This document shows, piece after piece, positions 1 to 64,000 of a stretch of DNA of 64,000 nucleotides. The notes under the pieces were generated by a model. That model searched no databases and was not told where the DNA came from. It saw nothing but the letters and a program-made list of their open reading frames with translations. Source of the DNA: an uncultured Bacteroidia bacterium. Lineage in GTDB: Bacteria > Bacteroidota > Bacteroidia > J057 > CALAJH01. Every line of letters starts with the position of its first letter. The stretch's first letter is position 1. The translations under genes and the position numbers were made by a program. The stretch is from the NCBI GenBank assembly GCA_937922655.1, contig CALAJH010000030.1:64107-128106 (forward strand), in the 5' to 3' direction.

Positions 1-3000
1 TCAAACGAACGCATTGTCCGTCAACGCCCCCGGTTTTTACGTGGTTCGGGTGACGGATGCGGCGGGTTGTGCGGGTTCGGATACCATTACGGTATACGAA
101 GTTCCGAATCCGGCTCCTCAAATCGTTGCCGACGGGCCGACGGAGTTTTGCGAAGGCGCTTCGGTAACGCTGACGGTTGGGGACGGCTATTCCGCGCGCC
201 GTTGGTATTTTAACGGCAATCTCGTCGAAGGTCAAACGGACGCGTCCCTGACGGTGGATGCTTCGGGAACGTATCGTGTCGAAGTGGATTCGACGGATTT
301 GGCATGCTTCGGTTTTGACGAAGTCGAGGTGACGGTGCATCCGAATCCTACCCCCGTCGTTTCGGGGCCGGCACAAATATGCACGGGTTTCACGGGCGTT
401 TTGACCGTCGATTATCCACAATCTTACGATATATTATGGAACACCAACGAAACGGGAACGAGCATCGTGGTAACGCAGGGCGGAACTTATTCGGTAACGG
501 TTGCGAATCCGGCGACGGGATGCGTTGGTACGGCGACGTTTAACGTCGTTCAATTGGATACGTTGTCGCCGACGGTTGTCGGGCCGTATTCGTTCTGTGC
601 GGGGCAAGCGGCGACGCTGTCGGTCGTCGAAACCTTTGCCACGTACGATTGGTATCGCAACGACGTGCTTTTGAACGGCGAAAACGCCTCGACGTTGATT
701 GTCAATCAAGCGGGTGAATATCGGGTGCGGGTTACGGACGTGAACGGTTGCGCGGGTTCGGGCACGCGGACGGTGGTCGTCAATGCCTTGCCCGAGCCGC
801 AGATATTCGTTTCCACCGGCGATCTGCTACTTTGCCCGGGCGAAACGGCGACGATAGCGGTCGTGGATACGTTTGCAAGTTATTTATGGAACGGCGTTCC
901 GGGGACGCACGAATTCGTCGTGGGCGCGGCGGGCGAATATGCGTTAACGGTGGCTTCGGATTCGGGATGCGTGGCGACGGCGACGATTAGTGTGGCGGCG
1001 GCGCCCGTGCCGTCGTCGCAAATCGTCGGTCCCGCGCAATATTGCATCGGCCAAACGACGACGCTGTCCGCCGCCGTTTCCGGAATGCTTTATCTTTGGA
1101 CGCCGACGCTTGAAGAGACCTCGTCGATTACGGTATCGGAGGCGGGGACGCACACTTTGCGCGTAACCGACCCGGTTTCGGGTTGTTACTCCGAAACGAC
1201 GGTGAACGTTCCCGCGCCCGCCGACAGTCTTTTGCCCGTCATCGTGGGCGATGCGTCGTATTGTGCGGGTGGATTCGTCGAACTTTCGGTGCCGGACGGG
1301 CCGTATGCGGAATATCGTTGGTATGTTTCGGGTTCGTCGGAGGCGGCGGGTACGGGAGCGACTTTGCAGGCGACGGCGGGGAGTTACGTCGTTTGGGTCT
1401 CGAACGGACAATGTTCGGGAACGTCCGAGCCGTTTGCCGTGACGGAATTGCCGCTTCCCGACCCGCAAATTACGGGGGTGTTTGCCGTTTGCCCGGGAAG
1501 CACGTTCGAACTTTCGGCCGTTGAAGGTTACGACCAATATCTTTGGGTCTTGGACGGCGCGGAAGTTGGCGCGACGGCATCCATTTCTACGAACGTTCCG
1601 GGAGAGTATACCTTGACCGTGTCGTTGAACGGCTGTTCGGCCGTTTCCGTGCAAACGTTGGGTTTTTATCCTTTGCCCGATTCGACGATTGCGGGGCCGT
1701 TGCAAATATGCGCGGGCGAAAGCACGACGCTGTCCGCGCCAACGGGCAATTACGCCTATTTATGGATGTTGAACGGTCAGGTCGCCGGCGAAACGCAAAC
1801 TTTGACCGTGTCTCAGCCCGGCGAGGCAATGCTTCGGGTGACGGACTTGGCGACGGGTTGCGTTTCGGACTCGACGGTAGCGGTGGTTCAAGCAACGGAG
1901 TTGTTGCCCGAAATCGTCGGCGACTTTTCCGTATGCGAAGGCGCAAGCATGGTTTTGGACGCGGGCGCCGATTACGATACGTATGTATGGACGATGGGCG
2001 GCGAGCAAATCGGTTCGGGCAGGTCGGTGCAATTTACGCGTTCGGCGGGTACGTACGTTGTTCGTTTGGAGGTAACGCGCGGCGCCTGCTCGGGTTTTGA
2101 CGAGGTGGAAATCGTCTTTACGCCGGCCCCGACGACGGCAATACTTGGAAACTTGACGATTTGCGAAGGGGAAAGTACGGTATTGAGCCTTAATTCCATA
2201 CCGCCGTCGGTGGTTTGGAGATTCAACGGCGCGGATGTTTCAAACGAATCGGAGATTACGGCGTCGGAACCGGGTTTATACGAAGTCGTGGTTACCGACG
2301 AAAACGGCTGTTCGGTAACGGAAAGCGTTACGGTGACCAAGGTTTCGCCGCCGGTTTTGAGTGCAAGCGCTTCGACGGTGTGTGCGGGCGTTGCGACGGA
2401 TTTGGCGCTTACGATTGACGGCGTATCGGAATATTCGGTCGGTTGGGTAGGAGAGGGCGGACTTTCCGGCACGGGAACGTCGTTGCGCCATACGTATCCG
2501 GGCGTGGGGCAGTATCCGTTTACGGTGCGGGTTGATTACGGCGCGTGTTTTGTGGAAACGACGGGCGCGGCGGTGGTCGTAGCCCGGCCCGACGAGCCGC
2601 TCTTGATAGGCGACCGCGTGTGCGCGGGAACGTCGGCGCGTGCGTTTTCTTTGTTTGCCGGCCCGGGCGAAATCTACTGGTACGACCGTCCGACGGGGGG
2701 CGCGCCCGTTTACGTCGGCGACACCTTGTCTATTTCGTTCGTCGCCGATACGGCGACGTATTGGGCCGAAAGGGTGATAGGCGGTTGTGTGAGCGACCGC
2801 GCGTCCGTCGGCATATCCGTAGTTGCGCAACCCTTGGCGCAATTTATCGCCGACCCGCCCGTGGGTTCGGTGATGTATTTGCCCAACGCGACGGTCAAAT
2901 TCACCGCCGAAGGCTATTCGTTCAACGCGCAACGCTACCATTGGGATTTTGGCGACAGCGTTTATTCCGACGCAATCAATCCGACGCATACCTATACCGC

Positions 3001-3367
3001 CGTGGGCGAATACCGCGTGTTGCTTTATGCTTTCAACGAAAATTGCGTCGATACGTTTAGTTTGGCGCCGTTTATCGTTAAAGTTTCCGATTCGCTTGCC
3101 GTTCCGAACGTCTTTACCCCCAACGGCGACGGCGTCAACGACGTGGTCAAGATTTTTGGCATCGAAGACGCGCGTACGTACGAATTTGCCGTTTACGACC
3201 GATGGGGCGTTTATCTCTTCGGCGCCAAAAACGACAATCAACACTTCTGGGACGGCACCTTCAAAGGCCAACCTTGCCCCGAAGGCGTTTATTATTATGT
3301 TTTGAAAGCCGAAATGAATTCGGGCGCCAAACACAAATTCAAAGGTTCGATAACCTTGATTCGATAA
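1..3367 (+). CDS. Giant cell-surface repeat protein (Ig-like/PKD beta-sandwich repeats) with a T9SS type B (CHU_C, gliding-motility-associated) C-terminal sorting domain. The 5' end is cut by the window edge.
   Basis: The frame is open from nt 2, so the listed TTG at 14 is internal. About a dozen tandem 75-85 aa Cys-framed repeats are present (C.G....L.V....Y.W......G.Y.V.V.D..GC). There is a PKD motif YHWDFGDS..NPTHTY..GEY. The terminal VPNVFTPNGDGVNDVV...WDGTFKGQPCPEGVYYYV...GSITLIR is typical of the type B T9SS CTD. Confidence 0.85.
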   Translation, partial: QTNALSVNAPGFYVVRVTDAAGCAGSDTITVYEVPNPAPQIVADGPTEFCEGASVTLTVGDGYSARRWYFNGNLVEGQTDASLTVDASGTYRVEVDSTDLACFGFDEVEVTVHPNPTPVVSGPAQICTGFTGVLTVDYPQSYDILWNTNETGTSIVVTQGGTYSVTVANPATGCVGTATFNVVQLDTLSPTVVGPYSFCAGQAATLSVVETFATYDWYRNDVLLNGENASTLIVNQAGEYRVRVTDVNGCAGSGTRTVVVNALPEPQIFVSTGDLLLCPGETATIAVVDTFASYLWNGVPGTHEFVVGAAGEYALTVASDSGCVATATISVAAAPVPSSQIVGPAQYCIGQTTTLSAAVSGMLYLWTPTLEETSSITVSEAGTHTLRVTDPVSGCYSETTVNVPAPADSLLPVIVGDASYCAGGFVELSVPDGPYAEYRWYVSGSSEAAGTGATLQATAGSYVVWVSNGQCSGTSEPFAVTELPLPDPQITGVFAVCPGSTFELSAVEGYDQYLWVLDGAEVGATASISTNVPGEYTLTVSLNGCSAVSVQTLGFYPLPDSTIAGPLQICAGESTTLSAPTGNYAYLWMLNGQVAGETQTLTVSQPGEAMLRVTDLATGCVSDSTVAVVQATELLPEIVGDFSVCEGASMVLDAGADYDTYVWTMGGEQIGSGRSVQFTRSAGTYVVRLEVTRGACSGFDEVEIVFTPAPTTAILGNLTICEGESTVLSLNSIPPSVVWRFNGADVSNESEITASEPGLYEVVVTDENGCSVTESVTVTKVSPPVLSASASTVCAGVATDLALTIDGVSEYSVGWVGEGGLSGTGTSLRHTYPGVGQYPFTVRVDYGACFVETTGAAVVVARPDEPLLIGDRVCAGTSARAFSLFAGPGEIYWYDRPTGGAPVYVGDTLSISFVADTATYWAERVIGGCVSDRASVGISVVAQPLAQFIADPPVGSVMYLPNATVKFTAEGYSFNAQRYHWDFGDSVYSDAINPTHTYTAVGEYRVLLYAFNENCVDTFSLAPFIVKVSDSLAVPNVFTPNGDGVNDVVKIFGIEDARTYEFAVYDRWGVYLFGAKNDNQHFWDGTFKGQPCPEGVYYYVLKAEMNSGAKHKFKGSITLIR

Positions 3368-3377
3368 CGAACGACAC

Positions 3378-3407
3378 GGGGGCGATGCGAGTCGCCCCCG
3401 ATATTTT
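3378..3407 (+). terminator. Rho-independent terminator candidate downstream of the repeat-protein gene
   Basis: GGGGGCGA (3378-3385) pairs with TCGCCCCC (3392-3399) across a 6-nt loop. It is followed by GATATTTTG and lies 11 nt after the stop codon. Confidence 0.6.
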
Positions 3408-3605
3408 GAAAACCGTTTCAACGTTTTGTCTATTTTTAACGTTTAACAACAGGGTAAAAAGATTGGCCGAAAGAAACGGTTTTCAAACAAGTCTTTTCGC
3501 GCCGGGGTTAGACTTTTTTCCCGAATACGGCATGCATGATTATGGTTTAAGGTCGGGACGCATCGATTCAAAAACTTTACTTGAATTTTTCAAACCCGTT
3601 GGAAA

Positions 3606-4136
3606 ATGAAAATATTTTTTTCGACAATCGTCGCGTTTCATGCGGCGTTACTGTTCACGTCCTGCCAAAGAATAAAGATTGGGGAAATCAACATTCCTTT
3701 TACGATAAGTTTTGAGGCGCCCGCCGCATCGGATGAAAAGGCGTTTGAATACGAGTTGGCGCTCAAGGCGACGGATTATCCCGAATTTAACAACAATAAA
3801 GAGCGGCTTGAAAATTTGTCGCTTACGGCCGCGACGTTGCTCGTGAACGAAGTGCGTTTGGGTGAAGGTACGGTGGTCGATTTGTCACTTTATGTATCGG
3901 ATTCGACACGCAATCATTTATTTTTGACCGAGCTTAAAAATTATGAGCTTCGCGCCGACAACACGCCCCGGAATTTGCCGCTGAACGAGAACGCCAAAAA
4001 TCGAATGGTTGAATGGTTGCGCTTGGCGCCCCACAAAGTAAATTTAAAAATTTTGGGTTCGGCGGATTCCATACCTTACGATGCAAGTTTTCGATTCAAT
4101 ATCGACTTTAATCAAAAAATAAAGGTATTGATTTGA
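3606..4136 (+). CDS. Hypothetical lipoprotein
   Basis: ATG start. The N-terminal hydrophobic segment ends in a lipobox-like LLFTSC. I recognise no family motif. Confidence 0.6.
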   Translation: MKIFFSTIVAFHAALLFTSCQRIKIGEINIPFTISFEAPAASDEKAFEYELALKATDYPEFNNNKERLENLSLTAATLLVNEVRLGEGTVVDLSLYVSDSTRNHLFLTELKNYELRADNTPRNLPLNENAKNRMVEWLRLAPHKVNLKILGSADSIPYDASFRFNIDFNQKIKVLI

Positions 4137-4194
4137 TTTTTCGCCATTCCGGCGAATGCGGCGGCAATACCAAAATTTTTAAACGGACTATTTT

Positions 4195-4557
4195 ATGCGA
4201 AAGACGACAAATGCAATTTGTTGGGTCGTAATTTCGTTTACGTTGGCAAGCGGACAGGGGATATATGCGGGGGGCGCCGACGACGGTTACGATTCGATTA
4301 CGTTGGAATGGTCGAGCGCTCCCCGCGTACGAGAATGCGAAAAAGCGGATTTACCGACGGTATGGAAAGCGGGCGAACGGGTGGCGTATCGATTGCTTGA
4401 CGCGGCGCAACTTATAGACGCGGTGGGAAAAACGGTGGCGGTTTTTCGGCCGGGGCCCGACTTCGAGCTTCCGTCGGAGTTGCCCGAGGGGGTTTATTTT
4501 TTTGTTTACATGGGCGAGGGACGAAGAATACTATTGTTTAACGGGCGGGAAAATTGA
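4195..4557 (+). CDS. Small hypothetical secreted protein, possibly carrying a short T9SS-type-A-like tail
   Basis: ATG start and signal-peptide-like N-terminus (AICWVVISFTLASGQG). The C-terminal LPEGVYFFVY resembles the LPxGxYxx strand of Por secretion tails. This is weak evidence. Confidence 0.45.
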   Translation: MRKTTNAICWVVISFTLASGQGIYAGGADDGYDSITLEWSSAPRVRECEKADLPTVWKAGERVAYRLLDAAQLIDAVGKTVAVFRPGPDFELPSELPEGVYFFVYMGEGRRILLFNGREN

Positions 4558-4570
4558 CGAAATTCGCCGC

Positions 4571-5194
4571 ATGATTCCCCTTTTGGTGTTTCCGACGGAG
4601 GTGAGCGTGTCGGGAGTGATACTGGTTGTTACGCTGGCGGTGAGTTTGGCGGACTTTTTTACGGGCTTTGGTCTTCGCGAACGTTTCATTCTCAATCCTT
4701 TTCTTATTCACCACCGTCGGCAGTTTTATCGGATATTTACGTCGGCGTTGATACACGGCGATTTTTTCCATCTTGCCGTCAATATGTTCACGTTTTATTC
4801 CTTCGGGCCGTACTTGGAGCGGACGATAGGCGGCACGAAAATGGCCTATCTTTACGTCTTCGCCATCGTTGCGTCGACGCTGACCACGGTGTTCAAACAT
4901 CGAAACAACCCGGGTTACAACGCGTTGGGGGCTTCCGGAGCGGTATCCGCCGTGTTGATGAGTTTTATTGTTTTTTACCCGACGGCTATGTTGGGGGTGA
5001 TGTTTGTGATTCCGATGCCCGCGTGGGCGTTTGCGTTGCTGTACGTCGGATTTAGTTGGTATATGTCGCGTCGGGGAGGGGACAACATCGCACACGAGGC
5101 GCACTTGTGGGGAGCGCTTTCGGGTTTGGCGCTAACCTTTGTTTTTTACCCCGAGTTGGTGATTCAAACGCTGACGTTGAAACGATTTTTCTAA
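4571..5194 (+). CDS. Rhomboid-family intramembrane serine protease
   Basis: Multi-TM protein with HGDFFHLAVNM, the catalytic GASGAVSAVL and the downstream HEAHLWGALSG motifs. I chose the ATG at 4571 (MIPLLVF) over the upstream alternative at 4502, which overlaps the preceding gene. Confidence 0.85.
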   Translation: MIPLLVFPTEVSVSGVILVVTLAVSLADFFTGFGLRERFILNPFLIHHRRQFYRIFTSALIHGDFFHLAVNMFTFYSFGPYLERTIGGTKMAYLYVFAIVASTLTTVFKHRNNPGYNALGASGAVSAVLMSFIVFYPTAMLGVMFVIPMPAWAFALLYVGFSWYMSRRGGDNIAHEAHLWGALSGLALTFVFYPELVIQTLTLKRFF

Positions 5195-5224
5195 GAAACG
5201 TTATGAATGGTCGGTGAAATGGGT

Positions 5225-5232
5225 TAATTTTG
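5225..5232 (+). promoter_or_regulatory. Bacteroidota -7 box (TAnnTTTG)
   Basis: TAATTTTG lies 23 nt upstream of the ATG at 5255. Confidence 0.45.
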
Positions 5233-5254
5233 CATTTGAAAACACGTCCCCCCG

Positions 5255-6868
5255 ATGAAAAAATTAACTTTTGCCTGCTTATTCTGTGTTGTGTTTGTCG
5301 GTTTGTGCGCGGAATCGTCGGCGCAGACGTTTCGTACGGGAGTAAACATGCCCCTGTTCAATCCCGACGAGCGCACCGTTCACCAATATTTGGCGTTGAT
5401 GGCGCAAGCGGGTATGCCCGCGGCTCGTCAATTCAAATACGCCGACGCGTATTGGAAGCAGGTCGAACCGGCGGACGACGCGTGGAACTTTGTTTTTTCC
5501 GACTCCGCTTTTTTCAATCCTTACGGCGTTGTACCGGTGGGCGGCTTGTTTTCGATGCTTGGCCCCAACGACACTTTGGTTGGTTTGCAAGCGCCGTGGA
5601 AGGCTTGCGGGCAACCGTTTACCTGTTATTGGAAGCCCGAGGACAGTCTCGAAACCATCGATTACATTCGTACCGTCGTTCAACGTTACGCTTCAACGAC
5701 CCGTTATTGGGAAATCGCCAACGAAATGGAAAGCGCCTTGCCGCCGCGCGGTTTGCGCAATATTTTTGAGCAGAGCCGGTTCTTGAATTATTGTTATCGA
5801 TGGATAAAAGACGCCGACCCCAACGCCGTCGTTGTTTTTCCCGGAATATTGGGAACCTACGGCTATCCGATGTCCCAATCGTTTCATTGGCTGCGGGAGA
5901 TGATGGGCGCTCAGACCCGATTCGACGTCATGAATTTTCACGATTACAACGCATGGTGGACGCTCTGCGCCCATTACGACAGCGTTAAAAACATTCTCAA
6001 CGAGCGGGGTTTGGGACACAAGCCGATTTGGGTGACGGAAACGGGCGTTTCTTCGTCGGGCGTTTCGAGCGTTTCTCCGGGCTATTCTTCGCCCGACGAA
6101 CAGGCCGCGGACGTTTGGCGACGGACGGCGCTTTTGTGGGGTAAAGGCGCACAAGCGGTGTTTTGGCATTCGGGTTGGGGCAGTCCCGACCTGAACGAAT
6201 GGGGAGGGTTCGGCCTTGTTACCGTTGATGGAAAAAAGAAAAAATCGTTTCATGCCTTTCAACTGTTAAACGAAAAAGCCGCCGCTTTCGATTCGGTCAA
6301 AATTACAAGTTTGGGCAACGTAAGCGACGACAACGAAAACGGCGGAAACGGGGTTTGGGTTGTCGAATTTACGTTTGGAAACGATAAAAAATGGCTGATG
6401 TGGAGTCCCGACGGGCAATCGTATACGCTAAATAAAGGACGTTTGGCGGTTACGCGCGTCGTACCCGCGGAGTTGTATCACGACGGCGACTCGGCCGTTT
6501 TCGTTTCGGACACTTTTGACGTATCCGGCGAGTCTTATACTTTGGCATTGACTTCGCTTCCCGTTTGGGTCGAGGAGATACGAAAAGATTCCGTTGTTTC
6601 CGTTATGCCCGAACTTTTTGCGTCGGCCGTACGCGTTTTTCCCAATCCCGTTTCTCAAACGCTGCGCATTGAGGGGGCGGCGATTCGTCGATTGCGAATT
6701 TGGGACGCGACGGGAAAAACGGTCTGTCAAAAACATTTTTGGAATTCGCATTTGCATACGGAAATTGACGTACGGGATTGGCCCTCCGGAACGTACGCGG
6801 TGGAAATCAATGGCCGAACGCAAAAAACGTTTGTCGTCGTGAACGACGACGTTTCGCAAAAGCGCTAA
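5255..6868 (+). CDS. Secreted clan GH-A (TIM-barrel) glycoside hydrolase with a T9SS type A C-terminal sorting domain
   Basis: Signal peptide is present. YWEIANEME is a putative acid/base NE motif and IWVTETGVSS a putative nucleophile. The C-terminal VRVFPNPVSQTLRIEG...WPSGTYAVEINGRTQKTFVVVN matches a Por secretion tail. The exact GH family cannot be determined by eye. Confidence 0.75.
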   Translation: MKKLTFACLFCVVFVGLCAESSAQTFRTGVNMPLFNPDERTVHQYLALMAQAGMPAARQFKYADAYWKQVEPADDAWNFVFSDSAFFNPYGVVPVGGLFSMLGPNDTLVGLQAPWKACGQPFTCYWKPEDSLETIDYIRTVVQRYASTTRYWEIANEMESALPPRGLRNIFEQSRFLNYCYRWIKDADPNAVVVFPGILGTYGYPMSQSFHWLREMMGAQTRFDVMNFHDYNAWWTLCAHYDSVKNILNERGLGHKPIWVTETGVSSSGVSSVSPGYSSPDEQAADVWRRTALLWGKGAQAVFWHSGWGSPDLNEWGGFGLVTVDGKKKKSFHAFQLLNEKAAAFDSVKITSLGNVSDDNENGGNGVWVVEFTFGNDKKWLMWSPDGQSYTLNKGRLAVTRVVPAELYHDGDSAVFVSDTFDVSGESYTLALTSLPVWVEEIRKDSVVSVMPELFASAVRVFPNPVSQTLRIEGAAIRRLRIWDATGKTVCQKHFWNSHLHTEIDVRDWPSGTYAVEINGRTQKTFVVVNDDVSQKR

Positions 6869-6912
6869 CTTTGCGCGGCGAGGAAATTTGTCGTTTGAGC
6901 GTCAATATTTTG

Positions 6913-6920
6913 TAACTTTG
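6913..6920 (+). promoter_or_regulatory. Bacteroidota -7 box (TAnnTTTG)
   Basis: TAACTTTG lies 41 nt upstream of the ATG at 6961. Confidence 0.45.
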
Positions 6921-6960
6921 CCCGGATATGTGCCGCACGACGGCGGTTTACACACACGGC

Positions 6961-7413
6961 ATGGGTCTGAAAGAGCAAATCAACGAGGACATTAAAGCGG
7001 CAATGCGGGCCAAAGACGAGGTTGGCCTTCGCGCCCTTCGAGCGATAAAATCGGCCATTCTCTTGGCGGAAACGGCCGAAGGCGCCAAAGGCGAGCTTTC
7101 TTCCGAAGCCGAAATACAACTTTTGACCAAGCAGGTCAAACAGCGCAAGGATTCCATTGCGTCGTTCAAAGCGGGTGGACGGGAAGATTTGGCCGAAGCC
7201 GAGGCTGAAGAGCTTGCCGTCATCGAACGCTATTTGCCCCAAGCCCTTAGCGAAGAAGAAATACAAGCCGAAGTCGCCGCCCTTATTGCCGAAACGGGGG
7301 CGACGAGCGTCAAAGATTTGGGCAAGGTCATGAAGGCGGCGACGGCCAAGTTTGCCGGGCGTGCCGACGGAAAAGTTGTTTCCGAAATCGTCAAAAAACT
7401 CCTCGGAGCTTAA
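6961..7413 (+). CDS. GatB/YqeY domain-containing protein
   Basis: MGLKEQINEDIKAAMRAKDEVGLRALRAIKSAILLAE...LSEEEIQAEVAALI...GKVMKAATAKFAGRADGKVVSEIVKKLL is the canonical YqeY pattern. I chose the ATG at 6961. Confidence 0.85.
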   Translation: MGLKEQINEDIKAAMRAKDEVGLRALRAIKSAILLAETAEGAKGELSSEAEIQLLTKQVKQRKDSIASFKAGGREDLAEAEAEELAVIERYLPQALSEEEIQAEVAALIAETGATSVKDLGKVMKAATAKFAGRADGKVVSEIVKKLLGA

Positions 7414-8171
7414 TGAACGTTCGCACCGAAGGCGAATTTACATATGCGGACGCGGGTCGCGGAAGTCCCGTGCTTCTTTTACACGGTCTGTTCGGCGCCT
7501 TGTCCAACTGGACGGGATTGATAAACGGTTTTTCCGACCGTTATCGCTTGCTTTTGCCTATTCTGCCGATTTACGATGCAACGTCCAACGTGGTTCCGAG
7601 CGTCGAGGGATTGACGCGATTTGTTTTGGAGTTTATGCATCGGATAAAAATCGGGCCTTGCGCGGCGATTGGAAACTCTTTGGGCGGGCATATCGGCTTG
7701 ACACTCGCTTTGACGTCGCCGGAAATGGTCAAGGCCCTCGTTCTTACGGGAAGCAGCGGACTCTTCGAGGCGGGCATGGGCGGTTCGTCCCCGAAAATCG
7801 GCAACTACGAATACGTTAAGGAGCGCGTGGGATACACTTTTTACGACCCCGCCATCGCCGACAAACAACTTGTGGACGAAGTGTTCGATGTTGTCAACGA
7901 CCGCAACAAGGCCCTGAGAATCATCAAAATCGCTCGGGCCGCTCAAAGAACCAATATGCGCGACGAACTGCCCAAAATACACAAGCCCGTATCGTTGATA
8001 TGGGGCCTCAACGACACCATTACCCCCACCCGCGTCGCCCATGAATTTTTTTCCCTCCTTCCCCAAGTCGAAGCGTTGCATTTCATCGACCGTTGCGGTC
8101 ATGCGGCCATGATGGAACGGCCCGAAATTTTCAATCGAAAATTGGCTCCGTTTTTGGAAAAATACGCTTGA
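7413..8171 (+). CDS. Alpha/beta-fold hydrolase
   Basis: LLLHGLFG oxyanion region, nucleophile elbow GNSLGGH and C-terminal CGHAAMMERPE. The start overlaps the upstream stop (TAATG). Confidence 0.8.
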   Translation: MNVRTEGEFTYADAGRGSPVLLLHGLFGALSNWTGLINGFSDRYRLLLPILPIYDATSNVVPSVEGLTRFVLEFMHRIKIGPCAAIGNSLGGHIGLTLALTSPEMVKALVLTGSSGLFEAGMGGSSPKIGNYEYVKERVGYTFYDPAIADKQLVDEVFDVVNDRNKALRIIKIARAAQRTNMRDELPKIHKPVSLIWGLNDTITPTRVAHEFFSLLPQVEALHFIDRCGHAAMMERPEIFNRKLAPFLEKYA

Positions 8172-9485
8172 TTACATCGTCGTTATCGGTTCCCAACCGC
8201 GATTGACGAATAAATTTCGCATTCCGACCAACCACGCCAAAGAAACAACGGCAAAGACCGACACGCCGGCGGCAATAACGAAATGTTCGCGCATGGTCAT
8301 GACCGCCCCCACCGCCATCGTCGCCAAACGCGCCGCTTCGCTGTAAAACGCCCAACGGCGCAGTTCAAACAACCCGCCTATATTCGCCAAACTCAACAGC
8401 ACCGCCGCCCCGCCCATGACGCTGAACGCACTCGTTACGTCGGAGCTTGCCGCTTTGAGGTACGGCAAAGTGAAAACGACGACGGCGGCAAAATGAACGA
8501 GTGCGTAAAGCGCCACGCTTTTCGGAACGGGCGGGTCGTATTTGACGTACTCCGATTTTTTTACCTCGCGCGGGGCGATGTAGCCGCCCATGTAGTCGGG
8601 GCGCCAACCCGGTTTTTTGAATAAAATGCCCATTTTGTCCTTCAACGTTCGGGCGGCGCGAAAATTTTTAACGATGTCCGAAAAGCCGTGGACGTTTGCC
8701 CAAACCGGGTTCCAGCTTTTGATGGGAACGGTCAAGCCGTAGACCGGTTCTTCTTCCTCGGCTTGATACGTGCCGAAAATTATATCCCAAATTATAAAAA
8801 CACCCGCGTGGTTTTTGTCGATGTATTTGGGATTGACGCCGTGATGGACGCGGTGCAACGACGGCGTATTGAGCACGTATTCGAGCCATCCCAATTTTCC
8901 CACCGCGCGGGTGTGAATCCAAAACTGATAAATCAGGTTCAGCCCCCAACATACGACGTACATTTGCCACGGAACCCCCGCCAACGCCAACGGCATATAA
9001 AACACCCACGTCAAAAGACCGTGCAACGAACTTTGACGCAAGGCCACGCTCAAATTGTACTCCTCGCTTGAATGGTGAACGACGTGACCCGCCCACAAAA
9101 TATTCACCTCGTGCGACGTTCGATGCACCCAATAATACAAAAAATCCACGGCCACGAACACCGCCGCCCACGACAAAAACTCCGGCCACCGAACCCCGAA
9201 ATACGGAAATGCGTCCGAGCCGTAAAACGGGGCGCCGTAGGGTACGGCGGGTACGTCGAAAAATTGTTGTACGGACAAATTTCTTTCGACGACAATGTAA
9301 ATCCCCAGCGTTACTATTTTGAAAAATATACCCGCCACTTGACTCAACACGCCGCACGATAGGTCGGATATCGTGTCGTTGAGTCGGTAGAAATCTTTTT
9401 TTCGCCAATATCCCAATCCGATTTCCAAAAAAATCATTAAAAAGAAAAAGGGAATGGCCAATTCTATGACGTTTACGGGGTCCAT
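8172..9485 (-). CDS. Fatty acid hydroxylase / sterol desaturase superfamily membrane protein with a C-terminal multi-TM extension
   Basis: Di-iron histidine boxes HRTSH, HVVHH and HRVHH, plus NHAGVFIIWD. About 130 extra hydrophobic C-terminal residues follow. Confidence 0.75.
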   Translation of the reverse strand: MDPVNVIELAIPFFFLMIFLEIGLGYWRKKDFYRLNDTISDLSCGVLSQVAGIFFKIVTLGIYIVVERNLSVQQFFDVPAVPYGAPFYGSDAFPYFGVRWPEFLSWAAVFVAVDFLYYWVHRTSHEVNILWAGHVVHHSSEEYNLSVALRQSSLHGLLTWVFYMPLALAGVPWQMYVVCWGLNLIYQFWIHTRAVGKLGWLEYVLNTPSLHRVHHGVNPKYIDKNHAGVFIIWDIIFGTYQAEEEEPVYGLTVPIKSWNPVWANVHGFSDIVKNFRAARTLKDKMGILFKKPGWRPDYMGGYIAPREVKKSEYVKYDPPVPKSVALYALVHFAAVVVFTLPYLKAASSDVTSAFSVMGGAAVLLSLANIGGLFELRRWAFYSEAARLATMAVGAVMTMREHFVIAAGVSVFAVVSLAWLVGMRNLFVNRGWEPITTM

Positions 9486-9621
9486 TGCCGAATGATTTTA
9501 ACGTTATACAAAGTTAGCGTTTTTTTTGTAAAAATAAAAGCGGCGTACACCCCGTGTCGATTAAAAACAAACGCTTCCCGTCGGCGGAGCGATGGGGAGC
9601 GCAAGTTCGCGTGACAAGGGG

Positions 9622-9990
9622 TTATTCGACGGGGTAATCGCCTTTTAATGAAGAAAACCCGCCGACGTTGTATGCCTTGGTAAAACCGAGTTTAATCATT
9701 CTGTCCACGGCGTTTTCGCTTCTACCGCCGGCGGCGCAGTAAACGTAGTAGGTTTGGTTCTTGTCCAGTTTTCCGACGGCTTTGTCGAAGTCTTTGGAAA
9801 GTGCGTCGATGTGGATACAGCCTTTGACGTGTCCGGAGGCGTATTCTTGAGGGGTGCGTACGTCGATAAAAACGCCGCCGTGTTTGGAACGGTGTTCTTT
9901 GAGTTGCGCCGGAGTCAATGTCGGAGTTTGGGACATGGCCGTTCCCCATCCAAAAAAGTTCAACATAATTCCTATTATGATTTTATACAT
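9622..9990 (-). CDS. Secreted single-domain rhodanese-like sulfurtransferase
   Basis: Signal peptide is present. FIDVRTPQEYASGHV and the active-site loop YCAAGGRS are both seen. Confidence 0.8.
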   Translation of the reverse strand: MYKIIIGIMLNFFGWGTAMSQTPTLTPAQLKEHRSKHGGVFIDVRTPQEYASGHVKGCIHIDALSKDFDKAVGKLDKNQTYYVYCAAGGRSENAVDRMIKLGFTKAYNVGGFSSLKGDYPVE

Positions 9991-10065
9991 ATAAAAAAAG
10001 ATTCATGTATTTAACGCGTAAACAAAACGTTTGGCTGGTTTTGTTCCATAAATGTTAAAAAAATA

Positions 10066-10100
10066 TTGGGCAAAAAAGGGGTTTCTTGTCGAAACCCCTT
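10066..10100 (-). terminator. Rho-independent terminator candidate on the minus strand
   Basis: GGGGTTTC (10078-10085) pairs with GAAACCCC (10091-10098) across a 5-nt loop. Read on the minus strand it is followed by TTTTTTG. It lies just downstream of the gene ending at 10124. Confidence 0.65.
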
Positions 10101-10123
10101 TGCGCCAATCTTAGGCCGCGCGT

Positions 10124-10786
10124 TTATTTTTGTTTGGATTGGAGTCGTTGGGCTTCTTTGATGTCGATACGTACGCCGTCGTTGTAGGCGACGACCCAAG
10201 CGTCTTTGATGCCGAGTTTGCGGATGTCGTTGCGGAACGCTTCCGCCAAGGCGTAGGTTTTGAAGCGCCCCATCATGTATTTGTTGAGGTTGTCCGCCGA
10301 TTCGCCGGTGAAGCTTTCGTCGGTGTATTCGAGGTGGCGGTTCATGTTGAACTTTTGATAGGCGCCGACCTGCACGCGATAGTAAAGCCCTTTGACGGTC
10401 GTAACGTCGGACGAAGTGGTGGCGCCGCGCGTGGATTCGTAAGCCGTCGAAAGCCGGTTGAACTCGTTGAGCAACGAATCGTATTTGTATTTGTATTGAC
10501 GAATTTCGGCGGCGGCTTTTTGGGCGCAGTTGTCGAGTTCGGCTTGAAGTTCGCCGTTTTTCTTTTGGCACTCTTTGAGTCGTTTTTGCAACTCTTCGAG
10601 TTCTTTGGCGAAAGCCTCTTCCCGCGCCTTCAACGCCAGCGGGTTCTTGACGTAGGTTTTGGCTTTCTTTTTCCAACGCTTCTTTTCGGCTTTGACGGCC
10701 TTTTTGTCCTGTTGGGCGTGGGACGCGCTGGGGGTGAATATCGTCGCTCCCATCGCCAACGCCATTAAAATTATTAACTGTCTCAT
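10124..10786 (-). CDS. Secreted coiled-coil protein with a SPOR-like C-terminal domain
   Basis: Signal peptide MRQLIILMALAMGATIFTPSASHAQ, taking the ATG at 10786. There is a K/E-rich coiled segment. The C-terminal YYRVQVGAY...FKTYALAEAFRNDIRKLGIKDAWVVAYNDG resembles SPOR-type domains. Confidence 0.55.
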   Translation of the reverse strand: MRQLIILMALAMGATIFTPSASHAQQDKKAVKAEKKRWKKKAKTYVKNPLALKAREEAFAKELEELQKRLKECQKKNGELQAELDNCAQKAAAEIRQYKYKYDSLLNEFNRLSTAYESTRGATTSSDVTTVKGLYYRVQVGAYQKFNMNRHLEYTDESFTGESADNLNKYMMGRFKTYALAEAFRNDIRKLGIKDAWVVAYNDGVRIDIKEAQRLQSKQK

Positions 10787-11026
10787 ATCCAATTCAATTT
10801 ATTGCGGCCTTTGATATTGGCACAACAAAGTTAGGTAGGATAAGCACGCGGACTTGTGTATAAAGCCCGTTATTTTTTTACAATTGCCCCGTCATTGTCC
10901 ACAAACTTTGAATAATGGCCGTCCGCGACGGTGGGAAGAGCCGAAGACGAAAGAAAATCGCGGCGGAGATGGATTTTTACGGCTTCCACACGAGCGCCGG
11001 GCGTTGGGTGATTAAGGGAATGTGGG

Positions 11027-11034
11027 TAAATTTG
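11027..11034 (+). promoter_or_regulatory. Bacteroidota -7 box (TAnnTTTG)
   Basis: TAAATTTG lies 23 nt upstream of the ATG at 11057. Confidence 0.45.
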
Positions 11035-11056
11035 CGCACCTATAACGGCGGCGCCC

Positions 11057-12901
11057 ATGAGAAAATCCAACACAAAAATACGACAAATCGCGCTAAGTCT
11101 TGCGGCCGGCGCCATGTTTTTGGTCTCGTGTTTTAGCCTTGGGGCGCAAACCGATTCTACGAGCCAAAAATCGTTTTGGCAACAAAGCGCCGGCGGATGG
11201 GTCGGGCGTCTTTTAAGTGAAAACAAAGAGGCCTCCGCCGATGTTGCGGGCGCGAGGACGCTGTCGATAAAAAACAAGTTTTCCGCCCCGGCGGGTCAAA
11301 CGAACGACCAATCCCCTCCATACGGACGGCTTTCGGGGCTTTTTCACGCCGATGCGCAAAACTATTTCAAAGACCCGGCCATCGGCGCCCCCGACGTTCC
11401 CGAGCGCCTTCGACTCAACGCCTTCGCCAACCTCAACTACACCTATAAAAAATTTGCCGCCGGCGTGCGTTTGGAAGATTACCGCAACCCGCTTTTGGGT
11501 TTTCCCGCCCGTTACGTCGGTGGGGGCGTCGCCAATCGCTTCGTGGCTTACAATTCCGAACGGCTTTCGGTAACGCTTGGACATTTTTACGACCAATTTG
11601 GTTCGGGGCTGATTTTTCGCTCGTACTGGGAGCCGTTTTTGGGTTTCGACAGCGCCATCGACGGCCTGCACGTCAAAGGCGTGCCGGTGCGCGGCCTGAC
11701 GCTCAAAGGCGTTTTCGGTCGCCAACGCGACTATTTCCAAGCCGCCCCGGGCATGACCCGCGGCGCCGACCTCGAAATCGATTTGCCCGTCCTTTTCGAT
11801 TCCTTGTGGAAGTCCGGAACGGGGTTGAGTTTCGGTGGAAGTTTTGTTTCCCGTTATCAAAAAGACGACGACCCGATTTACATCCTTCCCGAAAACGTGG
11901 CGGCTTTTGCCGGGCGTGTACGCCTCAACGCCGGCGGTTTTTCTTTTTACGGCGAATACGCCTACAAAATCAACGACCCCAATGAAACCAATCGTTTCAT
12001 TTACCGTCCCGGCCGGGCGTTGTATTTGGCCGCATCGTGGGCGAAAAAAGGGCTGGGTTTGACGGCGGCCGTCAAGCGTTCGGACAACATGGACTTTCGT
12101 GCCGACCGTTCGGCCTTCGGCTTCGATATGCTTTCGGTGTTTTCGCCGCCGCTCGCCAGACAGCACACCTACCGTATGCCGTCGCTCTATCTTTACTTTA
12201 CCCGTCCCAACGGGGAAATGGCCGGCCAGTTCGACCTTAACTATCGCCTCAAAAAAGACACCAAACTCGGCGGTGCGTACGGCGCCTCTTTTTCTTTTAA
12301 TCTTTCGGCTATTTCCGACATCCAAAACCGTCCCGCGGAAATCCCTGAAATGGGATACGAATCCGACTTTTTTGCACTCGGAAACCGGTTGCTGTATTTC
12401 GACGTCAATGCCGCCTACCAGCGCAAATGGAACAAAAAATGGAAGTCCAACCTTGAACTACTCTTTATTCGTTACGACAAGGAGTGGCTCTCCGAACAGC
12501 GCGACCCCAAACTCGTCAATTTGACGGAAAAAGGCATTTTGCTTGGTTGTGCGGTGGCCGACGTTACGTGGCAAATCCAAAAAAAGACGGCTTTGCGCAT
12601 CGAGGCCGAATATATGTATTTGGACAAAAATCAGGACTTTGGTTCTTGGATAATGCTTTTGGCCGAATTGACGGTTTCTCCCCACTGGTTTTTTACCCTG
12701 ACCGACGAATGGAACTACGGCAATGCCGAGTCTTCGCGTCGTTTGCATTATTTCGGCGGAACCGTCGGCTACACAAAAGGGGGGATTCGGGTAACGGCGG
12801 GTTACGGTCGTCAACGGGCGGGCATGCTGTGCATTGGCGGCGTATGCCGTCCGATTCCCGCCGCCAACGGCTTTAACGCCGGTCTTTCCGTTGCATTTTA
12901 G
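11057..12901 (+). CDS. Putative outer-membrane beta-barrel protein (DUF6029-like)
   Basis: Signal peptide is present. The composition is alternating and rich in aromatic and glycine residues. The C-terminus ...GFNAGLSVAF ends in Phe as in OMP signatures. The family name is a recollection only. Confidence 0.55.
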   Translation: MRKSNTKIRQIALSLAAGAMFLVSCFSLGAQTDSTSQKSFWQQSAGGWVGRLLSENKEASADVAGARTLSIKNKFSAPAGQTNDQSPPYGRLSGLFHADAQNYFKDPAIGAPDVPERLRLNAFANLNYTYKKFAAGVRLEDYRNPLLGFPARYVGGGVANRFVAYNSERLSVTLGHFYDQFGSGLIFRSYWEPFLGFDSAIDGLHVKGVPVRGLTLKGVFGRQRDYFQAAPGMTRGADLEIDLPVLFDSLWKSGTGLSFGGSFVSRYQKDDDPIYILPENVAAFAGRVRLNAGGFSFYGEYAYKINDPNETNRFIYRPGRALYLAASWAKKGLGLTAAVKRSDNMDFRADRSAFGFDMLSVFSPPLARQHTYRMPSLYLYFTRPNGEMAGQFDLNYRLKKDTKLGGAYGASFSFNLSAISDIQNRPAEIPEMGYESDFFALGNRLLYFDVNAAYQRKWNKKWKSNLELLFIRYDKEWLSEQRDPKLVNLTEKGILLGCAVADVTWQIQKKTALRIEAEYMYLDKNQDFGSWIMLLAELTVSPHWFFTLTDEWNYGNAESSRRLHYFGGTVGYTKGGIRVTAGYGRQRAGMLCIGGVCRPIPAANGFNAGLSVAF

Positions 12902-14679
12902 GCGGCGGGCTGTTTGAGTTTTTCCAAAATTTTTTCCATGCCGTCGTAGTCGTAGTTGTCGGCTTTTTGGCGAACGAGTTGCGAAAAACCGGCAAGTTCG
13001 GGTCGTTGCAAAGCGTCGATGAGCTCGGGAAGTTCGTCGAGTCGGCCGTCGAGGAGGTAGTTTTCAAATTCGGCGAGAAATTCCGGGGTAAGTGCGTTCG
13101 CAACGTCCTCGATGCGGAACCGTGTTGCCGGCGCTTCGGCAAAATCCTCTTCTCGGTCGTTTTCAAGGTATTCGTAGTCGTATTCCAAGCCGAGGTGTAA
13201 ACCGATTTCTTCCAATAAATTTAGCGCCTTGTAGGGTTTGGCCATATATCCGTCGCAACCTTGGCTCAAAAACTGTTGCCGGTTTTGGTCGAAGGCGCTG
13301 GCGGTGACGGCCAAAATTTTGACGTTTTTTCCCGCTTCGGTGGAACGGATGATTTTTGTGGCTTCGACGCCGTTCATTCCCGGCATACGAATATCCATGA
13401 GTACCGCGTCGGGCAACCAAGAAACGGTTTTATGAATGGCGCCCGAGCCCGAGTCCGCCTCTTCGATGACAAAGCCAAGAGGCGCGAGGATTTGCCGGGC
13501 GACGTCGCGGTTGACGGGGTTGTCGTCGACGATGAGTATTTTGGGTTTTTTGCCGTTTTTTATGCCCGAAATTTTCCGTGGAGGCCCCGCGTCTTTATCT
13601 GCGTCGATGGCTTCGACCTCTTCCAGCGGCAACGTTATCGTGAAAACGCTTCCCCTTCCCGGTTCGCTTTCGACCTCGATTTTTCCGCCCATCATTTCGA
13701 CAAAACTTTTGGTGATGGAAAGCCCCAAACCCGTTCCCCCTTCGGTATTGAGTTGGGTGTGGATTTGGGAAAAGGGTTCAAGAATGACGGCGATTTTGTC
13801 TTTGGGAATGCCGCGCCCCGTATCCCGAACGGAAAACCGTGTTTGTCCGTCGTCGTCACGGGAAACGCTAACGCTTACCGTTCCTTTTTCGGTAAACTTA
13901 ACGGCGTTGCCCACGATATTGATGAGGCATTGGCGGATTTTGGCTTCGTCGGCAAAGACGTAACGCGGCACGGCGGCGTTGGCCTCGAAATCAAGCTTGA
14001 TTTCTTTGCTTTCGGCCCGAAGCCTGAACATATCGTAGATTTGTTGTAAAAGGTCGAGCAGGTCGAAGCCCGTGGGCGAAAGCTCCATTTTTCCCGCTTC
14101 GATTTTACTCAAATCCAAGACGGTGTTGATGAGTCCGAGGAGGTGTTCGCCCGATTTGTTGATGATTCTAAGTTTTTCTCGGGTGGAGGCGTCGATATTT
14201 TTGGAGTCCGAAAGAATTTGGGCGTAGCCGAGGATGGCGTTGAGCGGGGTTCGCAATTCGTGGCTCATATTGGCCAAAAATTCGGATTTGACCTTGTTGG
14301 CGCGTTCGGCCGCATCCTTGGCGTGGAGGAGTTCGCGCGTGCGTATTTCGACCTTGTTTTCGAGTTCGCGTTCGGACTCTTTGAGTTTTTCGTTGGCTTC
14401 TTTCAATTTTTTTTGGGTGCGCTCCATTTCCTCGTTGATGGTCATGAGCTCTTCAACGGTTTGTCGAAGCTCCTCTTCTTGCGCTTGGAGCCTTCCCAAC
14501 GCTTCTTCGAGTTCTTCGGTGGCCAAGGTCATCGAACGTTCCAAGCGTGCCTGCTCTTCCTCGTGGTGGTTGTACGAATCGTTCACCGCCTCCACAAACG
14601 CCTTTAATTCGTCGGGAATTTGGGAGGGGTCGTTGATTTTAAGATTTTTTTTGAGTTGGCGTAAAAGCAGTTTGTTCAT
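12898..14679 (-). CDS. Cytoplasmic hybrid sensor histidine kinase / response regulator
   Basis: N-terminal coiled coil, HisKA H-box SHELRTPLNAILGYAQIL, and HATPase motifs RDTGRGIP and GGTGLGLSITK. The REC domain shows KILIVDDNPVNR...LMDIRMPGMNG...ILAVTASAF. The stop overlaps the convergent OMP gene. Confidence 0.9.
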   Translation of the reverse strand: MNKLLLRQLKKNLKINDPSQIPDELKAFVEAVNDSYNHHEEEQARLERSMTLATEELEEALGRLQAQEEELRQTVEELMTINEEMERTQKKLKEANEKLKESERELENKVEIRTRELLHAKDAAERANKVKSEFLANMSHELRTPLNAILGYAQILSDSKNIDASTREKLRIINKSGEHLLGLINTVLDLSKIEAGKMELSPTGFDLLDLLQQIYDMFRLRAESKEIKLDFEANAAVPRYVFADEAKIRQCLINIVGNAVKFTEKGTVSVSVSRDDDGQTRFSVRDTGRGIPKDKIAVILEPFSQIHTQLNTEGGTGLGLSITKSFVEMMGGKIEVESEPGRGSVFTITLPLEEVEAIDADKDAGPPRKISGIKNGKKPKILIVDDNPVNRDVARQILAPLGFVIEEADSGSGAIHKTVSWLPDAVLMDIRMPGMNGVEATKIIRSTEAGKNVKILAVTASAFDQNRQQFLSQGCDGYMAKPYKALNLLEEIGLHLGLEYDYEYLENDREEDFAEAPATRFRIEDVANALTPEFLAEFENYLLDGRLDELPELIDALQRPELAGFSQLVRQKADNYDYDGMEKILEKLKQPAA

Positions 14680-14798
14680 TACCCAATTTTAGACTCGCGA
14701 ACGCAAAATTGGAAATTTATTTTGAATTAACATATTTTGGCGATATTTTGCCTAAAATCGTACGGCCTCCGTCCGAGGCGTAAATGCGCGGCGCCGAG

Positions 14799-17594
14799 TT
14801 ACTCTTCGGCCAGCATTCGGGCTTTGTTGGCTTTGTAGTATTCGAGATAATGATGCATTCTTTTTTGGCTGAAGGCGGTGCGGAAATTGGATGCGGCCAT
14901 AAACATTGCCTCGTCTTCGTATTTGTTGAACAGACCTTTGAGGCCCTCCCAGTTTTGGGCGGTTTTGAGGTATTCGTCGGCGGCTTTGGAATTGGGAAAT
15001 TGGTTGATGTAGGCCAAATGGTAATTGCCTTTTTGGGGGTCGTAGTACATGAAGGCGCTGGCTCGGATGGTTTGTCCCGCAAACAAGGCTTGGTGCATGT
15101 CGGCAAGCGTTGTTTCCAAATCTTTTTGCTTTATCATGTTTTCGGGAACGAGCATGACCACGACGATGGGTTCGTTGGCTTTACGCGGCCCGAAACCGTT
15201 AAAATTGGGGTTGGAGCCGGTTTTGGATTCGATTTTGGTTTCTTTGAGGTTGGAGGGGTCGGTGGTTTTGGGGGCGCCGCCGCCGTCGATGTAAGCCAAA
15301 GTTTTTTGGGCGAGTTTGGTAACCTCGTCGTCGGGGTAGAACTGCACCAAATATTTAAATATCGAACGCAGGCTGTCCATTTGTTGGGTGAAGCCGAAGC
15401 TCATGCCCCTCAAATAATACGCCTTGGCGACGTCGGGATGGCCGGCGTGCTTTTCCAAAACGTAGTTGGAGAATTGTATCGCGGTGTTGTAATCTTTTTT
15501 GTCGTAAAGGTCGTAAAGGGTGTGGTATACCTCCTCGAAACTGTCGCCCGTGGCTTCGTTCGTTGCTTCTTTTCTTATCAGCCGGGCGTACAAGGTATTC
15601 GGGTATTGGGTTAAAATGATGTCCTTGTATTTTTTTGCGTCGCGGTGTTTGACGTCCTCGCATACCAAATAGGCGCCGTAATACGCTTCGGGAACGATGG
15701 CGTGGCCCGGGAACCTTTGGGTGATTTTTATGTAGGTTTCTATACTTTTGTCGGGTTGGTTGAGGCGTTGGCTGTAAAGACGCGCCAATTCGTACATGGC
15801 GTTGCGCAATTTGTCTTCGGAAAGCTTGACGTCTTCCGGGGTTCGCGGTACGTTTTTAAAGTAGCGTTCCTTCTTTTTTTCGAGGGCTTTTTTGAGTTCT
15901 TCGCCTTCGAGTTCGTCGAGGTTTTCTTCCGCCAATTCTCCCGCCGCTTTGGCTTTGGATTGTTTGTTTTTCCGTCGCCAATCGTCTTCGTTGGGTCTTC
16001 GGCCCCAGTTTTGTTGGAAGATGGCTTTTCCTCGTTCAACCTGCGAAGGGTCGTCGAAATAGAACGCCGACGACGACGTGAGCGCTTGGTTGCGTTGGTC
16101 CATTTGCCGGTCGCGCATCATGCCCGAAAGCGCCTGTTGTTGGGCCTGTTCTTCTTTTTTCTTTTTTTCCAGACGTTCTTTTTCTTCCTTTTCGACGATT
16201 TTGTCGATTTCGGCGCGCAAGGCCTCGTCGGACAGCTTGCTCAATTTCAATAGGCTGTCTTGTCGTTTTATCGTTTTTCGATGCTCGTCGAATTGTTTGA
16301 GTACGTCGCTCATCGAAACGATGGCCTCGTATTCGGGCATGGATTTGAGGGCGATGGCGGCCGAACTGTCGTAATAAGCCAACGCCGAATCGAGGTTTTG
16401 CTTGTTGTAAAAATAGATGTGGCCCGCCTTGTAGTACGACAACGCTTTTTGCGAAACGTTGTTCGTGGAAACGGCGGCGGATTTTCGATAGTAACCTAGG
16501 GCTCTGTCCGTTTGTTTGTTTTTTTGTTCGATGAGCGCCAAGCGGTAATAAATTTGGTCGAAATAGTCTTCGAACTTTGCGTCTTTAAGCAGTTTGTAAA
16601 GCGGTTTGAGCACCGTTTCCAAGTCCGTTCCTTCGGGCGAATGGTCGATGAAAAGCTGGGCCAAATTGAGTTTGGCGCGAAAGGTGAGGTCGTTGTTGGT
16701 GTTGAGGTTGATGACGCGGTGGTAATGGACGACGGCGGTGTCGGCAAGGGCGCGGACTTTGTCGAGGTTGGCGATGTGTTCGTAGATTTGGCCCATGAGA
16801 AACTCCCATCGCGTCAGTCGTTTTTTTTGGCGTTTGACGAGTTTTTTGTTTTCCGACAATACTTTCAACGCCCCGCGATAATCCTCGTCTTGCAAGGCGA
16901 GGGTGCAGTAGAGTTCGGCGACGTCGGCCTTCATGCGTTTGGGCAAACGCGGCGGTTTGACTTTTTTGACCTTGGTTTTGCCTTTTGCTTTTTTGCCCTT
17001 TTTCTTTTTTGGGACGGGGGTTTTTTCCACCGAAACTTTTTGTTTGCTTTTGGCGCGGGCGGCGGCGTCTTCTTTCAACACCTCTTCGAGCAGGCGTTTG
17101 GCGCGATACGGGTTGTCTTGGGCGTAGGCGCACTTGGCCTGCCACAACTTGATTTGCAAGGCCAGCGGCGTATCGGGATATTTGACGGTAACGTAATTGA
17201 AATTGACGACCGCGTCGAAGTATTCCCCGCGCTGGAAGGCGCATCGGCCTTTGAGGTAATAGCAATCGTCCACGTAACTGCCTTTTTTGTGGCGAAAAAT
17301 GATAACGTCGCATTTTTCGACCGCGCGGTCGAATTGCGAGGCTTTGACGATTTGGTCTTTGGTGGGAATAAGGGGCAAAAAGCCCGACGGCGGGATTTTT
17401 ACGTTCTTTTCGGCGTTGGCCATGCCTTCTTTGTACAACTTTTCGGCATGATAATAACCGTTGAACAAAGACACCATCGAATGATAGCCTTTGCCCCCTT
17501 TTTTGCCGCCTTTGGCTTTTTGGCCGGGTTTACAGGCCGTTGCGGACAAGATTATCAGCAAAACAATCCCCCACCCGTACAATATTCGAGTCAT
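14799..17594 (-). CDS. TPR-repeat lipoprotein, PorW/SprE-like (candidate T9SS/gliding component)
   Basis: Lipobox ILSATAC. YHSMVSLFNGYYHAEKLYKEG follows shortly after it, as I recall for SprE-type proteins. Many TPR-like repeats and internal K/E-rich low-complexity tracts are present. The family assignment is tentative. Confidence 0.5.
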   Translation of the reverse strand: MTRILYGWGIVLLIILSATACKPGQKAKGGKKGGKGYHSMVSLFNGYYHAEKLYKEGMANAEKNVKIPPSGFLPLIPTKDQIVKASQFDRAVEKCDVIIFRHKKGSYVDDCYYLKGRCAFQRGEYFDAVVNFNYVTVKYPDTPLALQIKLWQAKCAYAQDNPYRAKRLLEEVLKEDAAARAKSKQKVSVEKTPVPKKKKGKKAKGKTKVKKVKPPRLPKRMKADVAELYCTLALQDEDYRGALKVLSENKKLVKRQKKRLTRWEFLMGQIYEHIANLDKVRALADTAVVHYHRVINLNTNNDLTFRAKLNLAQLFIDHSPEGTDLETVLKPLYKLLKDAKFEDYFDQIYYRLALIEQKNKQTDRALGYYRKSAAVSTNNVSQKALSYYKAGHIYFYNKQNLDSALAYYDSSAAIALKSMPEYEAIVSMSDVLKQFDEHRKTIKRQDSLLKLSKLSDEALRAEIDKIVEKEEKERLEKKKKEEQAQQQALSGMMRDRQMDQRNQALTSSSAFYFDDPSQVERGKAIFQQNWGRRPNEDDWRRKNKQSKAKAAGELAEENLDELEGEELKKALEKKKERYFKNVPRTPEDVKLSEDKLRNAMYELARLYSQRLNQPDKSIETYIKITQRFPGHAIVPEAYYGAYLVCEDVKHRDAKKYKDIILTQYPNTLYARLIRKEATNEATGDSFEEVYHTLYDLYDKKDYNTAIQFSNYVLEKHAGHPDVAKAYYLRGMSFGFTQQMDSLRSIFKYLVQFYPDDEVTKLAQKTLAYIDGGGAPKTTDPSNLKETKIESKTGSNPNFNGFGPRKANEPIVVVMLVPENMIKQKDLETTLADMHQALFAGQTIRASAFMYYDPQKGNYHLAYINQFPNSKAADEYLKTAQNWEGLKGLFNKYEDEAMFMAASNFRTAFSQKRMHHYLEYYKANKARMLAEE

Positions 17595-17767
17595 CGAAAC
17601 CCAACCGATTTAAGTAGCTTGCAGATTCATGTGTATTGCAAACCGCCGTTTACCGTTTTAGGTTCGCCGCTTAATCTTAGTGTTGTATGCAATTGCTCCG
17701 CCGTTGAAGAGTGGATAAAATTGGCCGCCCGCCGAGTGGTTGCCATTTTCGACTCCGTTCTCGAAGA

Positions 17768-18040
17768 TTAGACTACCGCTTGAATGATGGTGATGTTGCC
17801 GTCTTGGTCTTCCGCCTCGATAAACATATTGAGTCGGCCTTCGTCCCAAAGCATATAGTCGCGAAACTTGGCGCTTTTGGGGTTGGGGAACGCTTGTTGG
17901 GCGAAAATCATTGCGATTTCGTCGGAAATGACCGCTCGAAACAGCTCTTCGTACATTTTCTGCTCTTCGGGGTCGTATATACGGCGAATGTTGTCGTCGT
18001 CGTTTTTTGGCGGTTTTCCGCCTTTTCCAAAGGGAAACAT
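17768..18040 (-). CDS. Small conserved hypothetical protein, paralogue 1 of a tandem pair
   Basis: 90-aa ORF with an ATG start. It aligns over about 70 aa with the ORF at 18265..18519 (shared DPEEQK, SAKFRDY.LWDEG, F.EA.D..GN.TI.Q). Confidence 0.65.
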   Translation of the reverse strand: MFPFGKGGKPPKNDDDNIRRIYDPEEQKMYEELFRAVISDEIAMIFAQQAFPNPKSAKFRDYMLWDEGRLNMFIEAEDQDGNITIIQAVV

Positions 18041-18264
18041 ATGGAATGAATTTAAAAATGTGATTTATGCAACAATCGTGCTAAACAACCGATGGCGTCG
18101 TGGGTCGTCCTTGCGCGCAATCGAATTCGCCGGTTGAATCAATGAAATTTTCATGGGCAAACCCGTTTTTTTGTTTACGGTTGTTTGATGCAATGAATAA
18201 TAAACTTTTCGCTTGTTTCGCACGGATGGGCAAGGGCGGCGACGGGCAAATTTCCAATCCTTCG

Positions 18265-18519
18265 TCAAACCCTTATTTGTACGATGGTCATGTTTCCGTT
18301 TTCATCGACGGCTTCGAGAAAAAAGCTCAGTACGCCTTCGTCCCATAGCGTGTAATCGCGAAATTTGGCGCTGACGCTGCCCGGAATCATGTTTTTGGCG
18401 ATATTCATGGCCGTTTTGTCGTTCATCATTTTTCTGAACAACGCCTCGACCTTTTTTTGTTCTTCGGGGTCGTGGATGCGCATGACTTTGTCGTCATCGC
18501 CGGGTTTCGAGGGAATCAT
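18265..18519 (-). CDS. Small conserved hypothetical protein, paralogue 2, translationally coupled to recQ
   Basis: 84-aa ORF. Its ATG overlaps the recQ TGA in an ATGA junction at 18516-18519. It is a paralogue of 17768..18040. Confidence 0.7.
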   Translation of the reverse strand: MIPSKPGDDDKVMRIHDPEEQKKVEALFRKMMNDKTAMNIAKNMIPGSVSAKFRDYTLWDEGVLSFFLEAVDENGNMTIVQIRV

Positions 18520-20708
18520 ATTGCGTTCTCGGAGTAATATTGAATTCTGGCAAGTTGGATTTCTTCTTTGGTGAAGTCGGCGCCCAATTTTTGGATGGCG
18601 GCTTCCAAGTCGTCGGAACCCGAGCTTCGGAAATAATCGTAGAGTTCCTCGATGCGCTCGTCGTCCATGATTTCGCGCAACTGATATTTGAGGTTGAGCT
18701 TGGTGCCTGAATAGACGATTTGTTCGATTTTTTCGAGGAGTTCTTCGTAGCTCATGTCTCGCAGGTCGGCGATGTCTTCGAGCGGAGTACGCCGGTCGAT
18801 CTGTTGAATGATGAACAGCTTGTCTTGGGAGTTTTTGCCGCTCGTTTTGACGACGAAGTCCACGGGTTTGACGACCTCTTGTTCTTCAACGTATTTGGCA
18901 ATAAGTTCTACGAAAGGTCGGCCAAATTTTTCCGCTTTTCCTTTACCCACGCCGACGATGTTTTCAAATTCGGCGAGGGTCGTCGGGTACTTGGTGGCCA
19001 TATCCTCGATGGACGTTTCCAAGAAGATGATGTAGGGTGGGAGGTCGTGGCGCTGCGCGGTTTCCTTGCGCAGCTTCATCAACATATCGAAAAGCGTTTT
19101 GTCGTACGCTTTGTAATCTTCTCCGCCCGCCATGGGCGTCATGCCGGCGTCTTTTTCGGTCGGTTCGAAACTGAGGCTGTCCACAAATTGGATGGTAAAC
19201 GGGTCGGAAAGATAATCTAGGCCTTTGGGCGCCAATTTCAATACGCCGTATTCGTGGATGTCTTTGGCCAAAAAGTCGTGAATGAGCAGTTGGCCGAAAA
19301 CGGACTTCCACAATTTTTCGTCGATGTCTTTGGCCGCACCGAAAATCGAAAGTTGGTCGTGGCCGAGTTCTTTGATTTGCTGACTTTGCGAGCCGCGAAG
19401 GACGCTGACAAGATAATTCATGCCGAAGCGTCCGCCCGTTTCGTTGACGGCGCGAAGCGCGAGCGTAACATGTTGCGTTGCGTCGTAGAACGGACGGGGA
19501 TGGCGGCAATTGTCGCACATTTTGCCACAGCGAGAATCCTCAAATTCTTCGCCAAAGTAATGTAGGATTTGTTTGCGACGGCATACGCCCGATTCGGCGA
19601 ACGCCGCCATTTCATATAGAAGGTGTTTGCCGGCTTCGCGTTCGGAAAGCGGCTTTTCCTTCATGAACTTTTCGAGTTTGACGACGTCGCTGAACTGGTA
19701 GAAAAGCACGCAAACACCCTCGAGACCGTCGCGTCCCGCACGGCCCGTTTCTTGATAGTAGCTTTCGATGCTTTTGGGAACGTCGAAGTGTATGACGAAG
19801 CGCACGTCCGGTTTGTCGATGCCCATACCGAAGGCAATCGTCGCCACCACGACCTGAGCCTCCTCCGACAAAAACATGTCTTGGTGTTTGGAACGGGTTT
19901 CGGAATCGAGTCCCGCGTGGTAGGGTACGGCCTTGATGCCGTTGACCACGAAGAGCTCCGCCAATTCCTCCACCTTTTTGCGCGACAAACAATATACGAT
20001 TCCGCTTTTGCCGGGGTTTTGCTTGATGTACTTGACAACCTGAGGAACGGGGTTGATTTTCGGCCGAACCTCGTAATACAGGTTCGTTCGGTTAAAGCTT
20101 GTTTTGAAAACCGAAGCCTCCTCGATTTGGAGGTTGTGGATAATGTCTTGTTGGACTTTGGGCGTGGCCGTGGCCGTAAGCGCAATAATCGGTACGCGCG
20201 GCAGCTTGTTGAGCATCGGACGGATGCGCCGGTATTCGGGGCGAAAGTCGTGGCCCCATTCCGAAATACAGTGCGCCTCGTCTATGGCTACAAAGCTGAT
20301 GTTCACCCCGCGCAAAAACTCCAAAAAATCTTCGCGGCAAAGCGTTTCCGGCGCCACGTACAACAGTTTCAGTCGGCCCTTGACCGCCTTCTTTTTGACC
20401 GCTTCGTAGTCCGAGCGCGACATACTGCTGTTCAAAAAGCCGGCTTCCACTCCGAACGAGTGCATCTGGTCCACTTGGTTTTTCATCAACGCAATCAGCG
20501 GAGAAACCACCAACGCCGTGCCGGGTTGAATCAACGCCGGCAACTGGTAACACAAGGATTTTCCCGCGCCGGTCGGCATGATGACAAATCCGTCGCGCCC
20601 CGACATCAGGTTTTGGATAATTTCTTCCTGTTTGCCTCGGAAACTGTCGTATCCGAAATATTTCTTGAGGGGACGACGAAGATCGGTCCCGGTTATGGTC
20701 GCTACCAA
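18516..20708 (-). CDS. recQ: ATP-dependent DNA helicase RecQ
   Basis: FGYDSFRGKQEEII, Walker A MPTGAGKSLCYQ, DEAH box AIDEAHCISEWGHDFRPEY, the zinc-binding Cys cluster CRRK...CGKCDNC, and RQC and HRDC-like C-terminal regions. The start is apparently TTG. Confidence 0.95.
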   Translation of the reverse strand: MVATITGTDLRRPLKKYFGYDSFRGKQEEIIQNLMSGRDGFVIMPTGAGKSLCYQLPALIQPGTALVVSPLIALMKNQVDQMHSFGVEAGFLNSSMSRSDYEAVKKKAVKGRLKLLYVAPETLCREDFLEFLRGVNISFVAIDEAHCISEWGHDFRPEYRRIRPMLNKLPRVPIIALTATATPKVQQDIIHNLQIEEASVFKTSFNRTNLYYEVRPKINPVPQVVKYIKQNPGKSGIVYCLSRKKVEELAELFVVNGIKAVPYHAGLDSETRSKHQDMFLSEEAQVVVATIAFGMGIDKPDVRFVIHFDVPKSIESYYQETGRAGRDGLEGVCVLFYQFSDVVKLEKFMKEKPLSEREAGKHLLYEMAAFAESGVCRRKQILHYFGEEFEDSRCGKMCDNCRHPRPFYDATQHVTLALRAVNETGGRFGMNYLVSVLRGSQSQQIKELGHDQLSIFGAAKDIDEKLWKSVFGQLLIHDFLAKDIHEYGVLKLAPKGLDYLSDPFTIQFVDSLSFEPTEKDAGMTPMAGGEDYKAYDKTLFDMLMKLRKETAQRHDLPPYIIFLETSIEDMATKYPTTLAEFENIVGVGKGKAEKFGRPFVELIAKYVEEQEVVKPVDFVVKTSGKNSQDKLFIIQQIDRRTPLEDIADLRDMSYEELLEKIEQIVYSGTKLNLKYQLREIMDDERIEELYDYFRSSGSDDLEAAIQKLGADFTKEEIQLARIQYYSENAI

Positions 20709-20887
20709 AGCGATACGGTATTATAATGTGAGTGCGGCAAAACGTTTTTGCCGATTTTCAGTTCAAAATTATGAAAACCCGCAACGAAACACAAAAATAT
20801 TTTGTTGAAATCTTTGAACTTTTTTGAACTCTACGGTTCACAACCCCGTTCCGTGCAATTTTTACCCGACAAACCCGCTTGACCGGG

Positions 20888-23092
20888 TTACGGCGTGAAC
20901 CAATAATTGAGTTTGACGACGACCGCCCGGTTCTTTACTCTGAGCGTGTCGTCGAAATAATTTTCCGTCAAAACAACATATAAATCGGACATTGGCGCGA
21001 AACGCCATTGAAGCCTTGCGTTGAGGTTGAGGTTCCGGGTTTGCGTGTTCAGCTGGGTAAAAATCGTAAAAAACAAGCTTCGGGTAAAGGCAAACTCCAA
21101 TCTTGGCGCCAAAAGCATGAGCGACGCACGGGTTTGAGGCGTTCGGATTTCGTTGCGTTCGGCCGTCAGCGTAAAAATTCCCCACGGTTGCGCACGGTAA
21201 GTTAATTCCAAGCGCCCCAGCCATCGCGTGCCGTTGAAGTACGTACCGTAGAACGACGTGGCGTATACCGAAAACCTTCGGCGGAAATCCGATTGGTACG
21301 AAGCTCCCGCGTTGCGGAAACGGTATTCGGTGCCGGCGGCCAATCGCGTCGCGCCCGTATTCGTTGGGTCGAACGCGAACGTCAGGTACGTATAATTTTC
21401 GTTGAAAAACGCCTTGAATCGGGAAGTGTTTTGAAAATTGATTTCCCAACCCGCCGTAACAAGCGCGTCCCGCAACGCCGCTCGACGGTCGCCGTAAACG
21501 TCCACGTCAATCGCCGGCCCGTGGTTGTTCACTTTTTTGCTTTTCGGAAAAAAATACCACGCCGTTCCTTGTTGAAGGCGCATATAGCCGTTTCGTCTTT
21601 TGTCCTGTACAAAACCGATTTCCGAATCGTAATTTTGACCGACGTATTCCAAATGCAGACTTATGCGCGGTCCGGGCGCGAGGTATTTCCATTCGGCGCC
21701 GGCGGCGTGGTTTTCGCTTTTGGCCAAGTCCGAACGGTGATAAAACGCCTTGCCTTGCCAACGGTTGTTTGCCGAAAAATGGTTGAAGTCCACGCCCCAA
21801 ACCCGGTTGGCGCCGGCGACTTGGGTTGCGTCGAAACCCAGACGTTGAACGAAAATTCCCCCGACGTTCGAGCGTGCGAAAACCTGCCTTTGCACCGCCA
21901 GCGTCGTGTAGTTTTGGGGCGCAAAGCCCGAGCGCCCTTCGGTTTGGATGTTCATCGCCCCAACCCGCCAATTTTTGTCCGCCTTGCCGCTCATGCGTAC
22001 CCCCGCCGTTATCGGAATGATTTGGCCGTTGAAAAATCCGTTGTCCTCGGTGAAAAGCCCAATTCGACGCGAAAAAAACGGACGCAGGTTCGAAAAACCA
22101 AAATTGGCGAACAAATCCCCGTTTTCGATAAAAAATTGTCTGCGTTCGGGAAAGAATATCGAAAATCGGGAAAGGTTGGTTACTTGCGCGTCCACCTCGG
22201 CTTGTGAAAAGTCGGGATAAAAAGTCAGGTCGAGGTTGAGCGAAGGGGTAAGGCCGACTTTGACGTCCCCGCCCACGCCCCATCCCAACGGGAATCCGTT
22301 TTTGCCCGCGAGATAGTCGGCGTTGAGCGTTGTCGAAGCGTAGGGGATGATTGAAACGTTGAGCCCCGGCCTTGGCGGCGGCGCGTCCCATTGCAGTACG
22401 CCCGTAAACGCCAACGTCGCAACGTTGAAGTTGCGCGGAACCGGCGACCACGACGAATTTTCGTTGATTTTGAGATTGTGGCGGGAAAAGTTTACCCTCC
22501 ACCGCGTCGAACCGCCCTTATACCGCAAACTTTTGAACGGTATGGCCATTTCGCAGGTCCACCGGTCGGATTCGTGCCGCGTTCTTGAATGCCAGCGGTT
22601 GTCCCAAATCGTTGTAACGCCTCCCCCTCCGCCGAACTCTATCAAGCCCTCGCGTTGGACGTTCAAAGGCGAAACCGTAAAATTGAAACCGTTGGTTTTG
22701 TCGCCCGTCGGGTCGAAATAAACGGCGAAAGCGTCCGAGCGCGGGTAGGAAAAGTCCCGTTTCAACGTTTGTATCACGTACGGTTTGTGGCGAAGGCTGT
22801 CGTAACATACCGCCGAAACGTAGATGTTTTTTTTGTCGTACAACAAACGGACTTCGGTTTTCGAACGGGCGCGGGACGTGTCGAAGGGAAAAATTTGCCA
22901 AAAGTCGCGGGCGACGTCGGCCTTTTCCCAATCGGGTTCGTCCGCAAGGCCGTCAAGCGTTATTTTTCCTTCGGTTTTGACGATGCGAACCACGCGATCT
23001 TGCGGGCCGACCTCTATCGTCTGCGAACGTCCCGCATAGGGGTCCTGCGCCCAAGCCTGTAAAGCAACCCATAAGGCCGCCGTCCAAAACAT
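20888..23092 (-). CDS. Outer-membrane-associated protein with an N-terminal CBM9/DOMON-like domain (DUF5916-like)
   Basis: Signal peptide is present. KITLDGLADEPDWEKADVARDFWQIFP is typical of CBM9-like modules. A long beta-rich C-terminal region follows. The family name is from memory. Confidence 0.55.
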   Translation of the reverse strand: MFWTAALWVALQAWAQDPYAGRSQTIEVGPQDRVVRIVKTEGKITLDGLADEPDWEKADVARDFWQIFPFDTSRARSKTEVRLLYDKKNIYVSAVCYDSLRHKPYVIQTLKRDFSYPRSDAFAVYFDPTGDKTNGFNFTVSPLNVQREGLIEFGGGGGVTTIWDNRWHSRTRHESDRWTCEMAIPFKSLRYKGGSTRWRVNFSRHNLKINENSSWSPVPRNFNVATLAFTGVLQWDAPPPRPGLNVSIIPYASTTLNADYLAGKNGFPLGWGVGGDVKVGLTPSLNLDLTFYPDFSQAEVDAQVTNLSRFSIFFPERRQFFIENGDLFANFGFSNLRPFFSRRIGLFTEDNGFFNGQIIPITAGVRMSGKADKNWRVGAMNIQTEGRSGFAPQNYTTLAVQRQVFARSNVGGIFVQRLGFDATQVAGANRVWGVDFNHFSANNRWQGKAFYHRSDLAKSENHAAGAEWKYLAPGPRISLHLEYVGQNYDSEIGFVQDKRRNGYMRLQQGTAWYFFPKSKKVNNHGPAIDVDVYGDRRAALRDALVTAGWEINFQNTSRFKAFFNENYTYLTFAFDPTNTGATRLAAGTEYRFRNAGASYQSDFRRRFSVYATSFYGTYFNGTRWLGRLELTYRAQPWGIFTLTAERNEIRTPQTRASLMLLAPRLEFAFTRSLFFTIFTQLNTQTRNLNLNARLQWRFAPMSDLYVVLTENYFDDTLRVKNRAVVVKLNYWFTP

Positions 23093-23369
23093 AATATTAT
23101 GGAAGTTAGGGTGGGGCTAAATCGACAACGACGGCCTGCGGGGATAATCGGCTTCGAGTATTTTATCGGTCGGATTTTGAGCGAACGGGCATCGACAATT
23201 TTTATACAAAAAACATGGTTTTGTTTTTCGTTTTTTACGATGTTTCGGCTTCTCCGGGTCGTGCATGATACCGTTTTCACAATGCAAATATAGCGTTTTT
23301 TAGCCCGTGGATATTTTTGTTTTGACTCTACCGAGTAAACACGTTGTTGGATTTGTGCCGCCTAAGCCG

Positions 23370-23377
23370 TAAATTTG
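23370..23377 (+). promoter_or_regulatory. Bacteroidota -7 box (TAnnTTTG) for the tRNA gene
   Basis: TAAATTTG lies 12 nt upstream of the tRNA 5' end. Confidence 0.45.
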
Positions 23378-23388
23378 CGCAAAATTTT

Positions 23389-23470
23389 GCGGATGTGGCG
23401 GAATTGGTAGACGCGCCGGACTTAGGATCCGGTTCCTGACCGAGTATGGGTTCGAGTCCCTTCATCCGCA
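23389..23470 (+). tRNA. tRNA-Leu (anticodon TAG)
   Basis: Acceptor stem GCGGATG/CATCCGC with discriminator A. Anticodon stem CCGGA/TCCGG encloses loop CTTAGGA. There is a long variable arm and a T-loop GGTTCGAGTCC. No CCA is encoded. Confidence 0.9.
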
Positions 23471-23742
23471 CTTTTTCTTAACGCGGCTTACGTTGTCCGC
23501 ATCGAACGTTCCTCAATCGTTCATCCCGTGAACCGCTTTCGTCGCATATTGTATTGTAAATAAAAAGCATTGCTTTAACTTGTATCTAAAAACAACGATT
23601 TTTATCTCGTTTTTGAGAAAAATAAATTGAATCCGAGGGGTACTTGCGCCTAAACGGCCTTGTTCCGGGTCAATTTATCGATGTTTTTGAAAAGTTTTTA
23701 TAAAATGAAATTGCCAAGCGTCAAACGTTGGGATAAAATAAT

Positions 23743-23750
23743 TAACTTTG
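23743..23750 (+). promoter_or_regulatory. Bacteroidota -7 box (TAnnTTTG)
   Basis: TAACTTTG lies upstream of the CUB-repeat gene (GTG at 23771, ATG at 23822). Confidence 0.45.
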
Positions 23751-23821
23751 CATTGCCGTAACTTTCGAAGGTGAACAATCCACGAAACATTCGGCAACAA
23801 GTTTATAATCAGGTCTTTATC

Positions 23822-26800
23822 ATGAGGAGTAGTACAAAATATAGATGGCCCGGAATTATGGCGGCGCTTGCGCTTGCGTTCGTTTTCCTCTCGGGCCAAG
23901 CATGGGCGCAATGCAGCGGCGTAACCACGCTCACCGCCCCTTCGGGTACGTTTGACGACGGTTCGGGAACGGGTAATTATCAAAACTTTTCCGATTGCGC
24001 ATGGTTGATTCAACCGCCCGGCGCCGTCCGTATCGACATTACCTTCACCGAGTTCAACGTCGAGGCCAATTGGGACTTCGTTTACGTTTACGCCGGCGAA
24101 GACGCCAATGCGCCGTTGGTTGCCACCTTAACCGGTGATTTAACCGCCGGTCTTCCGATTACTTACGTCATCAACGCTTCCGCCGCCTACATTCATTTTA
24201 CCTCCGACGACGTCGTTACCGCTCCGGGATTTACCGTAAGCTATACCTCCAGCGACGAACCCTGTCCAACCATCAGCGTAACGGTCGATCCCGCCTCGGC
24301 CACCGTTTGCCCCAACACGCCCATTACCTTGACGGCGAGCGCCACGGGCGGTTCCGGAAACTATACCTATTCTTGGGCTCCGGCGACCAATCTCAACGTT
24401 ACCACCGGTAATGAAGTGATATCCACCCCCGCCGCCAATCGTACCTACACCGTTACCGTCACCGACCAAAGCACCGGTTGTACGGGTAGCGCGACGGTCA
24501 TTTTGACCGTGCCGACCTTGTCCGTGACTATCCGTCAGATTTCCGCGACGGGAACCCAAAGCGACGGCGGCATTTTCTTTTCATCCGTTACCGGCGGCAC
24601 GCCGCCTTACGAATACAGCCTCGACGGGGTAACTTATCAATCGGGGCGGTTTTTGTCGGGACTTACGGCTGGGACTTATCCCAACATATACGTACGCGAC
24701 GCCAACGGATGCACGGCGGGGCCGTTGAGTCGTACCATTGGTTCGACGGTCAATACCACGCTTTGCGGCGGCACGACGACGCTTACCGCCGCTACGGGAA
24801 CGGTTGAGGACGGTTCGGGTAGTGCAAACTACAATAACAACTCCAATTGCCGTTGGCTGATTCAGCCGCCCGGCGCCACGCAAATTTCCATTTCTTTCAC
24901 CGAATTCAATACGGAAGCCGGTTGGGATTTTGTGCATATTTTTGCGGGTCCCGATGCGAATTCCCCCCTTGTCGCGTCTTACGCCGGCGCTTCCGTTCCG
25001 CCTTTGACCGTGGTATCGGGCGGAGCGGCGTTTGTGTGGTTTCATTCCGACGGTTCGGGAACCCGGCAAGGTTGGAGCTTCAATTATTCGGCCGCGTTTG
25101 TCAATTGCGATCTTACGGTGGAAATTTCCGCCGACGACGACTTCATCTGTTCGGGCGGTTCCGTCGAGCTTAAAGCCCTTCCCGACGGGGGCGACGGCGA
25201 CTATTCTTTTCTTTGGGCGCCCGCCGCAGGTCTCGACGTGACCAACGAAAACATCGTCAACGCCTCACCGGCCGTTACCACCACTTACACCGTCACCGTC
25301 ATTGACGGGCAAGGTTGCGTCGCGCAAGCGAGCCAAGTCGTCAATGTATCCGCCCTGAACTTTACGACCACCGGCTCTTCGGGAACCTTGACCGTCAATG
25401 CCACGGGCGGTTCCGGGCCGTACGAATACAGCCTAAACGGCGGGCCTTTCCAAACCTCCAATACCTTTACCGGACTCGACTCCGGCACCCCGTATTCCGT
25501 AACCGTGACCGACGGCAACTGTTCGATTACCAAAACCGTCGCCCTTCCGCCTTACTGTTCAACGGGCAACGTGCTTACGGCTTTGACGGGATGCTTTACC
25601 GACGGCAGTTACGACGCCGACTATCAAAACAGCGTGAGCTGTTCGTGGTTGATTCAACCGACGGGCGGCGCCAATTTCATTACCGTTACCTTCCCCGCAT
25701 TCAATACCGAGGCTAACTTTGACTTTGTTCGCATTTACGCGGGTACGGACGCGAGTGCGCCATTGGTAGGAAGTTATTCGGGAACGACCAATCCGGGTAC
25801 GGTTTTGGTTGTCGGAAGCACGGCGTTCGTAACCTTTACCACCGATGGATCGGTGGTACGTCCGGGCTTTGAGTTGTGTTATACGGCGTCTCAAGCGGAT
25901 TGCGGCGGTTTTGACGTTTCCGTTTCCGCAGACCCCGCCGCTATTTGCATCGGAGGATCCACCACCCTTACGGCCAACGTTACCGGCGCCACGGGCGACG
26001 TTACTTACTCTTGGACGCCGGGCGGACAGACCACCCCCTCCATCACCGTTTCCCCGACCGCCAACACCACTTACACCGTTACCGTTACCGACGTAAACAC
26101 GGGTTGTTTGGACCAAGCGACGCAAACCATCACCGTCGGCTCGTTTTCTTTCGGCTCGATTCGTGTTTATACCTCGAATCCCGGGCAAAACGACGGCGTG
26201 ATTTACGTCAGAACGGTTACGGGAGGTACGCCTCCGTTAGAATATTCGTTGGACGGCGTAACGTATCAAGCGGGTTCGGTTTTCACAGGCTTGGCTCCGG
26301 GTTCTTATACCGTTACCGTACGCGACGCCGCCGGTTGTACGGGGACTTCGGCCTCTCAAACCATTGCCGAAAATACTGCGGCCGTTTGTGCCGCCGGCGC
26401 GACCTATACCGAACTCGAAGCTTGTTTCGACGACGGTTCCGGCGCCAACCCTTACGCCAACTACTCCAACTGTCGCTGGACGATTCAACCCGACGGCGCC
26501 AACTCCGTCAACATTGTTTTCAGTGCGTTCAACGTCGAAAATCTTTGGGACTACGTTTTCGTTTGGGCGGGAACGGATTTAAGCCAAGCCCCGGTGGGTA
26601 TTTATACCGGTATCACGATTCCACCGACGACGGTCGTCAACGCCGGCTCCGCGACGGTACTTTTCGTTTCCGACAATATTATAACCGAGCCGGGTTTTGA
26701 GCTGTGTTATTTTGGTGTAACGGCCGAATGTAATTTGACCGCCGAAATTTCGCCGAACGCGGTCTCGGTTTGTCCGCAGGTCAATACGACGCTGACCGCT

Positions 26801-28642
26801 TCGGTAACGGGCGCAACGGGTGCGGTGGAATATACGTGGGCCCCCGCGACGGGGTTGAACGCGACCACGGGCGCGAGCGTGGTCGCCTCCCCCGCCACGA
26901 CCACGACCTATACCGTTACCGCACGCGACGAAAACAACTGCATCGCAACGGCGACGTCGACGATAACCGTTTTCCCATTGGCCGCCACCGTAACGTCCAC
27001 ACCGGCGTCAAGCATTTCCGCTTCCGACGGACAAATTCAAGTTACCCCCACCCAAGGGCAAGCACCGTACGAGTATAGCTTGAACGGCGGCGAATTTCAA
27101 GCTTCGTCCGCGTTTTTGAATCTTTCGCCGGGCATTTATACCGTAACCATCCGCGACAATACGGGATGCACCCGCACCTACAATAACGTTGGCGTGGGAC
27201 CTTATTGCGCTGGAACGACGGTTTTGACGGCGCAAAGCGAAACGTTTAGCGACGGCTCCGGGCCGGCAAACTACCTCAACAACACCAACTGTTCTTGGCT
27301 TATTCAACCTTCGGAAGGCGCGACGTTTATTCGCATCACGTTCACGGAATTTGCGACCGAGGCGGGCTACGACTTCGTTCGTATTTATGCGGGAACGGAC
27401 GCGAACGCGCCCTTGGTCGCCACTTACGCGGGAACAACGATTCCGGGGCCGACGGTGGTAACGGGTTCGGCGGCGTTTGTTACTTTTACTTCGGATGTTT
27501 CCGTAACGGCGGCCGGTTGGACGGCCAACTACGAGGCGATTACGGCAAGTTGCGATGTTAGCGTATCTATAAGTCCTTCGTCGGCCGACGTCTGCTCGGG
27601 CCAACCCGTTACATTGACGGCCACGGCGACCGGCGGCGACGGCAATTATTCTTATTCATGGGCGCCCGCCACGTATCTTAACCAAACCTCCGGCGCCACG
27701 GTCGTTTCCCAGCCGACCAATAACATCACCTATACCGTTACGGTGTTTGACGGAATTGGCTGTCCCGCGACGGCAACGGTTTCCTTGTCCGTAAGCAATG
27801 TGTTCCCCGCATTTCATTCAATTCCAGAAAATGCGGGTCAAAACAACGGTGGGATATACGTTTATTCCGTCTCGGGAACGGCGCCGTTTACTTATAGCGT
27901 TGACGGCGGCCCCGGTCAAAGTTCGCCGTGGCTCGAAGGTTTGAGCGCCGGCCCGCACAGCGTTACCGTTACCGACGCGAACGGATGTTCTTCTAATCAG
28001 ACCGTTACCGTTGGTACGGCCGCGACGACCTATTGCGGCGGTACGACCACGCTCACCGCACCTTCGGGCAGCTTCGACGACGGTTCCGGTACCAACAACT
28101 ACGTCAATTTCTCTCACTGCTCGTGGTTGATTCAGCCTTCGAACAACCCGACGGCGATAGTCATCGATTTTACAACTTTTGCCACCGAAGAAAATTTTGA
28201 TTTTGTGGCGATTTACGCGGCTTCCGGTCCCGGTGGCAATCCTTACGCGCTTTATTCCGGTACTACGCTGCCGCCTCAAACGATAGTTCCGGGCAACGTG
28301 GCTTTTGTACGTTTCTTTTCCGACAACATTCTTACGGCGGCCGGTTTTTCGGCGACTTACAACGGCGTAACGAGCGAAACGGTATGGCCCGGCGACGCGA
28401 ACGCCGACGGCGTCGTTACCATCGGCGACTACTTCCTCTGCGCTTCGGGCTACGGGCAAACGGGTCCCGCCCGTGCCAACCAAGGCGTGTTGTGGACGGT
28501 GTATTTGTCCGACGCATGGCCCGCCACATACAATTATCAAGGACAAACCGTCAACGGCGCCCACCTCGACGCTAACGGCGACGGTACCGTCAATTTGTTT
28601 GACGTGGCGGCCACGATAGCCAATCGCGGTTTGTCGCATTAA
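23822..28642 (+). CDS. Giant secreted protein with architecture [CUB - Ig-like - SprB repeat] x5 + CUB + dockerin-like C-terminal domain
   Basis: Signal peptide ...LSGQAWAQ. Six CUB-like modules start at Cys codons 23912, 24764, 25556, 26387, 27206 and 28034 (C.G.t.LTa.sGtf.DGSG..nY.N...C.WLIQP.....I.i.FtEF.tE..wDFv.iYAG.dAnaPLV..y.G). They are separated by Ig-like modules (C.....tLTA.atGg.G..tYsWAPAtgLN...g..V...P...TtYTVTv.D...C) and SprB repeats (GGtPPYEYSLDGvtYQ....F.gL..GtY.vtVrDanGC). I chose the ATG at 23822. Confidence 0.85.
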   Translation: MRSSTKYRWPGIMAALALAFVFLSGQAWAQCSGVTTLTAPSGTFDDGSGTGNYQNFSDCAWLIQPPGAVRIDITFTEFNVEANWDFVYVYAGEDANAPLVATLTGDLTAGLPITYVINASAAYIHFTSDDVVTAPGFTVSYTSSDEPCPTISVTVDPASATVCPNTPITLTASATGGSGNYTYSWAPATNLNVTTGNEVISTPAANRTYTVTVTDQSTGCTGSATVILTVPTLSVTIRQISATGTQSDGGIFFSSVTGGTPPYEYSLDGVTYQSGRFLSGLTAGTYPNIYVRDANGCTAGPLSRTIGSTVNTTLCGGTTTLTAATGTVEDGSGSANYNNNSNCRWLIQPPGATQISISFTEFNTEAGWDFVHIFAGPDANSPLVASYAGASVPPLTVVSGGAAFVWFHSDGSGTRQGWSFNYSAAFVNCDLTVEISADDDFICSGGSVELKALPDGGDGDYSFLWAPAAGLDVTNENIVNASPAVTTTYTVTVIDGQGCVAQASQVVNVSALNFTTTGSSGTLTVNATGGSGPYEYSLNGGPFQTSNTFTGLDSGTPYSVTVTDGNCSITKTVALPPYCSTGNVLTALTGCFTDGSYDADYQNSVSCSWLIQPTGGANFITVTFPAFNTEANFDFVRIYAGTDASAPLVGSYSGTTNPGTVLVVGSTAFVTFTTDGSVVRPGFELCYTASQADCGGFDVSVSADPAAICIGGSTTLTANVTGATGDVTYSWTPGGQTTPSITVSPTANTTYTVTVTDVNTGCLDQATQTITVGSFSFGSIRVYTSNPGQNDGVIYVRTVTGGTPPLEYSLDGVTYQAGSVFTGLAPGSYTVTVRDAAGCTGTSASQTIAENTAAVCAAGATYTELEACFDDGSGANPYANYSNCRWTIQPDGANSVNIVFSAFNVENLWDYVFVWAGTDLSQAPVGIYTGITIPPTTVVNAGSATVLFVSDNIITEPGFELCYFGVTAECNLTAEISPNAVSVCPQVNTTLTASVTGATGAVEYTWAPATGLNATTGASVVASPATTTTYTVTARDENNCIATATSTITVFPLAATVTSTPASSISASDGQIQVTPTQGQAPYEYSLNGGEFQASSAFLNLSPGIYTVTIRDNTGCTRTYNNVGVGPYCAGTTVLTAQSETFSDGSGPANYLNNTNCSWLIQPSEGATFIRITFTEFATEAGYDFVRIYAGTDANAPLVATYAGTTIPGPTVVTGSAAFVTFTSDVSVTAAGWTANYEAITASCDVSVSISPSSADVCSGQPVTLTATATGGDGNYSYSWAPATYLNQTSGATVVSQPTNNITYTVTVFDGIGCPATATVSLSVSNVFPAFHSIPENAGQNNGGIYVYSVSGTAPFTYSVDGGPGQSSPWLEGLSAGPHSVTVTDANGCSSNQTVTVGTAATTYCGGTTTLTAPSGSFDDGSGTNNYVNFSHCSWLIQPSNNPTAIVIDFTTFATEENFDFVAIYAASGPGGNPYALYSGTTLPPQTIVPGNVAFVRFFSDNILTAAGFSATYNGVTSETVWPGDANADGVVTIGDYFLCASGYGQTGPARANQGVLWTVYLSDAWPATYNYQGQTVNGAHLDANGDGTVNLFDVAATIANRGLSH
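23912..28374 (+). repeat. Intragenic tandem module repeat, about 5.5 copies of roughly 800-850 bp each
   Basis: The first Cys codon of successive CUB modules is spaced 852, 792, 831, 819 and 828 nt apart. Conservation is mainly at the protein level. Confidence 0.8.
28382..28639 (+). other. Dockerin-like C-terminal domain, copy 1
   Basis: VWPGDANADGVVTIGDYF...GPARANQG..W......W........G.TVN....DANGDGTVNLFDVAATIANRG. It contains two D.N.DG.V calcium-loop-like segments and aligns with 59492..59752. Confidence 0.6.
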
Positions 28643-28669
28643 AAAAATAAGTTTTGATTATTAAATTTG

Positions 28670-28702
28670 CCGAACCCTCGTCCGGGGGTTCGGTTTTTTT
28701 TT
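28670..28702 (+). terminator. Rho-independent terminator
   Basis: CCGAACCC (28670-28677) pairs with GGGTTCGG (28686-28693). A run of nine T follows. Confidence 0.8.
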
Positions 28703-28709
28703 AATTTTG
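28702..28709 (+). promoter_or_regulatory. Bacteroidota -7 box (TAnnTTTG)
   Basis: TAATTTTG lies 19 nt upstream of the ATG at 28728. Confidence 0.45.
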
Positions 28710-28727
28710 CATCGAACAAAGAAAGAC

Positions 28728-30524
28728 ATGAAAAAAATAGCAATCGCTGCCCTTTTTATTGGGTTTGCGACGTTAAACGCGCAGAATGTAACGCACGGGC
28801 CTATTGTCGGAGCGCTTACCCACACTTCCGCCAAAGTGTGGGCGAGGGTCCTTGACGCGCCCGCGGTGCAAATTGAGTATTCGACGTCTCCATCGCTCGA
28901 AAGTCCTCAAACGGCGACGTTGAGCGTTTCGGCGGAAAACGAGTTCTCGGGAACGGCCATGCTTTCGGGGCTGTCGCCCTCGACGAAATATTATTATCGC
29001 CTTGCGGGTCAAACGACGATACAAAGTTTCAAAACGTTGGCGGCGCCGGGGCAGACGGGCAACTATGTTATTGCCTTCGGCTCGTGCATGCATGCTTCCG
29101 ATAAGCCTTATCCCACCTTCAACCTCATTGCTCAACGCGAGCCCGACCTTTTTTTACATTGCGGCGACTGGGGTTACCCCGATACCACCGACAAAGTGCC
29201 CCAAGATTCCAACTTTTTCGCCAACGACCGCCAACGGGTAGTGGAATCTTATTGGTGGAAATACGAACAGCCCGAGTTTAAGAACTTGGCGGCAAAAGTG
29301 GCCGTAGATTACGTTTACGACGACCACGACTACGTGAACGACAACGCTTCACGCTCGTCGAGTTCGTTTTACGACAGGACGATTTTTGGGGAGGTGCCGT
29401 TTCCGCCTTCGGCACGAAGAAATTCAATCGACCTTTACACCCGTCTTTTTCCGCATTACGACCTTGTGGATACCGCCACAAGCTTGTATCATAAAATTCG
29501 TTTCGGCAACGTGGAGATATTCATGTGCGACAATCGTTCCGACCGTTCTCCGAGTTTGGGATGTTTTCGCGACAGCGCGGGTCTTTGGGTCTATCAAAAT
29601 CTTCCCAACCACTACATTTTGGGCCAAAGCCAAATGAATCGCCTGCTTAACGATTTGAAAAATTCAACGGCGACGTGGAAGTTCGTGATGACGGGCGTTA
29701 GCTTCAACAAAGGTTACAATCGCGGCATAGCGGCGCTTTCGGGCAATGCCAATCAAGACCTAGACCTCGGTTTGATAAGCAGTCAGGTTCCGCCGGGTAC
29801 GTCCGTACGTTCGATTATGGGCGCATTGGCCGATACATGGGCGGGATATCAGGCCGACCAAGACCGTCTTTTGAATCATTTGCAAGAAAACAATATAAAA
29901 AACGTTGTTTTCTTGAGTAGCGATTCCCATACGGGCGCCATCGACGACGGAACCAACGCCGGTTTGCCGGAAATTATGGCGGGGGCGTTGGGCATAGAAA
30001 ATTCGCGTTTGGCGTGGATTATGGATACGGTGGGGCAATTGCCGCCGGCGATACTGGGGCTTTTGGGACTCAACAGCATCAACTTATCCGTATGGAATTA
30101 CGGCGGCAACGGTTTGGGCAACGGTTATTTTGGGTCGGCTTTTGGCAATATTGAAATTTTCGGAGAGGATTCGTGTCGATTGAGCTTGGTCGATACCCTA
30201 GGCAACGTTTTTGCGGCATTGACTTTGTGTAAAGACGAGGGCAATTGTCATCCCGCGTCGCGTTCGGATAAACGCGTTCCCGCCGATAGGTTTACCCTTT
30301 TTCCCAATCCCGCCGAAAAAGAAATACATTTACGTTTGGATTCCGCGGCGGTCGGTTTGCATGCCAATTCGTACGTCGCGATATACGACGTTTTGGGGCG
30401 GCGGGTCAAATTGACGAAGTATCAAGGCCAAGCCGTTGCGATTGACGATTTGCCTCCCGGAACTTATCACTTGATGCTCAAAAACGGCCCCGCTTCGTGG
30501 GTGAAAAGTTTTCAAAAACAATAA
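28728..30524 (+). CDS. PhoD-like alkaline phosphatase / metallophosphoesterase with a T9SS type A C-terminal sorting domain
   Basis: Signal peptide MKKIAIAALFIGFATLNAQ and PhoD_N-like GPIVGALTHTSAKVWARV. Metallophosphatase motifs are FGSCMH, HCGDWGYPD and DDHDYVNDN. The C-terminal FTLFPNPAEKEIHLRL...LPPGTYHLMLKNG matches a Por secretion tail. Confidence 0.8.
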   Translation: MKKIAIAALFIGFATLNAQNVTHGPIVGALTHTSAKVWARVLDAPAVQIEYSTSPSLESPQTATLSVSAENEFSGTAMLSGLSPSTKYYYRLAGQTTIQSFKTLAAPGQTGNYVIAFGSCMHASDKPYPTFNLIAQREPDLFLHCGDWGYPDTTDKVPQDSNFFANDRQRVVESYWWKYEQPEFKNLAAKVAVDYVYDDHDYVNDNASRSSSSFYDRTIFGEVPFPPSARRNSIDLYTRLFPHYDLVDTATSLYHKIRFGNVEIFMCDNRSDRSPSLGCFRDSAGLWVYQNLPNHYILGQSQMNRLLNDLKNSTATWKFVMTGVSFNKGYNRGIAALSGNANQDLDLGLISSQVPPGTSVRSIMGALADTWAGYQADQDRLLNHLQENNIKNVVFLSSDSHTGAIDDGTNAGLPEIMAGALGIENSRLAWIMDTVGQLPPAILGLLGLNSINLSVWNYGGNGLGNGYFGSAFGNIEIFGEDSCRLSLVDTLGNVFAALTLCKDEGNCHPASRSDKRVPADRFTLFPNPAEKEIHLRLDSAAVGLHANSYVAIYDVLGRRVKLTKYQGQAVAIDDLPPGTYHLMLKNGPASWVKSFQKQ

Positions 30525-30552
30525 TTCGCGTCGAAAGAAAACATCTTAACAG

Positions 30553-30585
30553 GGGCGGCGGGCGATGCTTTGCCGCCCTTTGCAT
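30553..30585 (+). terminator. Terminator candidate
   Basis: GGGCGGC (30553-30559) pairs with GCCGCCC (30572-30578) and is followed by TTTGCATT. The loop is long at 12 nt. Confidence 0.4.
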
Positions 30586-30637
30586 TAAAAATTGTGTTTG
30601 GAAGATACAACATCAACTTAATTTGTTAATTTGGCGG

Positions 30638-31957
30638 ATGATGCAGTCGGGGGAATATTTTGTTGTGGAGGGCGGCGTGCGATTGAGCGGGGAAATACGC
30701 GCGCAGGGCGCCAAGAACGAGGCTTTGCAGGTGTTGGCGGCCACGCTTTTAACAGAGGAAACGGTTACGTTGGAAAACGTACCGGATATTTTGGATGTTC
30801 GTCGCATGGCCAAACTTTTGGAGCGTTTGGGCGCACGGGTCGAACGTTCCGACGCGCACACGTACCGCATCACGGCCGCGGAACTCAAACCGGAAAATAT
30901 TTTCGACCCCGAAACGGCCAAAGAAGCCCGTGCCATCCGGGGTTCGATAATGATATTGGGGCCGCTCTTGGCACGAACGGGAAAAGCGTTTTTGCCGCGA
31001 CCGGGCGGAGATAAAATTGGCCGTCGTCGGCTCGATACCCACATCTTGGGCTTCACCGAACTCGGGGCCGTTTTCGATTACGACAAGTCCCAAGAATTTT
31101 ACGCGCTTTCGGGCAAGCTTTCCGGCAAATATATTCTTTTGGACGAGGCGTCGGTAACGGGAACGGCCAATTTAGTCATGGCCGCATCGCTCGCCGAAGG
31201 TACAACCACGATTTACAACGCCGCTTGCGAACCCTACGTGCAACAACTGTGTAAATTACTGGTAAACATGGGCGCCGATATTTCGGGTATCGGAAGCAAT
31301 TTATTGACCATTCGCGGGGTTCGAAGACTTTCGGGAGCCAAGCACACGCTTTTGGCCGACATGATTGAAGTCGGCAGTTTTATCGGCGCCGCGCTCATGA
31401 CCCGCAGCGAACTGACGATAAAGGACGCGGACGTCGAGCACTTGGGTGTCATTCCGATGCACTTTCGACGTTTGGGCGCCAAAGTTGAAATTTTGGGCAA
31501 CGACGTTTATATTCCCGCTCAAGAACGTCTCATCGTCGAATCGTATATTGACGGCGCGATGCCCACCATTTCCGACCATACATGGCCCGGACTTACGCCC
31601 GATTTGCTGAGTATATTTTTGGTCGTGGCGACGCGTTGCAAGGGGGCGGTGTTGATTCATCAAAAAATGTTTGAAAGCCGATTGTTTTTTACCGATAAAC
31701 TCATTGACATGGGGGCGAAAGTCATTTTGTGCGATCCGCATCGGGCGACGGTCATCGGCTTGGACAACGAGTCGCCTTTGCGCGGTATTTCCATGACCAG
31801 TCCCGATATTCGCGCCGGGGTGGCGCTGCTTATCGCCGCGCTTTGCGCCGAAGGCAAAAGCACCATATACAATATCGAGCAAATCGACCGAGGATACGAA
31901 AAAATTGACGAAAGATTGAACGCCGTTGGCGCGAAAATTATTCGCAAAAACGGATAA
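30638..31957 (+). CDS. murA: UDP-N-acetylglucosamine 1-carboxyvinyltransferase
   Basis: FVVEGGVRLSGEIRAQGAKNEALQVLAATLL, the active-site loop PRPGGDKIGRRRLDTH (Asp in place of Cys), and full-length EPSP-synthase-fold similarity. I chose the ATG at 30638. Confidence 0.92.
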   Translation: MMQSGEYFVVEGGVRLSGEIRAQGAKNEALQVLAATLLTEETVTLENVPDILDVRRMAKLLERLGARVERSDAHTYRITAAELKPENIFDPETAKEARAIRGSIMILGPLLARTGKAFLPRPGGDKIGRRRLDTHILGFTELGAVFDYDKSQEFYALSGKLSGKYILLDEASVTGTANLVMAASLAEGTTTIYNAACEPYVQQLCKLLVNMGADISGIGSNLLTIRGVRRLSGAKHTLLADMIEVGSFIGAALMTRSELTIKDADVEHLGVIPMHFRRLGAKVEILGNDVYIPAQERLIVESYIDGAMPTISDHTWPGLTPDLLSIFLVVATRCKGAVLIHQKMFESRLFFTDKLIDMGAKVILCDPHRATVIGLDNESPLRGISMTSPDIRAGVALLIAALCAEGKSTIYNIEQIDRGYEKIDERLNAVGAKIIRKNG

Positions 31958-32082
31958 AAACGCCAAACGTCGAAAAAAGGACGTTGCATCGTACGTTTGC
32001 GTTCCTTAATCCTTCGATTAAAGGATTATCCATAGATTTGCACCAAAATTGCCCGTTTGGGGTTAAAGAAAAAAATCAAGTC

Positions 32083-33387
32083 ATGAACCACGACATTGTC
32101 CCTTTGTTGGAGTTGCACGGGGCGGTAAGCGAGGCGTTGTCGCCGATTGAGCGAATGCCGGAACGCCCGATAACGGCGTCGGAACCGGCGTTGGACGATG
32201 TGGGGCGGGCGTTCGTCATGCAAAGCGACGGCGACCTTTTTCGCGCCCGCATTTTGTTTGAGGCCCTGCGTTATCCGATGCTGGTCAAAATGGGGCCGAC
32301 AATGGCGCGTCTGGCCCTCAAACTTCGCTTTCCCGTCAAAGGACTCATGAAGACGTATTTTTTCGATCGGTTTTGCGGCGGAGAATCGCTTGAAGAGACG
32401 TTGAAAAAGGCGGACAAAATGGCGGCTTACGGTGTGAACGCCATCTTGGACTACGGCGTTGAAGGCGCGCAAAACGAAACGTCGTTTAACGCGACAACCC
32501 AAGAAATCATACGCACCATCACTTACGCCGCCGAAAAAAAATCTTTTGCCTTCGTGGCCTTAAAAGCGACGGGATTGGCGGCCGTCGAATCGCTTGAACG
32601 TTTGCAGGCGGGCGGAGGAGACAAAAACGTTCGTAAAAAGTTGCGCGAGCGCATGGACGCAATATGTTCCATTGCCTTTAAACTCGAACAGCCCGTATTG
32701 GTGGATGCCGAAGAGTCTTGGATTCAAAACGAAATCGACGACGTTACCGAACTCATGATGCGTCGTTACAACCGCGACCTTCCCATCGTATTCACAACGC
32801 TTCAGCATTATCGCAAAGACCGGCTCGATTATTTCAAGGCGTTGTACGAAAGATTGAAAGCCCGCCGGGCGATAACGGCGGTCAAACCCGTTCGCGGCGC
32901 TTATCTGGAAAAAGAAAACTTGCGCGCAAAAAAATTGAATTATCCTTCCCCGCTCAACCCCACCAAAAAAGCAACCGACGAACAGTTCAACGCTTCGATT
33001 CGTTTTGCGTTGGAAAGAATTGGGCGGGTCTCGTTGGTCGCGGGAACCCACAACGAACAAAGCGTGCTGGAATTGGCCCGAACCATGCGCGAGCTTAAAA
33101 TTCCCGCCAACCATCCCGACGTTTGGATTTCACAACTCTACGGCATGAGCGACAACATCAGTTTTAACTTTGCCGCCGAAGGCTTCAACGTCGCCAAATA
33201 TTTGCCGTTCGGTCCCTTGGAGGCCGTTCTGCCTTATCTTTTTCGACGTGCCGAAGAAAATTCGTCCATCGCCGGGCAGACAAGCCGCGAACTCGAACTG
33301 GTTTACAAAGAAATCGCCCGTCGAAAAAAAGAAAGCAAACGCAGCAAGCTCAAAGACAAGCTTACCGTTTATACCGCGCTTAAATGA
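32083..33387 (+). CDS. Proline dehydrogenase family protein
   Basis: LALKLRFPVKGLMKTYFFDRFCGGESLEETL...AILDYGVEGAQNETSFNAT..EIIRTITYA...VDAEESWIQ matches the monofunctional Bacteroidota PRODH pattern. I chose the ATG at 32083. Confidence 0.85.
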   Translation: MNHDIVPLLELHGAVSEALSPIERMPERPITASEPALDDVGRAFVMQSDGDLFRARILFEALRYPMLVKMGPTMARLALKLRFPVKGLMKTYFFDRFCGGESLEETLKKADKMAAYGVNAILDYGVEGAQNETSFNATTQEIIRTITYAAEKKSFAFVALKATGLAAVESLERLQAGGGDKNVRKKLRERMDAICSIAFKLEQPVLVDAEESWIQNEIDDVTELMMRRYNRDLPIVFTTLQHYRKDRLDYFKALYERLKARRAITAVKPVRGAYLEKENLRAKKLNYPSPLNPTKKATDEQFNASIRFALERIGRVSLVAGTHNEQSVLELARTMRELKIPANHPDVWISQLYGMSDNISFNFAAEGFNVAKYLPFGPLEAVLPYLFRRAEENSSIAGQTSRELELVYKEIARRKKESKRSKLKDKLTVYTALK

Positions 33388-34295
33388 CGCAATCGATTTT
33401 GATTACGGGCGCCAACGGTTTGTTGGGGCGCAAACTTGTGGATTTGTTGGGGGGGCGCAAGTCGCTTCGGCTCATAGCGACGGGTAAAGGGGAAAAACGG
33501 ATTCCGGGTACGGACTTTGAATACGTCTCGTTGGACGTCTGCGACGGCGATGCGGTGCGTTACGTCGTCAAAGAAACACGACCGACGGTGGTGATACACT
33601 GTGCGGCGATGACCAATGTCGATGCTTGCGAACTCGACCCTAAGGCTTGTCAAGCGGCCAACGTCGACGCGGTGCGTTTCGTTATCGAGGGTTGCGAAAA
33701 GGCGGGCGCCCGCTTGGTGCATCTTTCGACGGATTTCGTTTTCGACGGCGCCGACGGTCCCTACGACGAAAACGCCGTTCCCAATCCGCTTTCGGTCTAC
33801 GGCAAATGCAAATGGAAGGCCGAGGAGTACGTCAAAGTCGCAAAAATTCCGGCCGCCATCGTGCGTACCATGCTCATTTACGGCGTTACGCCCGATATGT
33901 CCCGCTCGAATATCGTTTTGTGGGTCAAAAAGTCGTTGGAAGAAGGGAAAACCATACGGGTGGTCAACGACCAATACCGTATGCCGACCTTGGCCGAGGA
34001 TTTGGCGGCGGGTTTGGCGGAAATAGTCTTTCGCGAAAAAACGGGACTGTGGCACCTTTCGGGCGCGGAAGGTATGACGATGTATGAGTTGGCGCTCAAA
34101 GTGGCGGGGCATTGGGGGCTAAACCCCGAATTGATTACGGCTACGGATTCCGCGTCGTTGAACCAGCCGGCCCGCCGTCCGCCGCGAACGGGCTTTATTC
34201 TTCTTAAAGCGCAAACCGAACTGGCTTATCGCCCGACTTCGTTTAAGGCGGGCCTGAACATCGTCGCCCAACAGCTTCTCAATTACGCCCGATGA
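33384..34295 (+). CDS. NAD(P)-dependent SDR oxidoreductase of the RmlD family (dTDP-4-dehydrorhamnose reductase-like)
   Basis: ILITGANGLLGRKL Rossmann motif, HCAAMTNVDACE, STDFVFDG and YGKCKWKAE (YxxxK). The start overlaps the upstream stop. Confidence 0.75.
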   Translation: MTQSILITGANGLLGRKLVDLLGGRKSLRLIATGKGEKRIPGTDFEYVSLDVCDGDAVRYVVKETRPTVVIHCAAMTNVDACELDPKACQAANVDAVRFVIEGCEKAGARLVHLSTDFVFDGADGPYDENAVPNPLSVYGKCKWKAEEYVKVAKIPAAIVRTMLIYGVTPDMSRSNIVLWVKKSLEEGKTIRVVNDQYRMPTLAEDLAAGLAEIVFREKTGLWHLSGAEGMTMYELALKVAGHWGLNPELITATDSASLNQPARRPPRTGFILLKAQTELAYRPTSFKAGLNIVAQQLLNYAR

Positions 34296-34546
34296 CCGAC
34301 ACGCAATTTAAAATACTGGACGTACTCTATTTTCCAGAGGAATTTGATTCGATTGTCGAAGAAACGGGACTTCCAAGAAATTTGGTAAGGGCGGAAATCA
34401 AACAAATGGTTTCCAAAGGTTGGATTTCCGCCTTGCGCTACGACGATTCGGCGGGGGACTGGATTCCCACCACCATTTACGACGTGGAGGAAGGCTTCAA
34501 GTACTTGGCGACGCGCGAAGGCCTCATGCGCCACAACGGGCGCTAA
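34292..34546 (+). CDS. Small hypothetical protein, possibly winged-helix
   Basis: 84-aa ORF with an ATGA overlap to the preceding gene. FKILDVLYF...EETGLPRNLVRAEIKQMVSKGWI looks like an HTH. No family is recognised. Confidence 0.55.
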   Translation: MTDTQFKILDVLYFPEEFDSIVEETGLPRNLVRAEIKQMVSKGWISALRYDDSAGDWIPTTIYDVEEGFKYLATREGLMRHNGR

Positions 34547-35133
34547 TTGATTTTCATACAAGAGGCGGTTTGCGCACGGTTGAACGGGTCCCACGTAATA
34601 ATACGGGCGTCCGGGCAAGTGTAGAGGTAAACGACGGTGCTGATAACGAATATCAGTAAGCCAATGGCGCCGAAATAGATATTGTTGCGCTTGATTTTGA
34701 CTTGAAATTCGGCGACGAAACGCTCGCGTTCTTCTTGCAAGCGACTGATGTTGCGCAAAATGATGCGGAATCGGTCTACGGCGTCCTCGCCTTTGCGTAC
34801 GTAGTCGAAGGCGCCGTCGGACATAACCCTAGCCGCCACTTCCACGTCCGTTTGCGCGGTGAACATGATAATCGGTGTATCGGGGTCTAATTTTTTGGCC
34901 GTTTTGAGCTTGTTGATTTCTTTGAGCGTGTCCCAACCCGACATCATTCCCTCCAAATGGTAGTCCAAAATCATGAACTTCGGCCGAATTTCGGTGATGT
35001 TCGCCATACATTCCTCACCCGATGTGAAGAGGTGAATCGAGTATTTTTTGTCAAAGAGCTTGGTCAGCACCTCGCCCCAAGTGGGGTCGTCTTCGACGAT
35101 GACTATAGGGGTTTTGACGTCGGATGCGTTCAT
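34543..35133 (-). CDS. Response-regulator receiver domain protein with a C-terminal transmembrane anchor
   Basis: PIVIVEDDP...FMILDYHLEG...IIMFTAQTD..A....GAFDYVRKG identifies the REC domain. A coiled segment and a hydrophobic helix IYFGAIGLLIFVISTVVYLY follow. I chose the ATG at 35133. Confidence 0.75.
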   Translation of the reverse strand: MNASDVKTPIVIVEDDPTWGEVLTKLFDKKYSIHLFTSGEECMANITEIRPKFMILDYHLEGMMSGWDTLKEINKLKTAKKLDPDTPIIMFTAQTDVEVAARVMSDGAFDYVRKGEDAVDRFRIILRNISRLQEERERFVAEFQVKIKRNNIYFGAIGLLIFVISTVVYLYTCPDARIITWDPFNRAQTASCMKIN

Positions 35134-35285
35134 TGCCGTGGTTTTGTAGCGCAAAGATAGCGACTATCCCGGAATACGGGAAATTTTTGACCCTCATGTG
35201 CAAAAAAGGGGGAAAAGAATTTTAAGCGCGGGTAGCGATGTTTTTTTCGAGTAAACCAAACGTTTCGTCGCCGGGTTATGTGGTT

Positions 35286-36752
35286 ATGAAAACGGTGGAC
35301 GTAGCGGTGGTGGGTTCGGGGGTGGGGGCGTTGACGGCGGCGGCGCTGGCGGCCAAAGCCGGAATGTCGGTTTTGGTTCTGGAAGCCAACTATCTACCCG
35401 GCGGCTGTTGCTCTTCTTATTGGCGCAAGGGATACGTTTTTGAAACGGGCGCCACGACGCTCGTCGGCTTTGACCCCGGACAACCCCTCGCCCTCGTACG
35501 CGACGCCCTTGGCCTCGACCTGCCTTTGGTCAAACTCGATTTGCCCATGACCGTTTATCTGGACGGTCTTAAAATTCCCCGCATTCAAAATCCCGACGAA
35601 TGGACGGAAACGGCGGTTCGCGTTTTTGGACCCCAACAACGGGGCTTTTGGAAAACGGCCTTAAAACTTTCCGATTTTGTTTGGAGGGTTTCGGGAAAAA
35701 ATCTTCGTTTCCCGCCGGCGAATTTTGCCGACTTCGTCCGGCTTCCCTTTAACAACCGGCCGTCCGACCTTCCCTACCTGCGTTACGCCTTCGTTTCTAC
35801 GCGAAAGGTCATGCAAAAATTCGGTGTGGACGACGAAAAATTTTTGCGTTTTGTAAACGAACAACTGCTTATTAGCGCGCAAAGCGTCGCCGACGATACT
35901 CCTTTTCTTTTCGCCGCCCCGGCGCTTTGTTATACCAATTACTCCAATTATTATCTCAAAGGAGGGATGATAGGTTTGGCGGCGGCGCTTATCGCCAAAA
36001 TCGGTGAATTCGGCGGGGAGGTTAGGCTTCGCGCCCCCGTGAAAAAAATTTCCGGAGAGTTTGTCGTCGAAATCGAAAAGTCCGAAGCCGTTCGTGCAAA
36101 AAACGTCGTTTCGGGAATTCCTTTGTGGAATTTGCCCGGCGTCGTCGATGGTCCGTTGAAAGCGTATTTTCAGCGTCAAGCCGATAAACTTAGGCAATAT
36201 TGGGGGGCGTTGTCGTGGGGAATCGCGGTCAAAGATACGCTCGGCGACGATTTGCATCATCAAATCATTCTCCCCAAAGACCGGAGCCTGCCTCACGCCC
36301 GTTCCCGTTCGTTGTTCGTTTCGCTTTCGATGCGGGGGGATAAATTTCGCGCCCCGGAGGGGACGAGGGTATTGGCGGTTTCGACACATGCGGAGAACCC
36401 CGTTTCGTGGTTCAACGACCCCGACTACGAGCGCAAGAAAGCCGAGGCGACCGAGGCTATGTACCGGGTTTTGGAGGAGAGTTTGCCGGGCTTCGAGCGT
36501 TCGAGCGTATGGTATGAACTCTCGTCTACGCCCAAGACGTGGGCCGATTGGACGTTTCGGCACGAGGGCTCGGTGGGAGGATTGCCTCAAACGCTCAAAC
36601 GACCGATATTCTCATGGCACGGCGCCGTTACGCCCCATCCGCGTTTTTTTCTTTGCGGCGACACCGTTTATCCGGGTCAGGGGGCGCCGGGGGTAACGCT
36701 TTCCGGTATCATTGCCGCTTGCCGTCTGCTTAAACGCAATCCCCTTCTTTGA
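35286..36752 (+). CDS. FAD-dependent oxidoreductase of the phytoene desaturase (CrtI/CrtD) family
   Basis: Dinucleotide-binding VAVVGSGVGALTAAALAAKAGMSVLVLEANYLPGGCC and the C-terminal FFLCGDTVYPGQGAPGVTLSG motif. Confidence 0.75.
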   Translation: MKTVDVAVVGSGVGALTAAALAAKAGMSVLVLEANYLPGGCCSSYWRKGYVFETGATTLVGFDPGQPLALVRDALGLDLPLVKLDLPMTVYLDGLKIPRIQNPDEWTETAVRVFGPQQRGFWKTALKLSDFVWRVSGKNLRFPPANFADFVRLPFNNRPSDLPYLRYAFVSTRKVMQKFGVDDEKFLRFVNEQLLISAQSVADDTPFLFAAPALCYTNYSNYYLKGGMIGLAAALIAKIGEFGGEVRLRAPVKKISGEFVVEIEKSEAVRAKNVVSGIPLWNLPGVVDGPLKAYFQRQADKLRQYWGALSWGIAVKDTLGDDLHHQIILPKDRSLPHARSRSLFVSLSMRGDKFRAPEGTRVLAVSTHAENPVSWFNDPDYERKKAEATEAMYRVLEESLPGFERSSVWYELSSTPKTWADWTFRHEGSVGGLPQTLKRPIFSWHGAVTPHPRFFLCGDTVYPGQGAPGVTLSGIIAACRLLKRNPLL

Positions 36753-36831
36753 CCGCGAGACTCAAACGCGCTTAAAAACGCAGTCCGACGGCTTTGGGTC
36801 CCGGCTTGTTTTAACGGACGAGCGAAACCGC

Positions 36832-38316
36832 TTATTTAACTGCGATGAATCCGGCGGCGCCGTAAAGTTTTTCCACCGCCGAAATCACGCCCGAGGGATA
36901 AACGCCCAAAATTAACAGGGTGAGGGTTAAGGCAAGGGCGCCGGTCATCGGCAAAGCCCCCCCTGAAAATTGAAGTTCCGCACGCTCGTCTTCCGATTTG
37001 TAAAAATACATATAGACCATGACGCGAAGATAATAGTAAGCGCCGACCACCGAGGTCAATATACCGACAATAGCGGGCAGATATAGCCCGGCTTTCACCG
37101 CCGCCCCAAAAACAAGGTATTTGCCGACAAACCCGGCCAAAGGGGGCATACCCGCCAAAGAAAACAAAAATACACTCATTGCCCCACCGGCCCAAGGATA
37201 TTTTAATCCGAATCCTTTCCAAGACTCGATATCGTTGTCGCCCTCTTGGTTTTCGACGGCGGCAATCACGCCGAAAGCCCCAATCGTCGTCAGCGAGTAA
37301 ATCAACATATAAAATAGAACGGCCTTGTATCCGTAGGCGCCCGAACATACTCCCAGTATCAGGTAACCGGAATGGGCTATGGACGAATAAGCCAAAAGGC
37401 GTTTGAGGTTGGTTTGCCGTACGGCCACGACGTTTCCGTAAATCATTGAAGCGACGGCCAATAGCGAGAGTACGCCAATGATTTTATCGTTGTTTTCCGG
37501 GGAAATTTTCAACATAAAAAAACTAAACGCGGCAAAGGCCGCCAACTTTGCCCCTGCGGCCATGAACCCGGCCAAAGGCGTCGGGGTTCCGGTGTATACG
37601 TCGGGGGTCCAGTTGTGGAACGGAAACGCCGCCACCTTAAACAAGAAGCCCACAAGCACCAAACCCACGGCTATGAAAAACATCGGGTTTTCGGCAAGTT
37701 GGGTCGTTACGCCCGCCAACAAATCCAAGCGCGTGGTCGGAAATCCTTCTTTGGCCACCGTCCCCGACAAACCGTAAAGCAACGCGATGCCGTAAAGCAT
37801 GAATGCGCTTGCAAAAGCCCCCAAAAGCAGATATTTCAAGCCCGCCTCGTTGGAGCGGCGGTCGCGGGGAAAAAGCCCCGCCATGACGTACAAACACACC
37901 GACATGACCTCCAAACCGATGAAAACGATGACCAAATCGTTGGCGTTGGCCAGCATAATCATGCCGATAATCGAAAAAACGACAAGCGTATAGGCCTCGG
38001 CGTCGTCGTCGTGCTTTCGCAGCAGGTAGCCGTCGATAAAAAATACCGAAATGATGCCGCCGATACACAAAAACAGATGAATAAGCGAGGCGATGCCGCC
38101 GAAGGCAATCATGTTGTTGAAATGCAGGCCGTATTCGTTGGCCAGCGAACCTTCGTGCGGGAAAGCCAACAATCCCGAAAGCGCCATGCCCATAACCGCC
38201 AACACCGGCACGTTTTGCCGTTTGCCTAAAGCGTCGAACAACATTAGGACCAAGCCCGTTATCAATAATATGATGAGCGGCGCCGCGTGCATCATATCGT
38301 CGGGGTTAAACTTCAT
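36832..38316 (-). CDS. nuoN: NADH-quinone oxidoreductase subunit N-like proton-pumping membrane protein
   Basis: About 14 TM segments. FPFHNWTPDVYTGTPTP, LLAYSSIAHSGYLILG and GMPPLAGFVGKY are typical of NuoN/ND2. No other nuo genes flank it. Confidence 0.8.
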   Translation of the reverse strand: MKFNPDDMMHAAPLIILLITGLVLMLFDALGKRQNVPVLAVMGMALSGLLAFPHEGSLANEYGLHFNNMIAFGGIASLIHLFLCIGGIISVFFIDGYLLRKHDDDAEAYTLVVFSIIGMIMLANANDLVIVFIGLEVMSVCLYVMAGLFPRDRRSNEAGLKYLLLGAFASAFMLYGIALLYGLSGTVAKEGFPTTRLDLLAGVTTQLAENPMFFIAVGLVLVGFLFKVAAFPFHNWTPDVYTGTPTPLAGFMAAGAKLAAFAAFSFFMLKISPENNDKIIGVLSLLAVASMIYGNVVAVRQTNLKRLLAYSSIAHSGYLILGVCSGAYGYKAVLFYMLIYSLTTIGAFGVIAAVENQEGDNDIESWKGFGLKYPWAGGAMSVFLFSLAGMPPLAGFVGKYLVFGAAVKAGLYLPAIVGILTSVVGAYYYLRVMVYMYFYKSEDERAELQFSGGALPMTGALALTLTLLILGVYPSGVISAVEKLYGAAGFIAVK

Positions 38317-38677
38317 TTTTCGTCGCGTGCTAATTCGGACGTGAAATTACATATAATCCCCGTACTTGCAAAATATGCCGCGTTCACGACAAAAATACCC
38401 GCTTCAAGTTCCCGACGTCCGTTGAAAAATCCGGGGTTATTCATCCGTGCGCCCGCTCTCCGAATCTTGAAAATCGGAAAACAAAAAATAAAAATATGCG
38501 TAAAACAAGCTTGTCTCGTTTGAATTCCGCCGCAAGCGTTCGTTGGTTTGGAGTCGTTTTATTCGCAACGGTGGGCGTATAAATAGGAACAAACTATTAA
38601 ACCTAATTCACATGGAACAAATTGTGGCGCCGACCGCATGGTTAAATCTATTTGCAACGGCTTGCGCACCCGCATAC

Positions 38678-38685
38678 TAACTTTG
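38678..38685 (+). promoter_or_regulatory. Bacteroidota -7 box (TAnnTTTG)
   Basis: TAACTTTG lies 21 nt upstream of the ATG at 38706. Confidence 0.45.
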
Positions 38686-38705
38686 CACCACAAAGCATCG
38701 GGTTT

Positions 38706-39425
38706 ATGGAATACGCGATAGGGTCATGGATAATGACGCAGGCAGAAGGAGTGATGAGCGCGGAAGCGGTGGACGCGGCGCTCAAAAAACCGGTCGAAAT
38801 CACGCTTTTCGACTTGGCGTGGATGGGGGGCTGGGCAATGATTCCGTTGGGGCTTTTGCTCGTGGCGGGCATTTACGTTTATTTTGAACGGTGGATGACC
38901 ATACGCCGTTCGAACGCCGACCCCGAACCCTTTATTCGGGAAGTAAGGGCGTTGGTGCTTCAAGGCGAAGTGGCAAGGGCGCAGGCCATCTGCGAACGCA
39001 CACAAACGCCGTTTGCCCGTTTGGTTTCCAAGGGCATCAAGCGGCTGGGGCACCCCTTGCCCGACATCGCCGCCGCCATCGAAAACGAAGCCAAGCTCGA
39101 ACTCACACGCTTGGAAAAAAAGCTTGGCATCTTGGCGACCATTGCCGGCGCCGCGCCTATGGTTGGATTCTTGGGAACCGTATCGGGACTCATTACCGCC
39201 TTTATGACCATTTCCCACATGGAGGGCAACATTAGCCCCAAAGAATTGGCCGACGGCATTTACCAAGCCATGATTACCACGGCGGCGGGCCTTATCGTCG
39301 GCATTCCCGCTTACGTCGGTTACAACTATCTTACCACGCTCGTCGCCGACGTCGTTTCCAAAATGGAAATCACTTCCACCGAGTTCATCGACCTGCTTCA
39401 AGAACCCGTAAGAACCCACTATTAA
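38706..39425 (+). CDS. exbB: MotA/TolQ/ExbB proton-channel family protein
   Basis: Three TM helices. LGILATIAGAAPMVGFLGTVSGLITAF and ADGIYQAMITTAAGLIVGIPA are seen. It is followed by exbD. Confidence 0.85.
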   Translation: MEYAIGSWIMTQAEGVMSAEAVDAALKKPVEITLFDLAWMGGWAMIPLGLLLVAGIYVYFERWMTIRRSNADPEPFIREVRALVLQGEVARAQAICERTQTPFARLVSKGIKRLGHPLPDIAAAIENEAKLELTRLEKKLGILATIAGAAPMVGFLGTVSGLITAFMTISHMEGNISPKELADGIYQAMITTAAGLIVGIPAYVGYNYLTTLVADVVSKMEITSTEFIDLLQEPVRTHY

Positions 39426-39428
39426 ACC

Positions 39429-39821
39429 ATGGCGCTCAAACCGCGAAACCGCCCCTCGACCGACCTGAGTCTCGCTTCCATGTCGGACATCGTCTTTTTG
39501 TTGTTGATATTTTTTATGCTCACCTCGTCGTTTGTTCAGCAGGGCGTGAAGGTGGACTTGCCCCAAGCCTCGGCCAACAAACCCAGTGAAGGAAAATACA
39601 CCGTTACCGTCACGACCGAAGGCGCTTACTATTGGAACGACCGGAAAATCAAACGAGACGAGGTGGAACGCTACGTCGAAGCCGCCGCCCAAAAAGAAGC
39701 CGGGCCTTTGGCCATCACCCTGCGCACCGATAAGGACGTTATCATGGAGGACGCCGCCTTCGTTATGAGCCACATTGCCAAGCACGGCGGAAGCGTAGTC
39801 ATCGCCACCAAGAACAAATAA
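39429..39821 (+). CDS. exbD: Biopolymer transporter ExbD/TolR
   Basis: SLASMSDIVFLLLIFFMLTSSF is the TM segment, and a periplasmic domain follows. The gene lies 3 nt after exbB. Confidence 0.85.
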   Translation: MALKPRNRPSTDLSLASMSDIVFLLLIFFMLTSSFVQQGVKVDLPQASANKPSEGKYTVTVTTEGAYYWNDRKIKRDEVERYVEAAAQKEAGPLAITLRTDKDVIMEDAAFVMSHIAKHGGSVVIATKNK

Positions 39822-39855
39822 AACCGGAAAATTCAAACGCCCGTCCGCTCACGGC

Positions 39856-40608
39856 TCAGTGGTTGTAAATGGTGGTCGGGTAGGGGAGGCGGTCAATGAT
39901 TTTATGGGTGTGCGGCAGTTGGGAATGCAACATATAGACGGCTTCGTCCGTTAAGGGGTTGTTGCCGATGTGCAAAAAGCGTAAATGCTTCAGGTTTCCC
40001 ATCTCGGGAGGGAGGCGACGGAGATTGTTCCCGTTAAGCACAAGCGTTTCGATGTTTTCCCATTTGCCTATCGAGGAAGGAAGCGACAAAAGTTCGTTGT
40101 CGTTGAGGGCGACGGTGCGCAGTTCTTTCAGTTCACCGATTTCGCCCGGCAGAAAACGAATGAAATTGTACCCCAAGTTCAGCGTTCGCAGCTTTTTGAG
40201 CGAACCGATTTCGGGAGAAAGGCTGTCGATGAGGTTGTAACTTGCCGACAACTTTTTTAAATTGAAAAGTTTGCCTATATCGCCGGGAAGAAAGCTCAAT
40301 AAATTGTATTCGACGTTAAGCTCTTGAAGGTTTCGCAATTCAAAAACACCGGGGGGAATTTCGGTTAGTCCGCATCGGGTGATTTTGAGTTCTTGGAGTT
40401 GTGTAAAAGACTTGACGACGGACAATTTTTCTTGTAGGTTTTTGGGTTTGAGTCCGGTCAGGTGGAGTCGATAGACTTTCGACGGATTTTTGCCCGCCGA
40501 TTTTAGGTTGTAATAGATGGGCGCCGCCGCCAGCTCCTCTGCGTCGAGCAGTTGGGCTTGGGCGCCGGCGAAGTTTATCAGCATGAGGGCGGTTATCAAA
40601 TTTCGCAT
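39856..40608 (-). CDS. Secreted leucine-rich repeat protein
   Basis: Signal peptide MRNLITALMLINFAGAQAQ, taking the ATG at 40608. About eight 23-aa LRRs are present (L..L.L..N.L..LP..IG.L..L). A hand-counted 60-nt sample is about 37% GC, well below surrounding genes. Confidence 0.8.
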   Translation of the reverse strand: MRNLITALMLINFAGAQAQLLDAEELAAAPIYYNLKSAGKNPSKVYRLHLTGLKPKNLQEKLSVVKSFTQLQELKITRCGLTEIPPGVFELRNLQELNVEYNLLSFLPGDIGKLFNLKKLSASYNLIDSLSPEIGSLKKLRTLNLGYNFIRFLPGEIGELKELRTVALNDNELLSLPSSIGKWENIETLVLNGNNLRRLPPEMGNLKHLRFLHIGNNPLTDEAVYMLHSQLPHTHKIIDRLPYPTTIYNH

Positions 40609-40867
40609 CGCATCCAGGGATAACGTCGCAAATTTACGTTTTGTGTCTTGCAAGAAAAAATTATTTCCTGCGCCGATTCAAACACGACCATTTTGGTCGC
40701 CCAAGCGTTGCAAAAGACGAAGCCGTTTGCAACGGCTTCGTCTTTTGTCCATTGTTTTGCCCGTCAATGGAAATTATATTATGTCCGCTCCGGAATTTGC
40801 CTCGGAAACGATTTTAAAAAACGACGTTGAATACAACTTTTGACAACGGGCGATTGTCGAAACGGGT

Positions 40868-41653
40868 TTATTCGTCCTCGGTGGCTTCTTCGAGCATTTC
40901 CGTTAAGTCGAAGTCGCGTTGATTGAGGAAGATCCGCCCGTGGCGGGCGTTAAGAAACGTGAGAAGTAGGTTGATGTGTCGTTTTTGTTGTTCGTCCAAG
41001 CCCGCACCCATTAAAGCGCCGACGTACTTGACGTGTTTTATCGCCTCCGAAATCACTTCGCGTCCTTTGGGGGTGATGTTTAGGATTTTGGAGCGTTTGT
41101 CGTTGGGATTGTCGTGCTGGGTGATGAGTTCCATTTGGATGAGCCGTCGAAGAATTTCCGTGCCGGTGGTTGGCTCGAACAGATTGAGGGCGATGACTTC
41201 GGATTTTTTAGGGTTTTCCAATTGCTCGGTGACCATGAGGAATCCCAGCTCGTCCAAAGACAGGTCTCGTGCCGCCGTTTCAAACCGGGATTTGTCGCTG
41301 TCGAAAACCCGCTTGAAATAGAAGCGCAAATACCTGTTCATGCGGACGATAAGATAAGTGAGCGCGTCGTCAAGGTTTTCGCGGGTAAGGAACGCGGAGG
41401 GAGTTTCTTCTGCCGGTTCCCCGTTTCGCTCGGCGAAAGCCGCCCGGGTGTAAATGGAGTAGGCCGCGCGGAGCGCCTCTTCCGGATTCATTTTTTCCGC
41501 ATTTTTAACGGGCGTCCATACAAAGTAAGGATGGGGAAGATGGCGTTGCAAGACCCAGAGGGCAAAGGATTCCGGAGACGGGTTGTTGACCACGGCTTCA
41601 TATTCACCCCACAGGTCTATCAGCCCTTTCAGCTTTTCATAACGGTTGCTCAT
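40868..41653 (-). CDS. Putative MarR-type winged-helix transcriptional regulator with an N-terminal extension
   Basis: ELGFLMVTEQLENPKKSEVIALNLFEPTTGTEILRRLIQMELITQHDNPNDKRSKILNITPKGREV is the MarR wHTH pattern. The N-terminal 130 aa is unassigned. Confidence 0.55.
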   Translation of the reverse strand: MSNRYEKLKGLIDLWGEYEAVVNNPSPESFALWVLQRHLPHPYFVWTPVKNAEKMNPEEALRAAYSIYTRAAFAERNGEPAEETPSAFLTRENLDDALTYLIVRMNRYLRFYFKRVFDSDKSRFETAARDLSLDELGFLMVTEQLENPKKSEVIALNLFEPTTGTEILRRLIQMELITQHDNPNDKRSKILNITPKGREVISEAIKHVKYVGALMGAGLDEQQKRHINLLLTFLNARHGRIFLNQRDFDLTEMLEEATEDE

Positions 41654-41811
41654 TTTTGGGTAAATGATGTTCGGTAATGAATAATGTTGTAGGTTGCGGT
41701 CGCTCCTTCGAATATTTTTTAACAAGGGAACGATAATGTTGCAAAATTACATAAGTTATTACTTTGACCCAAAAAAATATGCAAAAGCAAGTAAAAAACG
41801 CGTCGTTTTCT

Positions 41812-42288
41812 TTAAATTGCCATTGCCATCCAATTCCGCTCTCGCAACATGGACACGACCTTGCGGTCGATGGGAAAAGTAAAAAAATCGGGTTCGAGCT
41901 TGTCGATTTCCATCCATCGAAAACCTTGTATTTCCGATTCGCTTTCACGCGGAGAAATGGGCATGTCGGTGGGTGAACGCACAAGGTAATACACGCTGAT
42001 GATTTGCCGTTCGGGATTGAAGGCCGAAGCCACAAAAAAATCCGTGGTGTAAAAATGCTTTGCCGATAGAATGGGAAGCCCCGTTTCTTCACGCCATTCT
42101 CGATGAAGGCAATCGAGAATGCCTTCGCCAAATTCCAGTCCTCCCCCGGGCATTTTGGTTACCGCTCTGCCGTTGATAATCTCGTCCACCAAAAGCAGAC
42201 TTCCGTTTTCCACCCAAAGACCGTAAACCCGAACGTTGAATCCCCGCATTTGTTTTATATCTTCAATGGGAAATTCAAAATTTATCAA
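41812..42288 (-). CDS. NUDIX hydrolase
   Basis: NUDIX box GGGLEFGEGILDCLHREWREETG. The start is TTG at 42288 or ATG at 42249. Confidence 0.85.
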   Translation of the reverse strand: MINFEFPIEDIKQMRGFNVRVYGLWVENGSLLLVDEIINGRAVTKMPGGGLEFGEGILDCLHREWREETGLPILSAKHFYTTDFFVASAFNPERQIISVYYLVRSPTDMPISPRESESEIQGFRWMEIDKLEPDFFTFPIDRKVVSMLRERNWMAMAI

Positions 42289-42294
42289 AAAGGT

Positions 42295-45200
42295 TCAATC
42301 AAACGCGACAACCTCGGGATTGCCCGCCGGCAAAAAACGCGGTCGGGGAAATTGAGACATATAACCCGAACCCGGATAAAATTCGTCGCGGCGTTTGCGT
42401 CCGTCGGGCCAACGATATTCGATGGACTTTGATTTCGACATTGCCGGGGTGGTTGGGAGGGTTTGATAACGGAAAAAAAGAGGGGAGGCGGAATTGCGTG
42501 CGGCGACAACGACGGGTTTTCCCGAAGCCAAATGCATATATGCCAACGCCCTGCCTTCTTCGCGCACCCAAAAACCGGATTGTTCGGGAAAAACGGGTTT
42601 AAAACGGCCCTTGCCGTCGTTGTTGAGAACGATTCCGTTCATGGCGTCCCAGCGTCCGAGATCGTGAAAAATTCCCGCATCCCCTCCGGTCATAAGCACG
42701 TCCAAATCCCCGTCGTGGTCGTAGTCGAGCGGCAGAATGCCGTAAACCGGACCCCATTGCGCGGCTTGCGGGGCGGGATGAAGCGCAAAATCCCATGCGA
42801 AGCCTTTTTTGCCCCGGTTTTCGACCCATAGCGTTTGGGGTTCCTTCATCATGACGACAAACGAGCTGTCGGATTCAAGTCCCATCATTACCGAATCCAC
42901 CGTTGCCAAACCGTATTGGTGATAAGTATAAAAGTTTTTGAAAAGCAGCGGCAGATGTTTGCAAAGCTGGTCGCGTCCCGGGACGGGAACGGTTTTTCCA
43001 TCCATCGGGTAAAACAAAATGGGGTCAAGGTGGCCGTTTTTGTCGTAGTCGCCGACGTATTGAAGTACGGGCGTTTGCGGGCTTGCGCGAAACCGGTGGT
43101 TTAAGCCGACGTTTCCAAAAAAGTAATCCATGTCGCCGTCGCCGTCGAAGTCTCCGGCAACGACCGAGTTCCACCATCCTTCGGTGTTTCGGAAGGCGGG
43201 AACGAGCGCTCTATCCAGTATTCCGTTTTTGTTTTCAAAGAGGATGAGCGGGGTCCATTCGCCGGCCATGACGAGGTCGGGGTCGCCGTCGTTGTCGGCG
43301 TCGGTCCATATGGCGGCGCAAATTTGCCCGACCTGTTCGAGGGCCGGGGCGTATTTGGCGGTTTGGTCGATAAATTTACCGCCTTCGTTGACAAGAAGCC
43401 GATGTTTGGGGGCAAAGGGAATAAGGCCGGGGACAAGCCTTCCGGGGACGAAAAGGTCGACGTCGCCGTCGGAGTCGAAATCCGCGGCCGCCGCACACAT
43501 CCCCGCCCCGTGTTCGCGAAATTCTTGCGCCAAAGAAAAACGGCCTTTTCCGTCGTTAAAAAACAAGGCGTCGGCGTTGGAGCGGGTTTCGTTGCCGCCG
43601 CGTACCGAAAAAACGTCAAGGTCGCCGTCGTTGTCGGCGTCGAAAAACAGCGTTCCGAGTTCGTCCGCCTCTTCGACGGAAAAATTCGTTCCCGTGGCGT
43701 GTAATCGTCCGTCGGGGCCGGAAAGATAAAGTTCGCCCGGCCGTCCGGAAAAATAGACGTCGTCCACGCCGTCGCCGTTGACGTCGTCCACGGCGACGGC
43801 CGGCCCTTGTCGGGATTGGCGGCGATGCAAAAGCCGGTCGCGCAAAAAGTCGTCGAACACGTTTTCCTTGTGGACGAACTCGGACGTCAATACCGATTCG
43901 TCGATTTGAAAAACGGTTTTGGACGGCGCGGGTGGATTTGATTTTTGGGCGTTGGAATATTTAAGCGTGAGGGTTTGATTGGCTTTTATGTTTTCCAGCT
44001 TTTGAAATTTTCCGTCGGGCCATCGTATTTCCAGCGCCGGAACGACGGACAAGTCGCCCAAGCCAAAAAACAACAACGGCTCGACCGACGACAAATAACC
44101 GCGCTGAGGATTGAGCGTGCGAACCTGTACGTCTCCCTGCGCCGCGCCGGGATGTCGCAACGTTACGTTCGCTCCGATTGCGTTTTTACCCTCGATTTTG
44201 ACGCGCAAAAAATTACCCCTTTGCTGTTCGACGGCCATGTTTTGATAAACAAAAACGGCGGTGTCTTGATTTTGTACAATGAGGTCCAAATCGCCGTCGC
44301 CGTCCAAGTCCCCGTAGGCTGCGCCGCTTGAAATCGTGTAATAATTTCCCAGCCATTCCATCGAACGGTTTTTCAAAGCTATCGAATCCGTCGTTCCCGC
44401 GTTTTGCATTATTACATTCAAGGAACGGGCGTAGGGATGGGTTTTGGACATGAGCGTATCCTCGTCGGGCAAAAGCGGTTTTGGAGAAAAACTGCGGTGG
44501 CGGGGATGGGTGTAGTCGGGTTTGAATTCGTTGTTGCGTTTGACTTGGTCCATGTAATAGTCGTGTTTGTAACCGTTGGAAATGAAAAGGTCGGGTTTGC
44601 CGTCGAGGTCGAAATCGGCGATGAGCGGCGTCCATGACCAATCCGAACGTTCGACGCCCAACAAGGCGGCAATTTCGACGTACCTGCCGTTGCCCAGATT
44701 CAAATGAAAAGCGTTCTGAACAAATTGGGGCGTTCCCAACTTTTGGCTCTCCTCAAAAGCCCAACGGCTGAAACTAAACACCGTGGTTTTTTCATGGTAG
44801 TTGTCCATCGGGAGCATATCGACGGTCATGAGGTCGGCACGTCCGTCGTTGTTGAGGTCGGCGTAGTCGCAACCCATGGAAAAGTGGGGGGTGTGTCCGA
44901 AAGTTTCGCGTCCTTTTTCAACAAATTTGCCATCGATTTGCAAATAAAGTTTGTCGGGTCGGGCGAAGTCGTTGCAAACGTAGATGTCGGGCGTGCCGTC
45001 GTTGTTGAAGTCGGCGATGTGCGCCGAAAGCGTCGAGGCCCAATCCTCGCCCGGAAGGGTTACGGGGGGTAAAAAGCGTTGGTTGCGGTCGTTGTAATAA
45101 ATTCTGTTTCCGGCTCTGGGATAAGGCTTGTCGGAATAATGAGCGTAACCGCCAAAATTTGAAATGCCGTCGGGTTTGGTGTTGCAAAGAAACATATCGA

Positions 45201-45690
45201 GGTCGCCGTCGGAATCCAAGTCGTAAAAATAGGCTTGCACCGAACGGCCGCAATCGTCCACGCCCCATTCGCGGGCGCATTCCTTGAATTTTAAGTTTCC
45301 CAAATTGAGCCACAAACGATTGACCGACCGCATGGAATCTTCGGTCGCCCGCGAAAGATAAATGTCCAAAAGTCCGTCGCCGTTAACGTCGGCCAGCGCC
45401 ACGCCCGAAACGAATCGTGGAATCGAATCCGTCAATTGCGCCTCGCTTGTAACGTCTTTGAACTTAAAGCCGCCCAAATTTTTAAAAAGTTTGTAAGGGT
45501 GGTGCTGGGAAACGAAAATCAGTTCGGGCAGGCCGTCGTTGTCGAGGTCGCCGACGCCTACGCCTTGACCGTTCAATATTTCGTATCCCGAAATCAAACC
45601 GTTGCAGCGGTTGACGAAATCAACCACCCCGGGTCGCAATTCAAACAAAGGTTGGGCGTAAAGCGAGGCCCCTAGCAAAAATATCCACAT
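42295..45690 (-). CDS. FG-GAP/VCBS repeat protein with an ASPIC/UnbV-type C-terminal region (CRTAC1 family)
   Basis: Many repeats of the form D.DGDGDLD........N.L..N.G.G.F are present. The C-terminal IEYRWPDGRKR..EF is like the UnbV_ASPIC segment. Confidence 0.85.
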   Translation of the reverse strand: MWIFLLGASLYAQPLFELRPGVVDFVNRCNGLISGYEILNGQGVGVGDLDNDGLPELIFVSQHHPYKLFKNLGGFKFKDVTSEAQLTDSIPRFVSGVALADVNGDGLLDIYLSRATEDSMRSVNRLWLNLGNLKFKECAREWGVDDCGRSVQAYFYDLDSDGDLDMFLCNTKPDGISNFGGYAHYSDKPYPRAGNRIYYNDRNQRFLPPVTLPGEDWASTLSAHIADFNNDGTPDIYVCNDFARPDKLYLQIDGKFVEKGRETFGHTPHFSMGCDYADLNNDGRADLMTVDMLPMDNYHEKTTVFSFSRWAFEESQKLGTPQFVQNAFHLNLGNGRYVEIAALLGVERSDWSWTPLIADFDLDGKPDLFISNGYKHDYYMDQVKRNNEFKPDYTHPRHRSFSPKPLLPDEDTLMSKTHPYARSLNVIMQNAGTTDSIALKNRSMEWLGNYYTISSGAAYGDLDGDGDLDLIVQNQDTAVFVYQNMAVEQQRGNFLRVKIEGKNAIGANVTLRHPGAAQGDVQVRTLNPQRGYLSSVEPLLFFGLGDLSVVPALEIRWPDGKFQKLENIKANQTLTLKYSNAQKSNPPAPSKTVFQIDESVLTSEFVHKENVFDDFLRDRLLHRRQSRQGPAVAVDDVNGDGVDDVYFSGRPGELYLSGPDGRLHATGTNFSVEEADELGTLFFDADNDGDLDVFSVRGGNETRSNADALFFNDGKGRFSLAQEFREHGAGMCAAAADFDSDGDVDLFVPGRLVPGLIPFAPKHRLLVNEGGKFIDQTAKYAPALEQVGQICAAIWTDADNDGDPDLVMAGEWTPLILFENKNGILDRALVPAFRNTEGWWNSVVAGDFDGDGDMDYFFGNVGLNHRFRASPQTPVLQYVGDYDKNGHLDPILFYPMDGKTVPVPGRDQLCKHLPLLFKNFYTYHQYGLATVDSVMMGLESDSSFVVMMKEPQTLWVENRGKKGFAWDFALHPAPQAAQWGPVYGILPLDYDHDGDLDVLMTGGDAGIFHDLGRWDAMNGIVLNNDGKGRFKPVFPEQSGFWVREEGRALAYMHLASGKPVVVAARNSASPLFFRYQTLPTTPAMSKSKSIEYRWPDGRKRRDEFYPGSGYMSQFPRPRFLPAGNPEVVAFD

Positions 45691-45818
45691 ATCGCAAAGT
45701 TAAAACAAATCGAGGGAAATTAACACGTTTGCGGACGCTCGACGTGTATCCAAAAATTTTTCTTCACAGGATAAAATACCGAAAAAAATACCTAAAATTG
45801 CGTTGGTTTAATATTTTT

Positions 45819-46679
45819 ATGATAGAAAAATTTAATCACGCGACGGTGGTGGGCGCCGGTACGATGGGCAACGGCATTGCCCACGTTTTCGCACAGTCGG
45901 GATACACCGTGGATTTGGTCGACGTTTCCCAAAACGCACTGGACAAGGCTTGGGCCACCATTTCCGCCAATCTTGACCGGCAAATCAAAAAAGAAACCCT
46001 CAAAGCCGAAGACAAGGCCGGCATACTCGGCCGTATTCGCACGAGAACGACGATTTCGCCCTTCGACCCCCAAACGGGCATCGCCATCGAAGCGGCGACG
46101 GAAAATTACGAGCTCAAACTAAAAATTTTCCGCGAACTCGACGCCGCCGCTCCCGAAGGTTGTATCTTGGCGACCAACACCTCTTCGATATCCATCACGC
46201 AGATAGCGGCCGCCACCCGGCGTCCCGCCGCCGTGGTCGGCATGCACTTTATGAACCCCGTGCCGGTGATGAAACTCGTCGAGGTCATCAAGGGTTACGA
46301 AACGACCGACGCGGTCATGGAGCAAATCCTTGCCCTGTCGCGAGACTTGGGCAAGGAACCCGTCGCCGTCAACGATTATCCCGGTTTTGTGGCCAACCGC
46401 ATCCTCATGCCGATGATAAACGAAGCCATTTATACGCTTTACGAAGGCGTGGCCGACCGCGACGCCATCGACACCGTTATGAAATTGGGCATGGCCCATC
46501 CGATGGGTCCGCTCACTTTGGCCGATTTCATCGGTTTGGACGTGTGTTTGGCGATTTTACGCGTTCTTTACGAGGGCTTCGGCAACCCCAAATACGCCCC
46601 TTGTCCGCTTTTGGTCAATATGGTCGCCGCCGGCAATCTGGGACGCAAATCCGGGAAGGGATTCTACGAATACAAATAG
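45819..46679 (+). CDS. hbd: 3-hydroxybutyryl-CoA dehydrogenase
   Basis: VVGAGTMGNGIAHVFAQSG, ATNTSSISIT, HFMNPVPVMKLVE, GFVANRILMPMINEA, PMGPLTLADFIGLD and LGRKSGKGFYEY. I chose the ATG at 45819. Confidence 0.92.
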   Translation: MIEKFNHATVVGAGTMGNGIAHVFAQSGYTVDLVDVSQNALDKAWATISANLDRQIKKETLKAEDKAGILGRIRTRTTISPFDPQTGIAIEAATENYELKLKIFRELDAAAPEGCILATNTSSISITQIAAATRRPAAVVGMHFMNPVPVMKLVEVIKGYETTDAVMEQILALSRDLGKEPVAVNDYPGFVANRILMPMINEAIYTLYEGVADRDAIDTVMKLGMAHPMGPLTLADFIGLDVCLAILRVLYEGFGNPKYAPCPLLVNMVAAGNLGRKSGKGFYEYK

Positions 46680-46718
46680 TCGGTAGCTTTTTCCGGGCGG
46701 CAAGCGTCGTTTAAGCCT

Positions 46719-47420
46719 ATGGTGGATTGGGAGGTTTTGGAGTTGAATTACGAAGAAACGGAGTTTCGGATTTCCGGCAAGCGGGTTTTGGGGCCGTACA
46801 AGCGGGCGTTGGCGTTCTACGCGCCCGGACTTGCGCCCGTCGAGGACGAAACGGGTTGGTATCACGTTAGGCCCGACGGTACGGCCCTTTATCCCCAAAG
46901 ATACCGCAGGGCCTTCGGGTTTTATTGCGCGCGCGCGGCCGTTTTGGACGAACGGGGTTGGTTTCACATCGACCTCGACGGCAAACCCGCTTACTCCGAA
47001 CGCCGCCCGTGGGCGGGAAACTTTCAACAAGACCGATGTACCGTTCGAGACGAAAACGGCGCCTATTTCCACATCCTGCCCAACGGCGCCCGCCTTTACA
47101 ACGAAAACTATCTTTACGCCGGCGATTTTTACGACGGGCAAGCCTGCGTAAAAAACGCTCACGGACTCTTTACCCACATCGACCTTGACGGGCGAATCGT
47201 TCACGGACAATACTACCGGGAGTTGGGAGTGTTCCACAAAGGTTATGCGACGGCGGGCGACGAAACCGGTCGATTCCACATCGACAAACAAGGCCGACCG
47301 GCCTACTCGCAACGTTATCTTTTCGTTGAACCGTTTTACAACGGCGCCGCCTTCGCCGTCAATCAAGACGGAAAACAGGTCGTTGTCGCAGAAAACGGGG
47401 AGGCAAAGTGGGAATTATGA
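46719..47420 (+). CDS. WG-repeat (KWG) protein
   Basis: Repeated G(W/A/R)(Y/F)HI..DG.P.Y units are present (GWYHVRPDG, GWFHIDLDGKPAY, GAYFHILPNG, GLFTHIDLDG, GRFHIDKQGRPAY). Confidence 0.75.
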   Translation: MVDWEVLELNYEETEFRISGKRVLGPYKRALAFYAPGLAPVEDETGWYHVRPDGTALYPQRYRRAFGFYCARAAVLDERGWFHIDLDGKPAYSERRPWAGNFQQDRCTVRDENGAYFHILPNGARLYNENYLYAGDFYDGQACVKNAHGLFTHIDLDGRIVHGQYYRELGVFHKGYATAGDETGRFHIDKQGRPAYSQRYLFVEPFYNGAAFAVNQDGKQVVVAENGEAKWEL

Positions 47421-49319
47421 GTTGCCTTTTTTATCCAGCCAGTTGCGTACGGTTCTCGCCGAAACCGAACCCTCGACTCCAAACTTTTTTTTCATTTCCG
47501 TTTCCGCTTTGTCGGCCGAGCCGTATTTTTTGACGATAAGTTCGCCCAACGTCTTTAAGAATTCTTTTTCCAAAACCGTTGGCGCCGTGCCGAGGTCTAT
47601 GACAAAGGAAGGAAGTTGGCTCGGGGTATGTGCGCCGTGATATTTTTCATATTGGCTGCGGGCGTATTCGTAAGCGGATTTATATTGGAGTTGATTCTTT
47701 ATGGAGTCTTCGAATTTGTTGTAAGTGTGGTAGGCCAATGCGATTTTTTCCAAATCGCGGAAATTTCCGGGCAACATTTCCCCTTTCAACCACCGCATAA
47801 GTTCGGGGTCGTTTTGCGCAAACTCTCCTTTAAAAAGATGCTTCCACGTGTTTTTCCAATCGCTTTCACGGTCTTCGACGGTTTCTCGCAAAGGCGGAAT
47901 TTCGATAATGAATTGACTGATTCTGTCGTAAAAATCGGGTAGCAATCCCGTTTCGGGGTCGCGGAGTTGGGTTATGGTGCGGTTGGATGCGAAAATGACC
48001 AAACACTTTACGTTTTCGGTTTGGGTCGAACCCATTTTGCGCACTTTGAAGTTACCCTCGTCGTCGGTTTGCAGGGCGGTCATAAGTTTGGCCTGCACCA
48101 ATTTCGACAAATGATGCACTTCGTCCAAAAAAAGTATGCCGCCTTTTGCTATAAAAAACAAACCTTCTTTTTCTTTTTCCGCTCCCGTGTACGCCCCTTT
48201 TACATAACCGAAAAGCTCGGATTCGGCTTTGTTGTCGTTGTCGAATGCGGCACAATTGGCGTATACTATATTCGATGTTTTTTTGACTTTTTTTTCAATC
48301 AATTCGTTGGCAATTTCTCGTACCAACCGGCTTTTTCCCACTCCGCGTTCGCCTAAAACAAGAATGGTAAACGCCCTGTCGAAATTATTGATGTAAAAAG
48401 TTAAAAGGTCGTTCGCCGACTTTCGAGCCGGAGATTTTGAATTTTTGTATATTTCGCCGACCCTGCGGCGAATATCGGAAAAAAGTTTGTTGGGTACTTG
48501 TGCGACGGTAAAGTTCTTGAAACGACGGTTTTGGTTGTCGTTTTTGGAGTCGTAAGAGTTGAGAAAAAACGTTTTTTCCGGCAACAATCCCGTTTCCGAC
48601 ATGACGAAAAACGCCACTTGGATGATATAACTTCCATAACTGATGTTGATGTAAACTTCGTCTTTGGCGTCGATGTTTTTCCCGAACCAATCCAGTAAAA
48701 AATTGCATAACGCCGAATAATTTTCACGAAGGGATTTGACTCCCGACTTGGGTTTCGAGGCATTGACCAAAACCACGGCTTTCTTAAACTTTGGGGGCAA
48801 GTTGCTTTCTTTTACGAGCCATTCCGTCTGGTCTTCTATGGGAAAATAGTGAATGAAGCGCCATATTTTTTGGTTGAACTCGTCCAAAACTTTCGCCGAC
48901 TTTTTTGCCAATTCTTCGCGTACTTCGGCCAACAATCCGCTGTTTCCAACGAATCCTTCGCCTTTGTATTTTTCGTTGTAATACCATGTGCGAATGTCTT
49001 TCCACGCCTCGCGAAGTTCGGGGCTCAGCTCCTCGTCGTCCATAAACGTGGAGGATTGCGAGAAAGCAAACGACGTCGTTTCGTTGATGACTTTTTGGTC
49101 GGTGTAGAAATAGACAATCTTGTCGAAAACGGGCTTGGCATTGGGATTTTGGCCGAAATACGCTTCCATTTCCGATTGATTCACGTTCGACAGCAGTAGT
49201 TTTTCCGCGTTAAGTTCGGACGGCAGGGCCTTGGATTCTTTGGAAAAGGCCGCCAAGACGTTTTTCAAAAAGCCGACGCCGTGAGAGACGTTGTGCCATG
49301 TAATGTAATATTTCGCCAT
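47415..49319 (-). CDS. Sigma-54-dependent AAA+ transcriptional activator (bEBP) with an approximately 330-aa N-terminal RtcR/CARF-like sensor domain
   Basis: bEBP motifs are Walker A GERGVGKS, ESELFGY, sigma-54 contact loop GAYTGA, Walker B GILFLDEV, DFYDRIS, IPPLRET and LPGNFRDLE. The C-terminal tail is HTH-like (SARTVRNWL). The N-domain segment YINISYGSYIIQVAFFVMSETGLLP resembles my recollection of E. coli RtcR YLIHITTGTHVAQICWFLLAEARYLP. I chose the ATG at 49319. Confidence is 0.85 for the bEBP call and about 0.5 for the RtcR/CARF call. Confidence 0.8.
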   Translation of the reverse strand: MAKYYITWHNVSHGVGFLKNVLAAFSKESKALPSELNAEKLLLSNVNQSEMEAYFGQNPNAKPVFDKIVYFYTDQKVINETTSFAFSQSSTFMDDEELSPELREAWKDIRTWYYNEKYKGEGFVGNSGLLAEVREELAKKSAKVLDEFNQKIWRFIHYFPIEDQTEWLVKESNLPPKFKKAVVLVNASKPKSGVKSLRENYSALCNFLLDWFGKNIDAKDEVYINISYGSYIIQVAFFVMSETGLLPEKTFFLNSYDSKNDNQNRRFKNFTVAQVPNKLFSDIRRRVGEIYKNSKSPARKSANDLLTFYINNFDRAFTILVLGERGVGKSRLVREIANELIEKKVKKTSNIVYANCAAFDNDNKAESELFGYVKGAYTGAEKEKEGLFFIAKGGILFLDEVHHLSKLVQAKLMTALQTDDEGNFKVRKMGSTQTENVKCLVIFASNRTITQLRDPETGLLPDFYDRISQFIIEIPPLRETVEDRESDWKNTWKHLFKGEFAQNDPELMRWLKGEMLPGNFRDLEKIALAYHTYNKFEDSIKNQLQYKSAYEYARSQYEKYHGAHTPSQLPSFVIDLGTAPTVLEKEFLKTLGELIVKKYGSADKAETEMKKKFGVEGSVSARTVRNWLDKKGNS

Positions 49320-49351
49320 ATCGAATGCGTTTACGCCAATCAAACGCAATA

Positions 49352-49409
49352 TTCGGAAATAATTTTTTAAATTTCGGAAATTTTTTTCCTAAAAAGGAAA
49401 TTTTTTTCC
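49352..49409. promoter_or_regulatory. Three phased GGAAAT repeats, a candidate enhancer (UAS) for the adjacent bEBP
   Basis: TTCGGAAAT occurs at 49352-49360 and 49373-49381. GGAAATTTTTTTCC occurs at 49376-49389 and 49396-49409, and each copy holds the GGAAA/TTTCC inverted pair. The GGAAAT cores at 49355, 49376 and 49396 are spaced 21 and 20 bp apart. An A/T-rich tract follows. Confidence 0.45.
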
Positions 49410-49485
49410 GTTTTATTTTTTTAGCTATTTTAGTTTATCCTTTATTGTAAGGGATTTTGTATCGAAAAATTTCTTGATTTGACTT

Positions 49486-49501
49486 TGGCTTGATGATTGT
49501 A
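49486..49501 (+). promoter_or_regulatory. Candidate sigma-54 (-24/-12) promoter for the viperin operon
   Basis: TGGCTTGATGATTGTA compared with the consensus TGGCAC-N5-TTGCW. The GG spacing is correct and TGGC and TTG match, but the -12 GC is GT here. It lies 39 nt upstream of the ATG at 49540 and about 90-130 bp downstream of the repeats. Confidence 0.4.
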
Positions 49502-49539
49502 TTGGATTTGACGGCGGGACAATTAACCCGTAGCAAGCA

Positions 49540-50493
49540 ATGAAGAATTCAATAATCGTTCAAACGATGAGGGCGTTTATCGCGCAAATACGGGCGGCGG
49601 CGCTTTGGGCGTTGCACGCGTCGGTACATCGGCGCCGCCAATCCCTCCCCAAAGCGGTCAATTTCCATTTGGTCAAGCCTTGCAATTTTCGTTGCAAGTT
49701 CTGCTTTGCCACCTTTACGGACGTGGACGTTAAAATGGGACTTTCCACCGAGGATGCCGAGCGCGTCGTCGTTCGCTTGGCCGAAGTGGGCGTGGACAAA
49801 CTCACTTTCGTCGGCGGCGAGCCGACGCTCCACCCCCACCTTCATCGTCTCGTCCGTCTCGCCAAGTCCCTCGGAATGACCACCTGTGTCGTTACCAACG
49901 GCTATAAACTTAACGCCGAATACCTCGACCAATTCGACGGCGCCTTGGATTGGGTGGGATTGAGCATCGACAGCCTCAACGACGAAACCAACGTTCAATC
50001 CGGTCGTGCCTTCAAAGGCGAACGTCCCATGACCCGCGGCGACTATCTCGAAAAAGTGCGGCTTTTGCGTTCGCGCAATATACGCATAAAAATCAATACT
50101 GTCGTCCACGCCCTTAATTTCGACGAAGATATTTCCGATTTTATGAACGAAGTCAAACCCGAGCGTTGGAAGATTTTTCAAATGTTGCCCGTCGAAGGTC
50201 AAAACGACCTGCACGCAAATGATTTTATGGTATCCGACGAAAACTTTGCCAAGTACATCGGTCGTCATCGCGCCGGCGTTTTGCCGGAGATATCCATCGT
50301 TCCCGAGGACAATGACGCCATGCGCGGTTCTTACGCCATGATAGACCCGCTGGGACGCTTTTACGACGACACGCAAGGCGGCCACACTTACAGCGAACCG
50401 ATACTTGAAGCGGGCGTTCAAAACGCTTTCGAGCAAATTCAATTTTCGACGTTCAAATTTCAAAAAAGAGGAGGAGAATACTCATGGAAATAA
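49540..50493 (+). CDS. Prokaryotic viperin homologue (pVip), a radical SAM nucleotide dehydratase
   Basis: The sequence is co-linear with animal viperin: VNFHLVKPCNFRCKFCF (CxxxCxxC), TFVGGEPTL, RWKIFQMLPVEGQN (human RWKVFQCLLIEGEN), MRGSYAMIDPLGRFYDD and the C-terminal KRGGEYSWK (human KRGGKYIWSK). Confidence 0.9.
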   Translation: MKNSIIVQTMRAFIAQIRAAALWALHASVHRRRQSLPKAVNFHLVKPCNFRCKFCFATFTDVDVKMGLSTEDAERVVVRLAEVGVDKLTFVGGEPTLHPHLHRLVRLAKSLGMTTCVVTNGYKLNAEYLDQFDGALDWVGLSIDSLNDETNVQSGRAFKGERPMTRGDYLEKVRLLRSRNIRIKINTVVHALNFDEDISDFMNEVKPERWKIFQMLPVEGQNDLHANDFMVSDENFAKYIGRHRAGVLPEISIVPEDNDAMRGSYAMIDPLGRFYDDTQGGHTYSEPILEAGVQNAFEQIQFSTFKFQKRGGEYSWK

Positions 50494-51029
50494 ATCGCAT
50501 CGTATTGAGCGGTTGCGCCGGTTCGGGCAAAACAACGGTGGGCAAGGCGTTGGCCGAGCGTATGGGATACCGCTTTCTTTCCGCCGGCGAATTGGCGCGC
50601 CAACACGCCGAACGTCTCGGATATTCCATCCAGGAACTGCAAAAACATTTGGCAAACCACCCCGACTACGACCGGGAATTGGACGCCTACCTAACCCGGT
50701 GGGGCATGGAAAACGAAGGTTACGTTTTGGATTATCGTTTGGGTTTTTATTTTTTGCCCGCCGCCTTCAGCATTTATCTTGACGTATCCGCCGAGGTTGC
50801 CGCGCAAAGAATCGCCCGCCAAAACCGAACTACGGAATTCGCAAACGTCGTCGAACCCGCCGTCGTCTTGAAAAGCCTTTCGCAACGAAACACGCAAATG
50901 AAAAATCGTTTTCTCGACCTTTATCACGTCGATTTCACTCAAACCGACCATTACAATCTCGTCGTCCAAACCGACCGATTGAACGTCGTTGAAACCGTAA
51001 ACTTCATCGCCGATCGTCTCAAATTCTAA
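50484..51029 (+). CDS. Cytidylate-kinase-like P-loop nucleotide kinase
   Basis: The 181-aa product has the P-loop LSGCAGSGKTTVGKALAERMGY at its N-terminus and is the size of short CMP/AAA-type kinases. Its ATG overlaps the viperin 3' end by 10 nt. A GGAGGAG Shine-Dalgarno-like motif precedes it at 50470-50476. Confidence 0.75.
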   Translation: MEINRIVLSGCAGSGKTTVGKALAERMGYRFLSAGELARQHAERLGYSIQELQKHLANHPDYDRELDAYLTRWGMENEGYVLDYRLGFYFLPAAFSIYLDVSAEVAAQRIARQNRTTEFANVVEPAVVLKSLSQRNTQMKNRFLDLYHVDFTQTDHYNLVVQTDRLNVVETVNFIADRLKF

Positions 51030-51076
51030 TTCAAGCAAATTCTCTTCCGCGTCCGATTGTCTTTTTCCAATCATTG

Positions 51077-51367
51077 ATGATTTCAGGATTTTATCCCACC
51101 GAACATTTTTTGTATCGATGTTGGGAACGCGGGATTAGCCACGAAACACTTCTTAAAGTTTTGCGTCGAGTGAAAGTTCTCAAAGGCAGATACGTCGTAT
51201 TGGCAACGGCGGGTGAACTAAGCAAATTGGGATGCAAGTTGCCGTCCGAAGCCGAAGGAAGCCCGTTGTGCATCGTTGCCGACCATCGTCGTCTGCAAAC
51301 CGCCTATTGGCTTTGCGAACCCGACAAAAGAGTCAAAACCTATCAATTAATAGTACAAGTGATATAA
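51077..51367 (+). CDS. Small hypothetical protein, DUF4258-like
   Basis: 96-aa ORF in the 346-nt gap between the kinase and GT genes. PTEHFLYRCWERGISHETLLKVL ... LCIVADHRRLQTAY resembles the H..R..eRGI....v....viTvy pattern I associate with DUF4258. This is unverified. Confidence 0.5.
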   Translation: MISGFYPTEHFLYRCWERGISHETLLKVLRRVKVLKGRYVVLATAGELSKLGCKLPSEAEGSPLCIVADHRRLQTAYWLCEPDKRVKTYQLIVQVI

Positions 51368-51375
51368 AACCCAAA

Positions 51376-52632
51376 ATGAAAATCTTAAAAGTCATCCACG
51401 GATATCCGCCCTTGTACCAAGCGGGAAGCGAGGTGTACAGCCAAAGTTTGGTGAACGAACTTTTGCGTCAAGGCCACGAGGTGCGGGTGTTTACGCGCGA
51501 GGAGAATCCGTTTGCCCCGGATTTTTCGGTACGAGAAAACGGTATATTGAACGTCGTCAATATCCCTCGGGAAAAAGACGGTTATCGTCATGCCGTCATG
51601 GACCGCGTTTTTTCCCAACTGGTCGATGGTTTCCGGCCCGACGTCGCCCATATCGGTCATCTCAACCACCTTTCGACGGGGATTCCGGAGGTGTTGAAGG
51701 CGTCGGGCGTACCGACGGTTTTCACCCTTCACGACTTTTGGTTGATGTGTCCGCGAGGACAATTTCTACAAACCAACTTCGGCCAAAACGAGTATTACCG
51801 GCCGTGTGAACGACAAGAACACGGCAAATGCGCCCGCGAATGTTATCGTGGTTTTTGGAACGAATCCGAGAACGACCCCGAAAGCGAAGCTTATTGGACG
51901 CGCTGGGTTGAAAGGCGGATGTCCGAAACCCGCCGCGTCGCCGAACTCACCGACCTTTTCATCGCTCCGTCGCGTCGGTTGCGCGAACGCTTTATCAACG
52001 ACTTCGGGGTGCCGGAAAATAAAATCGTGTATTTGGACTACGGCTTTCCGATGGACTACCTCACGACTTTGGAAACCGAATCCCCTCGCCAACGCTTTAC
52101 TTTCGGTTATATCGGCACCCATATTCCCGCCAAGGGCGTCAATATGCTTATCGAAGCCTTTTCCCGTATGAACGGTCGGTCGGAACTTTTGATTTGGGGG
52201 CGGGAAGCGGCGCAAAGCACCGCCGCCCTCAAACGCATGGCCCATGGATTGAACGTCCGGTTCATGGGCGAGTACGTCAATCGCAACATCGCGACGGAGG
52301 TCATGAGTCGGATTGACTGCATTGTCGTTCCTTCGATATGGCAGGAAAATTCGCCGCTCGTCATCCACGAGGCGCAAATATGCGGCAAACCCGTCATTAC
52401 CGCGGACGTTGGCGGCATGGCCGAATACGTCGAACATCTGACCAACGGCTTGCTTTTTCGGCACCGCGACCCCCAAGACCTCTACGAAAAAATGCTCTTT
52501 GCCGTCGAAAACCCCGAAACGATGAACCGTTTGGGCCGGCGCGGCTACCTTTACGACAAAGCGTCGCTCAATATCTCCGAACACGTTAAGGCGATTGTAA
52601 ATATTTACCATTCTCTTATTCAACAACAATGA
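51376..52632 (+). CDS. GT4-family (GT-B fold) glycosyltransferase
   Basis: MKILKVIHGYPP...GSEVY...L...GHEV.VFT at the N-terminus. The C-terminal VVPSIWQENSPLVIHEAQICGKPVITADVGGMAEYVEHLTNGLLF carries the E-x7-E region. I chose the ATG at 51376, because the 51232 extension overlaps the small ORF. Confidence 0.85.
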   Translation: MKILKVIHGYPPLYQAGSEVYSQSLVNELLRQGHEVRVFTREENPFAPDFSVRENGILNVVNIPREKDGYRHAVMDRVFSQLVDGFRPDVAHIGHLNHLSTGIPEVLKASGVPTVFTLHDFWLMCPRGQFLQTNFGQNEYYRPCERQEHGKCARECYRGFWNESENDPESEAYWTRWVERRMSETRRVAELTDLFIAPSRRLRERFINDFGVPENKIVYLDYGFPMDYLTTLETESPRQRFTFGYIGTHIPAKGVNMLIEAFSRMNGRSELLIWGREAAQSTAALKRMAHGLNVRFMGEYVNRNIATEVMSRIDCIVVPSIWQENSPLVIHEAQICGKPVITADVGGMAEYVEHLTNGLLFRHRDPQDLYEKMLFAVENPETMNRLGRRGYLYDKASLNISEHVKAIVNIYHSLIQQQ

Positions 52633-53642
52633 AACTTTTTAGAGTAACGTTGGACACCAACCCCGAAGACTGCAACCTCGGTTGCATCATGTGTGAAGAG
52701 CACAGTCCGTACAGCGACTACATCCCTCGTCTCTACCAAGAGACGGGGGTGAAACGCCGCCGCATGCCCTTTGAATGGGTGGAAAAAATCGTAAAGGAGG
52801 CGGCCGAACTTGGCGCCAAAGAAATCATCCCCTCGACCATGGGCGAACCCTTGCTGTACAAAGGCTTCGAACGCCTTTTCCCTTTGGCCCAAAAATACGG
52901 TTTGAAGGTCAATCTTACGACCAACGGCACTTTTCCCAAGAAAACTGTTGAAGAATGGGCGCACGTCATCGCCCCGGCTTCATCGGACGTGAAAATTTCT
53001 TGGAACGGCGCCACCAAGCAAACCGCGGAAAACGTCATGCTTGGCTTGGACTTCGAACGCGCCGTCGAAAACGTTCGAACCTTTGTCGCCGTCCGCAACC
53101 GGTATCCCGAGGCGTGTCGCGTAACGTTTCAACTTACCTTCCTGCAATCGAACATGCACGAATTGGCGGATATCGTCAAACTGGCGGCCGAATTGGGCGT
53201 CGATAGGGTCAAGGGTCATCATTTGTGGGCGCATTTTGAGGAAATCGAACCCCTTTCGATGAAGTATTCTCCCGAATCCATCGCCCTGTGGAACGAATAC
53301 GTCGCCCAAGCCTTCGACGCCCGCGAACGCTACCTCAAAGCCGACGGCCAAAAAGTCGTCCTTGAAAACATTTGGCCCCTTCAAGCCGAAAGAACCGTCC
53401 TTGAATCCGACGAATGCCCCTTTTTGGATAAAGAATTGTGGGTTTCGGCTACGGGAAAAATTTCCCCTTGCTGCGCCCCCGACAAACTCCGCGACACCCT
53501 CGGCGACTTCGGCAACATTCAATCCACGAGTCTGTCCGAAGTCCTGCAAAGTCCCGCGTACAGAAATCTAGTGGAAAACTACAAACAACATCCGTTGTGC
53601 CAAACCTGCAATATGAGAAGACCCCATGATTACGCAAAGTAA
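52629..53642 (+). CDS. Radical SAM enzyme with a C-terminal SPASM/twitch-type Cys cluster
   Basis: CNLGCIMC (CxxxCxxC) at residues 15-22 and GEPLLY. The C-terminal cysteines are CPF....W....G.ISPCC and CQTCNMR. An ATGA overlap links it to the GT gene. Confidence 0.8.
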   Translation: MKLFRVTLDTNPEDCNLGCIMCEEHSPYSDYIPRLYQETGVKRRRMPFEWVEKIVKEAAELGAKEIIPSTMGEPLLYKGFERLFPLAQKYGLKVNLTTNGTFPKKTVEEWAHVIAPASSDVKISWNGATKQTAENVMLGLDFERAVENVRTFVAVRNRYPEACRVTFQLTFLQSNMHELADIVKLAAELGVDRVKGHHLWAHFEEIEPLSMKYSPESIALWNEYVAQAFDARERYLKADGQKVVLENIWPLQAERTVLESDECPFLDKELWVSATGKISPCCAPDKLRDTLGDFGNIQSTSLSEVLQSPAYRNLVENYKQHPLCQTCNMRRPHDYAK

Positions 53643-55026
53643 ATTTTTGGAAAAACTGCGGCCGGGGCTTGAACAAACACCCGGAGTTAAGGCCGCGTTC
53701 GTCTTTGGTTCGTACGCCCGAGGCGAAGCCACCCAACAGTCCGATTTGGACGTGGCCTTGTGGGTCGAGACGCGTTTCGACCCACAAGCCGCCGCAAAAA
53801 CTTGGCGCTCGGCGCTCGGCGTTTTCGCCGTCCCCGTCGAAACCAAATCGAAAATCGCCCTTTTCGCTCCCGAACTCCGTATCGAAATCGCTTATTCCCA
53901 TCGTTTGGAAGATTTTGCACGCGATTACATCGGTTCGGAAATTCCCTCTCCCGAAGGCACGGTCGTTTTTGACCGAACGAGCGAAGTGTTGCCGTTTTTG
54001 CGTTCGCTCAACCCCGAAATCCGCATGGACGGCAAAGACAAAGACGTAATCGACGCCGTTCAAAAGTTTGTTTACAATTTTGAATGCGCCTCTTCGTATC
54101 ATCGACGTTCCGACGCCTACCGCTTTTATTACACTTACAACATCGCGCTCAACGAGGCCGTTCGCTTGGATTATTGGGCGCACGGTTGGAAAAAATTTTC
54201 TTACCTGCCCAAACGCATCAACGTCCTCTATTCCCTCGACGAACTCCAACGTTTCTATGAGCTCAACGGCACGCTTTTTTTGCGCGAAACCAACACCAAA
54301 AAACGAAAACTGCTCGATTATTTTTACCACGCAATTGAGAATTTGCAAGCCGTCGACCCCGTTTACGCCACTGAAATCAAAGAATTTTGCGAGTCGGTTT
54401 ACCGTCGGGACTACTTTTGGAACCTCAGGGACGTGGCGCAAAACAACGACGGAATTCGCCCCGGCGTCGTGTTTCGCTCTTCGTCGATGACTCCGTTTCA
54501 AAACGAGGCGCTCTTTGAGGAACTGATTCAAAACGTTACGACGTTCATCGACCTTCGCGCCGATGACGAAATAGAAAAAGAACCCTATTCCGACCCAATC
54601 CTTCGCCGTATTCGTTGGGTAAATTGTCCGCTCGACCCCTCGAAACAAAGCGAACACTTCCGCAATCACGAGCAGTACGGCACCAATTCCGAAATCGCTT
54701 ATCGTTTTTTCGCCGTCGAATGCGGACGGCAAATCGCGACGGCCATGCGTACCATCATTGACGCCGAAAAAGCCGTACTTATTCATTGTGCGGCGGGCAA
54801 AGACAGAACGGGTTGCGTGGTTTCGCTTTTGCATTTGCTCTCGGGCGCCTCGAAAGAAATCGTCTACGCCGACTACGCCGCCTCCGAAATGGATGTCGAA
54901 TTATCGACGCTCAACCAATTTTTGAACGTCGTCGAAGCTTGCGGCGGCGTGCGCGACTATCTCTTGTACGCGGGAATGAACACCGATGAAATCGAATTAT
55001 TAAAAACCAAAATATGCAAAAATTAA
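53626..55026 (+). CDS. Fusion protein: N-terminal minimal nucleotidyltransferase (pol-beta superfamily) plus a C-terminal Cys-based tyrosine/dual-specificity phosphatase domain
   Basis: The NTase motif is FVFGSYARGEATQQSDLDVALWV (GS...DxD). The central region is helical. The C-terminal part shows FRSSSM...IDLRADDE and the CX5R P-loop HCAAGKDRTG. It overlaps the upstream gene by 17 nt. Confidence 0.75.
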   Translation: MITQSKFLEKLRPGLEQTPGVKAAFVFGSYARGEATQQSDLDVALWVETRFDPQAAAKTWRSALGVFAVPVETKSKIALFAPELRIEIAYSHRLEDFARDYIGSEIPSPEGTVVFDRTSEVLPFLRSLNPEIRMDGKDKDVIDAVQKFVYNFECASSYHRRSDAYRFYYTYNIALNEAVRLDYWAHGWKKFSYLPKRINVLYSLDELQRFYELNGTLFLRETNTKKRKLLDYFYHAIENLQAVDPVYATEIKEFCESVYRRDYFWNLRDVAQNNDGIRPGVVFRSSSMTPFQNEALFEELIQNVTTFIDLRADDEIEKEPYSDPILRRIRWVNCPLDPSKQSEHFRNHEQYGTNSEIAYRFFAVECGRQIATAMRTIIDAEKAVLIHCAAGKDRTGCVVSLLHLLSGASKEIVYADYAASEMDVELSTLNQFLNVVEACGGVRDYLLYAGMNTDEIELLKTKICKN

Positions 55027-56708
55027 TAAAAAACAGTACGGCTTTGCCGTACGTGGGTGTGGGCTCGGGTCGCGACCCGGGCCTGCCCACCCTCGGCATT
55101 TACTCCGTTCCCGACAGGGGCGAATACAAGTGGCCCGGATTCACCCACGACCATTCCCTTTGCCTGATGGAAAACGGCAAAATCGTCACCTACCTTCACC
55201 TCGAGCGCTACAGCCGCCGCAAATACGACAATCGTTTGCACTTGTATTTGGACGAATTGGCGCCGCGGCTCGAATTGCCCGAACGTTTCGACGTCGTTTC
55301 GGTCAATTCTTTTGTCGGCACGGCGTTTTTGTCTCCTACGGGACGTTATTGGTTCGATTCCGCCACGCCTACGCGTCCCGTTGTCGGGCTTCGCGCCGGC
55401 ATGGGCCATTGGAACGGCCAACAAGCCTATTTTCACGGCATCGACCATGAATTGGCGCATGTGTTCAGCGTAACGCCTTTTTTCCCCGACATACATGAAA
55501 ATTCGCTGTTCGTGCATTTCGACGGCGGCGCCACCCACGGCAATTTTTCCGCCTATCTTTACCGAAACGGCAAACTCAATAAACTCGAATGCCACTGGGA
55601 ATTAAGCCGACTTTCCAAGTGGTTCAACGACAACGCCTTGACGTTCAAAATGCTCGGCGCCGAACCGGGAGAACACTGTTCGGTGCCGGGTAAACTCATG
55701 GGTTACGCCGCCTTTGGAACCCCCGACGACGAAATCGCTCAATGGCTCGTCGAAAACGACTATTTTCGCGACATTTGGACCGACCCTTCGCCCTTTTTCC
55801 ATTCGGCCCGCCGACGCTTCGGGTTTGCCGCAACCGACCTTGATTTGCGCGACGCCTTCGTCCAAAACGTCGCCGCCACCTTTCAATGGATGTTTGAAAA
55901 CGAAGCGACAAAAAAAATCCTCGAACTTCAGGCAAAAACCGGGGCCGAATATTTGTATTATGCGGGCGGTTGCGCCCTCAACATCGTTACCAACACCAAA
56001 ATCGTCGAATCGGGAGCGTTTCGGGACGTGTTTATTCCTCCGTGTTGCAACGATTCGGGATTGAGCGTCGGCGCGGCGGCGTTCGTCGAATGGCAAAAAC
56101 ACGGAAAACTCTACGAGCACGGGCCGTATTTAAACAATTTTGGAACGATGGAATGCGCCGTCGAACCCGAAACGGTACAAGCGGCCGCGGAAACGATAAT
56201 GGCGGGTGGAATCGTGGGCGTTTGCAACGGTGCGGGCGAGGCCGGCCCCCGCGCCCTCGGCAACCGCTCGCTTCTGGCCCGTGCCGACGACCCCCGTTTG
56301 GCTTACAAAATCAGCGTCGAATGCAAAAAACGCGAATGGTATCGGCCCGTAGCGCCCGTGGTTTTGTCAAAAAACGCCGAACGTTTTACCGATACGCCCG
56401 TTAAACATTCTCTTGCCCGGTTCATGTTGTTGGACTATTGGGTTCCCGAAGAAAAAAGGGAAGGCATTACGGGTGCGGTTCACGTCAACGGCACCGCACG
56501 CATGCAAACCTTTCAATCCCGCGACGAAAACCCCTTTGTCTTCGAGCTGTTGAGTCTATTGGAAACCCAAGGCGTGTACGCTTTAATTAATACGTCGTTC
56601 AACGCCGCCGGCGAACCGATTGTACACACGTCCGAACAGGCGTTGGCCTCCCAACGTTCGATGCGGCTCGACGGCTTGGTTCTAAATCAAAAGTGGATAA
56701 AAAAGTAA
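55014..56708 (+). CDS. Carbamoyltransferase of the NodU/CmcH/TobZ family
   Basis: HDHSLCLMENGKIVTYLHLERYSRRKYD in the N-terminal ASKHA-like region, YYAGGCALNIVTN, GPRALGNRSLLA and C-terminal-domain motifs NTSFNAAGEPIV. It overlaps the upstream gene by 13 nt. Confidence 0.85.
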   Translation: MQKLIKNSTALPYVGVGSGRDPGLPTLGIYSVPDRGEYKWPGFTHDHSLCLMENGKIVTYLHLERYSRRKYDNRLHLYLDELAPRLELPERFDVVSVNSFVGTAFLSPTGRYWFDSATPTRPVVGLRAGMGHWNGQQAYFHGIDHELAHVFSVTPFFPDIHENSLFVHFDGGATHGNFSAYLYRNGKLNKLECHWELSRLSKWFNDNALTFKMLGAEPGEHCSVPGKLMGYAAFGTPDDEIAQWLVENDYFRDIWTDPSPFFHSARRRFGFAATDLDLRDAFVQNVAATFQWMFENEATKKILELQAKTGAEYLYYAGGCALNIVTNTKIVESGAFRDVFIPPCCNDSGLSVGAAAFVEWQKHGKLYEHGPYLNNFGTMECAVEPETVQAAAETIMAGGIVGVCNGAGEAGPRALGNRSLLARADDPRLAYKISVECKKREWYRPVAPVVLSKNAERFTDTPVKHSLARFMLLDYWVPEEKREGITGAVHVNGTARMQTFQSRDENPFVFELLSLLETQGVYALINTSFNAAGEPIVHTSEQALASQRSMRLDGLVLNQKWIKK

Positions 56709-56870
56709 TATACGGGTATTTTTATGAAATTTTACGCCGGCGCAAAAGGACGTGATACGTAGCAAACGGCCGTGAGCGCCATGCTCCCTTGTCGCCTTCA
56801 AAGCGTCGGCTTTTCGTCTTGTAAGTATTTTCGCAAGACTTTCGCGGGCGCTTTGAGGGCGGAGCGGGGG

Positions 56871-56898
56871 AGAACCGTTTTTACTTGTTTAAACGGTT
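56871..56898 (+). terminator. Stem-loop downstream of the operon, a weak terminator candidate
   Basis: GAACCGTTT (56871-56879) pairs with AAACGGTTC (56890-56898) across a 10-nt loop. No T-run follows. Confidence 0.3.
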
Positions 56899-56940
56899 CG
56901 CAAATCGAAGCCGGGTTGTTGCCGAGGCGAAATAAAAAAC

Positions 56941-56948
56941 TATTTTTG
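56941..56948 (+). promoter_or_regulatory. Bacteroidota -7 box (TAnnTTTG)
   Basis: TATTTTTG lies 21 nt upstream of the ATG at 56969. It lies too close to the alternative ATG at 56951. Confidence 0.4.
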
Positions 56949-56968
56949 TAATGAAAATTAACATTGAC

Positions 56969-59755
56969 ATGAAATTGGTTTATACGTTTTGGTTGTGTTT
57001 GCAATCGACGGCGTGGGCACAGGCGGAATACGGCCCGTCCACACCGCCCGGGCGTTTGTACAACCTCAACCACGGTCCCGTATATTTTCTTCCCCCCGTC
57101 AACGTGGATTCCTTACGCGCGGCCGACGAAATCGAGCAGGGGCAAAATCTTCCGTTTCGTTTCGGTTACGCCATAAAAACGAGCTTCGATATCGTCGACG
57201 ACGGCACGGAAGCGATATTGCCCGACGGTTCGTCGCTTTGGCGCATGACCGTTTATGCACCGGGAGCTTATTCGTTGAACTTTGTTTTCGACGCTTTTTT
57301 CATGCCCGAAGGCGGCGAACTTTACATTTACTCGCCGGAGCACGATTTTTATCGCGGCGCCTTTACGCACAAATCCACCCGTTCGGACAGCGCGTTTGCC
57401 ACCGCGCCCCTACCCGGCGACCGCGTCGTTTTTGAGTATCGCCGTTTTCCCGGTTCCCCGCCCGCCAAACTCAAACTTGGGACTACCGTTTACGGTTACA
57501 AAGACGTTTTTTTCAAAAACACTTCGGGATACGGCGATTCGGGCTCGTGCAACGTGAACGTCAATTGTCCCGCGGGCGCAAATTGGCAAAATCAAAAAAA
57601 AGGCGTGGCGATGATTTTGACCTCGGGCGGCACGCGCATCTGTTCGGGGTCGTTGATAAACAACGTGCGTCAGGACGGCAAGCCTTACTTTTTGACCGCC
57701 CAACATTGTTTGGATTCGGGTTCCAACAACTGGATTTTTATGTTTAATTACGAAAGTCCGGGTTGTACAAATCAAAACGGGCCGACCAACCAAACGCTGC
57801 AAGGCTGCGTTACCCGCGCCTCATGGTCGTCGGGGGACTTCGCCCTCCTCGAACTCAATCAACGACCGCAAAGTTTTTACAACGTATATTACAACGGTTG
57901 GAACAGGACGACATCGGCGCCCGCGGCGCCCGTCGGCATCCATCACCCTTCGGGCGACGTCAAGAAAATAAGTTTCGACAATCAGTCCGCCGTTTCGGGG
58001 ACGTACACAAGTTTGAGCAACGGGCATTGGCGTGTGGTGTGGGATACGGGAACGACCGAAGGCGGCTCGTCGGGGTCGCCGCTGTTCAATTCGTCGGGAC
58101 AGATAGTCGGCGACCTTTCCGGAGGATTGGCCGCCTGTTCAAGACCCAACGAAAGCGATTATTACGGAAAATTCAGCGTCAATTGGTCGGGAAACAACAC
58201 CAATTCCACCCGCCTGAGCAATTGGCTCGACCCCGACAATACGGGCGTTACGTCGCTCAACGGCGCCTACATCACCGAATGCAATTTGTCGGCAAGCATC
58301 GGAGCGGACAAAAATTCGATTTGCCGCCAGCAAGAAAGCGCCGTTTTGACGGCAAGCGCGACGGGCGCCAACGGTTCGGTAAGTTATTCTTGGGCGCCGA
58401 GCACGGGCTTGAACGCGACGGTCGGCGCCGTCGTAACCGCCAATCCCACCGTCAATACCGTTTACACCGTCACCGCCACCGACGGCGCCAATTGTAGCGC
58501 CACGGCTACGTTTACGCTGACGGTGATAAGTCCGCCGACGGCCACGCTTTCCACCGCCGACGGCAAAACGCGTTATTGCCGCCACGACGCGTCCGTCGCT
58601 TTAAACGCGGACGTTTCCGGGGGAAGTTTTTCGGGCCCCGGCGTTTCCAACGGGACTTTTAATCCAAACACGGCCGGCGTTGGAACCCACGTCGTCAATT
58701 ATTTCGGTGGAACGCTGCCTCCTTACACTTTTACCAACGACCTCGTTAGGAGCATCGCCGACAATACCTGCTCGGCCGGTACGGGGCTTACGTCCACAAT
58801 TTCGGTCTCGGGATTGCCCACGGTTTTGACGCAGGCAATGGCCGCCAAGATGTTCGTTGCTTTGAACATCAACCATACATGGGTAAGGGATTTGGTCGTT
58901 TTTTTGCGTTCTCCATCCAACGCGCGCACGCTGTTGTTGGTTTATCGCGTTGGTGGACAGGGTGCGGTGAACATGGTCAATACCGTGCTTTCCGACGATG
59001 GGACGATACCGATATGGGAGGGGGTGGCGCCGTTTACCGGCACGTACCGCCCCGACGGTTACCTTGAAACCCAATGCGGTCTGACTTCGAACATTGCCAC
59101 GTTTTCCGCGTTTGCGGGCGTCAATCCCAACGGAACGTGGACGTTGAGAATTTTCGACGCGGCCGCCGACGATACCGGGACGTTGCAAAATTGGACGTTG
59201 GGATTCGGAAACGAAAATCCTTGCGCCGCTTCGGGAACGCTGACGTTGCAGGTGGTCGCCAATCCTACGGTAAGCGCATCGTCTTCGCCGTCGTTGCCCG
59301 GCCAAAACACGGGAAGCGTAACGGCGGTCGGCGCCGGCGGAAACGCTCCTTACGCGTATTCGCTCAACGGCGGCGTTTTTCAGTCCGATGCAACGTTTAA
59401 CGGCCTTGCGTCGGGAAGCTATGTCGTTACCGTCCGAGACGCCAACGATTGTAGCGCAAGCGTCATAGTATCGGTGCAGGAATCGCAGGCCGTTTGGCCG
59501 GGCGATGCGGACAACAACGGGACCGTTACGCTTACCGACTATTATTTTACCGCCGCCGCTTACAATCGAACGGGGCCGGCAAGGGCGTTGCAAGGAATAA
59601 CGTGGCAGGCTTACGCCGCTCCCGCGTTGTGGGCGACGAGCCAGTTGATTCAAGGCGCGACGGTCAACCACATGTATACCGACGCAAACGGCGACGGCGT
59701 GGTTAATCTCTTCGATTTGGCCGCGACGGTACTTAATCGGGGCCGTACTCGTTAG
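56969..59755 (+). CDS. Secreted S1-family (lysyl-endopeptidase-like) serine protease with Ig-like modules, a proprotein-convertase-type P domain, a SprB repeat and a dockerin-like C-terminal domain
   Basis: Signal peptide MKLVYTFWLCLQSTAWAQA. Catalytic motifs are SGSLINNVRQDGKPYFLTAQHC (His) and TTEGGSSGSPLF (Ser). The P-domain pattern is LNINHTWVRDLVVFLRSPSNARTLL...NGTWTLRIFDAAADDTGTLQNWTLGFG. The SprB repeat shows GGNAPYAYSLNGGVFQ. The C-terminus aligns with that of the CUB protein. Confidence 0.85.
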   Translation: MKLVYTFWLCLQSTAWAQAEYGPSTPPGRLYNLNHGPVYFLPPVNVDSLRAADEIEQGQNLPFRFGYAIKTSFDIVDDGTEAILPDGSSLWRMTVYAPGAYSLNFVFDAFFMPEGGELYIYSPEHDFYRGAFTHKSTRSDSAFATAPLPGDRVVFEYRRFPGSPPAKLKLGTTVYGYKDVFFKNTSGYGDSGSCNVNVNCPAGANWQNQKKGVAMILTSGGTRICSGSLINNVRQDGKPYFLTAQHCLDSGSNNWIFMFNYESPGCTNQNGPTNQTLQGCVTRASWSSGDFALLELNQRPQSFYNVYYNGWNRTTSAPAAPVGIHHPSGDVKKISFDNQSAVSGTYTSLSNGHWRVVWDTGTTEGGSSGSPLFNSSGQIVGDLSGGLAACSRPNESDYYGKFSVNWSGNNTNSTRLSNWLDPDNTGVTSLNGAYITECNLSASIGADKNSICRQQESAVLTASATGANGSVSYSWAPSTGLNATVGAVVTANPTVNTVYTVTATDGANCSATATFTLTVISPPTATLSTADGKTRYCRHDASVALNADVSGGSFSGPGVSNGTFNPNTAGVGTHVVNYFGGTLPPYTFTNDLVRSIADNTCSAGTGLTSTISVSGLPTVLTQAMAAKMFVALNINHTWVRDLVVFLRSPSNARTLLLVYRVGGQGAVNMVNTVLSDDGTIPIWEGVAPFTGTYRPDGYLETQCGLTSNIATFSAFAGVNPNGTWTLRIFDAAADDTGTLQNWTLGFGNENPCAASGTLTLQVVANPTVSASSSPSLPGQNTGSVTAVGAGGNAPYAYSLNGGVFQSDATFNGLASGSYVVTVRDANDCSASVIVSVQESQAVWPGDADNNGTVTLTDYYFTAAAYNRTGPARALQGITWQAYAAPALWATSQLIQGATVNHMYTDANGDGVVNLFDLAATVLNRGRTR
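59492..59752 (+). other. Dockerin-like C-terminal domain, copy 2
   Basis: VWPGDADNNGTVTLTDYYF...GPARALQG..W......W........GATVN....DANGDGVVNLFDLAATVLNRG. By eye roughly half the positions are identical to 28382..28639. Confidence 0.6.
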
Positions 59756-60228
59756 TCAAATTCGACGAGGACGGCGTTTTTTTCAACGGCGGCGCCGGAA
59801 GCGACGCGAACGGCTTTAATTCGGACGGCGGCCGGAGCTTTAAGCATGTTTTCCATTTTCATGGCTTCAAGGGTAAGGATTGGGGCGCCGGCCTCGATGC
59901 TTTGGCCCGTTTCTACGAACACCGCTTTAACCAAGCCCGGCATCGGCGCTCGAAGGTCTTTGGTTTTGCCACCGCTTGCCGTCGTTTTACCTATGATTTC
60001 CAACGCCCGCATGCCGGGCGTTTTTACTTTTACCTCTAAGGTTTTGCCGTTGACGCGCAATCGTCGTTTGTTTCCGTCCGTTCCCAAATCGTAGACCGTC
60101 AATGTTTTGCCGTTCAACCGTACCCGGGTTATGCGAGGATGTTCGCGCCAAACTTTTGTTTGATGCCCTCCAACCTTGCCGTCGGCCACGGTCAGCGTTT
60201 GCCCTTCTATTTCGACCTCAAAATTCAT
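59752..60228 (-). CDS. Biotin/lipoyl-attachment domain protein (biotin carboxyl carrier-like)
   Basis: The C-terminal LEAMKMENMLKAP carries the AMKM biotinylation motif within a barrel-sandwich hybrid domain. Confidence 0.8.
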   Translation of the reverse strand: MNFEVEIEGQTLTVADGKVGGHQTKVWREHPRITRVRLNGKTLTVYDLGTDGNKRRLRVNGKTLEVKVKTPGMRALEIIGKTTASGGKTKDLRAPMPGLVKAVFVETGQSIEAGAPILTLEAMKMENMLKAPAAVRIKAVRVASGAAVEKNAVLVEFD

Positions 60229-60345
60229 TTTTCAAGATTGTCGCTTACCGAAACGCAATTATAAGAAATTCGACGCGAAACGCTTGAACGTTCTTTGAGT
60301 ATGCATGGAATTTGCGGTAATTTTACGCCCGCAAAATATTTTACA

Positions 60346-61326
60346 ATGAGGGTGGCGATAGTGGGGGCGACGGGATTGGTCGGCCGGACGATGATAAACG
60401 TATTGGAGGAGTTTCGGTTTCCGGTTACGGAATGGGTGGCGTGTGCGTCGGAGGGGTCGGCGGGACGGGAAATGGAGGCGTTCGGGATAAAAACCCGCGT
60501 GGCAACGGTGAAGGAGGGTTTGTCCATGCGTCCCGACGTGGCGCTGTTCAGCGCCGGGGGCGCGGTTTCCAAAGAATGGGCGCCCGTTTTCGCCGAAGCC
60601 GGAAGCCTTGTCGTGGACAACTCTTCGGCTTGGCGCATGGACCCCGAAGTGCCGCTCGTCGTTCCCGAAATCAACATCGAAACGGCGCGGGGAAAAAAAC
60701 TTATCGCCAATCCCAACTGTTCAACGATACAAATGGTTTTGGCGCTTGCGCCGCTAAAAAAACGTTACGGCATCGAGCGCATCGTCGTTTCGACGTACCA
60801 AGCGGTTACGGGAACGGGACAAAAAGCGGTCGAACAACTGATGGCCGAACGCTCGAAGCCCGGTACGCCCTTGTCCGTTTATCCGCATCCGATAGACCTT
60901 AACTGCATCCCGCAATGCGACGTTTTCATGGACAACGGCTATACCCGCGAGGAAATGAAACTCGTCAACGAAACCCAAAAGATATTCGACGACCCGACCA
61001 TCGGCGTTACGGCGACGGCCGTTCGCGTGCCGGTTTTGGGCGGTCATTCGGAATCGGTGAACGTTACCTTGCGGGAAGAATATGATTTGGACGAAGTCAA
61101 ATCGTTGATGGTCAATGCGCCGGGGGTAATTTTACTGGACGAACCGAGTTCGAGCCGGTATCCGATGCCGATATTGTCCGAGGGGAAGAACGAGGTGTTC
61201 GTTGGGCGCCTACGCCGCGACGAAAGCATGCCCCGAACGTTAAACATGTGGATTGTGGCGGACAACCTGCGCAAAGGCGCAGCCACCAACGCCGTGCAAA
61301 TCGCGAAAGCGCTTTTGGACGTTTAA
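60346..61326 (+). CDS. asd: Aspartate-semialdehyde dehydrogenase
   Basis: MRVAIVGATGLVGRTM, the active-site NPNCSTIQMVLAL, TYQAVTGTGQKAV and the C-terminal DNLRKGAATNAVQIAE-like motif. Confidence 0.92.
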   Translation: MRVAIVGATGLVGRTMINVLEEFRFPVTEWVACASEGSAGREMEAFGIKTRVATVKEGLSMRPDVALFSAGGAVSKEWAPVFAEAGSLVVDNSSAWRMDPEVPLVVPEINIETARGKKLIANPNCSTIQMVLALAPLKKRYGIERIVVSTYQAVTGTGQKAVEQLMAERSKPGTPLSVYPHPIDLNCIPQCDVFMDNGYTREEMKLVNETQKIFDDPTIGVTATAVRVPVLGGHSESVNVTLREEYDLDEVKSLMVNAPGVILLDEPSSSRYPMPILSEGKNEVFVGRLRRDESMPRTLNMWIVADNLRKGAATNAVQIAKALLDV

Positions 61327-61337
61327 CGCGCGGGCGT

Positions 61338-62264
61338 TTAGCGTACGTATTTTTTGCTGTCCACGCCGCGAAGGTACATGCCGGCGCCGTTCCACGTCCG
61401 GCGTTTGGGGGATTGGTAACACGATTCCGAACATGCGCCTTCGTATTTTTTTATGCACTCGGGGCAAATCAAAAACAGGTCGTTGCATGCCGCGTTGGCG
61501 CAATTGACGTATTTTTCGGTGGGAGCGGCGCAAATTTTGCATTTTCCCACCACCGTGGGATTGACGCGATTGACCGGGGAAACGAGTCTTTCGTCAAAAA
61601 CAAAACACGTTCCCTCAAAAAATTCGCCGCCCGTTTCTTGTCCGTAACGGACGATGCCGCCGCGCAATTGGGCCACGTCTTCGAAGCCTAAATCCATGAG
61701 CCAGCCCGTCAGTTTTTCGCACCGGATGCCGCCGGTACAATAAGTTACGACGGTTTTGTCCTTGAATTTTTCGAGTTGTGCGGCAAGCTTGGGAGTTTCG
61801 CGAAAATATTGAATTTCAAGGGGCAAAGCGCCTTTAAAGCGCCCAACTTCGTACTCAAAAAGCGAACGACCGTCGAGAAAAACGACGTTTTCGGGGGTGT
61901 TTTTCAATAAGCTGTGCATTTCGTTGGGTTCGATGTAGCGTCCGGTGCGTTGCCAAGGCTTGGGGGCGCCGGCTACGCCAAAATTCACGAGTTCGGGCTT
62001 GACGCGTACGTGCAATTTGTGAAACACGGGCCCGTCCGCGTATTCTTGTTTGAATTCCGTGCCCGCGAACAGCGGGTGAACGGCAACGGCGGACATGTAA
62101 GCGTCGCAAGCCTCATTCGTACCGCAAACCGTACCGTTTATCCCTTCGGGTGCGATTAAAATTCGACCCTTTAAACCCAACGACGCACACAATGCAAAAT
62201 GTTCGTCGCGTTCTTTTTGGGGGTTTAGAACCTCGACGAATTTATAATACAACAATATCTTCAT
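61338..62264 (-). CDS. trhO: Rhodanese-domain tRNA uridine(34) hydroxylase (UPF0176/YceA family)
   Basis: ILLYYKF....P........LC..LGLKGRILIAPEGINGTV at the N-terminus, a rhodanese loop YCTGGIRCEK, and a Cys-rich C-terminal tail. Confidence 0.85.
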   Translation of the reverse strand: MKILLYYKFVEVLNPQKERDEHFALCASLGLKGRILIAPEGINGTVCGTNEACDAYMSAVAVHPLFAGTEFKQEYADGPVFHKLHVRVKPELVNFGVAGAPKPWQRTGRYIEPNEMHSLLKNTPENVVFLDGRSLFEYEVGRFKGALPLEIQYFRETPKLAAQLEKFKDKTVVTYCTGGIRCEKLTGWLMDLGFEDVAQLRGGIVRYGQETGGEFFEGTCFVFDERLVSPVNRVNPTVVGKCKICAAPTEKYVNCANAACNDLFLICPECIKKYEGACSESCYQSPKRRTWNGAGMYLRGVDSKKYVR

Positions 62265-62535
62265 CCCTCCGGAAAATTCGATGGCAAGCGTATGTCAAAA
62301 AAAAATGGAGATTTTTACCGTCTAAATTGTCGGTTTTGGATAAGTCGCGCCGTTGTCGCAAAAGAGATTTCTCGACGTTTTTGCCAAAATTTCCAATAAG
62401 ACAATTCAAATTTTTATTTGGAAAAATTTTGATTGCGAATTACGGAGACCGAACGCCTCCGAATTAGCAACTTTTCATGGCGTATATCGCAACTTGAACC
62501 AAGCGAACGGAAAAAAAATAAATATAGATTCGGAT

Positions 62536-63408
62536 TCAAGACAACGGCGTGACGCCGTCGATTTTTTTTAATTTGGAGGATTTCTTTTCATAAATGGCCT
62601 GACGGGAAAACATTCCTTCTTCTTTAAGTATTGTTTCGACAAGTAGACGGTCGCCGCCGAGCGTTTCAAGTTCATCGAGACCGTGGGTTAGCAACTCCCG
62701 CCATTCGTTTTCTGTTTTCATGCATTCGATTGCGATACGGGACAATACTTGCAGGTCGCCCTCTATTTCCATTTTGTTGGCGGTTAGAATCGCGGCTTCA
62801 AGAGCACGGAGAAGATGAAGACAAGCCTGTTCAAATTTTCGTTGAAAAAGCAGTGCGTAAGCAAGTTCGTAACCGAAAATGGCAACGAGGTCGAGTCTTT
62901 TGTTTTTTTCCGAAATGTCAAATGCCCGGGACAATAAACGCTCGGCCTTCGGTATGTCTTCGCGATAACCCGTCATGGAAGCCACCCCGTAATTCAAAAG
63001 CACGTCCAACAAATAACTTTCGGCGCGTTTGTCGGTTTCGAATATTTTTAGGGCGTTGTCGTACAATTCCGAGGCAAAGGGGTAGTTTAGATAATTGTAA
63101 CACGTTGCAACGTTGTGTAAAAATCTGCCCCATCGGATTTTGTCTTTTTGAGGGGGGATTTTTCTTTTTGATGGTTTTTCGATAAAAAAATTAGGCGTTT
63201 TTTTGTCGTCCGCAACTACGTGGGCCAAAAGCAACGTCGGTGAAATTTCTGGAGATTCCCACGCCGCCAAAAGTTTATCGTGCGTCTCGAAATTCAAAAT
63301 TGGCCGATAACCGTTTCGATGGTTTTTGACTTCAACAACGTCCAAAGCCATCCATCGTCCTTTGGCGGTATGGAGCAGTTCGTCGAGGGTTAACGTTGCG
63401 GCTTTCAT
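62536..63408 (-). CDS. Hypothetical protein, helical and possibly TPR-like
   Basis: 290-aa ORF with its ATG at 63408. A -7 box (CAAATTTA on plus, 63461-63468) lies upstream. No motif is recognised. A hand-counted sample is about 45% GC. Confidence 0.6.
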   Translation of the reverse strand: MKAATLTLDELLHTAKGRWMALDVVEVKNHRNGYRPILNFETHDKLLAAWESPEISPTLLLAHVVADDKKTPNFFIEKPSKRKIPPQKDKIRWGRFLHNVATCYNYLNYPFASELYDNALKIFETDKRAESYLLDVLLNYGVASMTGYREDIPKAERLLSRAFDISEKNKRLDLVAIFGYELAYALLFQRKFEQACLHLLRALEAAILTANKMEIEGDLQVLSRIAIECMKTENEWRELLTHGLDELETLGGDRLLVETILKEEGMFSRQAIYEKKSSKLKKIDGVTPLS

Positions 63409-63642
63409 GGTCAATGCGGTATGAATGGAAGTTTACCCAAAAGTCTTTGTTTAGCGTGTGCAAATTTAAGTATATTTTCGTATTTCAAAAGCCCATGACG
63501 CTTTTCGGCGTTTGAAAATTTTGTCGCTATAAGCCGGCGAGCGACAGTTCCGTCAATCATCGGTGGTTGGAATATCCGTCCCCGTGCCGAATTGGCGACA
63601 AGGCTCAAAATTTTACTTTTCGTTCGTCCAACCGGATTCAAA

Positions 63643-64000
63643 TTAAAAGCTGATTGCAACCCCCAAAGTCGGAACGACGGGCAATTGGTCTACGCGTGCA
63701 TAGCGAATACGGTCGAAATAAAATATGTTCGCCCGATTGTAGACGTTGATGACGTTGGCGTTGAGTTCAAGCACGGCGCGTTCAAAGAGGCGAAAGCGGC
63801 GTTTGACCGACAAATCCAAGCGATGGTAAGACGGCAATCGTCCGCCGTTGTAGTCGGCGCTCAAAAGCACGCCCAGACTTCCGTTTTGGGTAACGACGTC
63901 GGTCGTCGTGCCTTCACGGACGTTGAAATTAATTTTTTCAAAAAAACCCTGCGTTTGGGTGAAAGGGAAGCCCGAACCATAGGTAAATCGACCGGAAAAC
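63643..64000 (-). CDS. TonB-dependent receptor / OMP beta-barrel, C-terminal fragment. The gene continues beyond the window end.
   Basis: The minus-strand frame is open from nt 63999 down to the stop at 63643. ...GGRLPSYHRLDLSVKRRF...NVYNRANIFYFD...PTLGVAISF is a typical TBDR C-terminus ending in Phe. Confidence 0.75.
   Translation of the reverse strand, partial: FSGRFTYGSGFPFTQTQGFFEKINFNVREGTTTDVVTQNGSLGVLLSADYNGGRLPSYHRLDLSVKRRFRLFERAVLELNANVINVYNRANIFYFDRIRYARVDQLPVVPTLGVAISF

Follow-up and report, generated by a model that had tools for sequence, protein, structure and literature searches.

Viperin and kinase genes at the head of a conserved GT4-radical SAM module in Bacteroidota

The "Undecim Cluster" of Wolbachia phage WO offers a point of comparison for the genes considered here: its UC3-UC4 region is homologous, at 45-50% identity, to the core of a GT4 glycosyltransferase, a radical SAM enzyme (rSAM) and a WG-repeat protein (WG) that we describe in Bacteroidota. 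GT4 and rSAM are fused in phage WO, as they also are in the related loci L003-L006 and L017, where the fusion protein has about 765 aa. In UC4 the WG half is fused to an O-methyltransferase, and the neighbours of the phage core are GlmU-like, epimerase, PhyH and ABC-transporter genes. The GT4 of the locus studied here is 48% identical to UC3, and its WG protein shares 45% identity with the N-terminal half of UC4. A wider frame of reference is provided by the nucleoside-antibiotic pathways (tunicamycin, polyoxin, nikkomycin), in which rSAM, glycosyltransferase, phosphatase and carbamoyltransferase enzymes occur.

The window, by which we mean the whole 64-kb stretch of Bacteroidia DNA that was analysed, carries seven co-directional genes at 49540-56708, encoding a prokaryotic viperin (pVip), a nucleoside-monophosphate (NMP) kinase, a 96-aa ORF, GT4, a radical SAM/SPASM enzyme, a nucleotidyltransferase-phosphatase fusion (NTase-PTP) and a carbamoyltransferase. 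Two more genes of the system, for a sigma-54 activator and the WG-repeat protein, lie outside the interval covered by the preliminary description.

46719-47420, + strand: WG-repeat protein, 233 aa, an invariant module partner (homology to related loci)
47415-49349, - strand: divergent RtcR/PspF-like sigma-54 enhancer-binding protein, 644 aa (Pfam Sigma54_activat, 8.7e-35)
49376-49389 and 49396-49409, + strand: exact repeat pair GGAAATTTTTTTCC, 20 nt apart, candidate activator-binding sites
49486-49500, + strand: candidate -24/-12 sigma-54-type promoter TGGCTTGATGATTGT, lying 40 nt before the pVip ATG
49540-50493, + strand: pVip, first gene of the operon (PADLOC pVip, 4.6e-90)
50484-51029, + strand: viperin-associated NMP kinase (PADLOC pVip-kinase fusion model, 1.3e-40; VakA, 2.1e-20)
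51077-51367, + strand: conserved small ORF, 96 aa, in the variable operon head, ATG at 51077 (family alignment)
51376-52632, + strand: GT4-family (GT-B) glycosyltransferase (Pfam Glyco_trans_1_4, 2.2e-26; Glyco_transf_4, 3.1e-21)
52629-53642, + strand: radical SAM enzyme with a SPASM/twitch-type C-terminal domain (Pfam Radical_SAM, 4.5e-14; SPASM, 2.4e-12)
53626-55026, + strand: fusion of a LinB/ANT-like O-nucleotidyltransferase and a PtpB/Siw14-like cysteine phosphatase (Pfam, AF2, Foldseek)
55014-56708, + strand: TobZ/NodU-type O-carbamoyltransferase, an optional module enzyme (Pfam Carbam_trans_N, 1.9e-24; Carbam_trans_C, 4.6e-46)

The preliminary description had placed the four enzymes from GT4 to the carbamoyltransferase on one strand, with overlaps of 4, 17 and 13 nt; the ORF coordinates agree exactly, Pfam bears out the enzyme identities, and the operon is tight. 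The pVip and kinase reading frames overlap by 10 nt, and the 346-nt gap between the kinase and GT4 is occupied by the 96-aa ORF, leaving true spacers of 47 and 8 nt. The pVip-kinase part and the GT4 part have no convincing terminator between them. GC content is 0.45-0.46 across 47-50 kb, compared with about 0.52-0.53 in the operon body. We suggest, with a probability of roughly 0.6, that this operon joins two separable units under one regulator, a canonical generator of 3'-deoxy-3',4'-didehydro-NTP (ddhNTP) chain terminators and a pathway that makes or modifies a glycoside, a reading that draws on gene content, synteny, distribution, homologies and folds. By homology, pVip and the NMP kinase would form the first unit; the second would comprise the small ORF, GT4, rSAM, NTase-PTP, the carbamoyltransferase (elsewhere an O-methyltransferase) and the WG-repeat protein.

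The second unit is widespread in its own right. Among 55 Bacteroidota species genomes found to carry NTase-PTP, the GT4, rSAM, NTase-PTP and WG genes are collinear in 46, the remaining nine loci being interrupted by contig ends, and pVip is present in only three of the 46 complete loci. On this synteny, the four genes are an autonomous conserved Bacteroidota module. The closest relative of the window, L001, has the same locus and flanks, with 78-79% DNA identity over 45000-47455 and 51376-56701, and has neither pVip nor kinase; its gene order is regulator, small ORF, GT4, rSAM, NTase-PTP, carbamoyltransferase. The similarity breaks down in precisely the segment that runs from the 3' end of the regulator gene to the start codon of GT4. 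As the alignments have it, the operon head is a swappable cassette, with viperin an optional add-on and the module the constant part. The cargo of the head varies among loci; small DUF-like proteins, N/K-rich peptides and SMP-like peptides are examples. Further arrangements are seen in L064, which has the same seven components with WG last and no pVip; in L063, where the GT4-rSAM-WG core sits within an NDP-sugar biosynthesis cluster with no regulator; and in L062, where an SF1 helicase takes the place of NTase-PTP beside GT4 and rSAM.

The first unit, conversely, resembles viperins found elsewhere. The window's upstream gene matches NCBIfam viperin_w_prok at 3.1e-93 (312 bits against a cutoff of 180), by which it is a bona fide pVip, and the kinase matches the NCBIfam archaeal-type (d)CMP kinase at 2.1e-25. 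This pVip is 46-53% identical to more than 100 pVips of other contexts and less similar, at 39-44%, to the pVips of other module loci; the module is absent from 78 of the 80 loci with the closest pVips, and only two touch it. Judged by these relationships, the pVip and the kinase of the window are ordinary representatives of the stand-alone pVip and pVip-kinase families.

These distributions bear directly on the proposal that, in pVip-bearing operons, the ddh-nucleotide or ddh-nucleoside is elaborated by the downstream enzymes, through dephosphorylation by the PTP, glycosylation by GT4, re-nucleotidylylation and O-carbamoylation, into a complex nucleoside antimetabolite, or that ddhNTP is detoxified for the host. 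In its favour, the operon is tight, pVip always sits just ahead of GT4 or the small ORF, and hydroxyls and phosphates of nucleosides or sugars are typical targets of enzymes such as NTase, PTP and the carbamoyltransferase or O-methyltransferase; the nucleoside-antibiotic pathways mentioned above are a further parallel. However, 43 of the 46 complete modules and L001 have no viperin, so the module enzymes must use another substrate, and ddhNTP is not the module's general substrate. Nor are the module proteins of pVip-bearing loci distinct from their pVip-less tree neighbours, and the stand-alone character of the window's pVip and kinase, together with the 78 module-free loci, also counts against this proposal, which we consider improbable. 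The preliminary description had presented the module as a viperin appendage; modules without viperin are common, as are viperin loci without the module, which is the distribution that the description itself took as contrary to this view, and the view is not sustained. Its alternative of a self-protection arm against ddhNTP fares no better, since genomes without the toxin would not keep such an arm, and the module is kept in genomes without viperin.

The adjacency of viperin and module that had been pointed out is nonetheless not a one-off. Five other loci also have pVip in the interval from promoter to GT4, and four gene orders are represented among them.

L012 and L013: small-pVip-GT4
L017: kinase-small-pVip-GT4rSAM
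L140: pVip-kinase-GT4, with kinase and GT4 overlapping by 4 nt
L079: pVip-small, followed by the contig end

The module-associated pVips belong to at least three lineages, and in the rSAM tree the pVip-bearing loci fall in three separate places, with the window sister to the pVip-less L001. The link between viperin and module is not chance, and these trees and gene orders indicate that a pVip-kinase pair entered this position behind the module promoter in the window and, independently, in a few further genomes. The pVips of L012, L013, L017 and L140 are mutual closest relatives (53-58% identity). Their kinship fits long residence of one pVip lineage in the module, possibly with a tighter functional coupling than co-regulation; this apparent residence, like the L140 overlap, also speaks for elaboration of a ddh-nucleotide.

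Another account is co-location without common function. The head would be a recombination hotspot where pVip-kinase landed as one among several unrelated cassettes, and the module would serve a housekeeping or niche pathway for a glycan or natural product and take no part in phage defence. The hypervariable head and the cassette swap relative to L001 agree with this view, as do the occurrence of the core in a plain sugar cluster lacking a regulator (L063) and in an accessory island of an endosymbiont phage (WO), the housekeeping genes around the window and the lack of PADLOC matches for the module. Against this account, one slot of one rare operon has taken up pVips of at least three lineages, arranged in four gene orders, far above what random insertion would lead one to expect; pVip directly behind the promoter implies co-expression; and several loci lie amid McrBC, pAgo, Gabija and DISARM-type genes and integrases. 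We regard co-location alone as unlikely, if the most credible of the alternatives.

Among the genes that flank part of the module loci are McrBC, nSTAND3, PIF1-TOTE, a DEAD/MZB helicase, an integrase, pAgo, GajA, PDC-M16A, a type I methyltransferase and Hachiman/DISARM/BREX-type helicases. Searched against the PADLOC defence models, the module components gave no match beyond generic domains. Many module flanks, like the window's own neighbourhood, are housekeeping genes, and a defence role for the module is therefore tentative. The common regulon, the repeated capture of pVip and the nearby defence genes suggest a response to phage infection or related stress, and hence a possible antiviral role.

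How the two units might be switched on together is indicated by the regulator, which consists of an N-terminal sensor region of about 320 aa, an AAA+ domain and a C-terminal region. It matches the PADLOC model RtcR_PspF1--CARF_AAA_HTH at 1.6e-69 and NCBIfam RtcR at 5.7e-39, the latter under the model's cutoff; the N-terminal part has a weak RtcR/CARF match (E 0.0087). Its Walker A motif reads GERGVGKS and its GAFTGA-type loop GAYTGA. The protein is only 40% identical to that of L001, even though DNA identity in the flanks is 78-79%. In the whole window, GGAAATTTTTTTCC occurs without mismatch only twice, at neighbouring sites in the divergent intergenic region; allowing one mismatch gives three occurrences against 0.44 expected, and the paired repeats may be bound by the activator. 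The element TGGCTTGATGATTGT has the canonical GG-N10-G spacing and agrees with the consensus at 7 of 10 positions, although a single match of this kind is not significant alone. Loci with full-length regulator homologues have TGGCA(C/T)-type elements at the equivalent relative position, and L140 has a near-perfect TGGCATTTTATTTGC ahead of its pVip. In a simple hexamer test, enrichment of the promoter element was not significant, and the -12 element is degenerate in most loci; in most related loci a short AAA+ protein of about 310 aa replaces the full-length regulator and no -24/-12 element is recognisable. We consider it probable that the operon depends on sigma-54 and that the divergent RtcR-like protein is its activator. 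With pVip-kinase as an optional cassette in the variable head, between promoter and GT4, one signal would turn on both units.

For the second unit of our two-unit reading we propose a sequence of four steps. GT4 would first transfer a sugar from an NDP-sugar onto an acceptor. Its translation contains the E-x7-E motif ENSPLVIHE, and identity is 53-62% in most related Bacteroidota loci and 38% in the most divergent (L052 and L056). The rSAM enzyme would then transform the resulting glycoside. It is the module's most conserved protein, 55-69% identical in most related loci and 60-85% in the best 120 database matches, with C15, C19, C22, C263, C281 and C282 invariant and C324 and C327 nearly so; the fold matches of its AF2 model (pLDDT 90.5) are generic (SkfB, anSME, SuiB, PqqE, DesII, viperin, MoaA) and uninformative on substrate. 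In the third step, the LinB/ANT-like domain would nucleotidylylate a hydroxyl and the PtpB/Siw14-like domain strip off a phosphate. The fusion (Pfam Polbeta NTase, 1.5e-8; Y_phosphatase3, 3e-30) divides into a nucleotidyltransferase at about residues 1-265, with invariant G28, S29, D40 and D42, and a phosphatase at about 265-466, with invariant H387, C388 and R394. In the AF2 model (pLDDT 92), the first half is predicted to fold like the lincosamide and aminoglycoside O-nucleotidyltransferases LinB (Foldseek 2e-9, TMt 0.72), ANT(6), here ANT(6)-Ib, and ANT(4'), and the second resembles Mtb PtpB, a C. difficile PTP and AtPFA-DSP1/Siw14. Finally, a free hydroxyl would be capped, by O-carbamoylation here and O-methylation elsewhere.

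The WG-repeat protein would act as a binding or adaptor subunit. Its gene is displaced in the window to the far side of the regulator gene, whereas in nearly all related loci a homologue, 43-51% identical, comes straight after the module; the Pfam WG_beta_rep match of the window copy is only faint (E 0.035). The small ORF has no match in Pfam, NCBIfam or PDB and is 41% identical to its L001 counterpart. In many loci GT4 is immediately preceded by a homologue of about 93-100 aa, and these homologues share the motifs HF..W.R.I...L.KVL and ..TAYW; in L062 the ORF is fused to an N/K-rich tail.

Such ORFs raise the idea that the module modifies a macromolecule, either the ends of RNA or DNA, as part of an RtcR-type response to RNA damage, or the small ORFs or N/K-rich peptides themselves, which would be RiPP-like or glycosylated substrates for the SPASM enzyme and GT4. 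Consistent with this idea are the RtcR-like regulator, the RiPP and protein maturases (SkfB, anSME, SuiB, PqqE) among the best rSAM fold matches, the position of small ORFs or peptides, always upstream of GT4, the pairing of GT4 and rSAM with an SF1 helicase in L062, and the proposal of GT4 domains as conflict-system effectors (PMC8195603). However, the small ORFs and peptides differ in family and are missing from many loci, and so are not obligatory substrates. The PF00891 O-methyltransferase, the TobZ/NovN/GdmN-like carbamoyltransferase and the LinB/ANT-like NTase are classic small-molecule enzymes, and the L063 and phage WO relatives lie amid NDP-sugar enzymes and an ABC exporter. A macromolecular substrate thus seems the least probable of the readings considered, and the product would be a small molecule.

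The capping enzyme fits the small-molecule, sugar or nucleoside tailoring types recognised from the outset, a view with which the LinB/ANT fold also agrees: the best solved relatives of the carbamoyltransferase are TobZ (PDB match 3.9e-35), NovN and GdmN. It is found in only about 10 related loci (L001, L050-L057 and L064), and its slot holds a PF00891 O-methyltransferase in 22 others. A histidine phosphatase is present in addition in L052 and L056, and one also occurs in L063, there without NTase-PTP.

The operon comprises seven head-to-tail genes at 49540-56708, all on the plus strand (ORF coordinates), and is accompanied by a divergent regulator gene and by a gene for a WG-repeat protein:

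46719-47420, plus strand, WG-repeat protein of 233 amino acids (WG233)
47415-49349, minus strand, sigma-54 enhancer-binding protein of 644 amino acids, divergent
49540-50493, plus strand, prokaryotic viperin (pVip)
50484-51029, plus strand, NMP kinase, overlapping pVip by 10 nt
51077-51367, plus strand, ORF of 96 amino acids
51376-52632, plus strand, GT4 glycosyltransferase
52629-53642, plus strand, radical SAM/SPASM enzyme (rSAM)
53626-55026, plus strand, Pol-beta nucleotidyltransferase + Y_phosphatase3 fusion (NTase-PTP)
55014-56708, plus strand, TobZ/NodU-type carbamoyltransferase (CarbT)

The junction overlaps of 4, 17 and 13 nt that the preliminary description gave for the last four genes are exact by these coordinates, and its domain assignments for the enzymes proved solid in profile searches. 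Catalytic motifs are intact in the translations and invariant in the family alignments, with CxxxCxxC kept in both radical SAM enzymes, E-x7-E in GT4 and, in the fusion protein, GS...DxD (NTase) and HCx5R (phosphatase). The seeming 346-nt gap between the kinase and GT4 genes is occupied by a conserved small gene, leaving true spacers of 47 and 8 nt. A consensus scan of this interval for a terminator or internal promoter, which the same description had named as something that would set the two parts of the operon apart, returned none that was convincing; a match to TGGGATGCAAGTTGC at 51228 lies within the small ORF and is not significant, with ~0.06 expected by chance in this 400-nt interval. 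Rfam searches gave no match, to riboswitches or to any other RNA family, within the operon or close to it. By eye the small ORF is reminiscent of DUF4258- or toxin-like proteins, a likeness that we do not assert, as there is no Pfam match at E<=1, none in NCBIfam, and none in the PDB with a 19-sequence profile.

The distribution of these genes bears on the earlier proposal that the four tailoring enzymes elaborate a ddh-nucleotide made by viperin, or protect the host from it. The NTase-phosphatase fusion, which is the most distinctive protein, was used as the survey query and matched 864 protein clusters; the locus set comprises 55 loci in species-representative Bacteroidota genomes. In 46 of these loci the module is complete, with GT4, rSAM, NTase-PTP and the WG-repeat protein encoded in collinear order; the remaining nine are cut by contig ends. 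Viperin accompanies the complete module in only three cases. Cultivable carriers include Thermonema rossianum DSM 10300, Capnocytophaga granulosa ATCC 51502, Algibacter pectinivorans DSM 25730, Winogradskyella ludwigii and Flavobacterium sp. 28A. A variable slot follows NTase-PTP, ahead of the WG gene, and holds CarbT in ~10 loci and a small-molecule O-methyltransferase (OMT; PF00891) in 22, while in loci with neither the WG gene directly follows NTase-PTP. Several relatives (L003-L006 and L017) encode GT4 and rSAM as a single fusion protein of ~765 amino acids, a fusion that is found in phage WO too. The nearest relative of the window, the metagenomic contig L001, has the same flanks and 78-79% DNA identity to the window over 45000-47455 and 51376-56701; its gene order is regulator, small ORF, GT4, rSAM, NTase-PTP and carbamoyltransferase, without viperin or kinase. 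From the side of viperin, only two of 80 metagenomic loci that carry the closest relatives of the window pVip (43 of which span 6 kb or more) touch the module. The module is thus found without viperin and viperin without the module, the two patterns that the preliminary description had named as refuting its proposal. As a general mechanism, elaboration or neutralisation of the viperin product by these enzymes lacks support. As judged from these comparisons, the four tailoring genes belong to an autonomous module.

The module appears to be carried essentially on chromosomes. A protein search of phage genomes gave two records matched by rSAM, both of them phage WO, and rSAM occurs on 5 of 2.9 million IMG/VR contigs, four WO-like and one Bacteroidota prophage-like; on plasmids, which were searched with NTase-PTP, there is no full-length homologue of that protein. 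One viral contig (L146, IMG/VR UViG_2917530833) carries a version of the module with only the phosphatase half of NTase-PTP, at 9026-9652, followed by the OMT and the WG protein. We found no description of this operon in the databases or papers searched, and what is now defined is a conserved, uncharacterised operon of five to seven genes in dozens of Bacteroidota species.

The radical SAM core CNFRCKFC (CxxxCxxC) of pVip is seen in translation, the score against NCBIfam NF038283 is 312 bits, above the curated viperin cutoff of 180, and the PADLOC pVip model is matched at 4.6e-90. The kinase matches the PADLOC pVip-kinase fusion model at 1.3e-40 and VakA at 2.1e-20, and is of the viperin-associated NMP kinase type. 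More than 100 pVips from unrelated contexts, many of them fused to kinases, are 46-53% identical to the window pVip, and the pVips of other copies of the module are less so (39-44%). By these sequence criteria the window pVip is an ordinary member of its family, and the pair is best read as a canonical ddhNTP generator, as predicted from its two components. The pVip system was reportedly described by Bernheim et al. in 2021. The window pair resembles the system of pVip plus nucleotide kinase in that both proteins score as full members and overlap by 10 nt as in a typical two-gene system, but it differs in forming the start of an operon of seven genes, which has a candidate sigma-54 promoter and an RtcR-like activator encoded divergently, and in that the five further genes belong to no described pVip system. 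Linkage of viperin and kinase has been described (bioRxiv 10.1101/2023.09.13.557418); the literature searched makes no mention of a pVip in an operon context of this sort.

Between the window and L001, identity collapses from the 3' end of the regulator gene to exactly the GT4 start codon. The replaced segment (47455-51376 in the window, 5382-7754 in L001) comprises the regulator, promoter and small ORF, with regulators 40% and small ORFs 41% identical across it, and the GC content of the window falls to 0.45-0.46 over ~47-50 kb. Taken together, the collapse of identity and the GC dip indicate that the head of the operon (regulator, promoter, small genes and, in the window, the pVip-kinase pair) can be swapped as a cassette while the body is conserved. 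Five other loci also have viperin placed after the promoter and ahead of GT4, in four gene orders: small ORF, pVip, GT4 (L012 and L013); kinase, small ORF, pVip, fused GT4-rSAM (L017); pVip, kinase, GT4, with kinase and GT4 overlapping by 4 nt (L140); and pVip, small ORF, after which the contig ends (L079). The pVips of the module fall into at least three lineages, those of L012/L013, L017 and L140 being mutually 53-58% identical and those of the window and L079 each standing apart at 40-47%. In a neighbour-joining tree of rSAM, the pVip-bearing loci appear in three places and the window is sister to the pVip-less L001.

Viperin would, on these comparisons, be best understood as a recurrent optional insert in the operon, and its repeated capture in the same slot of an operon that is itself uncommon points to selection, in the simplest case for co-expression. 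That the pVip-bearing variants instead elaborate ddh-nucleosides through the module enzymes, beside which pVip is repeatedly placed, is decidedly unlikely when set against a module that mostly occurs without viperin and viperins that mostly occur without the module. We favor a reading with two units in one operon under an RtcR-like enhancer-binding activator, in which the pVip-kinase pair would act as a canonical ddhNTP generator and the remaining enzymes would form an uncharacterised glycoside-tailoring pathway related to the core of the Undecim Cluster of phage WO.

Other small genes are found in the heads of some loci. Very hydrophilic ORFs of 44-52 amino acids are present ~100-200 nt upstream of GT4 in L019, L025, L031, L033, L040 and L054, and also in L030 and in a tail in L062, with the motif ADIKNPNKGT.G.N.T(Y/F)DKNQGNRGKQLNPN and a conserved N-x-T; in L044, L045 and L047 a 47-residue ORF of the KGSFAARAQSAA type stands in place of the ADIKNPNKGT-type ORFs. 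We considered the N/K-rich 44-residue peptides as core substrates for RiPP formation or glycosylation and set this aside, as they occur in ~9 loci only and are missing from the window. The variant operon of L062 (3113-10020) starts with a full-length regulator and a small ORF that has an N/K-rich tail fused to it, and continues with GT4, an SF1 helicase, a 275-residue unknown protein and rSAM. Its helicase (1063 amino acids; SF1, AAA_11/AAA_12) takes the place of NTase-PTP, and the locus has neither NTase-PTP nor the WG protein. L062 hints that some versions of the operon may act on nucleic acids.

The regulator has an AAA+ sigma-54 domain (PF00158, 8.7e-35), and a GAFTGA-type loop, ELFGYVKGAYTGA (GAYTGA), and a Walker A motif are seen in its translation. 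Its best specific matches are models of the RtcR/PspF type, with all scores against the RtcR family far under the cutoff (134 versus 650 bits). RtcR is a CARF-AAA+-HTH activator. A putative CARF sensor at the N-terminus of the window regulator is matched weakly by PF06956 RtcR (E 0.0087) over residues 207-262 only, the PADLOC CARF_AAA_HTH model aligns solely from profile position 84, and the first ~220 residues have no match in profile searches. Two exact copies of GGAAATTTTTTTCC, spaced by 20 nt, are present in the intergenic region between the divergent genes, and a candidate -24/-12-like element, TGGCTTGATGATTGT, lies at 49486, 40 nt ahead of the pVip start codon, with 7/10 consensus positions. 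Analogous TGGCA(C/T) elements are present in ~10 loci that encode a long regulator, and also in L140, where a near-consensus TGGCATTTTATTTGC is found upstream of pVip. In a simple test, the count of TGG[CT]A[CT] in head regions is at background, with no enrichment; the case for a promoter is accordingly built on the position of the element and on those loci that have a full-length regulator. In most other loci, L003-L006 and L014-L016 among them, a ~310-residue AAA+ protein (~6300-7300, minus strand) with only weak Sigma54_activ_2 similarity replaces the regulator of 600-644 residues, and no -24/-12 element is recognisable in the loci with this short protein.

On these features, the window operon probably depends on sigma-54 and answers to an RtcR-like enhancer-binding protein. 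It shares with the RtcR-RtcBA stress operons a divergent sigma-54 activator with best matches to RtcR, and a layout of paired upstream repeats with a -24/-12-like element, whereas genes for RtcA and RtcB are missing and the CARF domain is only putative. To our knowledge, the regulation of pVips in their native hosts is largely unknown. The window would provide a natural case of a pVip behind a candidate inducible, enhancer-dependent promoter with a dedicated sensor-regulator, in predicted co-transcription with a second enzymatic pathway.

Among the closest known counterparts of the module is the Undecim Cluster of the Wolbachia phage WO, eleven genes (WD0611-WD0621) whose function has been predicted from annotation only. 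The cluster is widely conserved, shows high expression and has moved laterally between endosymbionts, of which Cardinium is a member of the Bacteroidota (PMC9203015). UC3 (WD0613; MN180251 QHJ75529) is a glycosyltransferase-radical SAM fusion that is 48% and 50% identical to the window GT4 and rSAM, respectively, which are homologous to it but are encoded by separate overlapping genes. In UC4, the next gene, N-terminal WG repeats are 45% identical to the window WG protein and the C-terminal half is an O-methyltransferase; in the window the WG part stands alone, relocated to 46719-47420, and the slot is occupied by a carbamoyltransferase with no OMT present, although the same type of enzyme as the UC4 methyltransferase fills that slot in the 22 Bacteroidota loci. 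The UC3/UC4 region lies at 8678-12669 of the phage WO record (L145, MN180251.1), and homologous versions are present in L147-L150.

Searched by tblastn against the WO region, the window module proteins match UC3 and UC4 only, and the other nine Undecim genes have no counterparts among the ORFs and Pfam annotation of the window at 45.7-60.3 kb. In the phage, GlmU-like and epimerase genes precede UC3, and PhyH and an ABC transporter follow UC4; these are missing from the window, as are two lyase/aminotransferase genes, a G3P transporter, UDP-glucose dehydrogenase and a DMT permease. Phage WO in turn lacks NTase-PTP, CarbT, the small ORF, the sigma-54 activator and viperin. The window operon is not a member of the Undecim Cluster, because nine of the eleven genes are missing, but the core is common to both. 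The Bacteroidota variant L063, which has no regulator, carries the core from GT4-rSAM to WG amid an epimerase-rSAM fusion, a methyltransferase, a second glycosyltransferase, PhyH, a histidine phosphatase and a DegT aminotransferase, so that the PhyH and epimerase partners of the phage cluster recur. A link between the operon of free-living Bacteroidota and the phage island of endosymbionts was not found in the papers searched. By homology, the Undecim Cluster gains a free-living counterpart that may be easier to study experimentally.

NCBIfam and profile searches assigned the module components to no named family, and none has a PADLOC model. CarbT has both PF02543 (Carbam_trans_N, 1.9e-24) and PF16861 (Carbam_trans_C, 4.6e-46), and among solved structures it is nearest to the natural-product enzymes TobZ (3.9e-35, aligned over the C-terminal 280 residues only), NovN and GdmN; it is no NodU orthologue, scoring 128 bits where the NodU cutoff is 1000. 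The enzyme that takes the slot of CarbT in other loci is an O-methyltransferase of natural-product type (PF00891). The rSAM enzyme belongs to a family of 2,618 clusters and has a SPASM domain (PF13186, 2.4e-12) with conserved C263, C281, C282, C324 and C327, fewer than the seven cysteines of a full SPASM domain and compatible with one or two clusters. Its model (pLDDT 90.5) resembles generic SPASM/twitch, DesII, viperin and MoaA folds only, most closely SkfB (twitch) and anSME (SPASM); with fold matches this generic and no PDB sequence match, assignment of a substrate from structure was abandoned. The fusion protein has a confident AF2 model (pLDDT 92), in which the first half is like the two-domain antibiotic O-nucleotidyltransferases LinB, ANT(6) and ANT(4'), at a low structural-alignment identity of 12-16%, and the second is like PtpB and two inositol-pyrophosphate phosphatases, AtPFA-DSP1 and Siw14. 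A histidine phosphatase is encoded in addition to NTase-PTP in L052 and L056, and in L063 one is present without NTase-PTP. For GT4, the best matches are weak and cover the donor-binding half only (sucrose-phosphate synthase, SPS, 6kih; MshA, 3c4q, TIGR03449).

Antibiotic-modifying and natural-product tailoring enzymes are thus the nearest to two of the module proteins, LinB/Lnu, ANT(6) and ANT(4') to the NTase half by two-domain fold, and TobZ, NovN and GdmN to CarbT by sequence. The window NTase differs in being fused to a cysteine phosphatase, an architecture that we do not know from resistance enzymes, and the window has no 2-deoxystreptamine or lincosamide core genes. The constant company of a PTP or histidine phosphatase with the module GT4 recalls syntheses that pair a GT4 enzyme with a phosphatase (MshA/MshA2 in mycothiol; sucrose-phosphate synthase/phosphatase), but the GT4 similarity is weak (E ~1e-8 to 1e-14) and far under family cutoffs, and the relation to SPS and MshA is one of analogy, not membership. 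Together, the sequence matches and models point to small-molecule chemistry of the glycoside or sugar type, for which any order of reactions would be conjectural.

The evidence from defence context is mixed. In PADLOC-DB 2.0, GT4, CarbT and WG233 have no matches, and rSAM and the NTase have only weak generic ones (pVip 1.2e-7; MNT-type PDC-S09 ~1e-7), so that the module is not a catalogued anti-phage system. A GT4-conflict effector was likewise rejected, PF20706 (3.1e-8; 33.5 bits, cutoff 26) being far weaker than the generic GT4 models (1e-26), and the architectures of GT4-conflict systems differ from that of the window operon (PMC8195603). A published phage DNA-glycosylation system (preprint) is a different system. 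Some loci lie amid McrBC, nSTAND3, PIF1-TOTE, a DEAD/MZB helicase and integrases, and a scan of 111 flanking ORFs from L001-L027 gave strong matches to pAgo, Gabija GajA, PDC-M16A, a type I methyltransferase, helicases of the Hachiman, DISARM and BREX types, and GmrSD; housekeeping genes, on the other hand, make up many of the flanks, and also the surroundings of the operon in the window (an FG-GAP/ASPIC protein, a 3-hydroxyacyl-CoA dehydrogenase and a secreted protease). Any antiviral role of the operon is one that we infer.

The repeated independent capture of viperin suggests that the pathway is part of an antiviral or stress response. A bolder extension, which we regard as tentative and on balance rather doubtful, is that the operon is an unrecognised inducible chemical-defence pathway of Bacteroidota, with the Undecim Cluster as a relative: the RtcR-like regulator would switch on synthesis of a capped glycoside or nucleoside-like antimetabolite, the pVip-kinase pair would be a second warhead repeatedly wired by selection into the same infection-responsive transcript, and in the lineage of L012, L013, L017 and L140 the ddh-nucleoside might enter the product. 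If the pathway is truly antiviral or stress-responsive, it would represent a new kind of small-molecule-based immunity; if the module is a mere glycan pathway, what is left is an ordinary pVip inserted at an unusual site.

Directly downstream of the operon, at 56951-59755, a protein of 934 amino acids combines a peptidase domain of the trypsin type with a proprotein-convertase P domain, and matches the SprB repeat weakly, under the cutoff; it is typical of Bacteroidota and is not kept beside the module in other loci. The window has a single tRNA gene, at 23389-23470. Its stretch from 13000 to 18000 shows a strong strand-compositional bias, with AT skew down to -0.31 and GC skew of +0.15, and carries long minus-strand ORFs at 12898-14679 and 14799-17594.
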